Of a DNA stretch of 64,000 nt, positions 1-64,000 are shown piece by piece. Within the stretch, counting starts at the first letter, position 1. Every line of letters starts with the position of its first letter. Where the stretch lies: the sequence record NZ_CP120537.1. One strand, given 5' to 3'. A program made the position numbers and the translations under genes. Source of the DNA: a plasmid. Below the pieces are notes generated by a model that was not told the origin of the DNA, searched no databases, and saw only the letters and a program-made list of their open reading frames with translations.

Positions 1-410
1 TCCCCGAAGGGTGGCAATCCGATTTTTCATGGTTGTTGTCATGGGAGCAAGCGGATTTAGTCGCATTACTGGCATTTTGTTCCGCGCAAACCCTAAGTGA
101 AGTGAACCATCATGCTCCGCACGATAACACGTTAGCTAAAGCCTTGCGTCCAATTGAACAGGTGATTGCTTTTGATTTTCGCCAGTGGTGGCAGCCAACC
201 AAAGCCAACTTCTTTGGGCGTATAAGTAAAGACCAAATCAGCGATTGTTTAGCCGAGGCTGGCGCATCAGATAAAGCCCTTGAAGCCGTCAAAATGAAAA
301 AAGGGGATGCCGCTGAGTTAGCTGAAAATACCCTTAAAGAGTCGCATTGGTTGCCGAGCTGTTTTCTCGATGCAAACGCTGACTCTCACCACACCGATAA
401 CGCGCAATAA
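1..410 (+). CDS. 3' part of a leading-region protein of unknown function; the ORF is open to the window edge (no in-frame stop upstream, listed start is TTG)
   Basis: Frame is open from position 3 and the stop is at 408-410. It lies immediately upstream of the psiA-like gene. No recognisable motif. Confidence 0.35.
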   Translation, partial: PEGWQSDFSWLLSWEQADLVALLAFCSAQTLSEVNHHAPHDNTLAKALRPIEQVIAFDFRQWWQPTKANFFGRISKDQISDCLAEAGASDKALEAVKMKKGDAAELAENTLKESHWLPSCFLDANADSHHTDNAQ

Positions 411-451
411 TCAACATGGAGACACTGCCCGAAAGGGCAGTGTGAATAATC

Positions 452-1174
452 ATGACAACTATTCCAAACCATTTAGCCCTTGTGCCTTTTAATGACCGTC
501 AATATGCCGCTGCAAAAGCCATCCTTTTTGTCGAAGATAAAATGCAAAAAGGGCAATACCAAAAACGATTTCCCTATGCGAGCGCGTTAATTCGCATTTT
601 TACGGGGAATAAAGGGTCAATAACCGCAAAAGATTTGCACTATACATTGGTGTTATCTTTCGATGATAAACGTGAAATGCCGTCAAAAAATCGCTATCTT
701 GCCGCCCTTGATACGTTTATTCAGTCTCGTGGTTATATTTGTCCGTTGCCGTTATGTGATCATCATGTGCGAGATTTTTTTCCTGAGCTGGATTACCGCG
801 ACCGTGAACGGCAGGGGCGTAAAATTCAGTCTCAAGTCCAAGTTGTGAGCCGTGCCCGACAAAAAGCCCAAATAAAAGCGCAGCAACAGTATCAAAATCG
901 ATTAGCTCAAGCTGAAATTGAGTTAGCCTTTATTACCCCCAGTGAGTTTAAATCGTGGTACAACCGGTTTAATCATGATGGGATTGAAGAGTATGATTTG
1001 ATTGAATTGCTTGTAAACTGGACGACGCGATTTAACAATTTAAACTTGCGAAAATACCTTGATTTTGCCCCGTTGTGGTCGGCGCTCTTGGATTTCAATG
1101 ACGATATCGATACCCGATCATACGGTGAGCAATTACTGGATAATTATGCCATTCCCAATAAATTAATCGGTTAA
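452..1174 (+). CDS. psiA: PsiA-like plasmid SOS-inhibition protein
   Basis: 240 aa, the same size as F PsiA. N-terminal LALVPFNDRQYAAAKAI resembles F PsiA ALVPLSAEQQAAMRAV. Leading-region position. Confidence 0.55.
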   Translation: MTTIPNHLALVPFNDRQYAAAKAILFVEDKMQKGQYQKRFPYASALIRIFTGNKGSITAKDLHYTLVLSFDDKREMPSKNRYLAALDTFIQSRGYICPLPLCDHHVRDFFPELDYRDRERQGRKIQSQVQVVSRARQKAQIKAQQQYQNRLAQAEIELAFITPSEFKSWYNRFNHDGIEEYDLIELLVNWTTRFNNLNLRKYLDFAPLWSALLDFNDDIDTRSYGEQLLDNYAIPNKLIG

Positions 1175-1178
1175 AAGG

Positions 1179-1454
1179 GTGTTGACGATGAATGAATGGA
1201 ATGTGGTTTTACTCGAAACTGAAGACAGTTTGGTGCTAATGATGCGCGGTGAGCACACAAAAGAAACGGTCGTTAATTCAGCAATTGCCGCGAATGAAAT
1301 TTCACAGAGTGACCGCGAAACGTGGTTAGCCTGTGAAGATATCAACGTGGGCTATTACAAGGCGGTGCCTAGAGAAGGGTATGCCACCTATTATTATCCT
1401 GTCAGTCAGGACGTTAAAGGGGCGTTTTTAGCAACCAGTCTTGTGCTATTTTAA
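1179..1454 (+). CDS. hypothetical leading-region protein
   Basis: 91-aa ORF directly after psiA on the same strand. Confidence 0.3.
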   Translation: MLTMNEWNVVLLETEDSLVLMMRGEHTKETVVNSAIAANEISQSDRETWLACEDINVGYYKAVPREGYATYYYPVSQDVKGAFLATSLVLF

Positions 1455-1889
1455 GGTTGAGAGCCAATTAGTGAGTTGATGATGCAATTAAAAAGCAAAC
1501 AAACACAATGTGTTCATTGTTATTACAATGGCACCTTTTTATCTGCTGCATAATACTTCGGGTCAGGTGGGTGTTAATGATGCCTTTAATGGCGAGATGA
1601 CGGATAACAGTACACAGTTGGATGGTATGCGATTAACCTCCCTGAAAACTGTCTATTGTGGGGAGTGTCATCGACCTTTATGAACCGTTGAAGAACGAAA
1701 GCAATAAAGGGCTGTTCGGGTAAACCCGAACAGCCCTTTATCTCTCAAAAAACGAGGATAACCCGCTAGTCTTTGCGTTTGAGATCCGTGGGGTTTGTTA
1801 AAAAAAATGAGATTTTACTGAGGTTGCGATTGCGTATCGTTATTTTTATTTGTAAAAACAATGAGATGAAGATTTTTGACAAAAATTTA

Positions 1890-2350
1890 AATCAAAATTC
1901 ATTTATCAAAAAAATACAATAACCCCTTATGGGTTCCTACGGCAGCTCGACTTCTTCGAGCTGTCGCCTACACTTCAACGCCATTCGTAAAACGAATGGG
2001 TTTCCGCAGAGCCGCAAGCGTCTCTGTCCTTCGGATAGCAAGCGAAACCTAACTGCACGGCATTTCGTGCTTCGCACGGCCGTTAAAGACGCCACGCGTT
2101 GCGTGTCGGCCGATTGCCTCCTCACCCGACGGTTATTTTCTTACTATCAGCCCATTCGCTAGGGCTATTGATTACGCCCTTAAGCTCAAGAACTTGCAAG
2201 GGTTCGCTTCGCCGCGTTGCGCCCCTGCAAAACCTTTCCCTTGAGGGCTTCATCGCCCTTGCCGCGACTGAACTGACAGTAAGATGAATTAACACTTTCA
2301 AAGAGAACTACGAGGCCATCGGTAAACGTCAACACCGCCACGCCAAAACC
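1890..2350. promoter_or_regulatory. GC-rich, hairpin-dense noncoding island; candidate single-strand promoter (Frpo-like) or primosome site, or a structured RNA
   Basis: GC content clearly above the flanks. Multiple perfect hairpins (cagctcga-cttct-tcgagctg; ccattcgt-aaa-acgaatgg; gccgcaag motifs). Only short overlapping ORFs on both strands. Confidence 0.3.
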
Positions 2351-2392
2351 TCCAGAAAGATGAGTTAAAAGCCAAAAACAAGGAGTATCAAC

Positions 2393-2644
2393 ATGAATTA
2401 TCAAATTTTTATTGCGGAAACCCATAAGAAAAATGTGACAGGGCAAACGGATGACGTTTATCACTTCAATTCCATTGCTGAATTCTTCACTTTTCTGAAA
2501 AAAACGAAATTCGCGGAAAAAATGAACATGAATTACCAATATGCCTTAACCGATGGAACAAAAAACACCGATTTAACTTACCGCGAAATTGAAAGCGCCA
2601 ACCACCTTAAACCGTTTAAAAAACAGGTTCGCCAATACCGTTAA
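2393..2644 (+). CDS. hypothetical small leading-region protein
   Basis: 83 aa, with AAGGAG ribosome-binding site 8 nt upstream. Confidence 0.35.
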   Translation: MNYQIFIAETHKKNVTGQTDDVYHFNSIAEFFTFLKKTKFAEKMNMNYQYALTDGTKNTDLTYREIESANHLKPFKKQVRQYR

Positions 2645-2743
2645 AGCGACCTATTGAATAGCGCGAAATCGTAACGCGCTATTCAATATCGAGCCAGTTC
2701 GATATTGAACCAACCACTAAATCATAAAAGGAGAAACAGTATG

Positions 2744-3079
2744 TATCACGCATTAGAGCAGTACGAAACAGACAGTTACCAAGAAACCCAAAGCGCGGAA
2801 ATGATGTATTGGATAGGACGTGAACAAGCGGCTAAAACTGCCCCGACAGAAATCACCTTAATGCAATTTATGGATGCATTATCCGTTATGCCCCCGTTGG
2901 ATTGGCAAGGCAATAACAATACTGAGTCCTTTAAATTGCAAGAGATGTTTTTGGGGAACGTGACTGACATTTTTGTCAAAGTGGACGGGCGCTATTTCAC
3001 GTTTAGGGATGTATCAACGTTATCTCACGCGCAAATTATTTCGCGTGTGCGTTGTGCTGGATTACTAGCGCAACAATGA
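2744..3079 (+). CDS. hypothetical small leading-region protein (start refined to the Met after the AAGGAG site)
   Basis: ORF 2705-3079; the internal ATG at 2744 is preceded by aaaggag. Confidence 0.35.
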   Translation, partial: YHALEQYETDSYQETQSAEMMYWIGREQAAKTAPTEITLMQFMDALSVMPPLDWQGNNNTESFKLQEMFLGNVTDIFVKVDGRYFTFRDVSTLSHAQIISRVRCAGLLAQQ

Positions 3080-3169
3080 AAAAAGCAGGCTTGCGCCTGC
3101 TTAATCCGTGCCTTGAGCGACTTTAGCGTAGGAACTCAAGGTATTCACCCAATCAAAGGAGTAAATCCG

Positions 3170-3412
3170 ATGAATACAAATATCATGGCATACGCTGCCA
3201 ACCCTGTAAAGCCCCAAATGCCCGTTGCGTCAAAACGTCGGGTCATGCGTCACGATATCGCGATTAGTGATATTGAGCCTACCTATCGGGCAATGGCGCG
3301 ACATATCGACAAACAGCTTAAACGCAAACAGCCCGTTCGCATCCCTGCAATGAATAACCATTGTTTGGGGCAACTCTTGCGCTGTTTGGAACTGCGTAAA
3401 TCGTGGATTTAA
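3170..3412 (+). CDS. hypothetical small leading-region protein
   Basis: ORF 3113-3412; ATG at 3170 is preceded by aaaggag. Confidence 0.3.
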   Translation: MNTNIMAYAANPVKPQMPVASKRRVMRHDIAISDIEPTYRAMARHIDKQLKRKQPVRIPAMNNHCLGQLLRCLELRKSWI

Positions 3413-3456
3413 GTTAACTCACTGCCCCTTTTCAGGGGCAGTTTTGGAGCGTCGAT

Positions 3457-4263
3457 ATGTCACAATTGAGTTTTTTTGATGTAGATTTAAGCCAACCTGT
3501 AAAAACCCCCAGTCCTATCATTTCAGGCTCACCCAATAAGATAGACACAAAGACAGACAAAACAGTCGAAAAAGCAACCCTAACAACTAGCACCAAGTCA
3601 AAGCGAGATTTTCACACCGAGTTTATTCAATTGTTTAATCAAACGGCACGTTATCACAGTCGCTTAGACGTGTTTCGGGATTTTATTCATGTTGCCGCGA
3701 TTTCATTAGAAAACAGCGTGAAACAGTGTCCTGAGTTGGAGCAAACTTACTTTAACGTGATTGCGCGTTATGAAAGAGCCGATTTAGATGTGTTCGCCAA
3801 ATTAATGGCAATTTGTGTTAATGCCTTAGACCAGCAAGCCACCGATTTTTTAGGGGCGGTGTTTATGTCCCTTGAGTTAGGCGAAGGGGCATGGGGGCAA
3901 TTTTTTACCCCATTTCATATCAGCCAGCTAATGGCAAATCTTATCATCGGTGATTGCAGCACTATAATTGAAAAAAATGGCTATATCAGCGTGTCCGAGC
4001 CAACGTGCGGGGCGGGCGGAATGGTGATTGCCTGTGCCAATTCTGTGTTACAACAAGGTTACAACCCACAAATGCAAATGATCGCAGTGTGTACCGATAT
4101 TGATGAGGTTGCCGCCCGAATGTGCTACGTCCAATTGGCATTATTGGGAATCCCTGCCATTGTGAATATTGGTAACAGTTTAACGCTGGACGTTCGTCAA
4201 ACGCTATATACCCCGATGTTAATGTTAAATTCATTTCGCTTTAAATCCTTTTTAACAGCCTAA
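3457..4263 (+). CDS. HsdM-like N6-adenine methyltransferase homologue lacking the catalytic NPPF/DPPY motif (truncated or decoy form)
   Basis: GQFFTP followed by EPTCGAGGM (AdoMet motif I) in the HsdM order. No (N/D)PP(Y/F/W) anywhere. The ORF ends at a strong terminator. Confidence 0.5.
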   Translation: MSQLSFFDVDLSQPVKTPSPIISGSPNKIDTKTDKTVEKATLTTSTKSKRDFHTEFIQLFNQTARYHSRLDVFRDFIHVAAISLENSVKQCPELEQTYFNVIARYERADLDVFAKLMAICVNALDQQATDFLGAVFMSLELGEGAWGQFFTPFHISQLMANLIIGDCSTIIEKNGYISVSEPTCGAGGMVIACANSVLQQGYNPQMQMIAVCTDIDEVAARMCYVQLALLGIPAIVNIGNSLTLDVRQTLYTPMLMLNSFRFKSFLTA

Positions 4264-4276
4264 TTCACGTTATTTC

Positions 4277-4300
4277 AAGGGGATTTATTCCCCTTTTTTG
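4277..4300 (+). terminator. rho-independent terminator after the methyltransferase-like gene
   Basis: gggga-N5-tcccc hairpin followed by a run of six T. Confidence 0.45.
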
Positions 4301-4725
4301 CGCATCGGCTTAATCCTGGCATCGAGCCAGGCTCAATCCGACAACGTCAACCCCTGCGCCTTTTTACGCTGACGCGTGGCGCAAAGGACAGGGATGCAAG
4401 CTCCCTGCGGGAGCTGCCCCTGATAAACCGCTTAACGTTGTTAAGCTCAAAGGACGCCTTGCGGTTCGATTCTCTCGCCGCAAGTCGGGTTGTGTCATTT
4501 TCAGCTACTGTGTTGTTAATCTTTCGCCAAGCCCCTCCGCTCGGGCTTAAACATAGACTCAACTCGTCATCCAGCAAGCGTAAAGTGCACTCCAGCAAAA
4601 TTCTTGTCGCTGCGCTTTCCAACAATTTTGCTTCCGCCCTTGCTTCCTTCCTCGTTTCGACTATGTACGGCCTTTGCAGCGAAGGAACTCAACGAAAGAA
4701 ATCATTAACCCAAAGGAGACACTAA
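4300..4725. promoter_or_regulatory. second GC-rich hairpin-dense noncoding island (candidate ssDNA promoter / ssi / structured RNA)
   Basis: Hairpins gctccctgcgggagc, cttgcgg-N13-ccgcaag and gcccctccgctcgggc. Only overlapping short ORFs. Sits just upstream of the ArdB-like gene, which has a strong AGGAG site. Confidence 0.3.
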
Positions 4726-4726
4726 A

Positions 4727-5206
4727 ATGACTCAACAACAAAACCTTGCAGCTCAAGAATCTAACGAAAGAAATGGAAAAGACCAAATCGTTATCACGAC
4801 AATTGAGGTGAAGAATGCTCAAGCTCGTTTAAAATTTTTACCTTCAAAATTAGGGCGGTACTGTATTGCCTTTGAAAATGCAATCTATAACTGGATGACT
4901 CGGAACGCCGTAGCCTATAACGGCGGTTATTGGGATTTTTATACGTTGTCGAATGGCGGTTTTTATCTGCAACCGACAAAAGGCTATATGCTCACTTCAC
5001 CGAATGGATTTATGGACGATGTAAGTGCTCAAGAAGCAGGAATTATTGTCACTTTAATGATGTTAAGTCATTTTTCATTTGTGACCTATGAAAAAGAGCA
5101 TCACGAAGATTGTGAGCGTATTTCTGCTTATTTTCATCAATTACGGGATTTTATTTTCACATTATCCCCTGAATCACAAACCAAAATATTAAACGCCATT
5201 GATTAA
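4727..5206 (+). CDS. ArdB/KlcA-like antirestriction protein candidate
   Basis: 159 aa. The segment GGFYLQPTKGYMLTSPNGF...SAQEAGIIVTLMMLSHFSF resembles the KlcA/ArdB core (NGFYM...LSPE...ADAFGIAATMY). Leading-region context. Confidence 0.4.
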   Translation: MTQQQNLAAQESNERNGKDQIVITTIEVKNAQARLKFLPSKLGRYCIAFENAIYNWMTRNAVAYNGGYWDFYTLSNGGFYLQPTKGYMLTSPNGFMDDVSAQEAGIIVTLMMLSHFSFVTYEKEHHEDCERISAYFHQLRDFIFTLSPESQTKILNAID

Positions 5207-5276
5207 GTCTATCACGCGCAAGTCTTAGGCTTGCGCTTAATTGAACACCATCAATCAATAAATCAGAAAAAGGTAA

Positions 5277-6149
5277 ATGAATATGGAACAGCAAACATTA
5301 TTATCGGTTGGTCAAGTGGTTTACACTAATTTATATAATCTCGGCAAGGGGGTTATTGTTAATATTCATGGCGAGCAAAAACCACAAAGTATAAAGAATA
5401 TGTATAATGTTATGGTCACAGGGGGCAATGCGGAATTTGATATCGTATTCTTTAATGGGAATAAATCAAATCGTTTACCGGAAAGTATTTTCCACGGCGT
5501 ACAATGGAAAATTGAAAATGAAACGGTTGAACAAGAAACCATTAAATCATTAATTGAAAAAGCTGAGGCACATGAACAAGCAGAAAAAGCCGAAGAAGAA
5601 CGAAAGATAAATGAATTTAAACAAGGTGTCGAATTCCAAAAAAACAACACAGAATATTCACACTTAACACAGATAACCTCTAATTCAGATAAGAAAGTCA
5701 AAATAGTCGGTAAAAATATCCGTGCTGAGTTAAAAAAACATTTTCCAAAAACAAAATTTTCAGTACGTAAACAGTATTACAGTTCTTATCATGTAAATTG
5801 GACAGATGGTCCGACAGTGGAGGAAGTCGAATCTATAATCAATAAATATGAAACATCGCGTTTTGATAGTTATACCGATTATCATTATAGTGAAACATCA
5901 CCTTTTAACGTAGTTTATGGTGGTGCTGATTATGTTTTTACACATCGGGATTACAGTGATGAAATAATCGCATTGGCTATCAAATCATTGATTGATAAAT
6001 ATGGCGAGTCTTATGAGTTTGATACCGCGCTAATGACGGTTGAAAATTATCATCAAGGAATATTATACAAAATAGGACGAGAACAAATTATTGGGAATGA
6101 TGGGATAGGTGGAGAAATTGGTCGAGTATTAAGAAAAAACAGTTATTAA
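5277..6149 (+). CDS. hypothetical 290-aa protein, AT-rich (probable acquired leading-region cargo)
   Basis: Long clean ORF with a coiled-coil-like KAEEERK stretch and a Tyr/Asp-rich C-terminal domain. No motif recognised. Confidence 0.4.
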   Translation: MNMEQQTLLSVGQVVYTNLYNLGKGVIVNIHGEQKPQSIKNMYNVMVTGGNAEFDIVFFNGNKSNRLPESIFHGVQWKIENETVEQETIKSLIEKAEAHEQAEKAEEERKINEFKQGVEFQKNNTEYSHLTQITSNSDKKVKIVGKNIRAELKKHFPKTKFSVRKQYYSSYHVNWTDGPTVEEVESIINKYETSRFDSYTDYHYSETSPFNVVYGGADYVFTHRDYSDEIIALAIKSLIDKYGESYEFDTALMTVENYHQGILYKIGREQIIGNDGIGGEIGRVLRKNSY

Positions 6150-6256
6150 AGAAAGCGCGCCTAAAGGCGCGTTTCTCGTTTTAATACTAAACCACATGCA
6201 TTACTTAATATTAAACGTGATTATAGCGTTAAAAATAGAAAGTAAAAGGAGTAAGT

Positions 6257-6703
6257 TTAGTTATTTTTTTTAATGTTAAGATAAATGTGATAGACCTCAA
6301 GCGCATATTGATTTCTTTTTTGTTCTTGAGCCTCGGATTTTTTTAACCCTGCATTATAAGCCCCCACACCTTTCCAAATATCCCCTTGTATGCGAATAAA
6401 TTTCGCGAGATAAAATGCACCCGTATAAATATTCATGCATGGGTCTTGCCTTAAATGATTTTCTGTAATGCCATACTGGGCTAATTCATTAAAATTTTGT
6501 GAATGAATTTGCATTAATCCAATCGCGTATCGTGTCGATGATGCTTGATTAATTGCATTCGGTTGGAATGAACTTTCACGAAAGGCAACCGCGCGTAATA
6601 AATCAGGGTCAATTTGATAATCTTTTCCTGCTTTATCATAGCAATCAAACGAAAATGAAAAAGGTGAGAAAATTAACGCAATGAGAATACAGATCATTCG
6701 CAT
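6257..6703 (-). CDS. lytic transglycosylase (SLT domain), F orf169/gene X analogue
   Basis: Signal peptide. AFRESSF (catalytic Glu-Ser) and GLMQI motifs. Adjacent to oriT as in F-like plasmids. Confidence 0.7.
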   Translation of the reverse strand: MRMICILIALIFSPFSFSFDCYDKAGKDYQIDPDLLRAVAFRESSFQPNAINQASSTRYAIGLMQIHSQNFNELAQYGITENHLRQDPCMNIYTGAFYLAKFIRIQGDIWKGVGAYNAGLKKSEAQEQKRNQYALEVYHIYLNIKKNN

Positions 6704-6899
6704 ATAAACCCCATAAAATAATAAATACGCTTAACTCAGAATCGCCCATTTTAATTAAAAAATAAAGCACCATTTAAATGCAAGCCAAAAGAAAGGAGGA
6801 GCAATAAATACGCTCCTCTGAAAGAAAGACATCACACCCCACGCAAAATTTCATTTTGCAAGAATTTATCATTAAATCAGGGTGTTAATTAAAAATAAA

Positions 6900-7176
6900 G
6901 CGGTGAAAATTTTAAAAATCTTAGTGTTAAGCCCATTACTAGCCCACCAATAGCGTCTATATGTGGGCTAAATAGATGCACTCTGTGTGTATTGCTAATA
7001 ATATCAAATATATACAATTTTTCACTAAAATTAGTGGGCTAATGGTGGTCTATTGTAATATACTGTTTATATGTCATTTATTTTTCATGATTGTATTTGG
7101 TGGGCTATTTGTGGGCTGTGTGTTAATTGACCGTAGCCCACAAATAGAGGCTAGTAAAAACTAAGGAAATAAAAGA
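6900..7176. promoter_or_regulatory. candidate oriT / TraM-TraY binding region
   Basis: AT-rich. At least 5 copies of GTGGGCT(A) in both orientations, including the inverted pair ctatttgtgggct / agcccacaaatag. Immediately upstream of traM. Confidence 0.35.
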
Positions 7177-7554
7177 ATGCCACGTCAACATATATATATG
7201 AAGCAAAAAACGTTAGATGGAATTCGTAATATTGTGGATAAACGAAAAAACGATGGTGCTGATGCAAACATTTCCAGTGTTGGCTCTGAATTACTGGATA
7301 TTGGATTGCGCGTTGTTGAGAACTTAGAAAAAGACAAAGAAGGGGATGATGGTTTATCTTTAGAGGAGCGTTATAAAAAACAATTATTGGAAGAGGTGAC
7401 TAAATCACGTCAATGTATTCAAATTTTATTCAAAATGATGTTTGATTTAGAAGAAATAAAAAATGATAATCGATATAACTATCGAGAATATATTGAAGAT
7501 TTTAAAAACAGAACTCAATCAATATTAGATGAGTATTTTCCTGATAGCAATTAA
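7177..7554 (+). CDS. traM: TraM relaxosome accessory protein
   Basis: 125 aa, the same size as F TraM. LDIGLRV matches F LELGLRV. C-terminal YFPDSN matches F FFPKNDDE. Confidence 0.7.
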   Translation: MPRQHIYMKQKTLDGIRNIVDKRKNDGADANISSVGSELLDIGLRVVENLEKDKEGDDGLSLEERYKKQLLEEVTKSRQCIQILFKMMFDLEEIKNDNRYNYREYIEDFKNRTQSILDEYFPDSN

Positions 7555-7699
7555 AAAATGGTAATGTAAGAGCGAATATAAGGATAACTTAAAATAGCTT
7601 ATTTACATTACGTGAATCTAATCAAATAGCGAGTAAAATAGGATATATTTTTATTAAAATAAAAATATATTAATTGATTTAATTATTACTAACATGGTA

Positions 7700-7790
7700 T
7701 ATTTAGAATAAATAGAATCACCCAATAATCGAGTTACAGCTCGATTATTGGGCTAATCAAATAACCCCACAGTTAAGGACGGTTAAATGA
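7700..7790 (-). ncRNA. finP: candidate FinP-like antisense RNA over the traJ leader
   Basis: Perfect 13-bp stem (cccaataatcgag / ctcgattattggg, 7721-7752) ends 30 nt before the traJ ATG and overlaps its ribosome-binding site region. FinO is encoded in the window. Confidence 0.3.
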
Positions 7791-8539
7791 CTACCTTCAA
7801 TAATATTGATCCGCAATGTGGATCTCAAGTGATTTTTGATATCATTTATCAATTTAATGATAAACGTCTCTTTTATATCCGTAATAGCCAACATGATATC
7901 ACTCATGTCAGTGATGATTTCTGTCAGATGGTTAATATTCCATCAAAATCACCTCTTCTTTTGAAAAACTTTCCCAAATTAAAAAAATTAGAGGCTTTGG
8001 AGAAACAAGTGATCACTAACAAAAACAGCAAATCACTTTTTTTCGCCTATAAGCTTAAATCTGAATTTTATTATCTTTTTTATGTTCATATTAAATGTAT
8101 ATCATTTAATGATAAAAACTACACAATAACAACTTTCAGCAAGTTTAGTGATTTCTTTAGCCATGAAACTATTTTTAACACAATTAATATTGCTGATGGT
8201 TTTTTTGTTGATGATGGTTTCCCAATTGACAATTATAATAATATTAATCCTGTTTCTTTAACTGTGAATAATGAAACAAAGAAAGAAGAGAGAATATCTT
8301 GGCATATTATTTGGCTTTTTTTAACAGGAAAGTCTATTAGATGGATTGCCGAGTTTAGCCATTTAAATAAAAAACAAGTTGAAAACTCATTAAATAAATA
8401 TTACACCAATTCAGGAGTTTTAAATCAAAAAAATTTGCGAGCAATAGCCAGGAAATATGGATGGTGTAATTATATTGATAAAAATACGGTAGAACTTATT
8501 AATTTTCGCTTAAGTGAAGATGGAAAGATTTTAATATAG
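7787..8539 (+). CDS. traJ: TraJ-like transfer activator (positional)
   Basis: 250 aa, very AT-rich, between traM and traY. C-terminal helix-turn-helix-like segment. Confidence 0.4.
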   Translation: MTTFNNIDPQCGSQVIFDIIYQFNDKRLFYIRNSQHDITHVSDDFCQMVNIPSKSPLLLKNFPKLKKLEALEKQVITNKNSKSLFFAYKLKSEFYYLFYVHIKCISFNDKNYTITTFSKFSDFFSHETIFNTINIADGFFVDDGFPIDNYNNINPVSLTVNNETKKEERISWHIIWLFLTGKSIRWIAEFSHLNKKQVENSLNKYYTNSGVLNQKNLRAIARKYGWCNYIDKNTVELINFRLSEDGKILI

Positions 8540-8698
8540 AAAAAGTTAGATTTAAATATTTTATTTTTAATTATTTATGGTTTTATATGCTTTTTAGGGG
8601 TGTTTTTGTGAATATCATCACAATCACCCCCCTTTATTTGGGACAGCTGTCCCAAGACATTGATTTTTATTTGTGTAATATAAATTCAGTCCAAAGGG

Positions 8699-8893
8699 AT
8701 GGGTAAGGATATGAATGCAAACAAACATAAAAAGATTAGTGTTGATATTAGTTTAGTAACAGAAGAATGGTTAGTTAAAGCAATTGAATTATCTGGAAGA
8801 ACTAAAAAAGAAGAAATTAGGATACGTCTTGCTCATAGCTTAAAAAACATTGAAAAAATAGATGATAATTATTGGGAAATAATCTCAGCCTAA
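8699..8893 (+). CDS. traY: TraY-like ribbon-helix-helix protein (positional)
   Basis: 64 aa, basic, immediately upstream of the pilin gene. Confidence 0.35.
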   Translation: MGKDMNANKHKKISVDISLVTEEWLVKAIELSGRTKKEEIRIRLAHSLKNIEKIDDNYWEIISA

Positions 8894-9125
8894 TTTTTTT
8901 TGATTATATAAACTGTTAAATAAAAAGACAGCGGGAAGACTTTGCCATTAAAAATGGATTTGTCGGGCTGGGGCGGTAGCGCATTTAAATTAAATGAATT
9001 TTTATCTCGCTTTATTTCTTTGAGATTAACGAAGGAATAAAGCGAGCTAAAAGCTCAGAAGTTATTCGAAACTCTTTAGGAGTTTATTTTGAAAATACTG
9101 AAATATCTATTAACAAGGAAAACGT

Positions 9126-9494
9126 ATGAGTCAAATTGCTATTGAATCACCGGTAACAAAAAGAAAAGGTATTTTTGCACGAGCTTGGAATTCACTGAAT
9201 TCTAAAGTCGCTAAATCGCTGTATAAATATGTTGCTTCACCATTACTCTTATGGATGGCCGCACGTGGCTTCGCACAAGCCGCCGATTTAGCGGCCGCAG
9301 GGGCAGAGGATGCAGGCGATACCTTCGGTGAAGGGTCATCGGTGATGTACTACATCATGATCGGTGAAGCGGTGTTGGTATTCTTAGCCTTTATGCGAGC
9401 ACAAAACCCCGCGTTACTCCTGCTCATTCCTGTTTTCATTGTGGGAACTAAAATCGTCTTTGGTTTAATCGAAGCACCATCAACAGGCGGTTAA
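9126..9494 (+). CDS. traA: F-type propilin TraA
   Basis: 122 aa with a long leader and a hydrophobic C-terminal pilin domain. Gene order traY-traA-traL. Confidence 0.6.
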   Translation: MSQIAIESPVTKRKGIFARAWNSLNSKVAKSLYKYVASPLLLWMAARGFAQAADLAAAGAEDAGDTFGEGSSVMYYIMIGEAVLVFLAFMRAQNPALLLLIPVFIVGTKIVFGLIEAPSTGG

Positions 9495-9509
9495 TGGATT
9501 AGGAGTTGG

Positions 9510-9818
9510 ATGATGGAAAACGAACGTGCCCAGCGATTCATTTTCCCTCAGACGTTAACCGAGCAAGGCGGTATTCTTCCATTACCCAATGATGAAACCG
9601 CCGTTCTACTAGGCCCCATGTTATGGGGCTTTTATGACGGACATTACATGACTGGCCTTGTGGTTGGTACGTTGCTCTGGTATGCCCTGAGGTACTTCAA
9701 AAAAGGGCGGGGAAGTCAGTGGTTACTCAATGCCTGTTATTGGTACTTACCCGCTTACTGCTTTAAAAGCATTTATAAATCTCTCCCTGACTCTGCGTTC
9801 AGACTTTATTTAAAATAG
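9510..9818 (+). CDS. traL: TraL pilus assembly protein
   Basis: KKGRGSQWL and LPDSAFRLYLK match F TraL KKGRGSSWL and VPDSCFRQWIK. Confidence 0.75.
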   Translation: MMENERAQRFIFPQTLTEQGGILPLPNDETAVLLGPMLWGFYDGHYMTGLVVGTLLWYALRYFKKGRGSQWLLNACYWYLPAYCFKSIYKSLPDSAFRLYLK

Positions 9819-9831
9819 GAAGGAGGCTGCC

Positions 9832-10401
9832 ATGAAACTGAGCGCAGCTAAATCCGCCACGAAATACACCTCGTTATTGTTTATTACACTGACCTTTATG
9901 TTAGGCCTCAGTTTGACAGGTAATATTTTCGCGTGGCTGAGATTAGATGATTTACTCAATAGTCGACAAGAAACGTATATCCCGATGTTTTTTGATACCC
10001 CATTTACCTTAACGCGCTCGCATGCGGATGCGAACTACCTTGAATCCGTCGCACAGTCGTTACTTTTTTTACGCTATAACGTCAGTCCGGAATCAGTGAA
10101 AGCAAACCATCAATCGTTATTACGGTATGTAGCCAAAGAGGCGCGACCTGAAATGCAAGATGTGTTGGCGGTCGAAGCCAAAGAAATCATCAATAACAAC
10201 GTCACCTCGGCATTTTACATGACCAAAATGGAAGTCTATCCCGCTGACGGCATTATTGATATTCAAGGTGAGCTAAAAACGTGGATAGGTAAGCGCGAAT
10301 CGTTACCTGAACATAAAAAATTACGGTTGCATATCAAGTATGTCAATGGAATTAGTGAAGTGATCAGCTTTGAGGACATTATTGATGAAGAAAAAAAGTA
10401 A
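9832..10401 (+). CDS. traE: TraE pilus assembly protein
   Basis: End-to-end similarity to F TraE, including LKTWIG and C-terminal DEEKK. Confidence 0.8.
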   Translation: MKLSAAKSATKYTSLLFITLTFMLGLSLTGNIFAWLRLDDLLNSRQETYIPMFFDTPFTLTRSHADANYLESVAQSLLFLRYNVSPESVKANHQSLLRYVAKEARPEMQDVLAVEAKEIINNNVTSAFYMTKMEVYPADGIIDIQGELKTWIGKRESLPEHKKLRLHIKYVNGISEVISFEDIIDEEKK

Positions 10402-11158
10402 TCCGATAAAGCTTCTCTGTTTAGCGTTAGCATTTTGTGGTTTTGTCTCGACAGTGCGTGCCGAACCAACAGCGCAGTTGCCAACCCAAATTCCGGTGTC
10501 TCCGGATTCACAAGTGAAGGTGGCTTTTAGCAACAGTGAACCGAATATGTTGGTTGTGCCAGGTGACAGAATTGTGGCCATCGACAGTGCTCAAGGCATG
10601 TTTATCAATGGCAATCAAAAAGGGGCAACAGGTGTTGCGAATGGGGGCGTGGTATTAATGACCGCGCAAACTAAGCCCTTTACGTTTTACGTCAGAACGG
10701 CAGGGGGCTTAACGGTGTCGGTTGTGGCTGTTCCGCAAAAGCGTGATGGTCGCGTGTTGCAGTTTATCTCCAATCAACCGGCACAAAGTGCCGTCGCTAA
10801 ACGTTGGGAGAGGGCTTTACCGTATCCACGTGTCTTGGTTGAAATTCACAAAGCGTTACTGAACCAACAAACGCCGAATGGGTTTATTCCTGCGCCTGTG
10901 ACGGCTTTACCGTCATTCGCATTACCGTCAGCCTATCGGGTGACAGCAAACAAAATGTGGAATGGGGGAGAGCTACGGGTATACCAACTGGATGTGATGA
11001 ACACCAGCGCCGTCTCACAACCGCTAAGTGAGCGGTTGTTCAATCAGCACAATGTCCGCTCTGTGGTTATCTATCCCTATAGCGATACTGTGTTGGCGGG
11101 TGCCACAGCAACGGTCTGGTTAACCGTTAGTAATGAGGTTGAAAATGGCAAATATTAA
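10385..11158 (+). CDS. traK: TraK secretin-like T4SS protein
   Basis: Signal peptide. Follows traE with a typical overlap. Start refined to MKKKSN. Confidence 0.7.
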   Translation: MKKKSNPIKLLCLALAFCGFVSTVRAEPTAQLPTQIPVSPDSQVKVAFSNSEPNMLVVPGDRIVAIDSAQGMFINGNQKGATGVANGGVVLMTAQTKPFTFYVRTAGGLTVSVVAVPQKRDGRVLQFISNQPAQSAVAKRWERALPYPRVLVEIHKALLNQQTPNGFIPAPVTALPSFALPSAYRVTANKMWNGGELRVYQLDVMNTSAVSQPLSERLFNQHNVRSVVIYPYSDTVLAGATATVWLTVSNEVENGKY

Positions 11159-12506
11159 TGTTCGTGCAAAGCGAAAACAAACGGCTCTGTTTGTGTTATT
11201 GGCCTTGGGATTAACGGGGATTGGTGGCGCAGCTTGGTACATGAGCTTACCTTCGAAGCCAAAAGCGGCCGCAAAACAATCGCGGCCTGCCCCCAATATG
11301 ACAGGCGTCGTGACATCATCCTTTGATAAGAATGTGGGAAAATCGGCGATGGCCGATTTGCAATCCACGGCCTCTCAAATGGATAAGCAAATGAAGCAAG
11401 TGAACGCCCGTATTGCGAAACTGGAACAAGAAAACCGTGCGTATCGCGATAAAATTACTGAGCAGGATAAAGAATTAACTGCCTTAGGTGAAGAACTCAC
11501 GAAAATGGGAAACGATTTCATACACGGTAATAGCAATAACGGTTTGCCACAACCGCAGCAACTGCCCGTAGGAACACTACCCACACCGAATGCACAAGCC
11601 AGTCAGCCAATCATTCCGCCGCCAACGGCATTTTATCAAGGGGGGCAATATCCAGTCGGGCAACCACAAATTAATGTGAATCCCGTACTAAAACAAGGTT
11701 TATCCTCGATGACGATTGAGTATGAGGATGAGCAGGAAAACACCGATTTACCGGATTTGCCCTACATCCCATCAGGCAGTTTTGCCAAAGCGATGGTGAT
11801 TGAAGGGGCTGATGCGAATGCGTCTGTGACGGGAAACAGTAATCCCTCTCCAATGCAATTTCGGTTAACGGGTAAACTGATTATGCCGAATAACGAAGAG
11901 TATGATTTAAGTGGTTGTGCCGTTACCGCTGGGGTGTATGGCGATATTTCCAGTGAACGCGGATTGGTGCGTACCGACCGACTGTCTTGCAAACTGTTTG
12001 GTCATACCATCGATATGCCCTTTAAAGGCCACGTCTCTTTTATGGGGAAAAATGGGATTAAAGGCGAGCCGGTCATCCGAAATGGTGAGTTAGTCGGCTA
12101 CGCCTTTGGCGGTGGCTTTCTTGAAGCGGTCGGTTCCGGTTTTTCAAAAGTGGGTGATAAAACGGTGGGTATTGGTGCCAGTAGCACAACCACGATGGCC
12201 GATGTGGCACGCGGTGGTGTCGGTGGCGGTGTACAGCAATCCGGAAAAATGTTGTCGGAATATTTCATTAAACGTGCTGAGCAATACCATCCGGTTATTC
12301 CCATCGGGGCAGGCATTGAAATTACGGTGGTGTTCCAGGAAGGTTTTCAGTTGAAGTTTATTGAACAAATGAAGAAAGCCAAATCGCAAAAACAAGCGGG
12401 GAACTCGCTGGAAAACTCCATTAATCAAGGTATCACCGTTTCAAAACAAGCATTAGAGCGGATTTCTTTAGGGGATGCCGTCCCCGCTGAGACTATCCCA
12501 CAGTAA
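11145..12506 (+). CDS. traB: TraB (VirB10-like)
   Basis: MANINVRAKRKQ matches F MASINTIVKRKQ. LPYIPSGSFAKAM, IEGADANASVTGN and RAEQYHPVIPIGAG are near-identical to F TraB. Confidence 0.85.
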   Translation: MANINVRAKRKQTALFVLLALGLTGIGGAAWYMSLPSKPKAAAKQSRPAPNMTGVVTSSFDKNVGKSAMADLQSTASQMDKQMKQVNARIAKLEQENRAYRDKITEQDKELTALGEELTKMGNDFIHGNSNNGLPQPQQLPVGTLPTPNAQASQPIIPPPTAFYQGGQYPVGQPQINVNPVLKQGLSSMTIEYEDEQENTDLPDLPYIPSGSFAKAMVIEGADANASVTGNSNPSPMQFRLTGKLIMPNNEEYDLSGCAVTAGVYGDISSERGLVRTDRLSCKLFGHTIDMPFKGHVSFMGKNGIKGEPVIRNGELVGYAFGGGFLEAVGSGFSKVGDKTVGIGASSTTTMADVARGGVGGGVQQSGKMLSEYFIKRAEQYHPVIPIGAGIEITVVFQEGFQLKFIEQMKKAKSQKQAGNSLENSINQGITVSKQALERISLGDAVPAETIPQ

Positions 12507-12540
12507 CCGAAGTCCTTTCAGTATTTATTCTTAATTTTCA

Positions 12541-12759
12541 TTGTCATCATTCAGGTACAGCCCAATGCAAAACCGAATTCGTCAGCTAAAAAAGCGGATG
12601 CGTTTGAGTTCGTTACTTATGACGCTCATTACGATTTCTCCGGCCGCGTTATTTGTTTCCCATCATGTGAGTTGGGACTCGGTCATCTTTTTAGCGATTT
12701 ACAGCGGGTTAAGTGTTTGGGTTGTACAAATCCTGAGTGCTGACCATCAACTAAAGTGA
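12541..12759 (+). CDS. small membrane protein (position of traP/trbD)
   Basis: 72 aa with two hydrophobic segments. Confidence 0.3.
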   Translation: MSSFRYSPMQNRIRQLKKRMRLSSLLMTLITISPAALFVSHHVSWDSVIFLAIYSGLSVWVVQILSADHQLK

Positions 12760-12765
12760 GTCATC

Positions 12766-13257
12766 ATGGAAAAGTGGTATTTATTATATTGTAAACGTGA
12801 CCAGGTTTTACGCGCGATTGAGCACCTTGAGCGTCAAGGGGTGACTGTACATAACCCAACCTACAAAACTGAGAAAATGGTGAGGAATCGCCGTAAGAAA
12901 GTGATGGAGCCGTTATTTCCCAATTATTTATTTGTGAAGTTTGATTATGAAGTCATTCACTTTTCGACGATTGGCTCGACACGTGGCGTGAACTACTTTG
13001 TCCGCTTTGGTCAGAACCCCGTGGTTGTACCTAATGAAGTGATTGCGACACTGGTTGTACCTGATTTCGTGAAAGAGATGAGTGATAACTTACCGCAAAA
13101 AGGGGATGAAGTCGTCATTACGGACGGTATTTTTGTGGGTATTCAAGCGATTTATAACGAACCCGATGGGGAAGCACGTTCGGTATTACTTCTTAAAATC
13201 CTCAACAAAGAAGTTCCCAAAGTCGTCGATAACCGCAGCTTTGAAACCATTAAATAA
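12766..13257 (+). CDS. NusG/RfaH-family transcription antiterminator paralogue embedded in the tra operon
   Basis: KWYLLYCKRDQ...LFPNYLFVKF is a typical NGN-domain signature. 163 aa. Confidence 0.6.
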   Translation: MEKWYLLYCKRDQVLRAIEHLERQGVTVHNPTYKTEKMVRNRRKKVMEPLFPNYLFVKFDYEVIHFSTIGSTRGVNYFVRFGQNPVVVPNEVIATLVVPDFVKEMSDNLPQKGDEVVITDGIFVGIQAIYNEPDGEARSVLLLKILNKEVPKVVDNRSFETIK

Positions 13258-13476
13258 CAGGCTAAGGGGGCAGGTAGTAATGGAATCAATGACTTTTCCG
13301 ATACTTGTGATTGCCATTATATTCTTAGGGTTAGCACTAAATGGGGCTATCCGTGCAGGTGAAGCTAAATTTGGAATACCCCTAAAATCAGTGTAATACC
13401 CGAACAATGCGAAGAGAAGGATTAAATTCATTTCAGCCATCGGGTTCGTTTTCTCAAATTATCAACAGGATTAATA

Positions 13477-13710
13477 ATGGATATACAGTTTAAAGATTTT
13501 ACGATAGATGGGGTTATTATTTCTAATTTAAAAAGTGTTAGGCGTGACCGACGGCTAATGAATGATGAAATGAACCAATGGCTAAATGAAAATAATATAA
13601 CCGATATCATTAATATCGAATCCTTGGAATATGAGGTCCCTCCAACTATTGGAAGCCTTGGTGGTGTTAAATTTCACGGGTTTAGGCTTTGGTATAAAAT
13701 CATCAAGTAA
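13477..13710 (+). CDS. hypothetical AT-rich small protein
   Basis: 77-aa ORF. Confidence 0.25.
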   Translation: MDIQFKDFTIDGVIISNLKSVRRDRRLMNDEMNQWLNENNITDIINIESLEYEVPPTIGSLGGVKFHGFRLWYKIIK

Positions 13711-13907
13711 CGTCTTTCGTTTAAATTCAAATTCCTAGAAACTCACTTGTCTCAAAAAGTACATGATTATCCGTTAATTAACCGTATTTAATTAAATGGT
13801 TATGAATAAAAATATTTTTATTCGTCACTGAATAAGCGGCGACACAAATTCATCGTTATTTCTCCACAAAACACTTCTTTTTGTCATTCATTTATAAGGT
13901 TCATTTT

Positions 13908-14471
13908 ATGAAAAAATTCCTAATTCTAGGCGCATTAACCTTGCTCGCCGGTTGTACAGCGGGCATGAAAGATTCCTTTGATTGTAATGCCACCGCGCAA
14001 GATAGCTGCATGACGATGGAAGAAGCCAATCAAAAGGCAGCACAGCAAAATTTCACGTGGAACCATCCTGCTAATGGGGAGGGCATATCCCAAAAGCGAG
14101 TCGAACTGCCGCGGTTAGCACCGTTGGCAACCCCGACTGTGCCAGTTGTGACAACCGCGTCTCCAGCTCAGTCTGTTCGTACTGTGGTGCAGGATAATCG
14201 CGCTTCTTCACAAAATGTGGGGGCATTAGGTGCATTCAAGCCTTCATCCGCATCCGTTAAAAAATCCGTGCCATCCAATACACTACCCCCCATTCAACAC
14301 ACGGCACAAGCCTGGGCGAGTTGGAGTGATATTGGTATGGCACCGCCTCAACGATTACCGACCACGACGGCTCGCTTATGGATAGCCCCGTGGATAGATG
14401 AACAAGATAACCTGTATCAGCCTGCGGTTGTCTCTTTTGTGGTGAAAGATGGTCAGTGGAGAGTCCAGTAA
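13908..14471 (+). CDS. traV: TraV outer-membrane lipoprotein
   Basis: Lipobox LLAGC. Pro/Thr/Val-rich linker. Directly precedes traC. Confidence 0.65.
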   Translation: MKKFLILGALTLLAGCTAGMKDSFDCNATAQDSCMTMEEANQKAAQQNFTWNHPANGEGISQKRVELPRLAPLATPTVPVVTTASPAQSVRTVVQDNRASSQNVGALGAFKPSSASVKKSVPSNTLPPIQHTAQAWASWSDIGMAPPQRLPTTTARLWIAPWIDEQDNLYQPAVVSFVVKDGQWRVQ

Positions 14472-14472
14472 C

Positions 14473-17184
14473 ATGAATGAAAAACCGTCCTTAATCGATA
14501 AGCTGCTTGCCCCGTTTCTCCCCAAGTCAAAAGACATTGTGTTTGATGACGAGCCCGAACCGGTATCGTTGCAAGAAGCGTTATTCAAGAACTTATTTAC
14601 CGCATGGCGAGAGCCGGATGGAAGCAAAGGGGCGTCTGAAGCCTTGGACAATATGGATTATCCTTCCTTTTGCAGCGTATTACCGTATCGAAATTATGAT
14701 GCGAAATCTGGCCTGTTTATCAATAAAACCACCATTGGCTTTTTATTAGAGTGTACGCCACTGGTGGGCGCGAATGAAAAAATTGTCGATGCGCTGGATT
14801 ACTTTCTACGCAATAAGCTCCCGCGTAAAACGCCATTAACATTCATGTTATTGGGCAGTAAGTGCATCAGTGAACAGTTAGGCTATGGGCTAAAAGACTT
14901 TGGGTGGCAAGGGGAAGAAGCGGAGAAATTCAACCATATCACGCGTGCCTTTTACGAGCGTGGTGCTTTGGAAGGGCTGAATAATAAGCTCAATCTGCCG
15001 TTATCGCTACGCAATTACCGTTTGTTTGTGTGTTATGCCGAAGAGCATAAAAAAGCCGATGCACTCACATTACAAAAAGTAAATCAAACCCTCAGTATTG
15101 TCATGGAGTCCTTGGCTGGCGCCTCCCTGCACTGTGAGCAAATGGATGACAAAGGATTACTGCAACTGGTACGTGAAATCACTAACTTTCGACACGATCA
15201 GATTGCGTTATCAAGCAGTGAAGTTGACCCGTATGAGTCGCTCAATGACCAGTGCGCTGACCGTTCGATCAACGTTGAAATTCGGCCCGATGCTATTCAT
15301 CAGTCGTTATCGATGGAAAAAGGCCAGAAAAGCAAAACGCGTATCATGAATTACATGCTGGAGAAAAACCCAACACAATTCGCTTTATGGCAAACGGGCG
15401 ATAACTTGAGTAATTTGCTTGATCCTGCATCCAGTGTGTCTTGTCCGTTCGTCATAACCGTGTCCGTGTATGTTGAAGATTTGGTGAAAACCCAAAACGA
15501 GGCCAAGAAAAAGTTTATCACCAATAATAGTCGGGCTAACTCTAAGTACATCAATTGGGTGCCTGGCGTAAAGCGTAAAGCTGAAGAGTGGGGCGCATTG
15601 CGTGAAGAGCTGGACGCCAATCAAACCGCTCTCGCGCGTTACAGTTACGGTATCTCCTTATTTTGTGAAGACGATGATGATAAAGCGTTAAAAGCGGAAA
15701 TGGCATTGATGAATACCTACACCACTAATCGCTTAAAGCTATGCCCAACAACGTTTATGCAATTACGTAACTATTTGGCGCTGTTTCCTTTTGTCATGCA
15801 AGAGGGGCTTTGGGGCGATATGGTGCGTTCAGGCGGCACACTTAGAGCGAAAGCCTTTAATGTTGCCAATTTATTGCCTGTGGTGGCCGATAATCGGATT
15901 TGTCAAAAAGGTTTACCTATCCCGTCGTATCGGCACCAACTCTCCTTTCTCGACATTTTTGAGCGGGGTTCAGGTCTCGGTAATGACAACTTTAATGCGG
16001 CGGTGTGTGGGACGTCAGGCAGTGGTAAATCATTCCTCATGCAAGCGCTGATCCGTCAAGTGCTCGATGCAGGCGGTTGGGCGTATGTGCTAGATATGGG
16101 GGATTCCTATAAAGAGCTGTGTCACAGTCTTGGGGGCGTCTATGTCGATGCTCGCGACCTTAAATTCAATCCGTTCGCGGGTGTCGTCGATATAAAAGAG
16201 GCCGCGGAAAGTATTCGTGACCTGCTCATCGTATTGGCGAATCCTTCGGGCGATATGGATGATGTGTCTAAATCTATCCTACTCAATGCCGTTCAAGATG
16301 TGTGGGAAGGGAAAGCGCCAAGCAAGCGTAAAGGCAATCAAGTCCTGATTGATGATGTTCACGATTACCTTAAAGCCGAAGTTGATTTGGGCTACTTTGA
16401 TCCCCAAAGTACGGTCCAAAATAAGATGCAAGAAATCATTGTGGCATTGAAAAAATACACTACCAAAGGGTTATATGGGGCGTATTTTAATAGTGACAAG
16501 CCGGCACTGAATGAGCAGGTACGCTTTACCGTACTGGAAATGGGCGGACTGCAAAACAAGCCTGACCTGTTAGCCGCCGTCATGTTCTCGATGATGATCT
16601 TCATTCAGCAACGAATGTACTTAACGGCGCGCAGTATCAAAAAACTCGCGGCCATTGATGAAGGTTGGAAGCTACTGGATAACAAGAGTAGCTTTGTCGC
16701 CGACTTTATTGAAAGCGGTTATCGAACTGCCCGTAAATACGGTGGCTCTTACATTACCATCTCACAAGGGATCGACGATTTTGACGGCGATGGTGCCAGT
16801 ACTGCCGCGAAAGCCGCGTGGAGTAACTCCTCCTTCAAAATTATCTTGCGGCAAAACATGGAAGCGTTCCGTAAATACAATCAGAAGAATCCCGACCAGT
16901 TCAATCCTGTTGAACGCGCCATTATTGAAGGGTTCCCTGCCGCAGGGGATGCACACTTTAGTGCCTTTATGCTGCGAATTGCGGGGCGCTCCTCATTCCA
17001 TCGGTTGGTAACCGATCCGATTAGCCGGGCATTGTACTCAACCGATGGGGATGACTTCCAATTTCGTGAAAACCGCATGGCGGAAGGACTGTCACAACAA
17101 GCGGCGTTATTGGCACTGGCTAAGCGCAAATTCCCACAAGAAATGGAGACCTTATCCCAATGGCAGAGTCAAACACGACATTAG
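14473..17184 (+). CDS. traC: TraC (VirB4-like T4SS ATPase)
   Basis: Extensive identity to F TraC (FNVANLLPVVADN, VCGTSGSGKS, ITISQ..DFD). Walker A GTSGSGKS. Confidence 0.9.
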   Translation: MNEKPSLIDKLLAPFLPKSKDIVFDDEPEPVSLQEALFKNLFTAWREPDGSKGASEALDNMDYPSFCSVLPYRNYDAKSGLFINKTTIGFLLECTPLVGANEKIVDALDYFLRNKLPRKTPLTFMLLGSKCISEQLGYGLKDFGWQGEEAEKFNHITRAFYERGALEGLNNKLNLPLSLRNYRLFVCYAEEHKKADALTLQKVNQTLSIVMESLAGASLHCEQMDDKGLLQLVREITNFRHDQIALSSSEVDPYESLNDQCADRSINVEIRPDAIHQSLSMEKGQKSKTRIMNYMLEKNPTQFALWQTGDNLSNLLDPASSVSCPFVITVSVYVEDLVKTQNEAKKKFITNNSRANSKYINWVPGVKRKAEEWGALREELDANQTALARYSYGISLFCEDDDDKALKAEMALMNTYTTNRLKLCPTTFMQLRNYLALFPFVMQEGLWGDMVRSGGTLRAKAFNVANLLPVVADNRICQKGLPIPSYRHQLSFLDIFERGSGLGNDNFNAAVCGTSGSGKSFLMQALIRQVLDAGGWAYVLDMGDSYKELCHSLGGVYVDARDLKFNPFAGVVDIKEAAESIRDLLIVLANPSGDMDDVSKSILLNAVQDVWEGKAPSKRKGNQVLIDDVHDYLKAEVDLGYFDPQSTVQNKMQEIIVALKKYTTKGLYGAYFNSDKPALNEQVRFTVLEMGGLQNKPDLLAAVMFSMMIFIQQRMYLTARSIKKLAAIDEGWKLLDNKSSFVADFIESGYRTARKYGGSYITISQGIDDFDGDGASTAAKAAWSNSSFKIILRQNMEAFRKYNQKNPDQFNPVERAIIEGFPAAGDAHFSAFMLRIAGRSSFHRLVTDPISRALYSTDGDDFQFRENRMAEGLSQQAALLALAKRKFPQEMETLSQWQSQTRH

Positions 17185-17585
17185 TCGATAAGGCAGTCAA
17201 AACGCCTGCACGAGGCATGAGCCGTCGTCGCAAAGAGTGCTTAAAAGCCATGAGCTTTTTTATGGTCATTGCCGTGGTGCTGAGTTTCAGTATTTCGGTA
17301 TTTGTGGTGCGTTGGCTTGCCCCCGTTACCGTCACTTTCGACATGACAGGCACAGTCAACCAGTATCAGCAGCAAATGGCCATGCAGTTTAACAGCGAAA
17401 ACCCATTGAGCGAACAGCAAATTGCAGATGCCACTCACCGTTTTCAAATGGCGCTCAGTGACAGTTTATCCGAGTACCAACAGTCACATCAGGCCCTGAT
17501 TTTAGTCACGCCTGCGGTGGTGATGGGCGCGGAAGATATCACGGTCGATATTCAAGCCGCGATTGCAGACAAAATGGCGCAATAA
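17160..17585 (+). CDS. trbI: TrbI
   Basis: APVTVTFDM and ILVTPAVVMGAEDIT match F TrbI. Confidence 0.6.
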   Translation: MAESNTTLVDKAVKTPARGMSRRRKECLKAMSFFMVIAVVLSFSISVFVVRWLAPVTVTFDMTGTVNQYQQQMAMQFNSENPLSEQQIADATHRFQMALSDSLSEYQQSHQALILVTPAVVMGAEDITVDIQAAIADKMAQ

Positions 17586-17594
17586 GGAGGGAAA

Positions 17595-18227
17595 ATGAAG
17601 CGAATACGGCAGTCTACACTGGCAGTCTTGTTTTGTTTACCTTGTCTTGTTACCGCCAAAGATCTCGGTGTCTGGGGGGATGTGTACCCCGTTCAAGAGC
17701 AAAGTATGTTGGACTTTATCCAGGGGCGGTTAAAGCAGATGGAGGGCACGGGGGAAATCGCGCAGATGCAGCAGGATTTTAAAGATCGCGTGATTGAAAA
17801 TACCCTGCGTCCACCGCCTGTGGATTGGCTCAGTACGGATACTGAAGCACACACACTGTGGTACGACCCGACGTTTACGGTTCAAGGGGATTATGCCGAT
17901 CACAATGGCGTGGTGTTTGCCCGCCAAGGCGACAAAATAAACCCACTCAGTCACGTGGCACTCGGGCAAACCCTGTACTTTTTAGATGCGGATGATCCGC
18001 GCCAAATCGCGTGGATGAATGCACAGCAGCCCGCGACCTTGCGTTATAAAGTCATTTTAACTAACGGCAATATCAAGGAGGCCACACAGGCGCTGAATAC
18101 GCGTGTGTTCTTTGACCAAGGGGGCAGTTTAAGTCATCAGCTCGGGCTTCAGTATATTCCCGCAGTCGTCACACAAGAGGGCGACAAGCTCAAAATCGTC
18201 TCGGTGGCGATGCAGGAGGTGCGATGA
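17595..18227 (+). CDS. traW: TraW
   Basis: Signal peptide; position between trbI and traU. Confidence 0.65.
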   Translation: MKRIRQSTLAVLFCLPCLVTAKDLGVWGDVYPVQEQSMLDFIQGRLKQMEGTGEIAQMQQDFKDRVIENTLRPPPVDWLSTDTEAHTLWYDPTFTVQGDYADHNGVVFARQGDKINPLSHVALGQTLYFLDADDPRQIAWMNAQQPATLRYKVILTNGNIKEATQALNTRVFFDQGGSLSHQLGLQYIPAVVTQEGDKLKIVSVAMQEVR

Positions 18228-19219
18228 ATAAATTTACCCGTTGGCTATTGAGTGTGTGTGTCCTTGGCTGTGTGAGCGTGACAATGCCAGCGAAAGCCGA
18301 TGTGATGTGTGAAGGGAATTTTGTTAATCCGATCACCGATATTTGTTGGGATTGCCTGTTTCCGATGACCATTGGTAATGTCCCCGTTTTCCCTGGCGTG
18401 GCACCGGATACAGAAAACCCTTCGATGCCGATACAGATTTGCCCGATGGGAATTTTATACCGCATTGGTCTTGCCATTGGCTATTGGGAGCCCTTTGCCC
18501 TAACGGATGTGACGCGTTCACCGTATTGCATGGTGAATTTAGGCGGCTTTAACATCAATGTCGGTAAAATGGGCGGGGGCAAAGGTACGCAAAATGACCC
18601 TGCCACTCAAGGGGCGTTCTACCATGTGCATTGGTACAAATACCCGCTGACCTATTGGCTCAATATCATTACCTCGGCAGGCTGTTTAGAGCGCGGGGAT
18701 ATGGATATCGCCTATTTGTCGGAGTTAGATCCCTTGTGGAATGACAGTTCGTTGTCGTCGATTATTGCCCCTGAAGCGTTTGTGTTTGCCAATCCTATCG
18801 CGCAAGGGGCGTGTGCTGCGGATGCGATTGCCAGTATTGGCAGCAAGCCCTTAAATGCGCTCTTTTGGTGTGCGGGTTCTCAAGGCAGTATGTATCCGTT
18901 TACGGGGTATACGGGGAATGAATTTAGCCCACAGGCTTCCTCGGTTCTGCTGTCTGAGCGCATGGCGTTTAAATTACATCGGCAAGGGTTGGTGATGAAC
19001 AGCGTTGGGAAAAATCAGGAGGTGTGCTACACCTATCCGTCCCCGATTATCCCGAAAGACCGTTATCGCTATCAAATGGTGAATATGTACCCGGATACCG
19101 CGCAATGTCATCCTTTTGGTCGGTCCGTGATGCGCTGGCAAACGGGGCATGCCTCACCCAACAGTCGTAAAAACTTCGGTTATCTCATCTGGCGTAAACG
19201 TAACTGCGTTTTCCTCTAA
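18224..19219 (+). CDS. traU: TraU
   Basis: 331 aa, signal peptide, conserved Cys/Trp-rich pattern, position. Confidence 0.7.
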   Translation: MNKFTRWLLSVCVLGCVSVTMPAKADVMCEGNFVNPITDICWDCLFPMTIGNVPVFPGVAPDTENPSMPIQICPMGILYRIGLAIGYWEPFALTDVTRSPYCMVNLGGFNINVGKMGGGKGTQNDPATQGAFYHVHWYKYPLTYWLNIITSAGCLERGDMDIAYLSELDPLWNDSSLSSIIAPEAFVFANPIAQGACAADAIASIGSKPLNALFWCAGSQGSMYPFTGYTGNEFSPQASSVLLSERMAFKLHRQGLVMNSVGKNQEVCYTYPSPIIPKDRYRYQMVNMYPDTAQCHPFGRSVMRWQTGHASPNSRKNFGYLIWRKRNCVFL

Positions 19220-19234
19220 CACGAGGTCCTTTTC

Positions 19235-19855
19235 ATGAAATCCGTTTTCTTTTTATTCGCAAGCGTACTGCTTGCGTCGACGAGTCATGCCTTAACGGAT
19301 GACCAACAGTTTTTAGAACAGCTGCGCGACCAAAGCGCGACCTTGCGGGAACACTCCTTGCCGCCGGATGGCTTTAAGCCACCGGAAATCTCGGCCAAGG
19401 ATAAAGCCTGGATTGATAGCTTATTAGCCAAGCAGCAGCATGCGCAGCAACAAGTTGCCGATGCGGCTAAAGCGCAAACAGCTCGGGAAACTCCGTTTAT
19501 CTATTTTGTGTCGTTTTCTATTCCCGAAGCGGGACTCAAACAGATGGTGCCAGAGGCCACGCAGCTTGGTATCCCCACGTTGATTAATGGGCTGATTGAC
19601 AATGACTTTCGTAAAACGGCCAGTGCCGTGTTTGAACTGACCAAAGACAGTGGTGAAGGGGGCGTACAAATCGACCCGAAAACCTTTGCACAATACGGCA
19701 TTACGCAAGTTCCTGCACTGGTAGTGCGCTGTGAGCAAGGCTTTGATGTGATATACGGCAATATTCGTTTGATATCCGCCATTGAACGGATTGCCAGCAG
19801 TGGCGATTGCCATCAGGTTGCTCAAGATTGGTTGGTATCGAGGACGCGGCAATGA
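19235..19855 (+). CDS. trbC: TrbC
   Basis: Signal peptide, 206 aa, position between traU and traN. Confidence 0.6.
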   Translation: MKSVFFLFASVLLASTSHALTDDQQFLEQLRDQSATLREHSLPPDGFKPPEISAKDKAWIDSLLAKQQHAQQQVADAAKAQTARETPFIYFVSFSIPEAGLKQMVPEATQLGIPTLINGLIDNDFRKTASAVFELTKDSGEGGVQIDPKTFAQYGITQVPALVVRCEQGFDVIYGNIRLISAIERIASSGDCHQVAQDWLVSRTRQ

Positions 19856-21744
19856 AACGGTTATTGATTGCATTATGTGGTGTGGGGGCTCTGTCACTGG
19901 GGTTTGCGGCCAATGATTATAAAGCAGGCTCAGAATTTGCGAATAGCCTGAAAAATAAAGGGACAGACACGATAAAAAACACCAATCCCGCCGACATTAT
20001 TCCGAACTATACCGCCAATCCGTCAGAAAGTGGCTATTACGGTGGGGTGACGTCAGGCGCAGCTTCGGGGCTGGAAAATGCCGGTATGAAAGCGATGAAT
20101 GACACCGATGCGGGACAAACCACGATGGAGGTCATGAAAAACCGACCACCGGATAAGTTAGATTTGGACGCCCCGTTCTTAAAAGCCGGCATTGATATGC
20201 GGGAAAAGGCGGAGTCAGAAAGCGGGCAAATTACGGTGCCGTGTCAGGATGTGACGCTGGATAAAACCGAAATCACGTCACACCAATGTGAGCGAACCCC
20301 AGCGGCCAGTTTAGCCTGTACTCGCACAGCCAAAATTACGTGGGAAGAGGATACACAATCGGTTTTGAAAGAAATTTATATCCCCAATGAACAAATCAAA
20401 TATCACAATGTGGGCAGAAAACCGATTGTTGGGACATTTAATCTTGATCAAGATGGGCGAATTGAAGCCTTTACGATGTATGCATGGGCAAGAAAATGCG
20501 CCCCCTACAATGAGCCATTGTTTCCGTGGCATACAGATCAGGTTATCAGTTTATGGGGATTAACACTGACGGATTTAAAACCGCAACGCACCTGTAATTG
20601 GAATGATATGGGAAATGCAAAAACGGTTGTTGCTACTAAGGCCGTTAATGTTAAAGAGGGAAAGCATCAGTTTACGATTTCATTAACGGGGCTTTGGCAA
20701 TACGGCAATATTACGGAAGGTAGCGTTGATTTATTGAATAAAAATCAATTAAGAATCAATTTGAAAATTAAGATGTGGGTACTCGAAAAAACGGTTAAAC
20801 CCAAAATTGAATGGGTTGAACATTGTCCGTTTGATAAATCTGAAGAAGTGAAAGTTGAAACCCAATGTACTGAAAAAGGGGGCACGAAAACCGTCACGGT
20901 GGGCGGTAAAAAATACGATGTTTACAGTGAATGTTGGCAGTACACCGATTATTACGCCAAGCAGTCGGCAGACAATGGCAGCTGCGGTGACTACATGAAA
21001 AATCCCGCTTGCACCATTGTCAAAACCACCTGTATTGAATCCGTTGGCAGTACGTGTTTGCGGGAGCAAGCGGTGTTTTCCTGTGAAAAAGGGCTGACCG
21101 GAGGCGGGAAAATGTGCGGCGTTGAGCTGATTTGTGCCAGCGGCGAGTGTGACCAAATCAAAAATGATAAAGCCAACAGCTTCCAAAAAGCGGTATCGGC
21201 GTTAGCAGCGGTGGCGGCGGCAGGCGAAGATGTGGCAGAGCTCAATGACGTGAATGTCAGGGCTTTTACAGGTCAGCGTTATACCTGTCGTAAAGCGGCT
21301 GCGGGGTTTAATAACTGCTGCAAAAGTGGTGGTTGGGGAAGTGATGTGGGGCTGGCGCACTGTGACAGTGAAGAAAAAGCGCTGGGTAAAGCCAAAAGTC
21401 GCAATCTGACCATTTATGTCGGTTCCTATTGCTCGAATAAAGTCCTCGGGGTGTGTCTTCAGAAGAAAGAAGCCTACTGCGTGTTTGACAGTAAGCTTGC
21501 CAAAATCGTGCAAGAGCAAGGACGTGGCGGGCAGTTACGCATTGGTTTTGGTAGCGCCAAAAACAGTGACTGTCGCGGTATCACCGTCGATGAATTGCAG
21601 GCCATTAACTTTGACCGACTGAATTTTGCGGATTTCTATTCCGATTTGGAATCGGGCACCGATATTCCGGCTGACCAAGAACTGATTGACCGCGTAAAAA
21701 ATCAAATCGCCAATGGCCTGCAAGGGCAAGGGGGACAAGGATGA
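19852..21744 (+). CDS. traN: TraN mating-pair stabilisation protein
   Basis: About 630 aa, signal peptide, very Cys-rich C-terminal half. Confidence 0.75.
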   Translation: MKRLLIALCGVGALSLGFAANDYKAGSEFANSLKNKGTDTIKNTNPADIIPNYTANPSESGYYGGVTSGAASGLENAGMKAMNDTDAGQTTMEVMKNRPPDKLDLDAPFLKAGIDMREKAESESGQITVPCQDVTLDKTEITSHQCERTPAASLACTRTAKITWEEDTQSVLKEIYIPNEQIKYHNVGRKPIVGTFNLDQDGRIEAFTMYAWARKCAPYNEPLFPWHTDQVISLWGLTLTDLKPQRTCNWNDMGNAKTVVATKAVNVKEGKHQFTISLTGLWQYGNITEGSVDLLNKNQLRINLKIKMWVLEKTVKPKIEWVEHCPFDKSEEVKVETQCTEKGGTKTVTVGGKKYDVYSECWQYTDYYAKQSADNGSCGDYMKNPACTIVKTTCIESVGSTCLREQAVFSCEKGLTGGGKMCGVELICASGECDQIKNDKANSFQKAVSALAAVAAAGEDVAELNDVNVRAFTGQRYTCRKAAAGFNNCCKSGGWGSDVGLAHCDSEEKALGKAKSRNLTIYVGSYCSNKVLGVCLQKKEAYCVFDSKLAKIVQEQGRGGQLRIGFGSAKNSDCRGITVDELQAINFDRLNFADFYSDLESGTDIPADQELIDRVKNQIANGLQGQGGQG

Positions 21745-22529
21745 CAAGACGGATTTTAATATTGCTCATCAGTCTGGTGATACCCGGAGCGGGATTGGCC
21801 AACAATGAGGAAAGGGTTGAAACGCGAACGTATGTGGATGAGCCCATCGTCGGTTGGCACTGGTACAACGAGCCTCAACCGGAAGACGAGGAAGAGCCGC
21901 CAGAGCCAGAGCAAATCCCACTTTCGACGTTATCACCGACGCTGCAAAAAAAGGTCATGCAAAAGTTGACAGAAGAAGCCTTAGACACCGCGATTATGCA
22001 ACCCTCGCCACAAAATGCCCTGCGATACATGGCGTATCAGCGCTTTTGGTTGGAGCAGTCCGGTAAGTTTGAGCGGTCAGTAAAAAAAGGGTTATTGCTT
22101 GACCCTACCCTTGATTACAACTTGGAGCACAGTCACTACAACAGTACGGTGCCATTGCAACTATCCCAACTGCAAGGCAAGGAAAAAGCGGCTATTCAAT
22201 CGTTATCGTCACAATACGGTGTGTTTTTCTTTTATCGCGGACAAGACCCACTGGATAACCAGTTAGCTACCGTGGTTCGGGAATTTGCACAGTCACACAG
22301 TATTGCTCTGATTCCCGTATCCGTTGATGGCGTTCGCAGTGAAGCACTGCCTGAGACTCGACCTGATACGGGGCAAGTCGCCAAAATGGGTATCACCCAT
22401 TTTCCGGCCTTGTTCTTAGTTGACCCGAAAAGTGAACATTACCAACCGCTTGCGTATGGGTTTATGACGCAAGATGCGTTAGCCCGCCGCTTTTTAGATG
22501 TCGCCACAGATTTTAAGCCTAATTATTAA
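21741..22529 (+). CDS. traF: TraF (thioredoxin-fold, non-catalytic)
   Basis: Signal peptide, 262 aa, position after traN. Confidence 0.65.
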   Translation: MTRRILILLISLVIPGAGLANNEERVETRTYVDEPIVGWHWYNEPQPEDEEEPPEPEQIPLSTLSPTLQKKVMQKLTEEALDTAIMQPSPQNALRYMAYQRFWLEQSGKFERSVKKGLLLDPTLDYNLEHSHYNSTVPLQLSQLQGKEKAAIQSLSSQYGVFFFYRGQDPLDNQLATVVREFAQSHSIALIPVSVDGVRSEALPETRPDTGQVAKMGITHFPALFLVDPKSEHYQPLAYGFMTQDALARRFLDVATDFKPNY

Positions 22530-22539
22530 GGATAAAGAC

Positions 22540-22842
22540 ATGACAAAACCCACGATAAAAGAACGATTAATTGAAAATACTTTGATTTACCTTGGCATGA
22601 CGTTGATTTTTGCCTCACTGATTTTTTATGGACTGATCCATTACTTAATCGATATTCGCCACGGCGTTTTAAGTGAGTCTACAAAGCAAACCCTTCAAAT
22701 GATACAAGAAACCGGCATGGTATTTATTTTCGCATTAGGGGCTGCGACGTGTTTGGCAGGGATGTTCTATGCCGTCATTAAAGCTTGGCAGCGCATTAAA
22801 GCCCCGACCGTTTTTCCGGAGGATGAGGAGAAAACATCGTGA
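22540..22842 (+). CDS. small inner-membrane protein (TraQ/TrbA-position)
   Basis: Two transmembrane segments; start refined to the Met after the AAGGA site. Confidence 0.3.
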   Translation: MTKPTIKERLIENTLIYLGMTLIFASLIFYGLIHYLIDIRHGVLSESTKQTLQMIQETGMVFIFALGAATCLAGMFYAVIKAWQRIKAPTVFPEDEEKTS

Positions 22843-23372
22843 GAATAATGATGTTAGCGATAATGTTGTTCTTCAGCGGTCTAGTTCAAGCGAGTGTGAT
22901 GGATGATATTGCGGAGCTTGAAGCGCATAAAACCGCCCCAACCGAGCGAGAAACCGTCATTGAAGAAGAAACACCGCCATCAAAAATCAATACCGTTGTA
23001 GTTAAACCGTACCGATTACCCAACGGAAAGGTCGTCAATTTAAATGATTATACCTTGGTGTTGTTTATGCAAGCTAAGTGCCCGTATTGCCAGCAGTTTG
23101 ACCCGCAATTAGCCTTACTGTCAGCGCAAACGGGATTTAAGGTTTTTGCGTACACGCTCGATGGTCAAGGCGATATGGCGTTTCCCAATGCGATACCCGC
23201 GCCCGCTGAAGTGGTGCAAACTTTTTTTGGGGCAGGGATGCAAGTTGTGACGCCTTCCGTGTTTTTGGTGGAGGTCAATACCTTACGAACATACCCACTG
23301 CTACAAGGGCTGACGGATATGCAGGATGTGATGAACCGAATCAACAGTAACTTAATGTTGGCGACACAATAA
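22839..23372 (+). CDS. trbB: TrbB thioredoxin-like disulfide isomerase
   Basis: Signal peptide plus CPYC active-site motif. Confidence 0.6.
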   Translation: MRIMMLAIMLFFSGLVQASVMDDIAELEAHKTAPTERETVIEEETPPSKINTVVVKPYRLPNGKVVNLNDYTLVLFMQAKCPYCQQFDPQLALLSAQTGFKVFAYTLDGQGDMAFPNAIPAPAEVVQTFFGAGMQVVTPSVFLVEVNTLRTYPLLQGLTDMQDVMNRINSNLMLATQ

Positions 23373-23499
23373 AGGAGATTTGGTGACTGAAAATGCGTAA
23401 AGCGCAAAAAGATGTGTAAGAAGTACTTTTTTTAGTGCTAAGTCTGTGGGGATATTTTACTGCTGACCTATTTTATCATTTGAAAATAGAGAACGTATT

Positions 23500-23901
23500 A
23501 TGCCAAATAATCAGGTGGATACTGCAATCCAAGATGAGATAAATCGTGATAAAAATGCAAAACTCCAAAAAAGAATTCGTGAATTAAGAAAATACCAATC
23601 CTGTGAAGCGAAACGCCAAGACCAGAGCGCTTCTGAGTTTATTGGTTATGCTATCGCAGGTTTGGTTCTTTGGTTTGTGATGCATAAGGCGTTTGAGATG
23701 GCATGCTGGCCTGATAGTGAACTCGATGCTGACCCTAACTACTTAGGAACAAAAGGACTGTGGAATGTGGTGATGTATGTTGTGCCCTTTTGTTTTTGGG
23801 GTATTGCGATAAAACACCTTGTGATAGGGGTATTTTCTTGGATCGAATATTACTTTGCACAGTTTAAAATCACTCGGTTGAAAAAGAAGTTAGCCAAATG
23901 A
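23500..23901 (+). CDS. hypothetical membrane protein inserted in the tra operon
   Basis: 133 aa with two or three transmembrane segments. Has its own upstream intergenic region. Confidence 0.35.
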   Translation: MPNNQVDTAIQDEINRDKNAKLQKRIRELRKYQSCEAKRQDQSASEFIGYAIAGLVLWFVMHKAFEMACWPDSELDADPNYLGTKGLWNVVMYVVPFCFWGIAIKHLVIGVFSWIEYYFAQFKITRLKKKLAK

Positions 23902-24293
23902 AAAAGCGAGATTATCACATTATCGACCCACTGATTGAACCACTGGTGAAAACCTTCAATCAATGCGGTTTTAGCACTTATGCTTCCTGCCAAGGGCATG
24001 GTTGGCCTGTTGACTATCGGAAGCCCTATATCGCGTTTATATCGACAACTGAACATGCAGGGCGGCTTGAACAGCGCTTGCGGGAGGATATGGAATCCCC
24101 ATTACCCAAGCTTAACTGGGGATGGATGATTGGCTGCGGGTTTAATGACGCTTATCAATTGTGTTTTTCACTGCGGCTTTGTGGCCATCGCCGAGGGTAT
24201 TATCGCTACTGGCGGCCGTCAATCATCCATGATTTTGCGGTTATCGAGAAGATGCTCCTCACCGAGTTTGGTTCTCATTCTTCAATGGAATAA
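23898..24293 (+). CDS. hypothetical Cys/His-rich cytoplasmic protein, translationally coupled to the preceding ORF
   Basis: 131 aa. ATGA overlap with the previous ORF. No signal peptide. Confidence 0.35.
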   Translation: MKKRDYHIIDPLIEPLVKTFNQCGFSTYASCQGHGWPVDYRKPYIAFISTTEHAGRLEQRLREDMESPLPKLNWGWMIGCGFNDAYQLCFSLRLCGHRRGYYRYWRPSIIHDFAVIEKMLLTEFGSHSSME

Positions 24294-24488
24294 CGCTATT
24301 TCGCTCGTTATCTCCCTTTAATCTCACTTTACTCTTTAATGCCGACACGCAATAGCTTGCGGATGATGGCACTCAATAAGGTTTACCCACAATGAATGAT
24401 TTAATCAACCCTATTCCTTGCCGGAATAAGGCGATAAACCCTGCCTTATTCTCGTGTTGGCCTATTTATCTTCAATCCGGAGGCCCTA

Positions 24489-25865
24489 ATGCGTAAAGGA
24501 CTCATTGCTGTCATTTGTTCGGCATTACTCAATCAAACCGTGGCGGTTGCCAATGTGAACAGTGATATGAATAACTTCTTCAATAAGTTGGGCTTCGAAG
24601 GCAATGCCACCGATGCCCGTGCTTGGGAAGGTCAGGCCGCAGGTTATGCCACAGGCGGTAATTTATTCCTGCGTAGCCAAGTGAAGCAGTTGCAAATTGC
24701 GTCATTCACGCCGCCATCCATCAATGCGGGGTGTGGGGGGATTGATGCCTACCTTGGGTCTTTTTCTTATATGAACAGTGAGCAGCTGCAGCAATTTATC
24801 AAACAGATGATGACCAATGGGGCAGGATATTTATTTGATTTGGCATTGCAAACGACTGTACCTGAACTGAAATCGGCGAAAGATTTTGTGCAAAAAATGG
24901 CGTCAGATATCAATAGTATGAATATTTCATCGTGTCAGGCCGCCCAAGGCATTATTGGCGGGCTGTGGCCCACCAATACCGTGGCCTCACAAAAAATCTG
25001 TCAGGATATTGGCGGGGCGACCAATTTGTTTGAGGACTGGGCGGCTTCACGTCAAGGATGTACGGTCGGCGGGCAGATGAACAATGCCTTTAATAAAGCC
25101 CCTGAGAACATGAAAGACCAAATCATGCAGAATAAAAACTTGATGTGGGAAATCTTGGCCAAAAGTCAGTTTTTATCCGGCGATAACGAGTTAAAAGAGT
25201 TGGTCATGAACCTGACAGGTACACTCATTTTTGATGCCAAAGGAAATGTTAAAAGCACCATTCCCAAAGTGAACCGCCAAGAACTCATCAAAACCTTGAT
25301 GGAAGGCGGCACGATGACCATTGAGGGATGTGTGTCTACCGTGGATTGTCTGGAGCTAAAAAGCAAAAAAATCACCATCAGCAGTCAAAATGGGCTTATC
25401 TCCATGACCAAAACCATGATTGAAGGCATTCAAGGCAAGTTACGCAGTGATGAGGGGTTAAGTGCCAAAGAAAAAGGCTTTATTCAAAGTACCTCTATCC
25501 CGATTTTGAAGTATTTGGTTGACCCGATGCAACTAAATATTCAAGCCAATTTATTACCGGCCCTGGCCGATTATATTGCTTATGACATTTTACTTCAGTA
25601 CCTGCAGGAGTTGATTGACCAAGCTAAAGGGGCAATGGGAAGCCGAAATTACATGGAAGAAGCGGTGAAGCCGCTACGAGAAAATATCGCTGAAGCCTCA
25701 CGCCAATTGGAATCCCTGCAGCAAATGGTCAACACCAAGGCCAATGTCTTGATTGAGCTGGAGCGACAAATGAGTTACTTGCGCCAACAAACCTCCAGTC
25801 AGCTGCAAGAGCGTTTTATGCAAAACACCCGCTTTAATATCGTCAATCCTGAAACACAAAAATAA
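24489..25865 (+). CDS. traH: TraH
   Basis: 458 aa, signal peptide, C-terminal coiled coil; position before traG. Confidence 0.75.
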   Translation: MRKGLIAVICSALLNQTVAVANVNSDMNNFFNKLGFEGNATDARAWEGQAAGYATGGNLFLRSQVKQLQIASFTPPSINAGCGGIDAYLGSFSYMNSEQLQQFIKQMMTNGAGYLFDLALQTTVPELKSAKDFVQKMASDINSMNISSCQAAQGIIGGLWPTNTVASQKICQDIGGATNLFEDWAASRQGCTVGGQMNNAFNKAPENMKDQIMQNKNLMWEILAKSQFLSGDNELKELVMNLTGTLIFDAKGNVKSTIPKVNRQELIKTLMEGGTMTIEGCVSTVDCLELKSKKITISSQNGLISMTKTMIEGIQGKLRSDEGLSAKEKGFIQSTSIPILKYLVDPMQLNIQANLLPALADYIAYDILLQYLQELIDQAKGAMGSRNYMEEAVKPLRENIAEASRQLESLQQMVNTKANVLIELERQMSYLRQQTSSQLQERFMQNTRFNIVNPETQK

Positions 25866-25877
25866 AGGAGCCGCAAT

Positions 25878-28769
25878 ATGGCCGTGATAGATACCGTCTA
25901 TGTGCTCGGCGGCGGTGAATACATGATGCAAGTATTCAACGGCGTCGCTGCATTGATAGGCTCTGATACATGGGACTCGATGTTCCGCATTGTATTATCG
26001 ATTTCTGCGGTATCCGTATTGATATCGTTTATGAAAGCCCATGACCCGAAAGAGCTAATTAAATTTACAGCTATCATTGTGTTGGTCTCCAGTGTGTTGT
26101 TAGTACCCAAACGAACAGTCCAAATTATTGACCGTACCAACCCGACGGGGGTCTATTTAGTCGATAATGTCCCGTTAGGGTTAGCGGCACCGGCTAAATT
26201 TATTACCTCGATTGGAACGGGATTGACTGAGTTGTATGACATGATATTCCATACCCCTGACTCATTAACCTACAGTAAAACCGGCATGTTGTTTGGGGCA
26301 AATCTGGTCGGTAATCTCAGCGATGCGATGATGGTTGATGGAGATTTGGCGGAATTGATGGGGCTTTACACCAAAAACTGTGTCATCGGGGATATTTTAA
26401 TTAACCATAAATATTCGTTTCAAGAACTGATGAGTAGCCGTGACCCTTATACGCTCATTTTCCAAAAACCAAGCCCGTTACGCGGCATTATTGTGCCCTA
26501 CGGTAACACCGCTGCCGTTGGCGCTAATGGTGTTGCACAAAGTGGTTTCTGGACGTGTGCAGATATAGCAAAACATGTCTTAATGCCAAAACTCAATATC
26601 GATACACAAACGGGTGGAAAAACCTGGAATTACATGGTGAAACAAATCTTTGGCGGCCGTCCTGATGCCAATGTGTTGTACAGTAATATGATGGGCGATA
26701 GCTATAACTTTTATTACCAGGGGTCAGAAACTGCCAGTCAGTTGATGCGAAATTCCGTGGTGATGAACGCGCTTAAAAACGGCATCAGTGCTTACAGTGC
26801 GCAAAGCGGTGATACCGCCAGTTTAGTGAACTTAGCCTCCACGTCGTCATACAATAAAATGCGATTAAGTTGGGCGACGTCATCCCAAGTGGCGGTTTCC
26901 TTTGTACCGATATTGAATACCATTTTGTTGTCGTTAGTGATTGCGCTTTTTCCTATCTTTATCTTACTGGCGGTCATTCATTCACTTTCGGTGAAAATGT
27001 TATTCAACTACATCATGTCCATCATTTACCTGCAATCCTGGCCGCCGATGTTTGCCATTTTAAATTATGCGACCAGTTTTTACTTACAGGGAAAAACTAA
27101 CGGCTTAGATTTTAATCTGGCGAATCAAGCCAGTATCCAACAAATGCACAGTGATATCGGGTTAATTGCCGGTTGGTTATCCATATCGATACCCTTTATT
27201 GCAGTTGCAATAGTGAAAGGATTAGGTCCTGCAATCGCGCAAGCGGGGAACTATTTAGGCACCGCCATCAACAGTTCGGCGACAGCCACTTCCTCACAAG
27301 CGGCGGACGGAACCTGGTCATTTAATAATATGCAAACGGGGAATGTAGCAGGCAATAAATGGGATACCAATGCCAGCTTCCGTGATGGTCAGATGACACG
27401 GCAACTGGCCAGTGGGGCAAGCAGCACGGTAACCAGTAGTGGCCAAGAAGTGATGGATATCAGTGGCGCGATGTCGAGATTACCGGTATCCATTAAAGGC
27501 AGTGAGGCAGTGGTGAGTTCGTTACAACAAAGTGCGAAGTTCGCTAAAACTCAAGCCGCGCAGTCGCTGAGTGCGTTCCAAAGTTCAGTGAATTCCGCAT
27601 GGAATCAAGCGTCACAATTTACTAAGCAATTTGGTAACAGTGCAACAGCATCAACCTCTACAGATTCGGGATTGAGTGGCAATCAGGCCGAAGGCTTTAA
27701 GAAAGTGATTAACGCCACAGAAACGCGAGCAAAAAATGACAACATTAGCAATGAAGAGGCATTTGCCAAGCTCTTGAGTGAGAGCTTTGATGCGTCTAAA
27801 ACCATGGGGGCAAAAGCGGAAGGCGGGATATCACTCCCAGTTATTGGGGGAGCTCAAGCATATACCGATGGTAATACCCGAGATACGGACAGTAAGCAAA
27901 GCAGCGTACAAGAGCGAAGTTCAAGGCATCAAGATACACGCAGTGAATCTGGTTCACAAACGAACCGCGACTTTACTGAAGGCTTAGATATGCTCAATAG
28001 CAGCAAAATCTCGGAAGGAACCAATCGACACGATAATGAGGCGAATTCAGAGATTAATCAAATTGTTGCAACACTGAATGTAGCGAAAAACCAATATGAG
28101 CAATACTCAAATAGCTTAACGGAAAGTAAGGAGTTAAGTGATATGGCGAGCTTCGCTCAAAATAACAGTGCGCAGATTGACAGTAATTTAGATCAAGAGT
28201 TTGCCAGCTACGTCAGGCAAAAAGCACCAAGTCAAGCAGATGAATTACTCAGTAATACCAGTGATATCCGTGTGGCAAAAGAAAGGGATGCTTTGGCTCA
28301 ATCGTTTGTCAAAGAGCGGTTACTACCAAAACTGGAGAGTGAATACTCTCAAAATCGTGGAAATATCGAAGCTAAAGGTGCAGCTGCTTCAGGTGGAAAT
28401 CTACCCTCATCGAGTGATTTAATTGCTGAACATGAATCCAATGACAAACGGATTAAATCGATGAGTGAAGGAGCAGAAATAAAACATGATACAGCTCAAA
28501 ATGTACTCGCAAAAGAGGCGTCAACAAAAGGAAATATTGCTAATATTAAAAATGATATAGAGAAAGGAAAAAAAGAAATTGACCTACGAAAAAATGAGCT
28601 TGAAATTAATCATCAAGTAGAGATAAAAAAACAAGAAACAAAGTTTAAAGAGGAGCAAGATCATAAGAAAAAAGCTGGTTTAATAGTGGATGATCGGCCG
28701 ATAGAAAAGAAACCAGGCTCTAATGGAATAATGGATCCTGAGGATTTTTACAAAAAAAATAGTGATTGA
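25878..28769 (+). CDS. traG: TraG (N-terminal membrane domain plus C-terminal mating-pair stabilisation domain)
   Basis: 963 aa, polytopic N-terminus, long Ser/Gln-rich C-terminal region. Confidence 0.8.
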   Translation: MAVIDTVYVLGGGEYMMQVFNGVAALIGSDTWDSMFRIVLSISAVSVLISFMKAHDPKELIKFTAIIVLVSSVLLVPKRTVQIIDRTNPTGVYLVDNVPLGLAAPAKFITSIGTGLTELYDMIFHTPDSLTYSKTGMLFGANLVGNLSDAMMVDGDLAELMGLYTKNCVIGDILINHKYSFQELMSSRDPYTLIFQKPSPLRGIIVPYGNTAAVGANGVAQSGFWTCADIAKHVLMPKLNIDTQTGGKTWNYMVKQIFGGRPDANVLYSNMMGDSYNFYYQGSETASQLMRNSVVMNALKNGISAYSAQSGDTASLVNLASTSSYNKMRLSWATSSQVAVSFVPILNTILLSLVIALFPIFILLAVIHSLSVKMLFNYIMSIIYLQSWPPMFAILNYATSFYLQGKTNGLDFNLANQASIQQMHSDIGLIAGWLSISIPFIAVAIVKGLGPAIAQAGNYLGTAINSSATATSSQAADGTWSFNNMQTGNVAGNKWDTNASFRDGQMTRQLASGASSTVTSSGQEVMDISGAMSRLPVSIKGSEAVVSSLQQSAKFAKTQAAQSLSAFQSSVNSAWNQASQFTKQFGNSATASTSTDSGLSGNQAEGFKKVINATETRAKNDNISNEEAFAKLLSESFDASKTMGAKAEGGISLPVIGGAQAYTDGNTRDTDSKQSSVQERSSRHQDTRSESGSQTNRDFTEGLDMLNSSKISEGTNRHDNEANSEINQIVATLNVAKNQYEQYSNSLTESKELSDMASFAQNNSAQIDSNLDQEFASYVRQKAPSQADELLSNTSDIRVAKERDALAQSFVKERLLPKLESEYSQNRGNIEAKGAAASGGNLPSSSDLIAEHESNDKRIKSMSEGAEIKHDTAQNVLAKEASTKGNIANIKNDIEKGKKEIDLRKNELEINHQVEIKKQETKFKEEQDHKKKAGLIVDDRPIEKKPGSNGIMDPEDFYKKNSD

Positions 28770-28820
28770 GTCTGCATTTTAGGTTAAATAGTAGTTATTA
28801 GATTAAATTAAGGAATTAAA

Positions 28821-29318
28821 ATGGTAAAAAGAATCAGTGTTTTTATTTTGATTTTTGTTTCATTCTTTTCTTATTCAAAAGTAAGTGTTATAGGATTAAT
28901 AATAAATCAAGATACTAAAAAAATAGTGGCTGAAAAATACACTATAAAAAATGACAAGTCTCAATGGAGATGGGATTTGCTTCCAATGGAAGTGAAAGTT
29001 GATCATATCAAAAAAGCAGACGTTTCATTTGATGGCGATATTTTAAAAGGTGTGTGGCTTACATTACCTAAAGATAATTTTAATTATTTCAATGAAATAC
29101 TAAAAAACAAATATGCATTGAAAGAAGAAAATACACCATTTTTAGGTGATAAGTATGCTATTTTTGAAAAAGAAAATGTTATTATTTGGATTCAGGCAAA
29201 ACATATGTCTTTTGATATGAATGTTGTATATATGGATAAAGTATTTAAAGAAAAACTAGAAAAAGATATTAATGAAATAAAACAAGAAAGCAGAGAACGA
29301 CTCATTGAACAACTATAA
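28821..29318 (+). CDS. hypothetical protein at the TraS/TraT (exclusion) position
   Basis: N-terminal hydrophobic segment, Lys-rich, AT-rich. Confidence 0.3.
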   Translation: MVKRISVFILIFVSFFSYSKVSVIGLIINQDTKKIVAEKYTIKNDKSQWRWDLLPMEVKVDHIKKADVSFDGDILKGVWLTLPKDNFNYFNEILKNKYALKEENTPFLGDKYAIFEKENVIIWIQAKHMSFDMNVVYMDKVFKEKLEKDINEIKQESRERLIEQL

Positions 29319-29406
29319 TCCTAACGCACTTCGTTTGTTAACAGTCTATTCCCCTTAATAATAAATTTTTCAGGGGAATAGACTGTCTCGTCTCAAGAGG
29401 TTTCCA

Positions 29407-29613
29407 ATGGCTGATGAAATTGATGTCTCTCAAGCTGAGAGCGATTTTTTGCTGTCTCTAAGATTGAGTCAACGTGCTCAATATCAGGGGCAGAGTGCAA
29501 AAGTTTGCGTCGAGTGCGGTGATAATATCCCGCTGGCTCGTCGAATCGCCTTACCTGGTGTTCAGCACTGCGTGGGTTGTGTCGAGCGCCAAGAGTTGTT
29601 CCGTTCCAGATAA
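29407..29613 (+). CDS. traR: TraR/DksA-family C4 zinc-finger protein
   Basis: CVECGDNIPLARR...CVGC motif. Confidence 0.6.
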   Translation: MADEIDVSQAESDFLLSLRLSQRAQYQGQSAKVCVECGDNIPLARRIALPGVQHCVGCVERQELFRSR

Positions 29614-29665
29614 TGATTTTTCACATTCATACCCCGAATTTTTCCAAATATCTATTGAGGTTACA

Positions 29666-30055
29666 ATGAAAAATATAATCCGTAATAAAGCGGTGTTCGC
29701 TTTATCGTTACTATTTTTGTCAAATATCACCTATTCATCAGAAGAAAAGAATAAACTTGATGAAGTTATGCTTTATTTTACATTATCTCAATGCAGTGAG
29801 TACGTGATTGGTACTCAACATCCCGATAAAACGCTTGATGACAATATAACAACTTATTTGGATTATCTTAGAATAGACAAAAAGGATATTTCGTTTCTCT
29901 CACAAGAAATCATTAAATTTAAAGACACCTTACCCACATTAGACCCTGTGTTATTTAAAGATAATGAAAATAGAGATAAAGAAGTTTCATTTTGTGCAAT
30001 AGCCTCAGCGCATTATATTGAACAGTTAAAGAATAAATTGGGATTAACAAAATAA
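29666..30055 (+). CDS. secreted hypothetical protein
   Basis: Signal peptide MKNIIRNKAVFALSLLFLSNITYS. Start refined within ORF 29474-30055. Confidence 0.4.
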   Translation: MKNIIRNKAVFALSLLFLSNITYSSEEKNKLDEVMLYFTLSQCSEYVIGTQHPDKTLDDNITTYLDYLRIDKKDISFLSQEIIKFKDTLPTLDPVLFKDNENRDKEVSFCAIASAHYIEQLKNKLGLTK

Positions 30056-30118
30056 GTGACCTTCCTTCTCCGACTTTAAATCCTATTTTTTTTCTTATTA
30101 ATTTAGAGTGATTTCATT

Positions 30119-32341
30119 ATGAGTTCAACCAAGCATATTACGCAGGGTGGACAAGTCTTTAGCTATATGCTCGGCATGTTCATGCAAGTCAATAAGCGAA
30201 TATCTTTTTGGCTTATTCTATTTTTCTTGATGATCTTCCCGATTATTTTTTATTTTAAAGTGCCACTGCAAGAAATTAAAAATGGCGGATTATATTGGTG
30301 GTTATATTTAACCGCAGGCGGTGAAAAAGCCTTATATCGCGTGGCACCCATTTATGAAGTGGATTTTGATGGCCAACTTTATCGGTTTACCTCAGATGCG
30401 ATATTAAAAGACGATTATATGATCTATGCCGGAAATATCGTGCTACAAGAATTGGGATTATCCTTATTATGGGCATGTATTGTCGTCATTGTGCTGTTTT
30501 TTGTCATCTACCGAGTATTTCATGGCTTAGGTAAGCGCCAAGCGAATGATGATGTGATTGGTGGGCGTACACTCACGGAAGATATTAAGCATGTTCGCAA
30601 TATGCTGCATGCACGACGCGAAGCGTCGCCTATTACTTTTGATGGGTTACCCCTGAAGCTTAACAGTGAAGTGCAAAACATGCTAATGCACGGTACGCCC
30701 GGTTCAGGAAAATCAAATACCCTCAATAAATTACTTATCCAGCTTCGCAAACGCGGCGATATGGTGATTGTTTATGATAAAGGGTGTTCCTTAATCAAAC
30801 AGCATTACAATGAGAACATTGATAAGCTACTGAACCCATTGGATAAACGGTGTGAAAATTGGGATTTGTGGAGTGAATGCGTCACTATCCCTGATTTTGA
30901 CAGCGCGTCCAATACGCTTATTCCCCAAAGCACTTCAGAAGATCCGTTTTGGACAGGGTCGGCGCGTACCATTTTTACGACTGTCGCGGCTAAACTCGGT
31001 AAGGATGATAAGCGAAGCTATAACAAATTATTGCGTACCTTATTGGCCATTGATCTTAAGACGTTGCGTGCGTATGTCGCAGGAACGGAAGCCAGTAACT
31101 TGATGGAAGAGAAGGTGGAAAAGACTGCCATTTCAATTCGGGGTGTCTTGACTATCTATGTTAAAGCGCTGCGCTACCTACAAGGGATTGAGCGTAATGG
31201 TAAACCGCCATTTGCGATCCGTGAATGGATGAAAACCGTCAACGAGAAAAAAGACCGTCACGGTTGGTTGTGGATCACCAGTAATGAACGTGAACATGAG
31301 TCTCTAAAACCGTTAATTTCCATGTGGTTATCGCAAGCGGCGAATACGTTACTGGAAATGGGTGATAACCGCGAGCGCCGAGTGTGGTTTATCTATGACG
31401 AATTGATTTCATTGCACCAGTTACCGAATTTACCCCTCATTTTGTCACAAGGCCGTAAATTTGGCGGATGTTTTATTCTTGGCTTTCAAAATAAAGCACA
31501 ACTGAATGTGACTTATGGTAATGAAAATGCTGATGCAATGATGGATTTACTGAATACCCGCTTTTTCTTTCGTTCTCCCGATGAAAGTATCGCTAATTGG
31601 GTACGCGGTCAGCTCGGGCAAACGCGTAAAAAAGTGGCCAGTGAGCAATACAGCTTCGGGCCTGAAACAGTACGCGACGGTGTGTCATTCAGTAAGCAGC
31701 AAGAGGATGTGGATTTAATCAACTACTCCGATGTGCAAAAACTGCCCGATTTAACGTGTTATATCACATTGCCTGGGGAATACCCGGTCATTAAGCACGC
31801 CATGAAATATGAAAAGCTGAAAGTCATCGCGGAAGAATTTATCCCACGACAAATCAATGACAGCTTAGACCAAGAGATTGAAGCTGAAATTGACGAGCGG
31901 TTAAGCCTGGGGGCGCTGCCTGACGTGGTTAATCAGGCCATTGATAGCTTAATTAGCGGTAAACCGATTGAAACACCCGTTGATACGGCACAAAACAATA
32001 TCGCTCCGGAAGTGGCTCAGACTCAACCACAGTCTATCGTTGAGCTCACATCGCAGTCAGTCACACAAAACTCCACGCCGATAACATCGGAAACCGCAGC
32101 ATCTGGCAATCCACCGGAAGCCCAAGGCGGGCAGGAGGTCATCATTGATAACGTCTTGGTGAATACGGAAACAGGGGAAGTTTTGGGGGCAGTCGTTGAA
32201 CAAGAGGAAAATCCACAAGACCTGTATGACAGTTACACGCGCATGCGGCAGGACGAAAAGGAAATTTTTAACCGACCCAAACCTTCCCAAGAAAAGCCAA
32301 AACACATAAATGATGATCATGATGAACCGGAGATGTGGTGA
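30119..32341 (+). CDS. traD: TraD type IV coupling protein
   Basis: Near-collinear identity to F TraD (MTQGGQ, GTPGSGKS Walker A, FGIQSYAQL-like FQNKAQL, acidic/Gln-rich tail). Confidence 0.9.
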   Translation: MSSTKHITQGGQVFSYMLGMFMQVNKRISFWLILFFLMIFPIIFYFKVPLQEIKNGGLYWWLYLTAGGEKALYRVAPIYEVDFDGQLYRFTSDAILKDDYMIYAGNIVLQELGLSLLWACIVVIVLFFVIYRVFHGLGKRQANDDVIGGRTLTEDIKHVRNMLHARREASPITFDGLPLKLNSEVQNMLMHGTPGSGKSNTLNKLLIQLRKRGDMVIVYDKGCSLIKQHYNENIDKLLNPLDKRCENWDLWSECVTIPDFDSASNTLIPQSTSEDPFWTGSARTIFTTVAAKLGKDDKRSYNKLLRTLLAIDLKTLRAYVAGTEASNLMEEKVEKTAISIRGVLTIYVKALRYLQGIERNGKPPFAIREWMKTVNEKKDRHGWLWITSNEREHESLKPLISMWLSQAANTLLEMGDNRERRVWFIYDELISLHQLPNLPLILSQGRKFGGCFILGFQNKAQLNVTYGNENADAMMDLLNTRFFFRSPDESIANWVRGQLGQTRKKVASEQYSFGPETVRDGVSFSKQQEDVDLINYSDVQKLPDLTCYITLPGEYPVIKHAMKYEKLKVIAEEFIPRQINDSLDQEIEAEIDERLSLGALPDVVNQAIDSLISGKPIETPVDTAQNNIAPEVAQTQPQSIVELTSQSVTQNSTPITSETAASGNPPEAQGGQEVIIDNVLVNTETGEVLGAVVEQEENPQDLYDSYTRMRQDEKEIFNRPKPSQEKPKHINDDHDEPEMW

Positions 32342-35300
32342 TGCTGACTGTTGCACCGATTGCCAATAATGCGGCAAATTATTATACCCATGAAGACAAT
32401 TATTATTTTCTCGGCAACCTTGAAGCCCGCTGGATGGGTGAAGGTGCTAAATCACTTGGATTAGAAGGCGAAGTCACTAAAGACCAATTAGGTGGGATCC
32501 TTGAGGGGCGCTTACCCAATGGCCAAAGTCTTGAGCGGATGGAAAACGGTAAAAATGCGCACCGTGAAGGGCATGACTTAACGTTTTCAGCACCCAAAAG
32601 TGTCTCGGTATTAGGACTTGTTCTTGGCGATAAGCGTATGATTGACGCACATAATCATGCCGTCGAGGTCGCCCTGAAAGAAGTGGAGAGCCTCGCGTCA
32701 ACGCGAGTGATGGTTGACGGAAAAACGTCGCTGGAAATGACCAAAAACTTAGTTATCGCGGCATTTAACCATGATACGTCCCGCGAGCACGATCCTTTAG
32801 TCCATACGCATGCTCTTGTGATGAACATGACCGAACACAATGGCGAGTGGCGCACGTTATCCAGTGATACACAGCAAAAAAGCGGCTTTAGTGAGGCGGT
32901 TTATGCCTTACAAGTGTCATTAGGGCAAATCTACCGCCATGCTTTACGTGAGCGTGTGGAAAGCTTTGGCATGCAAACCCATGAAACAGGCAAGAATGGA
33001 TTATGGGAAATTGTGGGCGTGCCCGTTGTGCCGTTTTCTCAGCGGCATTACCAAATCATGGATGCGGTGGGGCATGAAGCCTCACTCAAATCCCGTGATG
33101 TGGCCGCCCTCGATACGCGTCAAGCCAAAACAACCCCTGAAAAAAGTGAGTTGTTGACCGACTGGTTTGACCGCTTGGATAAAAATGGCTTTGGCCCTGA
33201 AGAACGCAAAGCGTTTTACGCTGAAGCCGAGCAGCGTCTTGCCAAAGGCCAGATGGGTGATACCTCTCGGGATATACAGCCCGATATTACCCGCGCTGTC
33301 ACTGATGCGATTGCGTTACTCAGTGATAAGCAGCTTAGTATGACTTACAGCCAAGTGTTGGCTAAAACGCTTGGGGGATTGGAAGCCCGTGCGGGCATGA
33401 TAGCGCAGGTGCGTGAAGCGATTGATGTGGCGATTGAACAGCGTCAACTTATTCCACTGGATGAGAAAAAAGGGTTGTTTACCTCGTCCATTCATTTAAT
33501 GGACGAGCTGAAGCTGCAACAAATCGCCACCGACATGAAGCAACATAACCGTACCGTCAGTTTTCAGGTGCGGACAGAAACCCTCACGCCAGTCATGGAA
33601 AAAGTGGCGGACACCTTACCCAATATTGCGATTGTGGCCAGTCAAGGGCTTGGTAAAGCGCAGCGAGACGGGGTATTAGACGGTGTCACGATGGCCCAAT
33701 CACAAGGGCGTGACGTGGCTGTAATGACCCTTGATGCGACCAGCGGTAAAGCGTTTGCCAATGATAATCGCTTTGCCACTGTGCCAAAAATGACGCTGGG
33801 TGATGGTCAACCACTCAAGCCCAACAGTACCTTAGTGGTGGCTAATGCGGAAAAACTGTCATTGAAATCGGCCTTATCTCTACTGGAAAATGCTCAATCT
33901 GCCAATGTGCAGGTGCTCATGATGGACAGTGGCGGCCGTAAAGGTACGGGAAACGTGTTGGCGACGCTGCAAGATGCGGGGGTGCCACGTTTTAAAGGTG
34001 AGTCTTCCGCTGTCTTGACGGTGAAAACGGCACACATTCCCGATAAAAATCATCGTTATGCGGCATTGGCGGCGGATTATGCACAGCTACACAGTGACAT
34101 GAAACCCGTGGTTGCGCAGGTCAGTGGCGTTCGGGAACAAAAAATTGTCACTGACACCATTCGCCAAACGCTCACTGAGCGGGGCATGCTCAGTGAAAAA
34201 ACGGTGACGGTGACACAGCTCAAACCCGTGTGGCTCGACAGCCATTCGCGCAAGCAAATCGACAGCTACCGTGAAGGCATGGTGATGGAGCGTTGGAATG
34301 CGGATAAAAAAGAGGTTGAACGTTACACCATTGACCGTGTGACGCCTGAAACTCGGTCGGTCACGTTGCTTGACAGTCAAGGGCAAAAACAGGTGATGAA
34401 ACCGCAGCAATTTGATGGCCAATGGAGTGCGTATCAACGCCAAACGATGGACATCAAGCAAGGCGAGCAGTTAACGATATTGGCGAAGCAAAATAAGCTC
34501 TCTGCACGTGACAGGGTCACGGTAACTGGGTTTATGCCAAACGCAATAATGGTTAATTTCAACGGAAAAACGCACCGTATTGATGTACGAGACGGTGTCA
34601 AAGCCGATTATGGTTATGTTACCGCGCCAGGGCAACAGGCTAACGATACGGGCACAGTGTTATTGGCCGCATCAGCACGGGATACGCAACCCACATTACT
34701 CAATACGGCTGCGCGCAGTGGTGAACATATTACCGTGTATACGCCACTGGATAAGATGGAAACCGAGCGTCGTTTATCGCGTTCGCCAGTCTATCAGCAA
34801 GCGCGGCAGTTAGCGGGGGTTGAAGGGTTAGACAGCAAAGCCATTGAACAAGCCGTCGATAAAGCCACGGAAGCGTTATTGTCTAAGCCCGAAAAAGCCC
34901 TGCAACAAGGCATGGCGTTAGCACAAGAGAGTCAGGTTTTTTTCTCGCGCATCGATGCAATTGCCAAAGCGTTACCATTACACAACTCGCTCGACAGTCA
35001 ATCGCTTGGGAAAGCTTTTGACCGCTTAGTCGCCCAAAAAGCCATCATCCCCGTGACCAGTGGTAAAGGCGCAGCCCAACAACGCTACGTGACGGCCAGT
35101 ACGTGGGAGATGGAAAAGCAAATCCTGACCACCATTTTAGCCGGCAAAGGAACACAAACCCCACTGATGGAGTCTGTTCCTGAAGCCGTACTGGAAGGGC
35201 TAACGGAGGGGCAAAAGGCCGCCACTACATTGATTTTAACCACGCGTGACCAGTTTGTCGGCATACAAGGCTATGCCGGGGTGGGGAAAACAACTCAGCT

Positions 35301-37467
35301 GAAGGCTGTTCTCAAGGCCTTGGAAACACTCCCTGAGACGCAGCGACCGGAAGTGATAGGTCTTGCCCCCACACACCGAGCGGTGGGGGAAATGGCCGCT
35401 GTGGGGGTGAAATCACAAACCTTGCATGCCTTTTTGATGGATGCGAATCAACGCCAACAGCAAGGGGAAGTGCTGGATTTTAAAAACACCCTCTTTTTAG
35501 TCGACGAAGGTTCGATGGTCGGAAACAAAATTATGACTGAAGTGTTAGACGTGATTGGGCGCGGTGGCGGGCGAGCGCCGATTTCAGGGGATAGGGCGCA
35601 GCTATTGTCGGTGGACAGTGGTACACCGTTTTCCCTCGCGCAAGACCGTTCAACGCTGACGACTGCGGTTGTGAACGAAATTGTACGGCAAAGACCCGAG
35701 CTTCGCCCTGCGATTGAAGCCATCATAGCCGGTAATATTCAAACTGCGATGGATACGATGAATCGCGTGACGCCTGATGTGGTTCCCCGTCGCGCGGGGG
35801 CGGAATTCCCCGAACAGTCGGTGATAAATTCAGGCGACAAGGTCATCACACATATTCTTGATGACTATCGCGGACGAACGGTTGAAGCCCAAAAAGAGAC
35901 ACTGATTGTGGCACAAACCAACCGCGATAAAGATGAACTTAATCGCGGTATTCATCAAATCTTAGTCGAGCAAGGGCAATTACAAGGGGGAAAAGACGTC
36001 CCGATATTGGTGCGTGAAAGTACGCGCACAGAGGCCTTGTTATCAACGGCAGGACTGGCAAAACATGCCGGTAAAATTGCCCTCATCCAAGAGCAGTACT
36101 ATCGGATTGAGGTGACTCAAGAGGGCGTCAGTGACGGAGTTGTGACCCTGGTTGATGAACAAGGCAAAAGGCATTTACTTTCGGCCTTTGAAAGTAGCTT
36201 GCTGGATATTGGTATTTACCGCCAAGAAACCCGTCATATCGCCGCAGGGGAAAAAATCAACTTTACTCGCACGGATAAAGAGCGCGGACGCGTGATGAAC
36301 AGTGACTGGACGGTCAGTGAAGTCAGTGGTAACGGGCAAATCACCATTACTAAGGGCGATGAGTCACGCGTGCTTAGCCCGAATAGCGAATTGACAGACC
36401 AACATCTGGATTACGGTTATGCGGGCACGGCACACAAAGCGCAAGGGGCAAGTAGCTTGTATGTGATTGTCCTTGGGGGGGTTGAGTCAGGACGACGTAT
36501 GCTGGCCACCTTACGTGATGCGTATGTGGCTTTATCTCGTACTAAAGCGCACGTGCAAACCTACAGTGATGATTTGGATAAATGGACAAAAGCCATTGAA
36601 AACCCCGGAAACCGGAAGACCGCGCATGATGTGTTGCTGGCTGAGCAAGACCGTGCCGCCAAAGTCGGTAATCAACTGTTTGACCATGCGAAACCCCTTA
36701 ATGATACGGCGATTGGTCGCGCTTTAAGTCGGCAAATGGGGCTCGGTGAATCCCATGAAGGGAAGTTTGTTTATCCGTCCACCAAGCACCCCGAGCCACA
36801 TGTGGCGTGGCCCGCATTTAATGAACACGGTAAAGCCCAAGGTACGGTGTTACAAGCGATTGAACTTGAAGAGGATAAATTGAAGGGGCTTCGTGCTGAA
36901 GTGCGCTTACTGGGAAGCGAGCAGGCACAATTTATTGTCGTCAAACCCAGTCAAAACGGGCACACCGTGATTGTGAACAGTCTAGAATCCGCTTTTGAGA
37001 CGATGGCACAGCAACCCGAACAGGGTGTGGTGGTGCAACTCAATCCGGATGAACGTTTACACACGGCCATGATTGAAAAAATCACGCAAGGGGAAGTGGA
37101 TAACGCCTATTCCAACCCGAATACCGCGCAAACCGATAAAGCAGACAGTGACCCGAAAAACCTGCAAACCCCCGAGGAGCAGGCGATTGATAAAGCCTTA
37201 AAAGAGGCTGAAGCTGCCCTGCGTCAGCAAGCGAACAGCGAGCCTAAAGTGCCAGAACTGAGCGAGGACGAACTGAGGCAGGTGATGGCGCAAGAGCGTG
37301 ATAGCTTACTTAAAGGGGAACATGACTTAATGGAGGCGAAAGAGCGAGTCATTGAAAAGGCCGTTCAGTTTGAGCGTGAACATCAGCAACAACAACGAGA
37401 CGTTTTGCGTCAACAAGAGCGTGAAATGGTGATGGAAAAATCCCGTGACCGTGAGTTTGGTGATTAA
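32341..37467 (+). CDS. traI: TraI MOBF relaxase-helicase
   Basis: YYTHEDNYY, HDTSREHDPLVHTH (3-His motif), GYAGVGKTT (helicase Walker A) and C-terminal QQQRDV repeats. ATG at 32341; an in-frame GTG lies at 32335. Confidence 0.9.
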   Translation: MLTVAPIANNAANYYTHEDNYYFLGNLEARWMGEGAKSLGLEGEVTKDQLGGILEGRLPNGQSLERMENGKNAHREGHDLTFSAPKSVSVLGLVLGDKRMIDAHNHAVEVALKEVESLASTRVMVDGKTSLEMTKNLVIAAFNHDTSREHDPLVHTHALVMNMTEHNGEWRTLSSDTQQKSGFSEAVYALQVSLGQIYRHALRERVESFGMQTHETGKNGLWEIVGVPVVPFSQRHYQIMDAVGHEASLKSRDVAALDTRQAKTTPEKSELLTDWFDRLDKNGFGPEERKAFYAEAEQRLAKGQMGDTSRDIQPDITRAVTDAIALLSDKQLSMTYSQVLAKTLGGLEARAGMIAQVREAIDVAIEQRQLIPLDEKKGLFTSSIHLMDELKLQQIATDMKQHNRTVSFQVRTETLTPVMEKVADTLPNIAIVASQGLGKAQRDGVLDGVTMAQSQGRDVAVMTLDATSGKAFANDNRFATVPKMTLGDGQPLKPNSTLVVANAEKLSLKSALSLLENAQSANVQVLMMDSGGRKGTGNVLATLQDAGVPRFKGESSAVLTVKTAHIPDKNHRYAALAADYAQLHSDMKPVVAQVSGVREQKIVTDTIRQTLTERGMLSEKTVTVTQLKPVWLDSHSRKQIDSYREGMVMERWNADKKEVERYTIDRVTPETRSVTLLDSQGQKQVMKPQQFDGQWSAYQRQTMDIKQGEQLTILAKQNKLSARDRVTVTGFMPNAIMVNFNGKTHRIDVRDGVKADYGYVTAPGQQANDTGTVLLAASARDTQPTLLNTAARSGEHITVYTPLDKMETERRLSRSPVYQQARQLAGVEGLDSKAIEQAVDKATEALLSKPEKALQQGMALAQESQVFFSRIDAIAKALPLHNSLDSQSLGKAFDRLVAQKAIIPVTSGKGAAQQRYVTASTWEMEKQILTTILAGKGTQTPLMESVPEAVLEGLTEGQKAATTLILTTRDQFVGIQGYAGVGKTTQLKAVLKALETLPETQRPEVIGLAPTHRAVGEMAAVGVKSQTLHAFLMDANQRQQQGEVLDFKNTLFLVDEGSMVGNKIMTEVLDVIGRGGGRAPISGDRAQLLSVDSGTPFSLAQDRSTLTTAVVNEIVRQRPELRPAIEAIIAGNIQTAMDTMNRVTPDVVPRRAGAEFPEQSVINSGDKVITHILDDYRGRTVEAQKETLIVAQTNRDKDELNRGIHQILVEQGQLQGGKDVPILVRESTRTEALLSTAGLAKHAGKIALIQEQYYRIEVTQEGVSDGVVTLVDEQGKRHLLSAFESSLLDIGIYRQETRHIAAGEKINFTRTDKERGRVMNSDWTVSEVSGNGQITITKGDESRVLSPNSELTDQHLDYGYAGTAHKAQGASSLYVIVLGGVESGRRMLATLRDAYVALSRTKAHVQTYSDDLDKWTKAIENPGNRKTAHDVLLAEQDRAAKVGNQLFDHAKPLNDTAIGRALSRQMGLGESHEGKFVYPSTKHPEPHVAWPAFNEHGKAQGTVLQAIELEEDKLKGLRAEVRLLGSEQAQFIVVKPSQNGHTVIVNSLESAFETMAQQPEQGVVVQLNPDERLHTAMIEKITQGEVDNAYSNPNTAQTDKADSDPKNLQTPEEQAIDKALKEAEAALRQQANSEPKVPELSEDELRQVMAQERDSLLKGEHDLMEAKERVIEKAVQFEREHQQQQRDVLRQQEREMVMEKSRDREFGD

Positions 37468-37699
37468 CACCCTGTTATTTTAGTTTTAACCCGCATTGTC
37501 GGCGATTTCCGCCAGTTTCGTTTAGTTTTCTCTCGCGTCGAACCTCAAGTTTTATCACAAATTTTGTGAATAAATCGCGTCTTTATCGTGAAGACGTTGC
37601 TTGAATGCGCATAGAGTGCTAAATTAGCCGACAATTGATGTGAATTTTGTGGTCGCCACGCCGAAAGGTGGCAAGAGATGGGATGTAACACACAAACAT

Positions 37700-37800
37700 G
37701 TGCTGTGAACCCAAATAGAAAACCCCTGTAATCTTCTTCTATCTTGGCGGACCGAGGAAAGATTATCAGGGGTCATCAGAGTAATTCCGCTAGGGGTAAT
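37700..37800 (-). ncRNA. copA: candidate CopA-like antisense RNA of the IncFII copy-control region
   Basis: Long imperfect hairpin cccctgtaatcttcttc...gaaagattatcagggg just upstream of the leader peptide, matching the CopA/CopT architecture. Confidence 0.3.
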
Positions 37801-37830
37801 GTTGAACTCCTAGCGGGGAGTATAGAATTA

Positions 37831-37866
37831 TGTGCAAAAAAATTCAACTCCTTCCGTACAACATAA
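37831..37866 (+). CDS. tap: tap-like leader peptide (MCKKIQLLPYT) translationally coupled to repA
   Basis: 11 codons; the stop TAA abuts the repA GTG start. Confidence 0.35.
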   Translation, partial: CAKKFNSFRTT

Positions 37867-38817
37867 GTGCGGAGAGACATGTCTAATGGGATCTCAATTC
37901 CTGCAATCCCTTGTTCCGTCGGTAAAATTCATCGGCATTATGCGCCAAAATTTTTAGGGCAATTACCGAAATTAGTGCCTGTGCGTCGCTTTGCAGCCGC
38001 ATTAAAGCGTCACGATTGGAACCGCAACCCCCATATTTACCAACTGCGATATAGCCGAAAGCAGCGGATATCGGTGCGTTCAGAGCGTCGAGAAACCTTT
38101 GATGCATTAGCGATGGCCATGATCGCCTATGCGGATTACAACCCTGAAAGTGATGCGTTGTTCGAAGTAATGTGCTCCGTGGAGAAGTTGGCGGAGTTAT
38201 GTGGACAGCTGTATCGCTATGACAGTGGTCGTAAAAGTTACGACCCGATACTGCATGCCTTGCGCGACTGGGAACAAGCCAACCTGATTGTCATTGACCG
38301 CGATTTTGATGTCGAGGCGAAGCAATACAAAGCGATGCGTATTTGGATACGCCCTGAATTTTTCCATGGACTCGGATTTTCCGCATTAGAGCTGCGGGAA
38401 GTGGTCGCCAGCTTTAGCCGTTGGATGGAAAAAAAGGGATTAAAAGAGAGCTACCAAAAACGCTACGCCCAACATGTCTTGCGACTTGCGCGTGCGAATG
38501 TGGCGTCACTGGACACTAAGCACAAACTTCGCAACCTGCTCAACAAGCTCAAAACCCTTGTGGTTGGGAAAGATGAAGCCCTGAAACAAGAGAAAAAACA
38601 TTTAGCCAAAGCGCTGAAGGAAAAGAAAGCCTTAGCCCAAAGTACGCGTGCGCCTGAAAGTCAAGAGCATGCCGCCTGGCGTCGCTTTGAAGCCTGGAAG
38701 GTGACGCAGCCTATTGCGGCCGTCATGGCCTTTGAGCGGAAAATGAAAGCCTTGTATCCGAGTGTTCAAGGGCAGGCCATTTACCTGCATTATCTGGAAC
38801 ACCTACCCGACGCCTAA
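37867..38817 (+). CDS. repA: RepA1 IncFII-type replication initiator
   Basis: Collinear similarity to R100 RepA1: the Arg-rich segment, ALAMAMIAYADYNPESD versus AIDALLQGLCFHYDPLAN, and the Lys-rich C-terminal part. GTG start (alternative ATG at 37879). Confidence 0.65.
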   Translation: MRRDMSNGISIPAIPCSVGKIHRHYAPKFLGQLPKLVPVRRFAAALKRHDWNRNPHIYQLRYSRKQRISVRSERRETFDALAMAMIAYADYNPESDALFEVMCSVEKLAELCGQLYRYDSGRKSYDPILHALRDWEQANLIVIDRDFDVEAKQYKAMRIWIRPEFFHGLGFSALELREVVASFSRWMEKKGLKESYQKRYAQHVLRLARANVASLDTKHKLRNLLNKLKTLVVGKDEALKQEKKHLAKALKEKKALAQSTRAPESQEHAAWRRFEAWKVTQPIAAVMAFERKMKALYPSVQGQAIYLHYLEHLPDA

Positions 38818-39523
38818 TTCCCCCCCCCTAAATTTACCGCCTTGACTGGCGGTGGTTTCGTTCGCCCCAAATCTGGATAGCCTGTTTTTTGAACAGGAAA
38901 TTCGTTGTTCTAATCTCTCCATTCATCTCAACGATGACACCTCGACTATTTTCGTTGGATATTTACCCCATTAACTTCGAATGGGTTTATTCTCTGCAAT
39001 TAACTTCGAATCAGTTTGGGGTTTTAAAGTTAAATTCGTTTTTAGGTTCTGAACTAAACGTCCTTTTTAATAAAAGGAGTTGCGGCTCTGCTTTTTCAAG
39101 CCGCACACTCTAAAGAGATAAACCCAATAAAGCCTTCGCTTACAAGCCATAAATGGCTGTCGCTCAGATTACGGTGTCAATATCGTGCCATTGCCCCCGT
39201 AAAGCTGGCCTTTGGCCACCTTAACGCGCAGCTACAGCCGTTCATCGAGGCTACGCCTCTTGCCCGTCTCACTGCGTTTTTCAAAGGGTCAAATACGCAA
39301 AATGACGGTGTTAGTTTCAATCGGCTCAACCAGGACAGGGGGTAGATTGGGGGATTAAACAGCACGTAACCGCTCACGCGGGTCTCGACGGCCCTAACCA
39401 CTATTCGTTCTTTGTGACTATTTCTGCCGTCTACAGCCCTACGGGCGGGTGATTTCGGTTAAATTTCATGATAATCTGCGATTAATGCATTGATGATAAA
39501 CACGATTTTGGTGTGAGGTTGGA
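38818..39523. promoter_or_regulatory. candidate replication origin region downstream of repA
   Basis: Poly-C tract, AT-rich stretch, no credible ORF. Same position as oriR in IncFII replicons. Confidence 0.3.
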
Positions 39524-40087
39524 ATGGAACGCAAAACACTGACGTTAAAACGTCCGGCGATAGAAAAAGACTCGGAAAGTACTGAACCGGTTATTCAACG
39601 TCGCCGTAAACAGGTGGTGGTTAACACACAGCGTAAACCCCATAAACCCGCCAAAACAGCGCCAACTCAATCGACTAAAAAAGTAACCCCTGCGAAAAAA
39701 CAGAAAGCGGTTGTCATCCCGTTAGAAAAGAAAGTCATTCCTCCAACGCCACCAAAACAACATCTGCCGTTAGAGGAGGCGATTGCCAATATTTCAGCCT
39801 ATTGGCCACAACTCTTTCCCGATGGACAACTTCGACCCATGGCAGTGGGGACACGAGAGGCCTTATTTGCGGACAAAAAAGTCCGTGAACTGCCTATTTC
39901 ATATAAAAAATTGAAACGCAGCCTGGCGGCCATTAGTCACAGTGTCAAATACCGCACGACGATTATGCCTGGTGCAGTACGTTATGATAAAGACGGCCAA
40001 CCTAACGGGGCTGTCACGGAATCGGATGTGGCCGATACGTTAAAACGCATACAAAGACTCGCTAAACAACAATCACGACACACATGA
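39524..40087 (+). CDS. finO: FinO RNA chaperone (fertility inhibition)
   Basis: KTLTLKRP, YWPQLFPDGQLRPMAVGTREAL, ISYKKLKRSLAAISHSVKY and AVRYDKDG parallel F FinO. Confidence 0.8.
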   Translation: MERKTLTLKRPAIEKDSESTEPVIQRRRKQVVVNTQRKPHKPAKTAPTQSTKKVTPAKKQKAVVIPLEKKVIPPTPPKQHLPLEEAIANISAYWPQLFPDGQLRPMAVGTREALFADKKVRELPISYKKLKRSLAAISHSVKYRTTIMPGAVRYDKDGQPNGAVTESDVADTLKRIQRLAKQQSRHT

Positions 40088-40704
40088 CAAAAGTAATAAA
40101 TCCCCCGATTTCTGTTGAAGAAAAAAATCATTGGTTAGGTAAATTAGCCTTTTCCGCTTTAGTCGCGCTCAAGCTGGCGCAGTGGGATGGAAAAGCTGCC
40201 CGAAACGCCCAGTCCGAAAATCTTTTTCTGCTTCGCTGGCTACAAACGGCCCTGAAACAAAAACGGTTTCATCGTTGTGTCGTTCATGATTTTGAATGGC
40301 TCATTCACCTTGGCCAACAATGGCTAATGACCTCAAAATTAAAATCACGGTTAGAATATCTGTGGCGTTCGTGTTGTTGTGATATTACCAGGCAAAGTGA
40401 TTTGTTTCGTTTAACCTACGCGACCGAGCTGCTTAAAGATTTGGGCTGGGACAGTGTGGTACTCAGTGAAGACCGCTGGCAAAAACTGATTGCGAAAAAG
40501 CCGATAGTCACTGCAATTCCCACCTTCTATGTTACTGCCTCTGCTTTAACCACTGGATTCAGTGATGAAGGAAAACAGATAGACTCGGTGGCGTTTTGGG
40601 TGCTGGGTGATAAAAAACAATTTAGCGAAGTCTTCAAACAACACCATCTTTGCGGTCAGTTCGATGAAAATTTGCCACACTATACGTTGTTGTTCTTACT
40701 GTAG
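40084..40704 (+). CDS. hypothetical backbone protein (its 5' and 3' segments recur as fragments near 46.9 kb and 45.1 kb)
   Basis: 206-aa ORF overlapping the finO stop. Confidence 0.4.
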   Translation: MTKVINPPISVEEKNHWLGKLAFSALVALKLAQWDGKAARNAQSENLFLLRWLQTALKQKRFHRCVVHDFEWLIHLGQQWLMTSKLKSRLEYLWRSCCCDITRQSDLFRLTYATELLKDLGWDSVVLSEDRWQKLIAKKPIVTAIPTFYVTASALTTGFSDEGKQIDSVAFWVLGDKKQFSEVFKQHHLCGQFDENLPHYTLLFLL

Positions 40705-40823
40705 GGTATGGATTTGCAGAGTTTTTCTCAAAAATACACTTAACGCACAGTTTGTGTATAGTTAGGCTTTAGTCCCTATGAGACTCAGTTGTTCGAAATT
40801 TAAGCTAAAAAAGGATATACTCC

Positions 40824-41390
40824 ATGAGAAAAATCAACATAAGCTTAAACGACTGTTTTGGTGAAAAAATCAAAATGATTAGAGAGCGAGAAAAAAATTT
40901 TTCTCCAGATATTAATTGGTTTTCTAAAATGGATATTGAACGTTTAGATACATATATGACAAAATTTCAATTCAATTCATTTGAAGAAATTCCTCAAGAT
41001 ATGTCTAATTTTTCATACCCACCTTTTGAGGAAATTAATTTCGAATTACCATCGCTACTCAAGCCTGAACATATAGCTAAACTTCCTCTTCAACATCAGA
41101 AAAAACCAATAATAATAGAAGTAGACGGGCTTCTTTTTTTAAAAAACCTTGGGAAAGGTGCTTTTTGTATAGACCCTCGCCGTTGGCACAGAATTAAAAC
41201 TTACATAGCCCAAGGGAATGTAACTTATCCTGAAGGGTTAAATGATGAGTTTGGTGTTTTTGATGGCCGTCACAGAACTCTTCTATTGATGCAATTATAT
41301 AAGCGCAGATTTGTGCCTGTTGTCGTAGATGAAAAACAGTCTAAAGAATTTATAGCGGCTGCAAAACGATTGAAAGCGCTAAAATTCTAA
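40824..41390 (+). CDS. stand-alone ParB/Srx-like nuclease-domain protein
   Basis: C-terminal IIIEVDG...FDGRHRTLLLMQL...VPVVV matches the ParBc core (DGxHR). Confidence 0.5.
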   Translation: MRKINISLNDCFGEKIKMIREREKNFSPDINWFSKMDIERLDTYMTKFQFNSFEEIPQDMSNFSYPPFEEINFELPSLLKPEHIAKLPLQHQKKPIIIEVDGLLFLKNLGKGAFCIDPRRWHRIKTYIAQGNVTYPEGLNDEFGVFDGRHRTLLLMQLYKRRFVPVVVDEKQSKEFIAAAKRLKALKF

Positions 41391-41440
41391 ATTTTGATAG
41401 ATATGATGTTAGGATTTCCGAGTTTTTAGTTCCACTAATT

Positions 41441-41478
41441 GGGGCCCGCTTGGAAAACAGAAAATATCCTACGTTAAG
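41441..41478 (+). repeat. 38-bp Tn3-family terminal inverted repeat (Tn1721-like), outer end facing left
   Basis: GGGGCCCGCTTGGAAAACAGAAAATATCCTACGTTAAG; a near-identical copy lies at 47409-47446. Confidence 0.5.
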
Positions 41479-41576
41479 GTTATGTTATATACAAATTGAT
41501 ATCAACTCTAGTTCCAACAAGTTTAAAAACTACAGTGGTAAAGAAAAATGCGTTCCCATTTTTAAGAGGCTAAAAG

Positions 41577-43307
41577 ATGTCAGTAATAAGAGCAATAACA
41601 ATACAGAATTTTAGAAGCATAAAAGAGTTTAAGTGGCATCCAAAACCTGGGCTTAACTGTATAATTGGCCCAGGTGACACGGGAAAATCCACAATTCTAG
41701 ATGCTATAGACTTAGCGCTCGGAGCGAGACGAAGTTATAATTTTACTGATGCTGATTTTCATGGTCTAAATACTCAAGAGCCTATCGTGATAACAGTCAC
41801 TATCGGTTGCCTAGATGGTGAGCTCATGAATATTGATAAATACGGCTTTTTTCTTCGTGGTTTTAACCACACATCACTTGAAATACACGATGAACCACAA
41901 CCGGGTGATGAAACAGTTCTTACCATTAAACTAATAGTTGATCAGGATTTATACCCAGACTGGCGCTTGTACTCAGAAAGAGCAGAAAGTGAAGGTTTAG
42001 AGAAGCGTCTGCAATGGAAGCATAAAGAGTTACTAAGCCCAGCTAGACTTGGAACTACTACATATCAACACCTCGCTTGGGGTAACAGCTCTATCCTCAA
42101 TAAACTCTCAGAAGATACCCTCGATGTTTCAGCAACACTTGCAGAATTAGGAAGACAAACTAGACAACACTTCGCAGATCAGCAAGTTGATGGTGTTAAT
42201 GATGTTCTATTAAAAGTACAAAAAATCGCAAATGGATTGGGAGTACCAGTCGGTAAACTTAAAGCGCTATTAGATGTCAATGGAGTATCCCTTTCAAACG
42301 GCGCTATAAGCCTTCACAATGATGACAATACCCCTTTACGTCAACTAGGCACTGGCTCATCTAGATTGCTTATTAGTGGGTTACAAAAGGCTGCAAGCAA
42401 ATCAAACATTATTTTAGTTGATGAAGCAGAATATGGGCTAGAACCATATAGAATAACTCGTTTGCTAAATGAGTTAGGTTCCAAAGATACACAGCCAACT
42501 CAGCAGGTGTTCATTACTACACATTCACCATATGTTCTCCGAGAGCTACAGGCTCAACAATTAAATGTATTAAGAAAAGTATCTTTAGCTACTCAAGTTT
42601 TTGGTAATACCCAAGAATCTCATAAACTTCATAGCCTTGAAGGAAACGATGAGCAACAATCGACTTTGCGTGCTTGCGCTGAATCATTCTTCAGTAAAGC
42701 TGTAATCGTTTGTGAAGGTAAAACAGAAATTGGATATGTTCGAGGAATTGATCTTCACAATCAAAGCACGAATTACCGTAGTATTAACGCATGTGGTGTC
42801 CATTGTGCCGATGGCGGTGGAGATAGCATGTTCGTAAGAGCGGAAATTTTTGCTCAATTAGGTTATCCCACCGCCATATTTAAAGACTCAGACAAAGCTC
42901 AGGAACATGTAGGACCTTCTCAACTGGCTGCGAGTAAAGGCATCGCTATCTATGAGTGGGGTAATAATTCTGCAACTGAAGATGTGCTTTTTATGGCTTG
43001 TCCGGCTCAGGTGATTCCTCAATTACTGGCTATTGCAATTCAGCGAAAAGGCCAAGCAGCAATCGAAGACCATATTATTGCTCACTCACAAAACCAAATA
43101 ACGCTTGATGTTTGTCTAAATCACTTTCAAGAGAGTTATCGAGCGATTTTAGCCAAAGCTGCAAAAAAAAAGTCATGGTTCAAAGATATCGAACCAGCAG
43201 AAACGTTTGCACGGAATGTGATTGCTCCCAATTATGCTCAATTTTCAGAAGCTCTCACAACTACGACTAACCAACTGTTTCGATGGGCTCTAGAGCAAGG
43301 TGATTGA
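41577..43307 (+). CDS. gajA: GajA-like OLD-family ATPase plus TOPRIM nuclease (Gabija component A)
   Basis: 576 aa. N-terminal AAA/ABC ATPase (GPGDTGKST Walker A). C-terminal TOPRIM-like acidic motifs (VCEGKTE; FKDSDKAQE). Confidence 0.7.
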   Translation: MSVIRAITIQNFRSIKEFKWHPKPGLNCIIGPGDTGKSTILDAIDLALGARRSYNFTDADFHGLNTQEPIVITVTIGCLDGELMNIDKYGFFLRGFNHTSLEIHDEPQPGDETVLTIKLIVDQDLYPDWRLYSERAESEGLEKRLQWKHKELLSPARLGTTTYQHLAWGNSSILNKLSEDTLDVSATLAELGRQTRQHFADQQVDGVNDVLLKVQKIANGLGVPVGKLKALLDVNGVSLSNGAISLHNDDNTPLRQLGTGSSRLLISGLQKAASKSNIILVDEAEYGLEPYRITRLLNELGSKDTQPTQQVFITTHSPYVLRELQAQQLNVLRKVSLATQVFGNTQESHKLHSLEGNDEQQSTLRACAESFFSKAVIVCEGKTEIGYVRGIDLHNQSTNYRSINACGVHCADGGGDSMFVRAEIFAQLGYPTAIFKDSDKAQEHVGPSQLAASKGIAIYEWGNNSATEDVLFMACPAQVIPQLLAIAIQRKGQAAIEDHIIAHSQNQITLDVCLNHFQESYRAILAKAAKKKSWFKDIEPAETFARNVIAPNYAQFSEALTTTTNQLFRWALEQGD

Positions 43308-44725
43308 TAATGAGCATAGAAGCAATTTTCGATAATGATGTTGGCTCTATAGTGGCTCCGGCAGGGTGCGGTAAAACCCAGTTGATCACTGATACTCTGG
43401 TGATAAAACCAAACAAGCCATATCTTGTCTTAACTCATACGACGGCAGGTGTAGCCGCTCTAAAACTAAGGTTGAAAAAATTATCTGTCCCAACAAAGAA
43501 CTTCTTTGTTACAACAATAGATGGTTGGGCTTTGAAATTAGCAAAAAACTTTCCTGTTTCATGTCCTATACAAACCTCTCCTGAAAATCCAAAGGCATTC
43601 TATCCAGAGTTAAGAAGAAGTGTTCTTGCGTTACTCCAAAATGGGAACGTAAACGACATTCTAAGAGCATCATATTCACGACTACTTGTTGATGAGTACC
43701 AAGACTGTAACTTGGTGCAACATCAGGTAGTAACAGAGCTATCGTCATTAATTCCGACGACAGTTTTCGGCGATCCGATGCAGTGTATATTTAACTTCGC
43801 AGGAAGGATGCCTGACTGGAACACAGAGGTTCAAGCAAGGTTTCCTCAAATACATGAATTAACAGTACCATGGAGGTGGAATAATGCTGGTTCCCATGGT
43901 CTTGGACAGTGGGTACTCGATTGCCGAAATATATTGATCCAAGGTAATAAAATAGATCTTTCGACATGCCCTGGTTATGTTCACCACAAGCCATTGTCCG
44001 GTGTTGCAAGCACTGACTTACAAGCTCAACAAGCTGCTCAATATGATATTTTTAATAGAGCTCAAAATGAATCTTTGCTCGTAATCGGTGATTCAATAAA
44101 TGCAAGATCTAGGCATAAATATGCTCAAAGTAGTAGGAATATTGATGTCGTTGAGCCAGTGCAACTCGACGATGTAGCTAATGCTGCTCGCTCTTTTGAT
44201 AGTGCGCAAGGCATAGATTTGGTTGATGCCATTCTTACCTACTCGGGTGAGATGATGACCAATGTGCAAAGGCCACAGACCCTACAAAGATTACGCACTA
44301 TTCAAGCAGGGAGAAGTCGAATACCTATCACTTCACTGGAGACTGCTCTCCTCAATGTTCTCCAGAATAGCTCTCGCAATAATATTCTGACGGCTTTGCT
44401 GCAATTAGAGTCTAAACAAGGAGCTAAAGTTTATCGCAAGGCTGCATTTTCAGCGCTGAAAGACACTATTTCACTTTCAAGCTCTATGCCTGACCAGACC
44501 ATATTGGACGCCGCTTCATCAATTCGTGAGCAACTCAGGCTACATGGCGATCGACGAATATCTCGCCGCGCAATTGGATCGACACTGCTACTGAAAGGGC
44601 TAGAGTGTGATCATTCACTAATTCTTAACGCTGATAACATGAATGCACAACATCTATACGTTGCTTTATCAAGAGGGGCAAAATCAACAACTGTTTTTTC
44701 TCAAAGCAACCTGATTGGCCCATAA
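43304..44725 (+). CDS. gajB: GajB-like UvrD/PcrA-type helicase (Gabija component B)
   Basis: 473 aa. APAGCGKTQ Walker A and LLVDEYQD (DEAD-like motif II). ATGA overlap with the upstream gene. Confidence 0.7.
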   Translation: MIMSIEAIFDNDVGSIVAPAGCGKTQLITDTLVIKPNKPYLVLTHTTAGVAALKLRLKKLSVPTKNFFVTTIDGWALKLAKNFPVSCPIQTSPENPKAFYPELRRSVLALLQNGNVNDILRASYSRLLVDEYQDCNLVQHQVVTELSSLIPTTVFGDPMQCIFNFAGRMPDWNTEVQARFPQIHELTVPWRWNNAGSHGLGQWVLDCRNILIQGNKIDLSTCPGYVHHKPLSGVASTDLQAQQAAQYDIFNRAQNESLLVIGDSINARSRHKYAQSSRNIDVVEPVQLDDVANAARSFDSAQGIDLVDAILTYSGEMMTNVQRPQTLQRLRTIQAGRSRIPITSLETALLNVLQNSSRNNILTALLQLESKQGAKVYRKAAFSALKDTISLSSSMPDQTILDAASSIREQLRLHGDRRISRRAIGSTLLLKGLECDHSLILNADNMNAQHLYVALSRGAKSTTVFSQSNLIGP

Positions 44726-45074
44726 CCATTTAATGGGGTGTTTTGACTTAAAGAACGGTTTGTCTGATTGATTCTTAAAACGCTTTTAAAAACATAGCGT
44801 TATAATGGTTTGTTAAAATTAAAAACTTAATATTCAACATACTAATCAACTGAATATTAAGCTTATTTTTAATTTCTTTATTTCATAAATTCAATGCTAT
44901 TAATTTCATCCTCTGTTAAAGGTAGAAATTCTTCCATGCTGTCGGCTACACTGTGTGCATAAGCACTAATATCCTCTTCATCGACTTCACCTAAGCTATT
45001 CCTCATGCTCTCTGCAAACTCTTCGATATTATTGATAATATTAGCATGCAAGCTCGGATCTGCTTTAATAGCGG

Positions 45075-45223
45075 GGTTCAGTGATGAGGGGAAACAGGTT
45101 AACTCAGTAGAGTTTTGGGTGCTTGGGGAGAGAAAACAATTTAGTGAAGTAATCAAACAGCACCATCTTTGTGGTCAGTTCGATGAAAATTTGCCACACT
45201 ATACGTTGTTGCTATCACGTTAG
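45075..45223 (+). pseudogene. 3' fragment of a paralogue of the 40084-40704 gene
   Basis: About 85% nucleotide identity to 40556-40704, including the stop. Confidence 0.5.
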
Positions 45224-45391
45224 GATGTATCATATCTACAGCGTCATACACTTTAGGTAATAAACGCTCACGTTTGCGATTGGCTAAAAAATCGTAATAG
45301 CGGATCATCTTAAAATGCCGTGGTGGGTATAGAATGGGATTCCTGCGTAGAACCCATTCTGATTTATTTATAGCATAGAATAATGTAGAAT

Positions 45392-45907
45392 TTATTGTGT
45401 TGTATTCGAAGGTTTTTTACATCCTAGTTCTATAAGTGCATCAGTAATAAATGGAAATGCTGGTTGTTGCCATGGATTAATATAATTTGGTTTTAGGCTT
45501 GTTACTTCAAATTTTGTTTTATTTTTATTGTCATAAACCCATCTCTTTGTCGTATTTATTTCTTCATACTTATCAATCTGATATTTGATGTTATCAAGAA
45601 TATCTTTTAATGAGATGGATGGACAGTTCCCTGTTCCTTTTGTTACGTACTGCTGCGCCGCTTCCAAAAATCCCAAACAGTGAGAGTATTCGTTGCTTGA
45701 ACCTTTTTGGGCTCCATTATTACAAATTTTGACCAAATCTTGAATTGATGGTGCTGCATAATAGGTGGCTTTTGGTGTATCTATGTACTTGCTGATGTCA
45801 CCGAATAGTTGAGAGTCAATAATTGATGTGTTTTTACTTAATACTATTGAAGGAAAAAAAAACATCGAAAATAAAATATAACTAATTGATATGTTAGGTT
45901 TAAGCAT
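45392..45907 (-). CDS. secreted hypothetical protein
   Basis: Signal peptide, AT-rich, 171 aa, several Cys. Confidence 0.4.
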   Translation of the reverse strand: MLKPNISISYILFSMFFFPSIVLSKNTSIIDSQLFGDISKYIDTPKATYYAAPSIQDLVKICNNGAQKGSSNEYSHCLGFLEAAQQYVTKGTGNCPSISLKDILDNIKYQIDKYEEINTTKRWVYDNKNKTKFEVTSLKPNYINPWQQPAFPFITDALIELGCKKPSNTTQ

Positions 45908-46507
45908 AATTTTATTTATCCCAATAAGTGAGATGGTGTTAGAAAAACTCTTTCTTAACTGAAGGTATACAATGTTAATCTAAAAATGCACAGTATAACA
46001 TGGAGTTGGATTTTTACCGTACATGGCTAGGAATCTATGGTCACTCCTTTTTTGCAACACAGATTTTGAAGATATTGTTGGCTTGCATGAATCTATACGG
46101 CGTCTGAATCCGCACCTAATGAACCTTGTAAAATTGAGCTGCATTGGCTCCTGAGGGCCAATGGAACGAAAACGTACGCTAATTAGTGTACGTTTTCCGA
46201 ATGGTTGGCAGTTATCGCAGCTACCCTGTCACTGCCCCCTGAATTGTTTGTCACTTAGACATTAATGAGTGTCAATTTTGTTTAATCCCATGCCCGTTTG
46301 GTGAATAGGGTTAACATTTTTCGTGATTTGACTGACATGATGACCTGGACGAAAAGGAATGTGATTTTTTATTTATAGTCAATGTGTCCACTAATTCATT
46401 GAAATCGTGCGATTAAATACATCTAGATAGAGTGTGAAAATGCAAATTAGACTTCACTCGAACATTGAGAGTCGAAAAACGGACAGAAAATCGATTCTGC
46501 GTTATGA

Positions 46508-46757
46508 GGGGTTTGAAGCCTAACCGTACGAGATCGTACGCTAAGTTTATTTTTTTAGCGGGTTTGGCGAGTAAAGAAAACGAGGGTTTTGTTTACTCTT
46601 TTCATTGATGGCAGTATCCATCAGTTTCAGACACTTCCGACGTTAATAAACTCGGTAATCAAAGTAAATCTATTCGACAACATAACGGCTTTATAGACTT
46701 AAAATCATATAGTTACTTCCTTAACGTACGTTTCCGCACGGTTAGGCTTCAAACCCC
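46508..46757. mobile_element. Tn3-derived inverted-repeat miniature element (about 250 bp)
   Basis: 38-bp GGGGTTTGAAGCCTAACCGT...TAAG-type inverted repeats at 46508-46545 and 46720-46757, no ORF inside. A degenerate abutting IR pair lies at 46160-46205. Confidence 0.45.
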
Positions 46758-46807
46758 GATTAAGGTCCCATCAATGAGAAATATGCATAAAAAAAACATC
46801 AAATTAA

Positions 46808-46845
46808 TGGTGTCGGATTTTTCGGCGGTTCCGGCGTGGAACCCC
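46808..46845 (-). repeat. Tn3-family-like terminal IR, type B (GGGGTTCCACGCCGGAACC...), outer end facing right
   Basis: Related copies at 47579-47616, 57530-57567 and 59694-59731. Confidence 0.4.
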
Positions 46846-46884
46846 AATCACTAACCGTATGACAAAGACACCCAATCCCTCAAT

Positions 46885-46999
46885 TACCTTTGAAGAAAAA
46901 AATCGTTGGCTGGGTAAATTTACGTTTGCGGCTTTAGTAGCGCTCAAGATGGCGCAATGGGATGGAAAAGCTGCCTGAAACGCCCAGCCTGAAAATCTT
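46885..46999 (+). pseudogene. 5' fragment of a paralogue of the 40084-40704 gene (in-frame stop)
   Basis: Similar to 40105-40220. Lies 40 bp after the type-B IR. Confidence 0.5.
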
Positions 47000-47066
47000 T
47001 TTCTTCTTCCTTAGTTTTGTTATCTTAGCGTATTCTTACCTTACTTAACTTTTTCATGAGGTTTGT

Positions 47067-47375
47067 ATGCGCTATCTTCTAATTTTTCAGATTTATGATC
47101 GTAGTTGTGATATTTACCATGAAGAAATTTTTGAAAGTTTTGAGCCTTTTATGTCATTGCATGTCGGTGATCATGTCAACCCTAATAGCCTTCCCAAATT
47201 AGCTTCATTGGCTGAGACGATTATTCATCCTTTAGGCGGTAAATTTAAGCTCCAAGTTTCTGAGATTGAACATATGTTCCATTCTACTAATGATCTCGAC
47301 AAAGGTGGTTTTGTAGAACATTCTGTTGGAGGGCATACGACTCTAATTACGTTGCAAAAATCGACAGAGGAGTGA
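47067..47375 (+). CDS. hypothetical protein
   Basis: 102-aa ORF. Confidence 0.3.
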   Translation: MRYLLIFQIYDRSCDIYHEEIFESFEPFMSLHVGDHVNPNSLPKLASLAETIIHPLGGKFKLQVSEIEHMFHSTNDLDKGGFVEHSVGGHTTLITLQKSTEE

Positions 47376-47408
47376 AGCACTAAGCAGGGTAAATAAGTAG
47401 GGGTTCGC

Positions 47409-47616
47409 TTGGGAAACGGAAATTATCCTACGTTAAGCTGGTGATGGACAGCACATCAAAGGTACAGATGAACTACTTCTGTCAGCAATATTCAGGATAT
47501 TTTTGGTTTGCGAAATGGATGGAGCGACTGGCTCAGGGGATTGCTGATGGTGTTATCGAGGTTCCGAAAGACCGCTAAAATAGTAGACCGGAAATTCCGG
47601 CGCGGCGTAGAACCCC
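47409..47616. mobile_element. about 208-bp Tn3-derived miniature element (type-A IR at the left, type-B IR at the right)
   Basis: GGGGTTCGCTTGGGAAACGGAAATTATCCTACGTTAAG at 47409-47446 and an inverted GGGGTTCTACGCCGCGCCGGAATTTCC... at 47579-47616. No credible ORF. Confidence 0.4.
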
Positions 47617-47678
47617 ATAACCATAGTCGAACTACAGTAACTTCCTATACACGAGTGCTTCATGCCCCGTTAAGTAGA

Positions 47679-47954
47679 TTAATATTGGCTAAAAATATCT
47701 TGGTGAGAACCCGTTCTCGCTAACTTTAATTCTTGACCAGTAATTTTATAAATTAGTAGCCAATCGCCTTCAATATGAGCATCTCTATATCCTCGCCAAT
47801 TACCTGTTAAAGGGTGGTCTACATAGTCCGCAGGGATCTGTTCTTCCTTTATTAGTAACTCAATTAATACTTTTAGCTTGTTTAAATCCTTCCCTCTTTT
47901 TTTTTGTCGCTTAACATCCGCCTTAAAAGCACTAGAACGAATAGGAGTTAGCAT
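47679..47954 (-). CDS. RelE/YafQ-family toxin
   Basis: 91 aa, with the YafQ-like motif HPLTGNWRGYRDAHIEGDWLLIY. Confidence 0.7.
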   Translation of the reverse strand: MLTPIRSSAFKADVKRQKKRGKDLNKLKVLIELLIKEEQIPADYVDHPLTGNWRGYRDAHIEGDWLLIYKITGQELKLARTGSHQDIFSQY

Positions 47955-48265
47955 CAGATCCCCAAATCATCGAAAAGTGCATTGGTTGAAGAAAATGCTT
48001 TTCCATTCCCTTTTTCTAATTCTTCAATTGCCTCTTTAGTCACAACATTTGGTGTTTTGATATCAAATGGTAGTTTTCCTTCATCGGCAACACGAATCAT
48101 AACCATACGGATAAGATCAGATGTATTTAAGCCCATCTTTGCAAGTGCAGATACAGCTCGTTCTTTGACATCTTGAGAAATTCTAGCTTTAACAGTCGTA
48201 TCAGAAATCATATTATTATCCTCATGTGTTATCACTCTTTTATTGTGTGCCTGATGTGCCCACAA
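47954..48265 (-). CDS. DinJ/RelB-family antitoxin
   Basis: 103 aa, ribbon-helix-helix N-terminus. Upstream of and overlapping the toxin by 1 nt. Confidence 0.7.
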   Translation of the reverse strand: MWAHQAHNKRVITHEDNNMISDTTVKARISQDVKERAVSALAKMGLNTSDLIRMVMIRVADEGKLPFDIKTPNVVTKEAIEELEKGNGKAFSSTNALFDDLGI

Positions 48266-48383
48266 ATCAAGCTTTTTTGAAGTTTATGTTTACTATGGGC
48301 TCTTTTAGGGGGGCTAGCCCACTTCATCGAAAAGCCCAAATTTTGCTCGTAACACATTGATATCATAACTATGGATAAGTCAT

Positions 48384-49028
48384 TTATTTCGCTGCTTTCA
48401 TCGATTTTGATACCTTTGAAATCGTATGTCTTGAACAACCTATCAGGTTTTCTATCTGACTATAGCTTTTCCCTTCCATCAGCAAGCCTTTAATATTTTG
48501 GTGTAATATTTTATTGATCGGGCGACCTTTATATTTTCCTTCTTGTTTGGCTTTTTGCACTCCTTGGGCTTGGCGACGGCGTCTATCCTCATAATCCTTT
48601 CTCGCAATTGCAGCCAGCATGTCTAACATCATACCGTTAAGAGCCGCGAGCATTCGTTCTGTAAACGCATCAGTGCTACTCATAAATTGATAACTGGTTG
48701 GAAGATCTAAAGACACAATCTTTAGCCCTTTATGTCCAATGAGATATTTTAATTTTTCCCAGTCATCCGTATTCAAGCGGCTAATTCTATCCACTTGTTC
48801 AACTAAGATAATATCACCTGCCATGGCCACATTGAGCAAGCGGAAGAGTTCTGGTCGGTGAAGTTGAGCACCCGACTCATTCTCCTCAAACCAGCAGGCA
48901 ATTTGCAGCCCCATTCCTTCCACAAACCTAAGTAGTTCTTTTTTTGCTCTAGACGCATCTTGCTCATGCGTTGATGCGCGAAGATACCCATAAATTCGTG
49001 TATTTGTATTCATTGGTGCACTATACAT
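48384..49028 (-). CDS. tnpR: serine recombinase / resolvase TnpR
   Basis: YLRASTHEQD N-terminal catalytic Ser motif and a C-terminal helix-turn-helix. Divergent from tnpA. Confidence 0.75.
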   Translation of the reverse strand: MYSAPMNTNTRIYGYLRASTHEQDASRAKKELLRFVEGMGLQIACWFEENESGAQLHRPELFRLLNVAMAGDIILVEQVDRISRLNTDDWEKLKYLIGHKGLKIVSLDLPTSYQFMSSTDAFTERMLAALNGMMLDMLAAIARKDYEDRRRRQAQGVQKAKQEGKYKGRPINKILHQNIKGLLMEGKSYSQIENLIGCSRHTISKVSKSMKAAK

Positions 49029-49189
49029 TGGTGTTGTTATGTCAGTGCATTATACATCGGTTTTTCATACTTACTACACTAGAGTTTACTTAGTGAAGTT
49101 AAGGTAGACTTAAATTGCACTTTTATATCGATTACGCGCGCGTCCATTATATGATGTTGTTTATTTTTAGAGGATAGAACATAACCACA
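49029..49189. promoter_or_regulatory. res site / divergent promoter region
   Basis: Repeated subsites tgcactatacattggtg and tgcattatacatcggt between tnpR and tnpA. Confidence 0.4.
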
Positions 49190-52100
49190 ATGAAAGAGAT
49201 TAAATCAGGCCGTATTCAAATTTTGACAGAACAGGAGATTCATGAGCTCTATTCTCGTCCAATATTTAATCAAATTGAGCGTGAAGAATATTTTTCATTA
49301 GATCCGAGTATAAAAAAAATCCTCACTAAAATGGGAAAAATTGAAACGAAAATATATTTAATTCTTCTGATTGGTTATTTTCGCGCGAAGCCTGTTGTCG
49401 CTCAATTTAAACTACGAGAGGTTAAACAAGATGTCGACTATATTTATGCGACACATTTTCCAAATAGAAAGCCGAAATACCCCTTTATTGCTAAAAGTAC
49501 TCGAGCAACATTGATCGCTAAAATGCATGAAATACTGGGTTTTTCGCGGTTATTAAGACAAGATAAACAAGCCTTGATAGAGCGTTTGGGTGATGTCGCA
49601 ACAATCTGTACATACCCCAAATATATTTTTGATGAATGCCTCGCTTTTTTAGGTCAAAACAGAATTGGATTAGTGGGTTATTCCACTTTGCAAAATATGA
49701 TCACCACGGTTTTAGCTAATGAGAGGCATCGTACCGAGTTGATCCTTTCAAATAGCGTGCCACCAATAATACATAAAAAATTAAAGAAGATACTGCATAC
49801 AAAAGGGGTTTTAAATAGTCTATCTGGCCAACAAGGCGCAGCTAAAGATTTTACACCGACAGAGCTCGCAAGTGAAATTGAAACGCATAATGCCATAAAA
49901 AGTGTTTATCCCGACGTAAAACGTCTTGTTGGTGAATTGGGATTATCATTAGGTAATTTAAGCTATTATGCATCGATTATTCAACATCAATCGATTTATA
50001 AAATTCGTCGATTTCCCGAATGGCAAGGCATGTTATATCTGGTTTGTTATCTATTTTTTCGCTACCAAGAAACTAATGATAAATTGGTAACAGCTTTTTT
50101 ATATGTGACGAGAAAGCAAAGGGAAGCTGCGAGTGCTTTAGCTAAGTTACGCATTGCAGAAGAACTGGAAATTATTCGTGAAAAGTTAATGCATGCGGGT
50201 AATATTTTACACCTCTTTGTTGATGAAAACGTCAGTGACAATACGCAATTTGGTGATATTCGCCAAAATGCATTTGCAATGATGTCTAAAGATGAAATTC
50301 AGTTAATAAGTCAACATCTTAATAAGAATAGTTTTGATAAAACCCATTATGAGTGGCTATACATTGATACACAATACAGAAAAATTGCGAATACAATGAG
50401 GTCACTCTTTCTCGCGATTGATATCGAGTGCGAACCAGGATTACAACTACTATCTTCCCAATTATTAACAGCAAAATCAGAACTTCAAAAAGATAAGCAC
50501 ATTTCTACCGTCGATCAGCGGTTACTGTTAAAAAACGATAAACCTTTTATCCTGATAGATGAACAGGTTAATACTCAACGATTTGAATACTATTTATACC
50601 AAAAAGTGGCTCGGATGATTGAGAGTAACAATATTTACATCAATGAAAGCGCCAGCAACAAGCGTTTAGACGATGATCTGATTTCAGCCACCGAGTGGAA
50701 AAAAAGCCATGTCATCATTCAAAAAACAGGATTAACTCGGCTCAATACACCGATACAACAAACGCTTTCGGAATTAACGCAAAAACTGAGAGACCAAATG
50801 GAGCGAATTGGTCGCAATATCCATGATGGAGCCAATGATTTCGTGACACTTCAACCGCGTTCAAATCAGTTAACATGGAAACTGGCGAATAAACGCTGGA
50901 AAGATGACATTGATAATCCCATATATAACCAGCTCCAACATATGGGGATCATTGAAATTATGGACTATGTTCATCAAAAAACGGGTTACTTAGATGCATT
51001 TAAAAATATCGCATCAAAAAAGAAAAACACTAAGGCCAAAGAGGGCGATTTACTCGCTTGCATATTTGGAAATGGCTCAAACTATGGTGTTCATCATATG
51101 TCATCAATATCAGATAGAGCCATCGGTGTGCTTAGAGCCGTCAATGATGGTTATATTAGGCCTGAAACAACGAGTGAAGCTAATGATATGATAGCTGATG
51201 CTTTAGCAAAACTCCCCATTTTCAAATATTATACGATTAACGAAAGTGCCCCATTTGGTAGTATTGATGGCCAAAAACATGGTTGCCGAATCAATACATT
51301 TAAAGCCCGTTTTTCTGCTAAATATTTCCGAAAAGGGAAAGGCGTATCAGCACTCACATTAGTTTCAAATCATGTACCAATAAATACGAAAGTGATTTCA
51401 GCCAATGAATATGAGGCTCACCACGCATTCGATTTACTCTATAATAATACCAGCCATATTCAGCCCAAAACATTAGCAACAGACACGCATGGCGTTAACA
51501 ATGTAAACTTTGCTATCCTTGATCTCTTTGGGTATCAGTTTGCCCCGCGATATGCAAAATTTAAACACGTTTTTAATGAATTGTTTGAGATCGAGTATGA
51601 TGAAATCCTTTCCCTGAAACTTAAAAAATCGCTCAACTTATCACTCATTCAAGAAGAGTGGGAAAATATTCAATGGATAATTTGTTCATTAAGCCGTAAA
51701 ACGACGACACAAAGCACGGTGATTACTAAGCTTTCTAACAGTAAGAAAAACAATCGCACCTTAGCGGCTCTTCGTGAATATGACCGAATAATTAAGTGTT
51801 TATACGTTCTCGATTATGTTGATGACAAAATGCTCAGGCAGTTTGTCCAACAAGCACTTAATCGGGGTGAGGCTTACCATCAATTACGGCGTGCAATTGC
51901 GTCAATTAATGGTAATCAATTCAGAGGTGGCGATGATTACCAGATAGAACAATGGAATGATTGTGCTCGTATCATTGCTAACTGCATTATTTATTATAAT
52001 TCTGCATTATTATCCAGTTTGATTGAAAAATTTGCGCGTGAAAATAATCAAGAAGCGGTGAATATGATAGCTGAGTTATCACCTGTCGCATGGCAGCATA

Positions 52101-52216
52101 TACAGCTGGCCGGTAATTACACCTTTGGCCTTAAAAAAGATAATATTGTACTGGAAAGATTACTGGAGAATTTAGATCCTCTTATTTCAGAAGAGTCGTT
52201 AAGCTTAGCGGCATAG
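49190..52216 (+). CDS. tnpA: Tn3-family transposase TnpA
   Basis: 1008 aa, typical length and architecture (DDE region in the C-terminal third). Confidence 0.85.
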   Translation: MKEIKSGRIQILTEQEIHELYSRPIFNQIEREEYFSLDPSIKKILTKMGKIETKIYLILLIGYFRAKPVVAQFKLREVKQDVDYIYATHFPNRKPKYPFIAKSTRATLIAKMHEILGFSRLLRQDKQALIERLGDVATICTYPKYIFDECLAFLGQNRIGLVGYSTLQNMITTVLANERHRTELILSNSVPPIIHKKLKKILHTKGVLNSLSGQQGAAKDFTPTELASEIETHNAIKSVYPDVKRLVGELGLSLGNLSYYASIIQHQSIYKIRRFPEWQGMLYLVCYLFFRYQETNDKLVTAFLYVTRKQREAASALAKLRIAEELEIIREKLMHAGNILHLFVDENVSDNTQFGDIRQNAFAMMSKDEIQLISQHLNKNSFDKTHYEWLYIDTQYRKIANTMRSLFLAIDIECEPGLQLLSSQLLTAKSELQKDKHISTVDQRLLLKNDKPFILIDEQVNTQRFEYYLYQKVARMIESNNIYINESASNKRLDDDLISATEWKKSHVIIQKTGLTRLNTPIQQTLSELTQKLRDQMERIGRNIHDGANDFVTLQPRSNQLTWKLANKRWKDDIDNPIYNQLQHMGIIEIMDYVHQKTGYLDAFKNIASKKKNTKAKEGDLLACIFGNGSNYGVHHMSSISDRAIGVLRAVNDGYIRPETTSEANDMIADALAKLPIFKYYTINESAPFGSIDGQKHGCRINTFKARFSAKYFRKGKGVSALTLVSNHVPINTKVISANEYEAHHAFDLLYNNTSHIQPKTLATDTHGVNNVNFAILDLFGYQFAPRYAKFKHVFNELFEIEYDEILSLKLKKSLNLSLIQEEWENIQWIICSLSRKTTTQSTVITKLSNSKKNNRTLAALREYDRIIKCLYVLDYVDDKMLRQFVQQALNRGEAYHQLRRAIASINGNQFRGGDDYQIEQWNDCARIIANCIIYYNSALLSSLIEKFARENNQEAVNMIAELSPVAWQHIQLAGNYTFGLKKDNIVLERLLENLDPLISEESLSLAA

Positions 52217-52518
52217 TCTATTAATATTATTAAACTATATATCGGCTGTAGTCCTTGATATCAAAGGGCTACAAGCAAACTTTGGACTTTTCGATGAAAT
52301 GGGCACACAACCCCATATAGGAATTAAACCTGAATATTTGGCTATGTTATACCGAACCACTGGTGATTTAGATGGATTGAAACTCCCAAAAAGAAATCGT
52401 CATGGAAAAGTAAAAATGAGTGAAGTTTTATTGTTTAAAAAGGAGTTTGAAAATAAAAATGAAGGAGGGTAAATCTCTAGTATTGCTTTATTTTAAATTT
52501 TTGGAACGTAAAAAAGTG

Positions 52519-52548
52519 TGGGGTATTTACACGATGTAAATACCCCAT
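52519..52548. terminator. perfect 12-bp hairpin (ggggtatttaca-cga-tgtaaatacccc) followed by a T-rich run
   Basis: Seen directly in the sequence between the Tn3-like IR and the IS. Confidence 0.3.
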
Positions 52549-52575
52549 TTATAACACAGTCATCTCGTAGAATAT

Positions 52576-53385
52576 TTATGCCGCACTTCGGTACTCAAAT
52601 GGCGTCATGTCATTGAGTGAATCGTGCGGCCGTTCGTTGTTGTATAGCTCAATCCAGTCTTCGGTTATTTGCTTCACTTCGTTCAGGTTGTTGAAAATGT
52701 AGCAATTGAGTACATCATCGCGATAAGTTCGGTTAAATCGTTCAATGTATGCGTTTTGATATGGGCAACCGGGTTTAATGTAATCAATCATAATGTCATG
52801 TGCTTTTGCCCAATTTACAAACACTTCCGAGGTGAATTCGCTGCCATTATCAACCCGAATTTTCTCAGGGTAACCGTGCCACTCAGCAAGTTGGTCAAGA
52901 TAGCGTATGACACGCAATGACGGCATGCTGGTCGCAATATCAATACCTAAAACTTCGCGATTAAAGTCATCAATAACGTTAAATGTGCGGAACCTGACTT
53001 TGTTGTGCAAGCTGTCACTCATAAAGTCCATTGACCAAGATTTTCCCAATGCATTCGGTGCAGCTAACGGCTCTGGGTTACGGTTGGGCAGTCGCTTTTT
53101 GCCTTTGCGTCGTAGGTTCAGTTTTAGCTCCTTATAAACGCGATAAACACGTTTGTGGTTCCAACTGTGGCCTAGCTTTCGAAGGCGTTTAAAGCACTTC
53201 GGGAACCCCCACCGATAATGCTTGTCGATTAAAGCATTCAAGGCATCAATGATTTCGTCATCATCGGTCAGCTTTGGCTCGTAATAGTAAGCGGTACGAC
53301 TGATACCAACCACATGACAGCACTTCACTACGCTTGCGTTATACTGCACCTGTAACTCGTGTGCCCAGACTTTCCGTTCTGCCAC
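52576..53385 (-). CDS. IS3-family transposase OrfB (DDE integrase core)
   Basis: 269 aa. DNGSEF and the hallmark region around NERPH. Confidence 0.8.
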   Translation of the reverse strand: MAERKVWAHELQVQYNASVVKCCHVVGISRTAYYYEPKLTDDDEIIDALNALIDKHYRWGFPKCFKRLRKLGHSWNHKRVYRVYKELKLNLRRKGKKRLPNRNPEPLAAPNALGKSWSMDFMSDSLHNKVRFRTFNVIDDFNREVLGIDIATSMPSLRVIRYLDQLAEWHGYPEKIRVDNGSEFTSEVFVNWAKAHDIMIDYIKPGCPYQNAYIERFNRTYRDDVLNCYIFNNLNEVKQITEDWIELYNNERPHDSLNDMTPFEYRSAA

Positions 53386-53390
53386 AGGCG

Positions 53391-53651
53391 CTAGAGCTTT
53401 TTTATGATGTCTTCTTGCATCTGTGACTTGAGACTCAACTCAGCATACATCTGCTTACGTCGACGGTTCTCTTCTTCAAGCTCTTTCAAGCGGCGCACAT
53501 CAGACGCTTCCATACCGCCGTATTTTTCGCGCCATTTATAAAACGTTGAATTACTGATGCCGTACTTACGACAAATATCTTTCACCGGCATACCCGCTTC
53601 GGCTTCTTTTAAAATCGCCACAATCTGGCTTTCAGTCATGCGTTTGCTCAT
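53391..53651 (-). CDS. IS3-family transposase OrfA (helix-turn-helix)
   Basis: 86 aa. SNSTFYKWR helix-turn-helix and leucine zipper. Confidence 0.8.
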   Translation of the reverse strand: MSKRMTESQIVAILKEAEAGMPVKDICRKYGISNSTFYKWREKYGGMEASDVRRLKELEEENRRRKQMYAELSLKSQMQEDIIKKL

Positions 53652-53790
53652 CGTAAAACTCCTTTGGCGCGTGAATCACCTTGTGTCTGAAGTCGTGCGT
53701 ATTGGACAAGTGGCCAACGAACATACCTCGACGTCAAAAAGCGGACAAGCGTCGTCATTTTGAGTATCCTAGCCACTTAAGATGTGACGT

Positions 53791-54732
53791 GTGAAAGGCG
53801 GATTGATGAAACCCAAACAGACCCCGACAGCCCATGATGCCGCTTTCAAAGGCTTTATGACGCAAGTTGACAGTGCTAAGGACTTTTTTGAGATACATTT
53901 GCCGGAGCACATCAAAGCGCTGTGTGATTTTAGTACCTTGTCACTGACCAATTCTTCGTTTATTGATAAGCAATTACGCTCCCGCTTATCGGATGTGCTT
54001 TACTCGGTACAAACCACTGAAGGTGAAGGGTATATCTACCTGTTGGTCGAGCATCAATCGACGCCGGATAAGCTGATGGCGTGGCGATTGATGCATTATG
54101 CGTTTTTAGCCATGAATCAACACCTTCAGCAAGGGAATAAAACGCTGCCGTTGGTGGTTCCGGTGCTGTTTTATCACGGTGGCCGCTCACCCTATCCGTA
54201 TTCCCAGTTGTGGACCGATTGTTTTCCGTTACCCGATATCGCCAATACGTTGTATACCCAACCGTTCCCGTTGGTCGATGTGACGGTGATTGATGATAAT
54301 GAGCTGGTGAATCATCGCAAAGTGGCCGTGATGGAGCTGGCGATGAAGCACAAATATTTGCGGGATGAATTTGACCGAGTTATCCCGTTATTGGCACAAG
54401 CATTGAATCAACAGTATAATAGTGATAACGACATCATCACTATCCTCAATTACCTGTTCATTGCGCTGGATTCGCCGAACTTTGAACATATTGTCCAGCA
54501 ATTGAGTGAACAGGCAGATAAGCATCAGGAGGTCATTGTGAACATTGCACAACGCTTACAAGATAAAGGCGAAAAAATCGGCTGGGAAAAAGGCCGTGAA
54601 GAAGGCCGTGAAGAAGGGATGCGTGAAGCGCAGATTATGATGGCGCGTAATCTCTTGAAAAATGGTGTCAGCCTTGAACTGATTATTGAAAGTACCGGTT
54701 TAAGCCGTGAAGATCTGATTTCCTTGCAGTGA
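53791..54732 (+). CDS. Rpn (YhgA-like) recombination-promoting nuclease / transposase_31 family
   Basis: AFKGFM N-terminus, the PD-(D/E)xK region LLVEHQS, and the repetitive Rpn C-terminal tail GWEKGREEGREEG...LSREDLISL. Confidence 0.65.
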   Translation: MKGGLMKPKQTPTAHDAAFKGFMTQVDSAKDFFEIHLPEHIKALCDFSTLSLTNSSFIDKQLRSRLSDVLYSVQTTEGEGYIYLLVEHQSTPDKLMAWRLMHYAFLAMNQHLQQGNKTLPLVVPVLFYHGGRSPYPYSQLWTDCFPLPDIANTLYTQPFPLVDVTVIDDNELVNHRKVAVMELAMKHKYLRDEFDRVIPLLAQALNQQYNSDNDIITILNYLFIALDSPNFEHIVQQLSEQADKHQEVIVNIAQRLQDKGEKIGWEKGREEGREEGMREAQIMMARNLLKNGVSLELIIESTGLSREDLISLQ

Positions 54733-54804
54733 TATTTTTCTGTTCGCAGTATCTTATGTGCTGCGAACCCCCTCACCAATAACAGAAAATGAAATAAATT
54801 GTCT

Positions 54805-55440
54805 TTATGATTTCTGTTTGTCATTTAACTGAATACGGCACACTTGAGAACGACTATAGCCAGTCGCTTCCGCGGTTTCTCGAATACTGAGTCCTTTGAT
54901 TTTTCGATAATAAATTACCTTATCATGGCGTTCTCTATCGGGTTGCTTCCCTTTGTATTTACCTAATGATTGTGCACGTTCAATACCTTGTTTTTGGCGT
55001 TCCCGGCGGCTAATCCAATCTTTGTGGGACATGGCGGCCATTAGATCAATTAACATGGTGTTAATGGCCGAAAGGACGGCTTGAGTGATAGGATCATTCT
55101 GTGTCAGATCTTGATTATTTAGAGCTTGCCAAGATGTCGGAATATCTAAACTCACAATGCGTAACTCATGGTGCTCAATTTGTTTTTTCAGTTTTAACCA
55201 ATCTGCGTTATTTAATCGGGTCAGTCGGTCAATTTGTTCAACGAGCAAAATATCACCCTGTTGACTGTCACTGAGTAAACGAGAGAGTTCGGGGCGTTCT
55301 AATTTTGTTCCGCTGATGTGTTCGCGATAATAATTCGCAATTCGTCCACCTCGTTCTTCAACAAAATCATTGAGCATCTTTTTTGCTCTATCTGCATATT
55401 GATCTTCAGAGGAGGCTCGAAGGTAAGCACGGATGAACAT
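54805..55440 (-). CDS. serine recombinase (resolvase/invertase-like), paralogue of tnpR
   Basis: RAYLRASSEDQ motif. Upstream region 55441-55560 has three 18-bp direct-repeat subsites (atcgcatttaagttatc / atcgcatataggttatt / atgcattttaggttatc). Confidence 0.7.
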   Translation of the reverse strand: MFIRAYLRASSEDQYADRAKKMLNDFVEERGGRIANYYREHISGTKLERPELSRLLSDSQQGDILLVEQIDRLTRLNNADWLKLKKQIEHHELRIVSLDIPTSWQALNNQDLTQNDPITQAVLSAINTMLIDLMAAMSHKDWISRRERQKQGIERAQSLGKYKGKQPDRERHDKVIYYRKIKGLSIRETAEATGYSRSQVCRIQLNDKQKS

Positions 55441-55633
55441 TTTTTCACCTATCTATCGCATTTAAGTTATCCCATAAAAAGTATCGCATATAGGTTATTG
55501 CATTGATAGTGATTTGATGCATTTTAGGTTATCGCTCTGGGGTATACCCTAAAGCTATAGATTGAATTGACTTGATTTTATAAAATGGGTCAACTAAAAT
55601 TTTTGTGTTAATAATTAACACAAAGGTAATTTT

Positions 55634-55876
55634 ATGGCTCGTACAACAAGTGTAACAATCGGAGCTCAACTGGATGAGTTTGTTAATCAACTCATTTCGT
55701 CTGGAAGATATGGCTCAACAAGTGAAGTCGTTCGCTCTGCTCTACGTTTACTTGAGGTCCAAGAAAAACAAACAGCAGCATTGAAGATGTTAATTGATGC
55801 CGGTGAGCAAAGTGGTGAGTCGTCGTTAACGCTCCAAGATATCGCTAAGAAAGTGAAGAATGCTCATAATGTATAA
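55634..55876 (+). CDS. parD: ParD-family antitoxin
   Basis: 80 aa, ribbon-helix-helix (GRYGSTSEVVRSALRLLE). Confidence 0.65.
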   Translation: MARTTSVTIGAQLDEFVNQLISSGRYGSTSEVVRSALRLLEVQEKQTAALKMLIDAGEQSGESSLTLQDIAKKVKNAHNV

Positions 55877-56174
55877 ACTTTCCAATTTAGCGGCTAAAGA
55901 CTTTGAAGGGATATTCGAGTATACCCTCGTGAATTTTGGTGTTAGGAAAGCGGATGAATACACCAAAAATTTACACGATGTATTAGAAGTGATTAGCAGC
56001 AATCCATTGATAGGAATCGAGTGTACAGAAATTGCAGTTGGGGTTAGGCGTCATAACCACTCTAAGCATGCAATTTTTTACCGATATAGAACCGATGATA
56101 TTTTTGTTATCCGAATTCTTCATCAACAAATGGAGCCGTTAAAGCACTTTTATTTTGACGAGTTTGAAAAGTAA
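55860..56174 (+). CDS. parE: ParE-family toxin
   Basis: 104 aa, overlaps parD; FYRYRTDDIFVIRILHQQ. Confidence 0.65.
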   Translation: MLIMYKLSNLAAKDFEGIFEYTLVNFGVRKADEYTKNLHDVLEVISSNPLIGIECTEIAVGVRRHNHSKHAIFYRYRTDDIFVIRILHQQMEPLKHFYFDEFEK

Positions 56175-56300
56175 GTTGACAAATATTTTAATAGAATTAT
56201 CTTCATGCTGAAGATTAAAGTACCCTTTCTAGTTTTATCAGAAAGATAACCTAAAAAAGGTACTTATATGAATATTTAGCTATTATTTATTAATACAGCA

Positions 56301-56711
56301 TTACATTTTATCATCTTTAGCCATGCTGTCTTTAGCCATGCTGTCTTTAGCCATGCTGTCTTTAGCCATGCTGTCTTTAGCCATGCTGTCTTTAGCCATG
56401 CTGTCTTTAGCCATGCTGTCTTTAGCCATGCTGTCTTTAGCCATGCTGTCTTTAGCCATGCTGTCTTTAGCCATGCTGTCTTTAGCCATGCTGTCTTTAG
56501 CCATGCTGTCTTTAGCCATGCTGTCTTTAGCCATGCTGTCTTTAGCCATGCCGTCTTTAGCCATGCTGTCCTTAGCCATGCTGTCCTTAGCCATGCTGTC
56601 CTTAGCCATGCTGTCCTTAGCCATGCTGTCCTTAGCCATGCTGTCTGCATAAGAAGCTGCAGCTGTCATACATAACGCACTAGTTAAGATTACTAATATT
56701 AATTTTTTCAT
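56301..56711 (-). CDS. secreted tandem-repeat protein, (AKDSM) about 25 repeats
   Basis: Signal peptide [22 protein letters not shown], then perfect pentapeptide repeats encoded by 15-bp units. The other two reading frames over the array are artefacts. Confidence 0.55.
56316..56646. repeat. tandem array of about 22 units of 15 bp (ctttagccatgctgt) with a few single-nucleotide variants
   Basis: Directly visible in the sequence; in frame with the minus-strand gene. Confidence 0.9.
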
Positions 56712-56862
56712 AACAAATTTACTCTCTATCAGTTTATTTATATTAATACTACCATTATAACTATGGGTCATTGATTAAAAAATGATTACAAATTTGTCAT
56801 AAAGCGAGGAGTAAGAAATATGGGCTTGTTGCAAATAATAAATTTGCGCATTTTTAACTCAG

Positions 56863-56939
56863 CGCTAAGAAAGTGAAGAACGCTCATAATGTATAAACTT
56901 TCCAATTTAGCGGCTAAAGACTTTGAAGGGATATTCGAG
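56863..56939 (+). repeat. 77-bp duplicate (1 mismatch) of the parD-end/parE-start junction (55843-55919), flanked by 14-bp direct repeats gggcttgttgcaaa
   Basis: Exact alignment by eye. Flanking repeats at 56822-56835 and 56940-56953. Confidence 0.7.
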
Positions 56940-57113
56940 GGGCTTGTTGCAAAAATTACCTAAGTGGAACAAATCCGAGTTCATTTAGCAAAAGCTGACA
57001 TAGTAGCTATTGATATGAGAATATTGAATTCTCAAAATCAAGCAAAATTATAAGAACATATAAATACTTTATCAACCCAAGAAAAAAATTAAATTGTATT
57101 AATGAGGTGATAT

Positions 57114-57440
57114 ATGGCTGGTATGTATTACTTGGGTAGTGGTTTGTCTGTAGGCTTAGGAACTCCGTCCTTAACAATATTATCGGATGAGTTAAAAAAA
57201 GAGCTGCAATCACATGCATATATTATCGATAAGATATTTGATTCCTTCGATTATGATCTAACTGTCGATTTCACATCTTTATCTACAGAAGAATATAAAA
57301 TTTGCCATATGGCTTTATGTAATATAGTTAACTCTATTAAACGTCAAAATGACCGTGAAAAAATATGGATTGTTAGTCTTTGGAATGAAGAGTTACATAA
57401 AAAAATGCAATTATCACCTTTATATAAAGTAGCTGACTAG
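57114..57440 (+). CDS. hypothetical protein
   Basis: 108-aa ORF. Confidence 0.3.
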   Translation: MAGMYYLGSGLSVGLGTPSLTILSDELKKELQSHAYIIDKIFDSFDYDLTVDFTSLSTEEYKICHMALCNIVNSIKRQNDREKIWIVSLWNEELHKKMQLSPLYKVAD

Positions 57441-57529
57441 TGGGTATGTGACGATTTTAAATCGTTAAAATTGTAGTTTAACAATTGCCAATCAATCGTC
57501 CGTTTTTGTGACAACCCTAACTGATACTA

Positions 57530-57567
57530 GGTATCGGAAAAATCAGTGGTTCAGGCGTGGAACCCCA
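57530..57567 (-). repeat. Tn3-family-like terminal IR type B, outer end facing right
   Basis: GGGGTTCCACGCCTGAACCACTGATTTTTCCGATACC (reverse-strand reading). Confidence 0.4.
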
Positions 57568-58270
57568 AAAAATCCTGATCCTCAATAATCCCGTTATCCT
57601 CGACCGTTGCTTAACGCTATTAACGCCTCCCCAATCCCAGTAAACGAATTGATTTATCGCTTTTTTCTAAAGAATGCATTTCCTCTGTGAGTGACACTTC
57701 TCTAGCGTGTCACTTTTTGCCCTCCGCCAAATTCCAATTCTACGCCATTTTACGTGATTTTTTCTTTTAGCCAGCCGATTGCTTTACCTATACTCTTTTT
57801 TCATCGTAGCAGGCCTTCTGTGCGGTCGATTTTTTTCGGGGGTGTGGAGGATTTTAGTCATTTTGCGTTTTACCGCTAGAGTGTGCAATTTACTACTTTT
57901 GCTGCATATTGGGGTGTTTGAACTTCATTATCACTAGATGTGGGGTTTTCGGCATCCTTTTGATACGCAAGGCAGGAATGAGAATTGCGTTTTACCCGCT
58001 ATTGACGGCAAATGTGCAATTGGTAGGGGAATTTACGACGTGAGGGTGTGGTTAAAAAAATAGCGAATCACTCTGACCGATCACCAGAGGAAAATTTAGG
58101 GCTGAAAAATAGGGGTTGCCCTGAGTGCGAAAATTTGATTTAGTATAAGGGCATGAGCTCTACGGCCATCGCACTGATTTTTATTTTAAACCTCCCTTAC
58201 TTTATTTTTTGAAGGTATAGGCTGGCGTAGACGGTTCCTGATTACCTTCATTAAAAATAAGGTATATAGT

Positions 58271-59125
58271 ATGAATACAACTCAATTTCTGACGCCCATT
58301 AATCCCGTTAAAATGGCGATGACGTCATCGATGCTTTCCTCTTTTGAGGTCTTACACTCTTTTGTCTATGACGTGATTAAACCTCTTTTTCCTAAGCAGC
58401 CCTATTTATCGCGGACGATCCGCGATGCACTCAGTTTATCAATAGGCTATAAGTCCTACTCGGATTTAGTGGACAGTGCACGGCGAAACACCGCAACGTC
58501 AAACGATACAGAAGGAAATGTATTTGACTTCAAAAAACATGAAGATGCGGTGTGGCTCTCTGTATGTCATCTTGCTGAAAAATTATGGACACATAAAAAA
58601 CATGAAGTCTTTACGGAACTTGATGATTTGCATTCGATCTTGACGCATGATTTTTTTGCTTTTGTTATTCTAGAAGGTAAATCCACGGAGCTATCGTTAA
58701 GCCTTAAAAATAATGAAATTATCGGGGCTGGACGGATCGAAAATTTGTACGAAATGAATAGTATCAGGTTATTTAACCAGCATACATTACAGTTATATCA
58801 TCACTTTATCGAATGGGGTTATCAGCCTTATTTAGATCCGATAACCTTTCAAGTATTAAATAATACATTTATGCTTACCCTAGATATGCAATTGGCAGAT
58901 GATATCGCTAAATTTAAAAAGGCTGAAACTCTAGATACAGAATCTAAAAATGCACTCGCATTGCATATTAATGCACAGATGGATAAGGTGTTTATTCGAA
59001 ATAACTTCTTTTATGATCAGCAAAGTTTTACGCCATTTTCCATCAAAACGCATTTTTATGATATTGATGGCGATGCGATGTTTATCTCTGACTTGTATCA
59101 AGTCGATAAACCATTTAAAAATTAA
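58271..59125 (+). CDS. hypothetical 284-aa protein (uncharacterised cargo)
   Basis: Clean ORF, no recognisable motif. Confidence 0.4.
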   Translation: MNTTQFLTPINPVKMAMTSSMLSSFEVLHSFVYDVIKPLFPKQPYLSRTIRDALSLSIGYKSYSDLVDSARRNTATSNDTEGNVFDFKKHEDAVWLSVCHLAEKLWTHKKHEVFTELDDLHSILTHDFFAFVILEGKSTELSLSLKNNEIIGAGRIENLYEMNSIRLFNQHTLQLYHHFIEWGYQPYLDPITFQVLNNTFMLTLDMQLADDIAKFKKAETLDTESKNALALHINAQMDKVFIRNNFFYDQQSFTPFSIKTHFYDIDGDAMFISDLYQVDKPFKN

Positions 59126-59149
59126 AATAACTATTTAATATTACTGCAT

Positions 59150-59234
59150 GGAACATCGCCTATAGCCCTTGATATCAAAGGGCTATGAGCTAAACTTGGA
59201 CTTTTCGATGAAATGGGAGCGAAACCCCTTTAAG
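59150..59234 (-). repeat. third copy of the Tn3-family transposon terminal about 85 bp (IR plus subterminal palindrome agcccttgatatcaaagggct)
   Basis: Near-identical to 52230-52314. Confidence 0.5.
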
Positions 59235-59311
59235 CAAGTTTCGAAAGTATTAAAAAAAATTAATGGCAGAATGATAGAAAAAATAAAGATAGTTAATTAC
59301 AGGAGAATTAA

Positions 59312-59494
59312 ATGGCTTACGAAATATATGCTGAGTGTCCTTGTTGTGAAGTGACAGCCGATAGCATCAATGAAATCGAAGAAGTTTTTGGGTTTCGTAT
59401 AGTTCAAAATGGAGAAAAAATTCCTCAATCCTACTGCAAGATATGTCGCGGATTACGCTGCTCACCCGATAATAAAAAATGTCAAAAAATTTAG
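59312..59494 (+). CDS. small zinc-ribbon-like protein
   Basis: 60 aa with CPCC...CKIC...C pairs. Confidence 0.3.
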   Translation: MAYEIYAECPCCEVTADSINEIEEVFGFRIVQNGEKIPQSYCKICRGLRCSPDNKKCQKI

Positions 59495-59693
59495 TATAAC
59501 ATCCCTATTGAGCTTGTAACAAAAAGCCCGCAAATGCGGGTTTTTTGTTACAAAATACTTCGATGCCGTAATTAAGTTTCAATAAGGGGTATTTTGATTT
59601 AAACAACGGTTTGTCCGACTACACCTTGTAAGCTCATATAATCCAATGGGTTAAGACTAGATATTGATTTCATATTGCGATGTACATCTTATT

Positions 59694-59731
59694 TGGGTTC
59701 CACGCCGGAATCACCGTAAATTCCGATACCA
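59694..59731 (+). repeat. Tn3-family-like terminal IR type B, outer end facing left
   Basis: TGGGTTCCACGCCGGAATCACCGTAAATTCCGATACC. Confidence 0.35.
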
Positions 59732-59747
59732 TTAATTTGGTGTTTTT

Positions 59748-60041
59748 TTATACAACAGGAATGACAATAGTATAACAAAATTGCCTAGGTGATGAATTGT
59801 CAGATTCGTATGTAGACAAAGCAAGATCTAAATTTGGGTAATGCTTTGCTGCTAGTTCAATTTTATCAATTAGATAATCATCACTATCACTTATATGCCC
59901 ATTATACAACGCTTGCTTAAAATTTTCGCCTTCGTGTATTTTTATACTATATTTTGTTTCTATTTCTTTGATTTTACTGAAAATACTCATTTTAAACCCC
60001 TTTCTTTTTAAAATACCTAAATGATGATTATACCAATTCAA
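59748..60041 (-). CDS. hypothetical small protein adjacent to the recombinase
   Basis: ORF of 97 aa (probably 80 aa from MSIFSK). Confidence 0.3.
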   Translation of the reverse strand: MNWYNHHLGILKRKGFKMSIFSKIKEIETKYSIKIHEGENFKQALYNGHISDSDDYLIDKIELAAKHYPNLDLALSTYESDNSSPRQFCYTIVIPVV

Positions 60042-60089
60042 TGTATTGGCATACGTTTATGCTCATTATAAATTCAATTTTTACTTTCT

Positions 60090-60716
60090 TTAAATAGACT
60101 GTTTAATTGCTCGACTTATAGTACCTCTGCTACAGCCTAAAACTTTTTGAACTTGGCTCCATGAGTGGCCGCTATCGAGTAAACGGTTGATTGCATCATA
60201 TCGATTTTGATTTACCTGACGACCTTTATATTTTCCTTCTTTTTTAGCTTTTTCTATTCCCTGTTTTTGTCTTTCACGACGTTGCTCATAATCACGTCGT
60301 GCAACTGCGGCTAACATATCAAGTAACATATCGTTAATAGCGGCAAACATTCGACTATCAAAATCATTCATATTTGCAGATAGCCAAGTTGTCGGTACAT
60401 TAATAGCCATGACACGGATATCTTTTTGGTGGATCATTTTTTTCAATTTATTCCAATCATCCATAGTTAACCTAGAGAGCCGGTCAACATCTTCAATTAA
60501 TAAAATATCTTGAGTTTGACAATCCTTAAGAAGCCGAAACAACTCTGGGCGATCTAAACGTGAACCTGATTCATTTTCAATGTAGTAATTACAAATTGAC
60601 AGCCTTCGTTCTTTAGCGAATGCTTCCATTGAGTTTTGAGCTCGAGTTGCATCTTGTTCTGATGTTGATGCTCGAAGGTAAGCTCTAACAAAGCGATTTT
60701 GTACTGCTGAGGTCAT
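60090..60716 (-). CDS. serine recombinase, third paralogue
   Basis: RAYLRASTSEQD motif. Same architecture as 48384-49028 and 54805-55440. Confidence 0.7.
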   Translation of the reverse strand: MTSAVQNRFVRAYLRASTSEQDATRAQNSMEAFAKERRLSICNYYIENESGSRLDRPELFRLLKDCQTQDILLIEDVDRLSRLTMDDWNKLKKMIHQKDIRVMAINVPTTWLSANMNDFDSRMFAAINDMLLDMLAAVARRDYEQRRERQKQGIEKAKKEGKYKGRQVNQNRYDAINRLLDSGHSWSQVQKVLGCSRGTISRAIKQSI

Positions 60717-61064
60717 TATAGAGAACCAGTTCTATTTAAGTGGTAATTAATAGGTTAAACAGTACCAGAATTGGATGGTGTTGAAAAGGTATACCTAAAT
60801 TACACCAATGAGTTATTGCATATCTGAGATGTATTATGAAATACACTTTCTCTAGAGAGGTGAAAAACACCTAATATTACTAGGTGGCAGGTTTGTGCTG
60901 TGTGTTGCATCCACCGGTTGAACTCACAGCCAGGAGCGGACGTTGCTTACATTTTTCCGTGTTAACATACAGGTTGCAGTTCATTTTAAATGAGACGCTC
61001 AGGTTTTTATTAATCCATGCCTTACAATAAATCTCAAAAATTTAATTTCCATTATGAATATTAA

Positions 61065-62519
61065 TTAGTCATGAAACTGATAAGCCCTGCCTCGAAAACT
61101 ATTTATTGGGGAGGATTTTAATATACCCCATTTATTTTGCATTTCATGAAATAAGTCAATTTCTTGCTCAGTAACATTTCTCTTCTCACGATAAACCAGC
61201 GCGAAGTCTTTTTTATATACTCTAGCCATAAAGCTTCTATAGTTTGTGTTCCACATCACTGGAGGTTCTGAAATATTATCAAACACAGCCACTACAATAT
61301 CTCTGTTCATTGATGTCTTCTGTTGATAATAAATAGCGTAGGCTTGGGCAATCAAACGTCTTTCCTCCTCATATTCTACTTTACTCATTTTTTTACATAC
61401 TGCCTTTGGGAAAATAACAACGGCAAAAATGGAATTACGAGTATAAGATGAGTCATCCTCTCCCAATAAAATAGCCCGACTACTAATAGCCCGCCCTAAA
61501 GTTTCTTTGAACTTAGCAATAATACTTTTGGAAAGTTCTCTACGACTTAACCGATCAAAATCACATAGAACCTCCAATACTTTTTGGTTTGCTTCGAACT
61601 TAGTTAAACCTGTACAGATAACTTCTCCTCTTACAAATTGATCAGAGATATACTCAATTAAATCATCAAAAATAAGTGAAACCCGATCTTCCTGCTTTCC
61701 ATTTAAGTAATCACTAGCCTTGTTAAGCTCATTAAACCTCTCAATTTTAAACCCTTCTTCCTTAAAGTATAAACCTGCATCCCTACTTATGGATGGGCTT
61801 AGGATATATGTCGCTAACAAATCAAGTTCTATCAACTTATCATAGTTGGTAAAAAATCCTTCTCGTGCTGCGCGTTCTTTTTCCTCTAGGTATCCTACGA
61901 ATTCATTTACGGTACTTAGCTCTTGTGTTAGAGCTTCAATGGTTGAGCTATCAAAAACGTGTATATAGTTACCATGACGATCTCTACAGTTAGTGATGAT
62001 ACCATCATGAATACCATTACCTAGATAAAGCGGATATTGGCAGCCGTTAGCGATGGCAACACGATAGACATTTAGTTGATTGATGCTTTCGCTATTTATA
62101 AACGGAAATTTATCACTCGACAAACATTGTTCAGTAAAATAAATTCGGTCATAATGTGTGCGAATCCAACTTTCTGCCCCTTCAATCTGCTTTACTGAAT
62201 TATCAACTGCTCTTCTTTTCCAACGCTTCCAAGCTACAGAAGTACCATCCTCTTCAGGAATATTTTTTTCTCTATCTTCAGTGTATTTAACTTCTTTATC
62301 CGAAAAAATAATGACTGTATTATTGTAATAAACCAGAAGATCGCAGATTTCCTTCCCTTTTCCATTTTGCTTGATACCTTCATTACTATATAAACTGGTC
62401 CAAGACCAGAGCTTTAGAAAAGTTTTATCACAAATAGCCGCTAATTTTCTTTCAGTTTCAGTAAAGCCTATGTTTTTCTTTGGGGAAATAGACTTTTTAT
62501 TTATTTTATCTGTGCTCAT
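61065..62519 (-). CDS. NERD-like (PD-(D/E)xK-related) N-terminal domain protein with a large uncharacterised C-terminal domain; defence/Abi candidate
   Basis: GFTETERKLAAICDK...GKEICDLLVYYNNTVIIFSDKEVKY fits the NERD pattern (G..E ... EID-hhh ... hhIE.K). Confidence 0.4.
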   Translation of the reverse strand: MSTDKINKKSISPKKNIGFTETERKLAAICDKTFLKLWSWTSLYSNEGIKQNGKGKEICDLLVYYNNTVIIFSDKEVKYTEDREKNIPEEDGTSVAWKRWKRRAVDNSVKQIEGAESWIRTHYDRIYFTEQCLSSDKFPFINSESINQLNVYRVAIANGCQYPLYLGNGIHDGIITNCRDRHGNYIHVFDSSTIEALTQELSTVNEFVGYLEEKERAAREGFFTNYDKLIELDLLATYILSPSISRDAGLYFKEEGFKIERFNELNKASDYLNGKQEDRVSLIFDDLIEYISDQFVRGEVICTGLTKFEANQKVLEVLCDFDRLSRRELSKSIIAKFKETLGRAISSRAILLGEDDSSYTRNSIFAVVIFPKAVCKKMSKVEYEEERRLIAQAYAIYYQQKTSMNRDIVVAVFDNISEPPVMWNTNYRSFMARVYKKDFALVYREKRNVTEQEIDLFHEMQNKWGILKSSPINSFRGRAYQFHD

Positions 62520-62817
62520 TGTTTCCCTTGTAACTATTTTAGCAATAAAGCACCTCTTATAATACTATAAAAATCAATGCCTTACCATGATTTCCATCAC
62601 ACTTCCCTAGAGATTCCCATACTTATCTGAACAATAATAACTATCTACTCACTAAGAGTATTGAACTACGATGCGTTACGATCTCATAGTAAGCATGAAC
62701 GTTCATCCAACCCTTACTTCGGTCTAGTTCTCTGATCAGCATTTATAAGATGAGCTTCCGCTTCTCGCTCATAGCGGACTCAATAGCCAGTTTTGGGTAG
62801 AATGATATGTGTTTCAC

Positions 62818-63711
62818 TCAGATGTCTTCATACTGCACGTAAGAAATATTTGAGTCTCTGACATCATAATCTTCTAAGCTGCCTGACTTTTCCTCACCTC
62901 TATATAAAGCAACTATCCATCGAGCGTTTTCTTGGATGCATTTATTTATTTCAGCGAAGTATTTACCGTCAACTTCGGCAAGCGAATGGCCTAAGACAAT
63001 GACCTCATCCACATTTTTAAGCGACGAGAAAAAAACACTCTCTTCTTTAATTATGTCTTCAATTATGTCTTCGCTGGGCTTGAATGTATTTCCGAAGTAT
63101 TCGTCTATGCTGTCGTACGCCTCTGCTATTCTTGTATCTTGATCCGGTCCTATATATGGATTTAGTGACTTTTCCTCCCTAAAACTGTGACCTAGTATGA
63201 GATCGTCATCGTAACTACAATTGCCGTGAATATGTATAATTTGCTCGTCTGGAACGGCATAGATTTGCTGCAAGGTATTTGTATAATTAAATGAAAAATA
63301 GAGACTTTCTCTTGGTATGGGGGGGATGTATTGCTCAGAATTGTAAGCATCGGCTATGTTAATCCCTTTAACCCAATCAGCGAATTGCTTCTTCAAGCGA
63401 GCTGACAGCATCCGTGTGATTTTATCTACTTCATATTGGTAATCGTGATGGTAGGCATCGCTCCAATCATCGGTATTGTACGAAGCCAAAAACATCTCAC
63501 TGTTTTGAAGGATAAGCTCATAATCAATTTCACCTAAAGCACTTTCTAACTCGTTCCACTCGTCTCCAGCTGGTATGTATTCTTCTATCGAATCATATAG
63601 TTCTTGGTCATTTTTTGCCACATACGACTTAAAGTGCTTGTATCCTGTTGGTAAGCCATGTCGAATGTCAAATCCGTTTCCTATTATGTAAAGCCTCATC
63701 GTTTTTCCCAT
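62818..63711 (-). CDS. abiH: AbiH-family abortive-infection protein
   Basis: N-terminal LYIIGNGFDIRHGLPTGYKHF is the AbiH-family signature. 297 aa. Confidence 0.55.
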   Translation of the reverse strand: MGKTMRLYIIGNGFDIRHGLPTGYKHFKSYVAKNDQELYDSIEEYIPAGDEWNELESALGEIDYELILQNSEMFLASYNTDDWSDAYHHDYQYEVDKITRMLSARLKKQFADWVKGINIADAYNSEQYIPPIPRESLYFSFNYTNTLQQIYAVPDEQIIHIHGNCSYDDDLILGHSFREEKSLNPYIGPDQDTRIAEAYDSIDEYFGNTFKPSEDIIEDIIKEESVFFSSLKNVDEVIVLGHSLAEVDGKYFAEINKCIQENARWIVALYRGEEKSGSLEDYDVRDSNISYVQYEDI

Positions 63712-64000
63712 AGTCGAATTGTAAAAAGATATTAATCTGACCTGCTCCCAGTTGACTCCCCCCTTTAAGTAATGCCTTCATCAGATGTAAAACAATCTGC
63801 AAATTTCCACAGTTCGCTCAAAGCCAACTGTCAGAATTGATTTTTTTCTGCGAGATAAGTTTGTTTAATAATATCAAATGACGTCAAACTTTATTCATTC
63901 TCCCATTCAAGATTCTTCCATTATGACTTAAATAATAATGTATCGTTAAAGGGGTAAATGTAATTCAAATGATATGTAAATTGTAAACTAGGATATACTT

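What the first reader, a model, noticed from the sequence alone, without database searches (positions are those of the whole stretch)
41441..44725. Gabija-like gajA/gajB defence pair directly behind a Tn3-family terminal inverted repeat
The 576-aa protein has an OLD-family layout: an N-terminal ATPase with GPGDTGKST and a C-terminal TOPRIM-like region. It overlaps by ATGA a 473-aa UvrD-like helicase (GCGKTQ, LLVDEYQD). Sizes and order match Gabija. A canonical 38-bp Tn3-family IR (GGGG...ACGTTAAG) lies about 100 bp upstream. The only credible opposite end is a different IR type at 46808-46845, which suggests the defence pair was delivered as cargo of a now-decayed Tn3-family element. A stand-alone ParB-like nuclease gene sits just outside the IR.
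Basis: partly seen in the sequence, partly recalled or inferred. Interest (0 to 1): 0.55.

Follow-up and report, generated by a model that had tools for sequence, protein, structure and literature searches.

The report
Plasmid Gabija pair among transposon debris
This is an intact but ordinary two-gene Gabija anti-phage system on a Providencia plasmid; it sits among leftover Tn3-family transposon ends but was not delivered by the inverted repeat next to it.

Summary
The gene pair is real. gajA is 41577-43307 (576 aa). gajB is 43310-44725 (471 aa), separated from gajA by a 2-bp gap, not an ATGA overlap. PADLOC GajA and GajB models match over their full length (E 7e-221 and 8e-174). The ABC-ATPase motifs, the TOPRIM residues E380/G/D437xD439 and the UvrD Walker A and DEYQD motifs are invariant in 30 homologues each. 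Predicted folds hit class-2 OLD/BcGajA and UvrD/BcGajB at about 14% identity. This is a divergent but already catalogued Gabija clade.

The window is Providencia plasmid pPROV048-1. The 38-bp repeat at 41441-41478 is a genuine Tn21-like Tn3-family end, but a solo one.
- It sits at the same backbone site in related plasmids that lack gajAB.
- Its only partner (47400-47437) is in direct orientation.
- There are no target duplications.
- The 97%-identical gajAB cassette elsewhere (41507-44731) starts 29 bp inside it.

The 46808-46845 repeat is a real end of a different Tn3-family type. A Providencia chromosome carries window 40094-46845 at 100% identity, ending exactly at 46845. So gajAB has travelled beside Tn3-family ends, but not as an IR-bounded unit. 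The 'ParB-like' label for orf188 is unsupported. Interest is low.

The parts
41577..43307 (+). gajA: class-2 OLD-family nuclease (N-terminal ABC-type ATPase, C-terminal TOPRIM), 576 aa
   Evidence: PADLOC GajA PDLC04168, E 7.2e-221, residues 1-571 against model 1-567/570. Pfam AAA_15, AAA_21 and OLD-like_TOPRIM 371-439. Invariant in 30 homologues: Walker A G31/G33/G36/K37/S38; D282/E283; H316; E380; G407/G413; D437/S438/D439. Foldseek hits 6p74 and BcGajA with probability 1.0.
43310..44725 (+). gajB: compact UvrD-like SF1A helicase, 471 aa (an alternative TTG start at 43304 would give 473 aa)
   Evidence: PADLOC GajB PDLC04173, E 7.6e-174, residues 6-471. Pfam UvrD-helicase. Invariant A16-T23 (Walker A) and D128-E-Y-Q-D132. 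AF2 pLDDT 91; Foldseek hits UvrD/Rep/PcrA at E 4e-15 and BcGajB at E 8e-11. Start codon.
41507..44731 (+). gajAB cassette as shared with other genomes: about 70 bp of upstream region, gajA, gajB, and 6 bp
   Evidence: 97% nucleotide identity to chromosomal loci L007-L009 (contigs holding a GajA that sources name as E. coli and Shewanella) over exactly 41507-44731. 89% identity to Morganella L011 over 41509-44709. Flanks are unrelated.
41441..41478 (+). IR-a: solo Tn21-like (MITE/TIME-type) Tn3-family terminal inverted repeat, outer GGGG end on the left
   Evidence: Perfect match to GGGG-N26-ACGNTAAG. 27/38 identical to the Tn21 IR at the end of an annotated Tn3-family transposase element in L004. 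The same IR type bounds 286-bp MITEs in E. coli plasmid L026. A decayed copy sits at the same site in L002/L003.
47400..47437 (+). IR-b: second copy of the same IR type, in direct orientation, fused to the 180-bp right end of a B-type transposon (to 47617)
   Evidence: 33/38 identical to IR-a. 47433-47620 matches the resolvase-proximal end of a Tn3-family transposon present on more than 1000 plasmids.
46808..46845 (-). B-type Tn3-family terminal IR (outer GGGG end at 46845); solo right end
   Evidence: It forms the exact right junction of window 40094-46845 (100% identity) in Providencia chromosome L020. The same IR type flanks a complete tnpA-tnpR transposon in E. coli L026, 3074-7189. Other copies lie at 57529-57566 and 59694-59731. 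Only 11/38 identical to IR-a.
44730..44764 (+). A-type 35-bp repeat abutting the cassette's right border; one arm of a roughly 490-bp MITE that is complete in L005/L006
   Evidence: An inverted copy follows 460 bp downstream of gajB in L005/L006. Another copy lies at 59581-59615.
45059..45226 (+). Fragment of a second DUF2913 gene (C-terminal end)
   Evidence: 84% identical to 40540-40705.
46508..46757 (.). 250-bp TIME/MITE with 38-bp Tn3-type IRs
   Evidence: Inverted repeat I2, 33/38. About 81% identical copies on many E. coli, Shigella and Klebsiella plasmids.
46846..47009 (+). Fragment of a second proQ 3' end plus DUF2913 N-terminus, with an in-frame stop
   Evidence: 81% identical to 40065-40234.
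40824..41390 (+). orf188: plasmid-backbone gene of unknown function just outside IR-a; not part of the defence system
   Evidence: No Pfam, NCBIfam, PADLOC or PDB-sequence hit. 32 homologues with invariant IDPRRWH and DGRHR. Present in gajAB-free plasmids.

Best explanation
The locus is an intact two-gene Gabija-type anti-phage system, a class-2 OLD nuclease (GajA) with a UvrD-like helicase (GajB). It is carried on Providencia plasmid pPROV048-1, of the rep_cluster_1220 family that also contains pPROV114-NR.

Mechanism, inferred from characterised Gabija systems: GajA and GajB assemble into a hetero-oligomer. The GajA TOPRIM site (E380, D437, D439) nicks or cuts invading DNA by two-metal catalysis. 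The nucleotide-bound ABC ATPase domain holds it in check, and GajB's ATPase/helicase motor senses DNA ends and licenses cleavage.

The unit that moves between genomes is a 3.2-kb cassette (41507-44731) with its own 70-bp upstream region. In this plasmid family the cassette lies in a variable region between the backbone genes DUF2913-orf188 and the yafQ-dinJ-resolvase module. That region is littered with solo ends and miniature derivatives of at least four Tn3-family IR types.

The IR next to gajA is pre-existing backbone debris, not the vehicle that delivered the genes. Nevertheless a larger segment (40094-46845) that includes gajAB was later moved into a Providencia chromosome. One junction is the other Tn3-family end (46845) and the other junction is a Tn21-type transposon.
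For: Identity of the pair:
- PADLOC full-length hits and Pfam domains.
- Invariant catalytic residues in 30 homologues each. They correspond to BcGajA E379/G409/D432xD434 and to the GajB Walker A and DEXQD motifs described in PMC10781630.
- Fold hits to TsOLD and BcGajA and to UvrD and BcGajB.
- A profile hit to 8sm3_A GajA at 1.5e-7.
- The exact protein is conserved on many Providencia plasmids.

Cassette borders.

The IR belongs to the backbone:
- Alignment with the gajAB-free plasmids L002/L003.
- A directly oriented second copy.
- The IR type bounds 286-bp MITEs and hits 3001 plasmid records.

Chromosomal translocation ending exactly at 46845. The B-type IR pair around a complete transposon.
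Against: - No experiment exists on this clade. It is only about 14% identical to B. cereus GajA and GajB.
- HMMER finds BcGajA only through the N-terminal 75 residues, and finds no solved GajB at all.
- The GajA model is mediocre (pLDDT 68, global TM about 0.16), so the global architecture and any 4:4 assembly are inferred.
- GajB is structurally closer to UvrD than to BcGajB.
- The order of events (IR first, cassette later) is inferred from comparing present-day plasmids. Loss of gajAB from L002/L003-type plasmids cannot be strictly excluded.
- The left end used in the chromosomal event was not seen.
Confidence: 0.82

Rival explanations
1. One reading: 41441-46845 is a decayed Tn3-family (or TIME-COMP-like) element, with ends IR-a and the 46808-46845 IR, that delivered gajAB to the plasmid as cargo.
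For: - Both ends are genuine Tn3-family-type ends and face each other with gajAB between them.
- 46845 behaves as a real terminus in L020.
- Next door, IR-b is joined to a B-type end in a 218-bp mini-element, 47400-47617.
- TIME-bounded composites are known to move cargo with a transposase supplied in trans (PMC13367494).
Against: - The two ends are of different types (11/38 identical). In an intact transposon, B-type IRs pair with B-type IRs.
- There is no 5-bp direct repeat (TAATT vs AATCA).
- There is no transposase or resolvase between the ends.
- The IR is at the same backbone site in gajAB-free plasmids.
- The cassette elsewhere lacks the IR.
- The interior contains backbone fragments and other MITEs.
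- The only documented translocation crosses IR-a.
- All 23 contigs read that carry this exact GajA keep DUF2913-orf188 upstream.
Confidence: 0.12
2. The pair is a housekeeping or plasmid-maintenance DNA-repair module (a generic class-2 OLD nuclease plus a UvrD-like helicase) rather than an anti-phage system.
For: GajB's fold is closer to UvrD/Rep/PcrA than to BcGajB. The clade itself is untested. Sources name the proteins only 'ATP-dependent nuclease' or 'UvrD-helicase domain-containing protein'.
Against: - Dedicated PADLOC Gabija models match both proteins end to end.
- The cassette moves horizontally at 89-97% identity between genera, into islands with integrases and next to other accessory genes. 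That is the pattern of defence cargo, not of core repair genes.
- Every class-2 OLD/UvrD pair tested so far that I found in the literature acts in defence.
Confidence: 0.05
3. The genes are inactive relics trapped in a recombination-scarred region.
For: The neighbourhood is full of gene fragments and solo IRs. In relatives, gajA is truncated (L006) or separated from its upstream region (L004) by Tn21-type insertions.
Against: In this window both ORFs are full length. All catalytic residues are intact and invariant. The 70-bp upstream region shared with other genomes is present. The exact protein recurs on many plasmids.
Confidence: 0.03

Closest known systems
Bacillus cereus VD045 Gabija (GajA/GajB; PDB 8SM3, 8U7I, 8J4T, 8X5I)
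   Same: Same gene order and near-identical sizes (576/471 aa here vs 578/494 aa). GajA is an ABC ATPase plus a TOPRIM domain with the E / G / DxD site at almost the same residue numbers. GajB is an SF1A helicase with Walker A and DEXQD. Foldseek probability is 1.0 for both.
   Different: Only 13-15% identity. phmmer does not find BcGajA or BcGajB from the single sequences. GajB ranks behind UvrD, Rep and PcrA. DNA motif specificity, nucleotide sensing and the 4:4 assembly are untested here.
Class-2 OLD nucleases (Thermus scotoductus 6P74; Burkholderia pseudomallei 6NK8; Xanthomonas campestris 6NJW/6NJX)
   Same: 6P74 is the best sequence and fold match. The TOPRIM C-terminal region matches with TMt 0.43-0.50. 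The family is defined by pairing with a UvrD/PcrA/Rep-like helicase gene.
   Different: 10-18% identity. Those proteins were studied as nucleases, not in this plasmid context.
Pseudomonas aeruginosa PA14 Gabija (PMC12407980)
   Same: A Gram-negative GajA-GajB pair. It offers the alternative trigger model: DNA ends that RecBCD cannot load on.
   Different: Its sequence relationship to this clade was not measured here.
TIMEs and TIME-COMPs (IS101, IMU, MITESen1, TIME244; PMC4133298, PMC13367494) and Tn21
   Same: IR-a and IR-b are Tn21-subgroup-like 38-bp IRs of the kind that bound 286-bp MITEs on enterobacterial plasmids. 46508-46757 is a 250-bp TIME. Cargo between such ends can be mobilised in trans.
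   Different: Here the ends flanking gajAB are solo, of unlike types or in direct orientation, and lack direct repeats. The published criteria for a transposed TIME-COMP are therefore not met.

Membership tests
Gabija (GajA/GajB) | GajA N-terminal ABC-type ATPase with Walker A, Walker B and H-loop | tested here: met
   Pfam AAA_15, AAA_21, AAA_23 and SMC_N. G31/G33/G36/K37/S38, D282/E283 and H316 are invariant in 30 homologues.
Gabija (GajA/GajB) | GajA C-terminal TOPRIM with invariant Glu, Gly and DxD (BcGajA E379, G409, D432/D434) | tested here: met
   PF20469 OLD-like_TOPRIM, residues 371-439, E 1.3e-7. E380, G407/G413 and D437-S-D439 are invariant. Reference residues come from PMC10781630. 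The correspondence rests on motif order and position, not on a residue-level alignment to BcGajA.
Gabija (GajA/GajB) | GajB UvrD-like SF1A helicase with Walker A and a DEXQD box | tested here: met
   PF00580. AGCGKT at 18-23 and DEYQD at 128-132 are invariant. The model (pLDDT 91) matches UvrD, Rep and PcrA at E about 1e-14 and BcGajB at 8e-11.
Gabija (GajA/GajB) | Adjacent, co-oriented genes in the order gajA then gajB | tested here: met
   gajA stop at 43307 and gajB ATG at 43310. The pairing is conserved in all related loci.
Gabija (GajA/GajB) | Recognition by curated Gabija profile models | tested here: met
   PDLC04168 GajA 7.2e-221 and PDLC04173 GajB 7.6e-174, both near full length. Classic GajA model PDLC00086 scores 1e-31.
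Gabija (GajA/GajB) | Anti-phage activity, GajAB hetero-oligomer, and nucleotide- or DNA-end-gated cleavage | not testable with these tools
   Inferred from BcGabija and PA14 Gabija papers. The Providencia Gabija tested in PMC12935923 belongs to a different GajA clade.
Tn3-family unit transposon carrying gajAB | Terminal 38-bp IR of the GGGG...ACG(Y)TAAG type | tested here: met
   41441-41478 is a perfect pattern match and is 27/38 identical to the Tn21 IR.
Tn3-family unit transposon carrying gajAB | A matching IR in inverted orientation at the other end | tested here: not met
   In the window, the only copy with up to 13 mismatches is direct (47400). 46808-46845 is 11/38 identical.
Tn3-family unit transposon carrying gajAB | 5-bp target-site duplication | tested here: not met
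   The flanks are TAATT (41436-41440) and AATCA (46846-50). No other IR pairing gives a match either (AAGTA, ATAAC).
Tn3-family unit transposon carrying gajAB | Cognate tnpA (and tnpR/res) inside the element | tested here: not met
   No transposase lies between 41441 and 46845. The resident tnpR/tnpA (48384-52216) has its own IRs of roughly 49-57 bp near 48310-48365 and 52256-52314.
Tn3-family unit transposon carrying gajAB | The same IR-cargo unit found in different flanking contexts | tested here: not met
   IR-a is always preceded by DUF2913-orf188. The IR is present without gajAB in L002/L003, and gajAB is present without the IR in L007-L011. In contrast, the 46845 end does occur at a new junction.
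TIME-COMP (cargo between two TIMEs) | Two complete TIME copies bounding the cargo, with flanking 5-6-bp direct repeats | tested here: not met
   Only solo IRs bound the gajAB segment and there are no direct repeats. Criteria are from PMC13367494.
ParB/Srx-like nuclease (orf188) | Match to ParB-type nuclease domain models or structures | tested here: not met
   No Pfam hit at E<=10, no NCBIfam hit, and a 19-sequence profile gives no meaningful PDB hit. Only a DGRHR motif is present.

The most novel reading that the evidence does not exclude
The 6.75-kb segment 40094-46845 (DUF2913'-orf188-IR-a-gajAB-...-B end) together with the abutting Tn21-type/class 1 integron transposon may form a hybrid Tn3-family composite. 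It would transpose using unlike ends (a Tn21-side end plus the B-type end at 46845). That would make it a single mobile unit co-spreading an anti-phage Gabija system and integron-borne antibiotic resistance from plasmids into chromosomes. A second reading, not excluded: this clade (about 14% identical to BcGajAB, with a helicase closer to UvrD) may be triggered differently from B. cereus Gabija.
Probability: 0.25. Interest if true: 0.4.

Novelty: already known. Interest (0 to 1): 0.18.

Why it matters
The finding matters mostly as annotation. RefSeq calls these genes 'ATP-binding protein' and 'UvrD-helicase domain-containing protein', yet they form a complete Gabija system on clinical Providencia plasmids. 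Some relatives of these plasmids carry NDM, PER or integron resistance regions.

The comparison also shows how such defence cassettes behave. The 3.2-kb cassette keeps sharp borders in unrelated vehicles. It sits in a plasmid hot spot filled with Tn3-family miniature elements and solo ends. It has been carried into a chromosome next to a Tn21-type resistance transposon. In other relatives it has been hit by Tn21-type insertions. None of this is conceptually new, because Gabija, TIMEs and defence cargo on mobile elements are all established.

Tried and rejected
- phmmer of GajA and GajB against PDB sequences. It found only class-2 OLD, PtuA and retron ATPases for GajA and nothing for GajB. I therefore relied on a profile search and on fold searches.
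- An exact 36-nt IR-a/cassette junction pattern in genome contigs gave 0 hits. The search for related loci with GajA in genome contigs returned one distant MAG locus that was not useful.
- megablast of the cassette against 5,426 complete E. coli genomes gave no match, so the E. coli copies are rare draft or TPA assemblies.
- orf188 as a ParB-like nuclease: Pfam at E<=10, NCBIfam, PADLOC and a profile against PDB were all negative.
- PADLOC on the small neighbouring ORFs (92, 51, 171 and 102 aa) and on Rpn gave nothing credible.
- An Rfam gathering scan of 38000-53000 gave nothing.
- A promoter/terminator consensus scan of 41300-45300 found fewer sites than the shuffled controls, so it was uninformative.
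- The GC profile shows no compositional break at the cassette.
- I looked for target duplications for every pairing of the left-type and right-type ends and found none.
- I considered that L002/L003 arose from the window arrangement by IR-a x IR-b deletion. I rejected this because they carry about 630 bp after the IR (including a 130-aa ORF) that did not match window 40001-48400.
- I scanned L020 for a left-hand B-type or TTAAT-flanked end within the fetched 17.7 kb and found none.
Full report
WHAT IS THERE. The window is 100% identical to Providencia sp. PROV048 plasmid pPROV048-1 (NZ_CP096361.1, 89 kb, rep_cluster_1220). Around the finding the gene order is traI, repA, proQ/finO-like, DUF2913, orf188, then the two genes of interest. 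After them come several small ORFs, yafQ-dinJ, a serine resolvase and a Tn3-family transposase. The first gene of interest is 41577-43307 (576 aa). The second is annotated from the ATG at 43310 to 44725 (471 aa). gajA ends ...GAT TGA (43305-43307) and two bases later comes ATG. The 'ATGA overlap' is therefore wrong; only an upstream TTG at 43304 would give 473 aa. Homologues are 471-472 aa long.

IDENTITY OF THE PAIR. PADLOC's Gabija models match both proteins essentially end to end. GajA PDLC04168 gives E 7.2e-221 (residues 1-571 against model 1-567/570), and GajB PDLC04173 gives E 7.6e-174. Classic GajA and GajB models also hit, at 1e-31 and 3e-15. Pfam gives AAA_15/AAA_21/SMC_N plus OLD-like_TOPRIM (371-439) for the first protein and UvrD-helicase/AAA_19 for the second.

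In alignments of 30 homologues each (60-91% and 53-92% identical to the query) the expected catalytic residues are invariant.
- In GajA: Walker A G31/G33/G36/K37/S38, Walker B D282/E283, H316, the TOPRIM glutamate E380, glycines G407/G413 and D437-S-D439.
- In GajB: AGCGKT (18-23) and DEYQD (128-132).

These residues correspond in order, and almost in number, to BcGajA E379, G409 and D432/D434 and to the GajB Walker A and DEXQD motifs described in PMC10781630.

The clade is nonetheless distant from the characterised system. phmmer finds class-2 OLD 6P74 but not BcGajA, and finds no solved relative of GajB. A profile of the 30 GajA homologues reaches BcGajA (8SM3_A, 1.5e-7) only through the N-terminal 75 residues.

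The structure predictions fill this gap. The GajA model has pLDDT 68 overall, with the TOPRIM half at 88-95. It hits TsOLD (E 1.9e-8) and six BcGajA entries (about 1e-7, probability 1.0, 13-14% identity), plus the C-terminal regions of Xcc and Bp class-2 OLD (TMt 0.43-0.50). The GajB model (pLDDT 91) hits UvrD, Rep and PcrA (E about 1e-14, TMq 0.55-0.59) ahead of BcGajB (E 8e-11, TMq 0.34-0.38).

The family is large in Gammaproteobacteria, including Vibrio, Shewanella, Aeromonas, Morganella and Yersinia. Conclusion: this is a bona fide class-2 OLD/UvrD pair, that is Gabija as operationally defined. It belongs to a clade that PADLOC already models but for which I found no experiment. The Providencia stuartii Gabija tested in PMC12935923 is a different GajA clade.

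THE INVERTED REPEAT. GGGGCCCGCTTGGAAAACAGAAAATATCCTACGTTAAG lies at 41441-41478, 98 bp before gajA. It is 27/38 identical to the Tn21 IR that terminates an annotated Tn3-family transposase element in the related plasmid L004. It is therefore a genuine Tn21-subgroup-like end with its outer GGGG facing orf188.

Five observations argue against it being the end of the vehicle that brought gajAB.
1. In gajAB-free relatives with the same backbone (pVCSW10.3 = L003 and FDAARGOS_1450 = L002), a decayed copy of the IR sits at the same place after orf188. Backbone homology to the window runs through the IR to 41483-41489 and resumes at 47608, before yafQ.
2. The only other copy of this IR in the window (47400-47437, 33/38) is in direct, not inverted, orientation.
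3. The 97%-identical gajAB in the chromosomal loci L007-L009 (whose GajA sources name as E. coli and Shewanella) shares only 41507-44731 with the window. The 89%-identical copy in Morganella shares 41509-44709. The cassette therefore starts 29 bp inside the IR, about 70 bp upstream of the gajA ATG, and ends 6 bp after gajB.
4. No pairing of left-type and right-type ends gives a 5-bp duplication (flanks TAATT, AAGTA / AATCA, ATAAC).
5. Every contig read that carries this exact GajA keeps DUF2913-orf188 upstream of the IR.

This IR type is very common. It hits 3001 plasmid records. In E. coli plasmid L026 it forms the two ends of 286-bp MITEs. These belong to the TIME class of non-autonomous Tn3 derivatives (PMC4133298, PMC13367494).

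THE 'OPPOSITE END'. 46808-46845 (reverse complement GGGGTTCCACGCCGGAACCGCCGAAAAATCCGACACCA) is only 11/38 identical to IR-a, but it is a real terminus. The same type flanks, as an inverted pair, a complete tnpA-tnpR-orf transposon in E. coli L026 (3074-7189). Its 190-bp terminal segment is on more than 1000 plasmids. Further copies lie at 47580-47617, 57529-57566 and 59694-59731; the last is followed by a small ORF and a resolvase.

Decisively, Providencia chromosome CP042860.1 (L020) contains window 40094-46845 at 100% identity. On its left, a Tn21-type IR abuts position 40094 inside DUF2913. On its right, the copy ends exactly at 46845, where a chromosomal cytochrome-c-peroxidase-like gene begins. 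So gajAB has been moved as a passenger of a segment whose junction is a Tn3-family end. That segment crosses IR-a and includes orf188. I could not reach the left end of the insertion.

THE NEIGHBOURHOOD. The stretch between gajB and yafQ is a mosaic. It contains:
- one arm of a 35-bp-IR MITE (44730-64), complete in L005/L006;
- a DUF2913 C-terminal fragment (45059-45226);
- three small ORFs without matches;
- a back-to-back pair of truncated IRs that, from memory, resemble Tn1000/gamma-delta ends (46152-46210);
- a remnant of the region upstream of an Rpn gene (46238-46507);
- a 250-bp TIME (46508-46757);
- the B end (46808-46845);
- a proQ'/DUF2913 N-terminal fragment (46846-47009);
- orf102;
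- IR-b fused to a B-type right end (47400-47617).

The resident tnpR/tnpA (48384-52216) has its own IRs of roughly 49-57 bp near 48310-48365 and 52256-52314, which are of yet another type. Related plasmids break off from the window at 44769 (L005, L006), 45031 (L021, L024) and 47316 (L004, an IS3 insertion). Tn21-type transposons have inserted 14 bp upstream of gajA (L004, at 41563) and inside gajA (L006, at 42207). The direct IR-a/IR-b pair with backbone-like fragments between them suggests recombination or cointegration between two related plasmids. This is a guess.

MECHANISM.
- Shown: both proteins are intact, with complete active-site motifs.
- Inferred by homology: GajA and GajB form a hetero-oligomer. 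The GajA TOPRIM domain cleaves or nicks phage DNA by two-metal catalysis. Nucleotide binding to the ABC domain restrains it. GajB's motor senses DNA termini and activates cleavage (BcGabija papers).
- Alternatively, the system acts on DNA ends from which RecBCD is excluded (PA14 Gabija).
- Which trigger applies to this clade is unknown.

OTHER CLAIMS. orf188 is a conserved plasmid-backbone gene. It has 32 homologues with invariant IDPRRWH and DGRHR, and no match to any ParB or other family in Pfam, NCBIfam, PADLOC or PDB sequences. 'ParB-like nuclease' is a motif-level guess only. No other defence genes and no Rfam RNAs lie nearby.

VERDICT. This is a correct call of a Gabija system, which existing tools already detect. 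It lies in a region of Tn3-family debris. The specific delivery model (an IR-bounded decayed transposon) is not supported. Novelty: already known. Interest is low.

Noticed in passing
L020 (Providencia chromosome CP042860.1) 6518-13269 = window 40094-46845: A 6,752-bp piece of the plasmid (DUF2913'-orf188-IR-a-gajAB-small ORFs-TIME-B end) sits in a chromosome at 100% identity. A Tn21-type IR with integron/tnpR/tnpA lies on its left. On its right, the exact outer end of the 46808-46845 IR abuts a cytochrome-c-peroxidase-like gene.
   Followed up: partly
L004 7963-8000 (junction at window 41563); L006 about 7965-8002 (junction at window 42207): Two independent Tn21-type (integron- or mer-bearing) transposon insertions: one 14 bp upstream of the gajA ATG, one inside gajA. 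In those plasmids, resistance transposons have separated the defence gene from its upstream region or truncated it.
   Followed up: partly
window 46508-46757: A 250-bp miniature element with 38-bp Tn3-type IRs (33/38). About 81%-identical, unannotated copies occur on many E. coli, Shigella and Klebsiella plasmids.
   Followed up: partly
window 46152-46210: Two truncated IRs lie back to back with nothing between them (…GAGGGCCAATGGAACGAAAACGTACGCTAA / TTAGTGTACGTTTTCCGAATGGTTGGC). From memory they resemble Tn1000/gamma-delta ends.
   Followed up: no
window 44730-44764 and 59581-59615; L005 12028-12522: A 35-bp repeat (GGGGTGTTTTGACTTAAAGAACGGTTTGTC core) forms the inverted ends of a roughly 490-bp MITE right after gajB in pPROV224-1. 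In the window only one arm remains. It is inserted 8 bp further from the gajB stop than in L005.
   Followed up: partly
window 47400-47617; E. coli L026 3074-7189: 47433-47620 is the resolvase-proximal end (small ORF 3' end plus terminal IR) of a Tn3-family transposon found on more than 1000 enterobacterial plasmids. In the window it is fused to IR-b, giving a 218-bp hybrid mini-element. A complete copy of the transposon lies in L026.
   Followed up: partly
window 57529-57566 (-), 59694-59731 (+), about 59778-60746: Further B-type ends. The one at 59694 is followed by a small ORF and a resolvase gene, so it looks like a B-type transposon remnant on the same plasmid.
   Followed up: no
window about 48310-52314; 47961-47988: The resident tnpR-tnpA Tn3-family transposon has IRs of roughly 49-57 bp that begin with GGGG. 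A third, partial copy of that IR lies within the 3' end of dinJ. L003 has the same resolvase without the transposase.
   Followed up: partly
L007-L009 3643-13306; L011: The 97%-identical gajAB cassette lies near the right end of an island shared by the chromosomal loci L007-L009 (GajA named by sources as E. coli and Shewanella). It sits downstream of an integrase (455 aa) and of 579-, 707-, 146- and 86-aa genes without Pfam hits. The island is absent from 5,426 complete E. coli genomes. Morganella has the cassette next to a 1367-aa gene, with another integrase cluster nearby.
   Followed up: partly
window 45059-45226 and 46846-47009: Fragments of a second proQ/DUF2913 module (81-84% identical to the intact copy at 40065-40705). 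They lie in the order C-terminal piece then N-terminal piece, which suggests past recombination between two related plasmids.
   Followed up: partly
window 40824-41390: orf188 belongs to a small plasmid-borne family (32 homologues) with invariant IDPRRWH and DGRHR motifs and no match in any profile library.
   Followed up: partly
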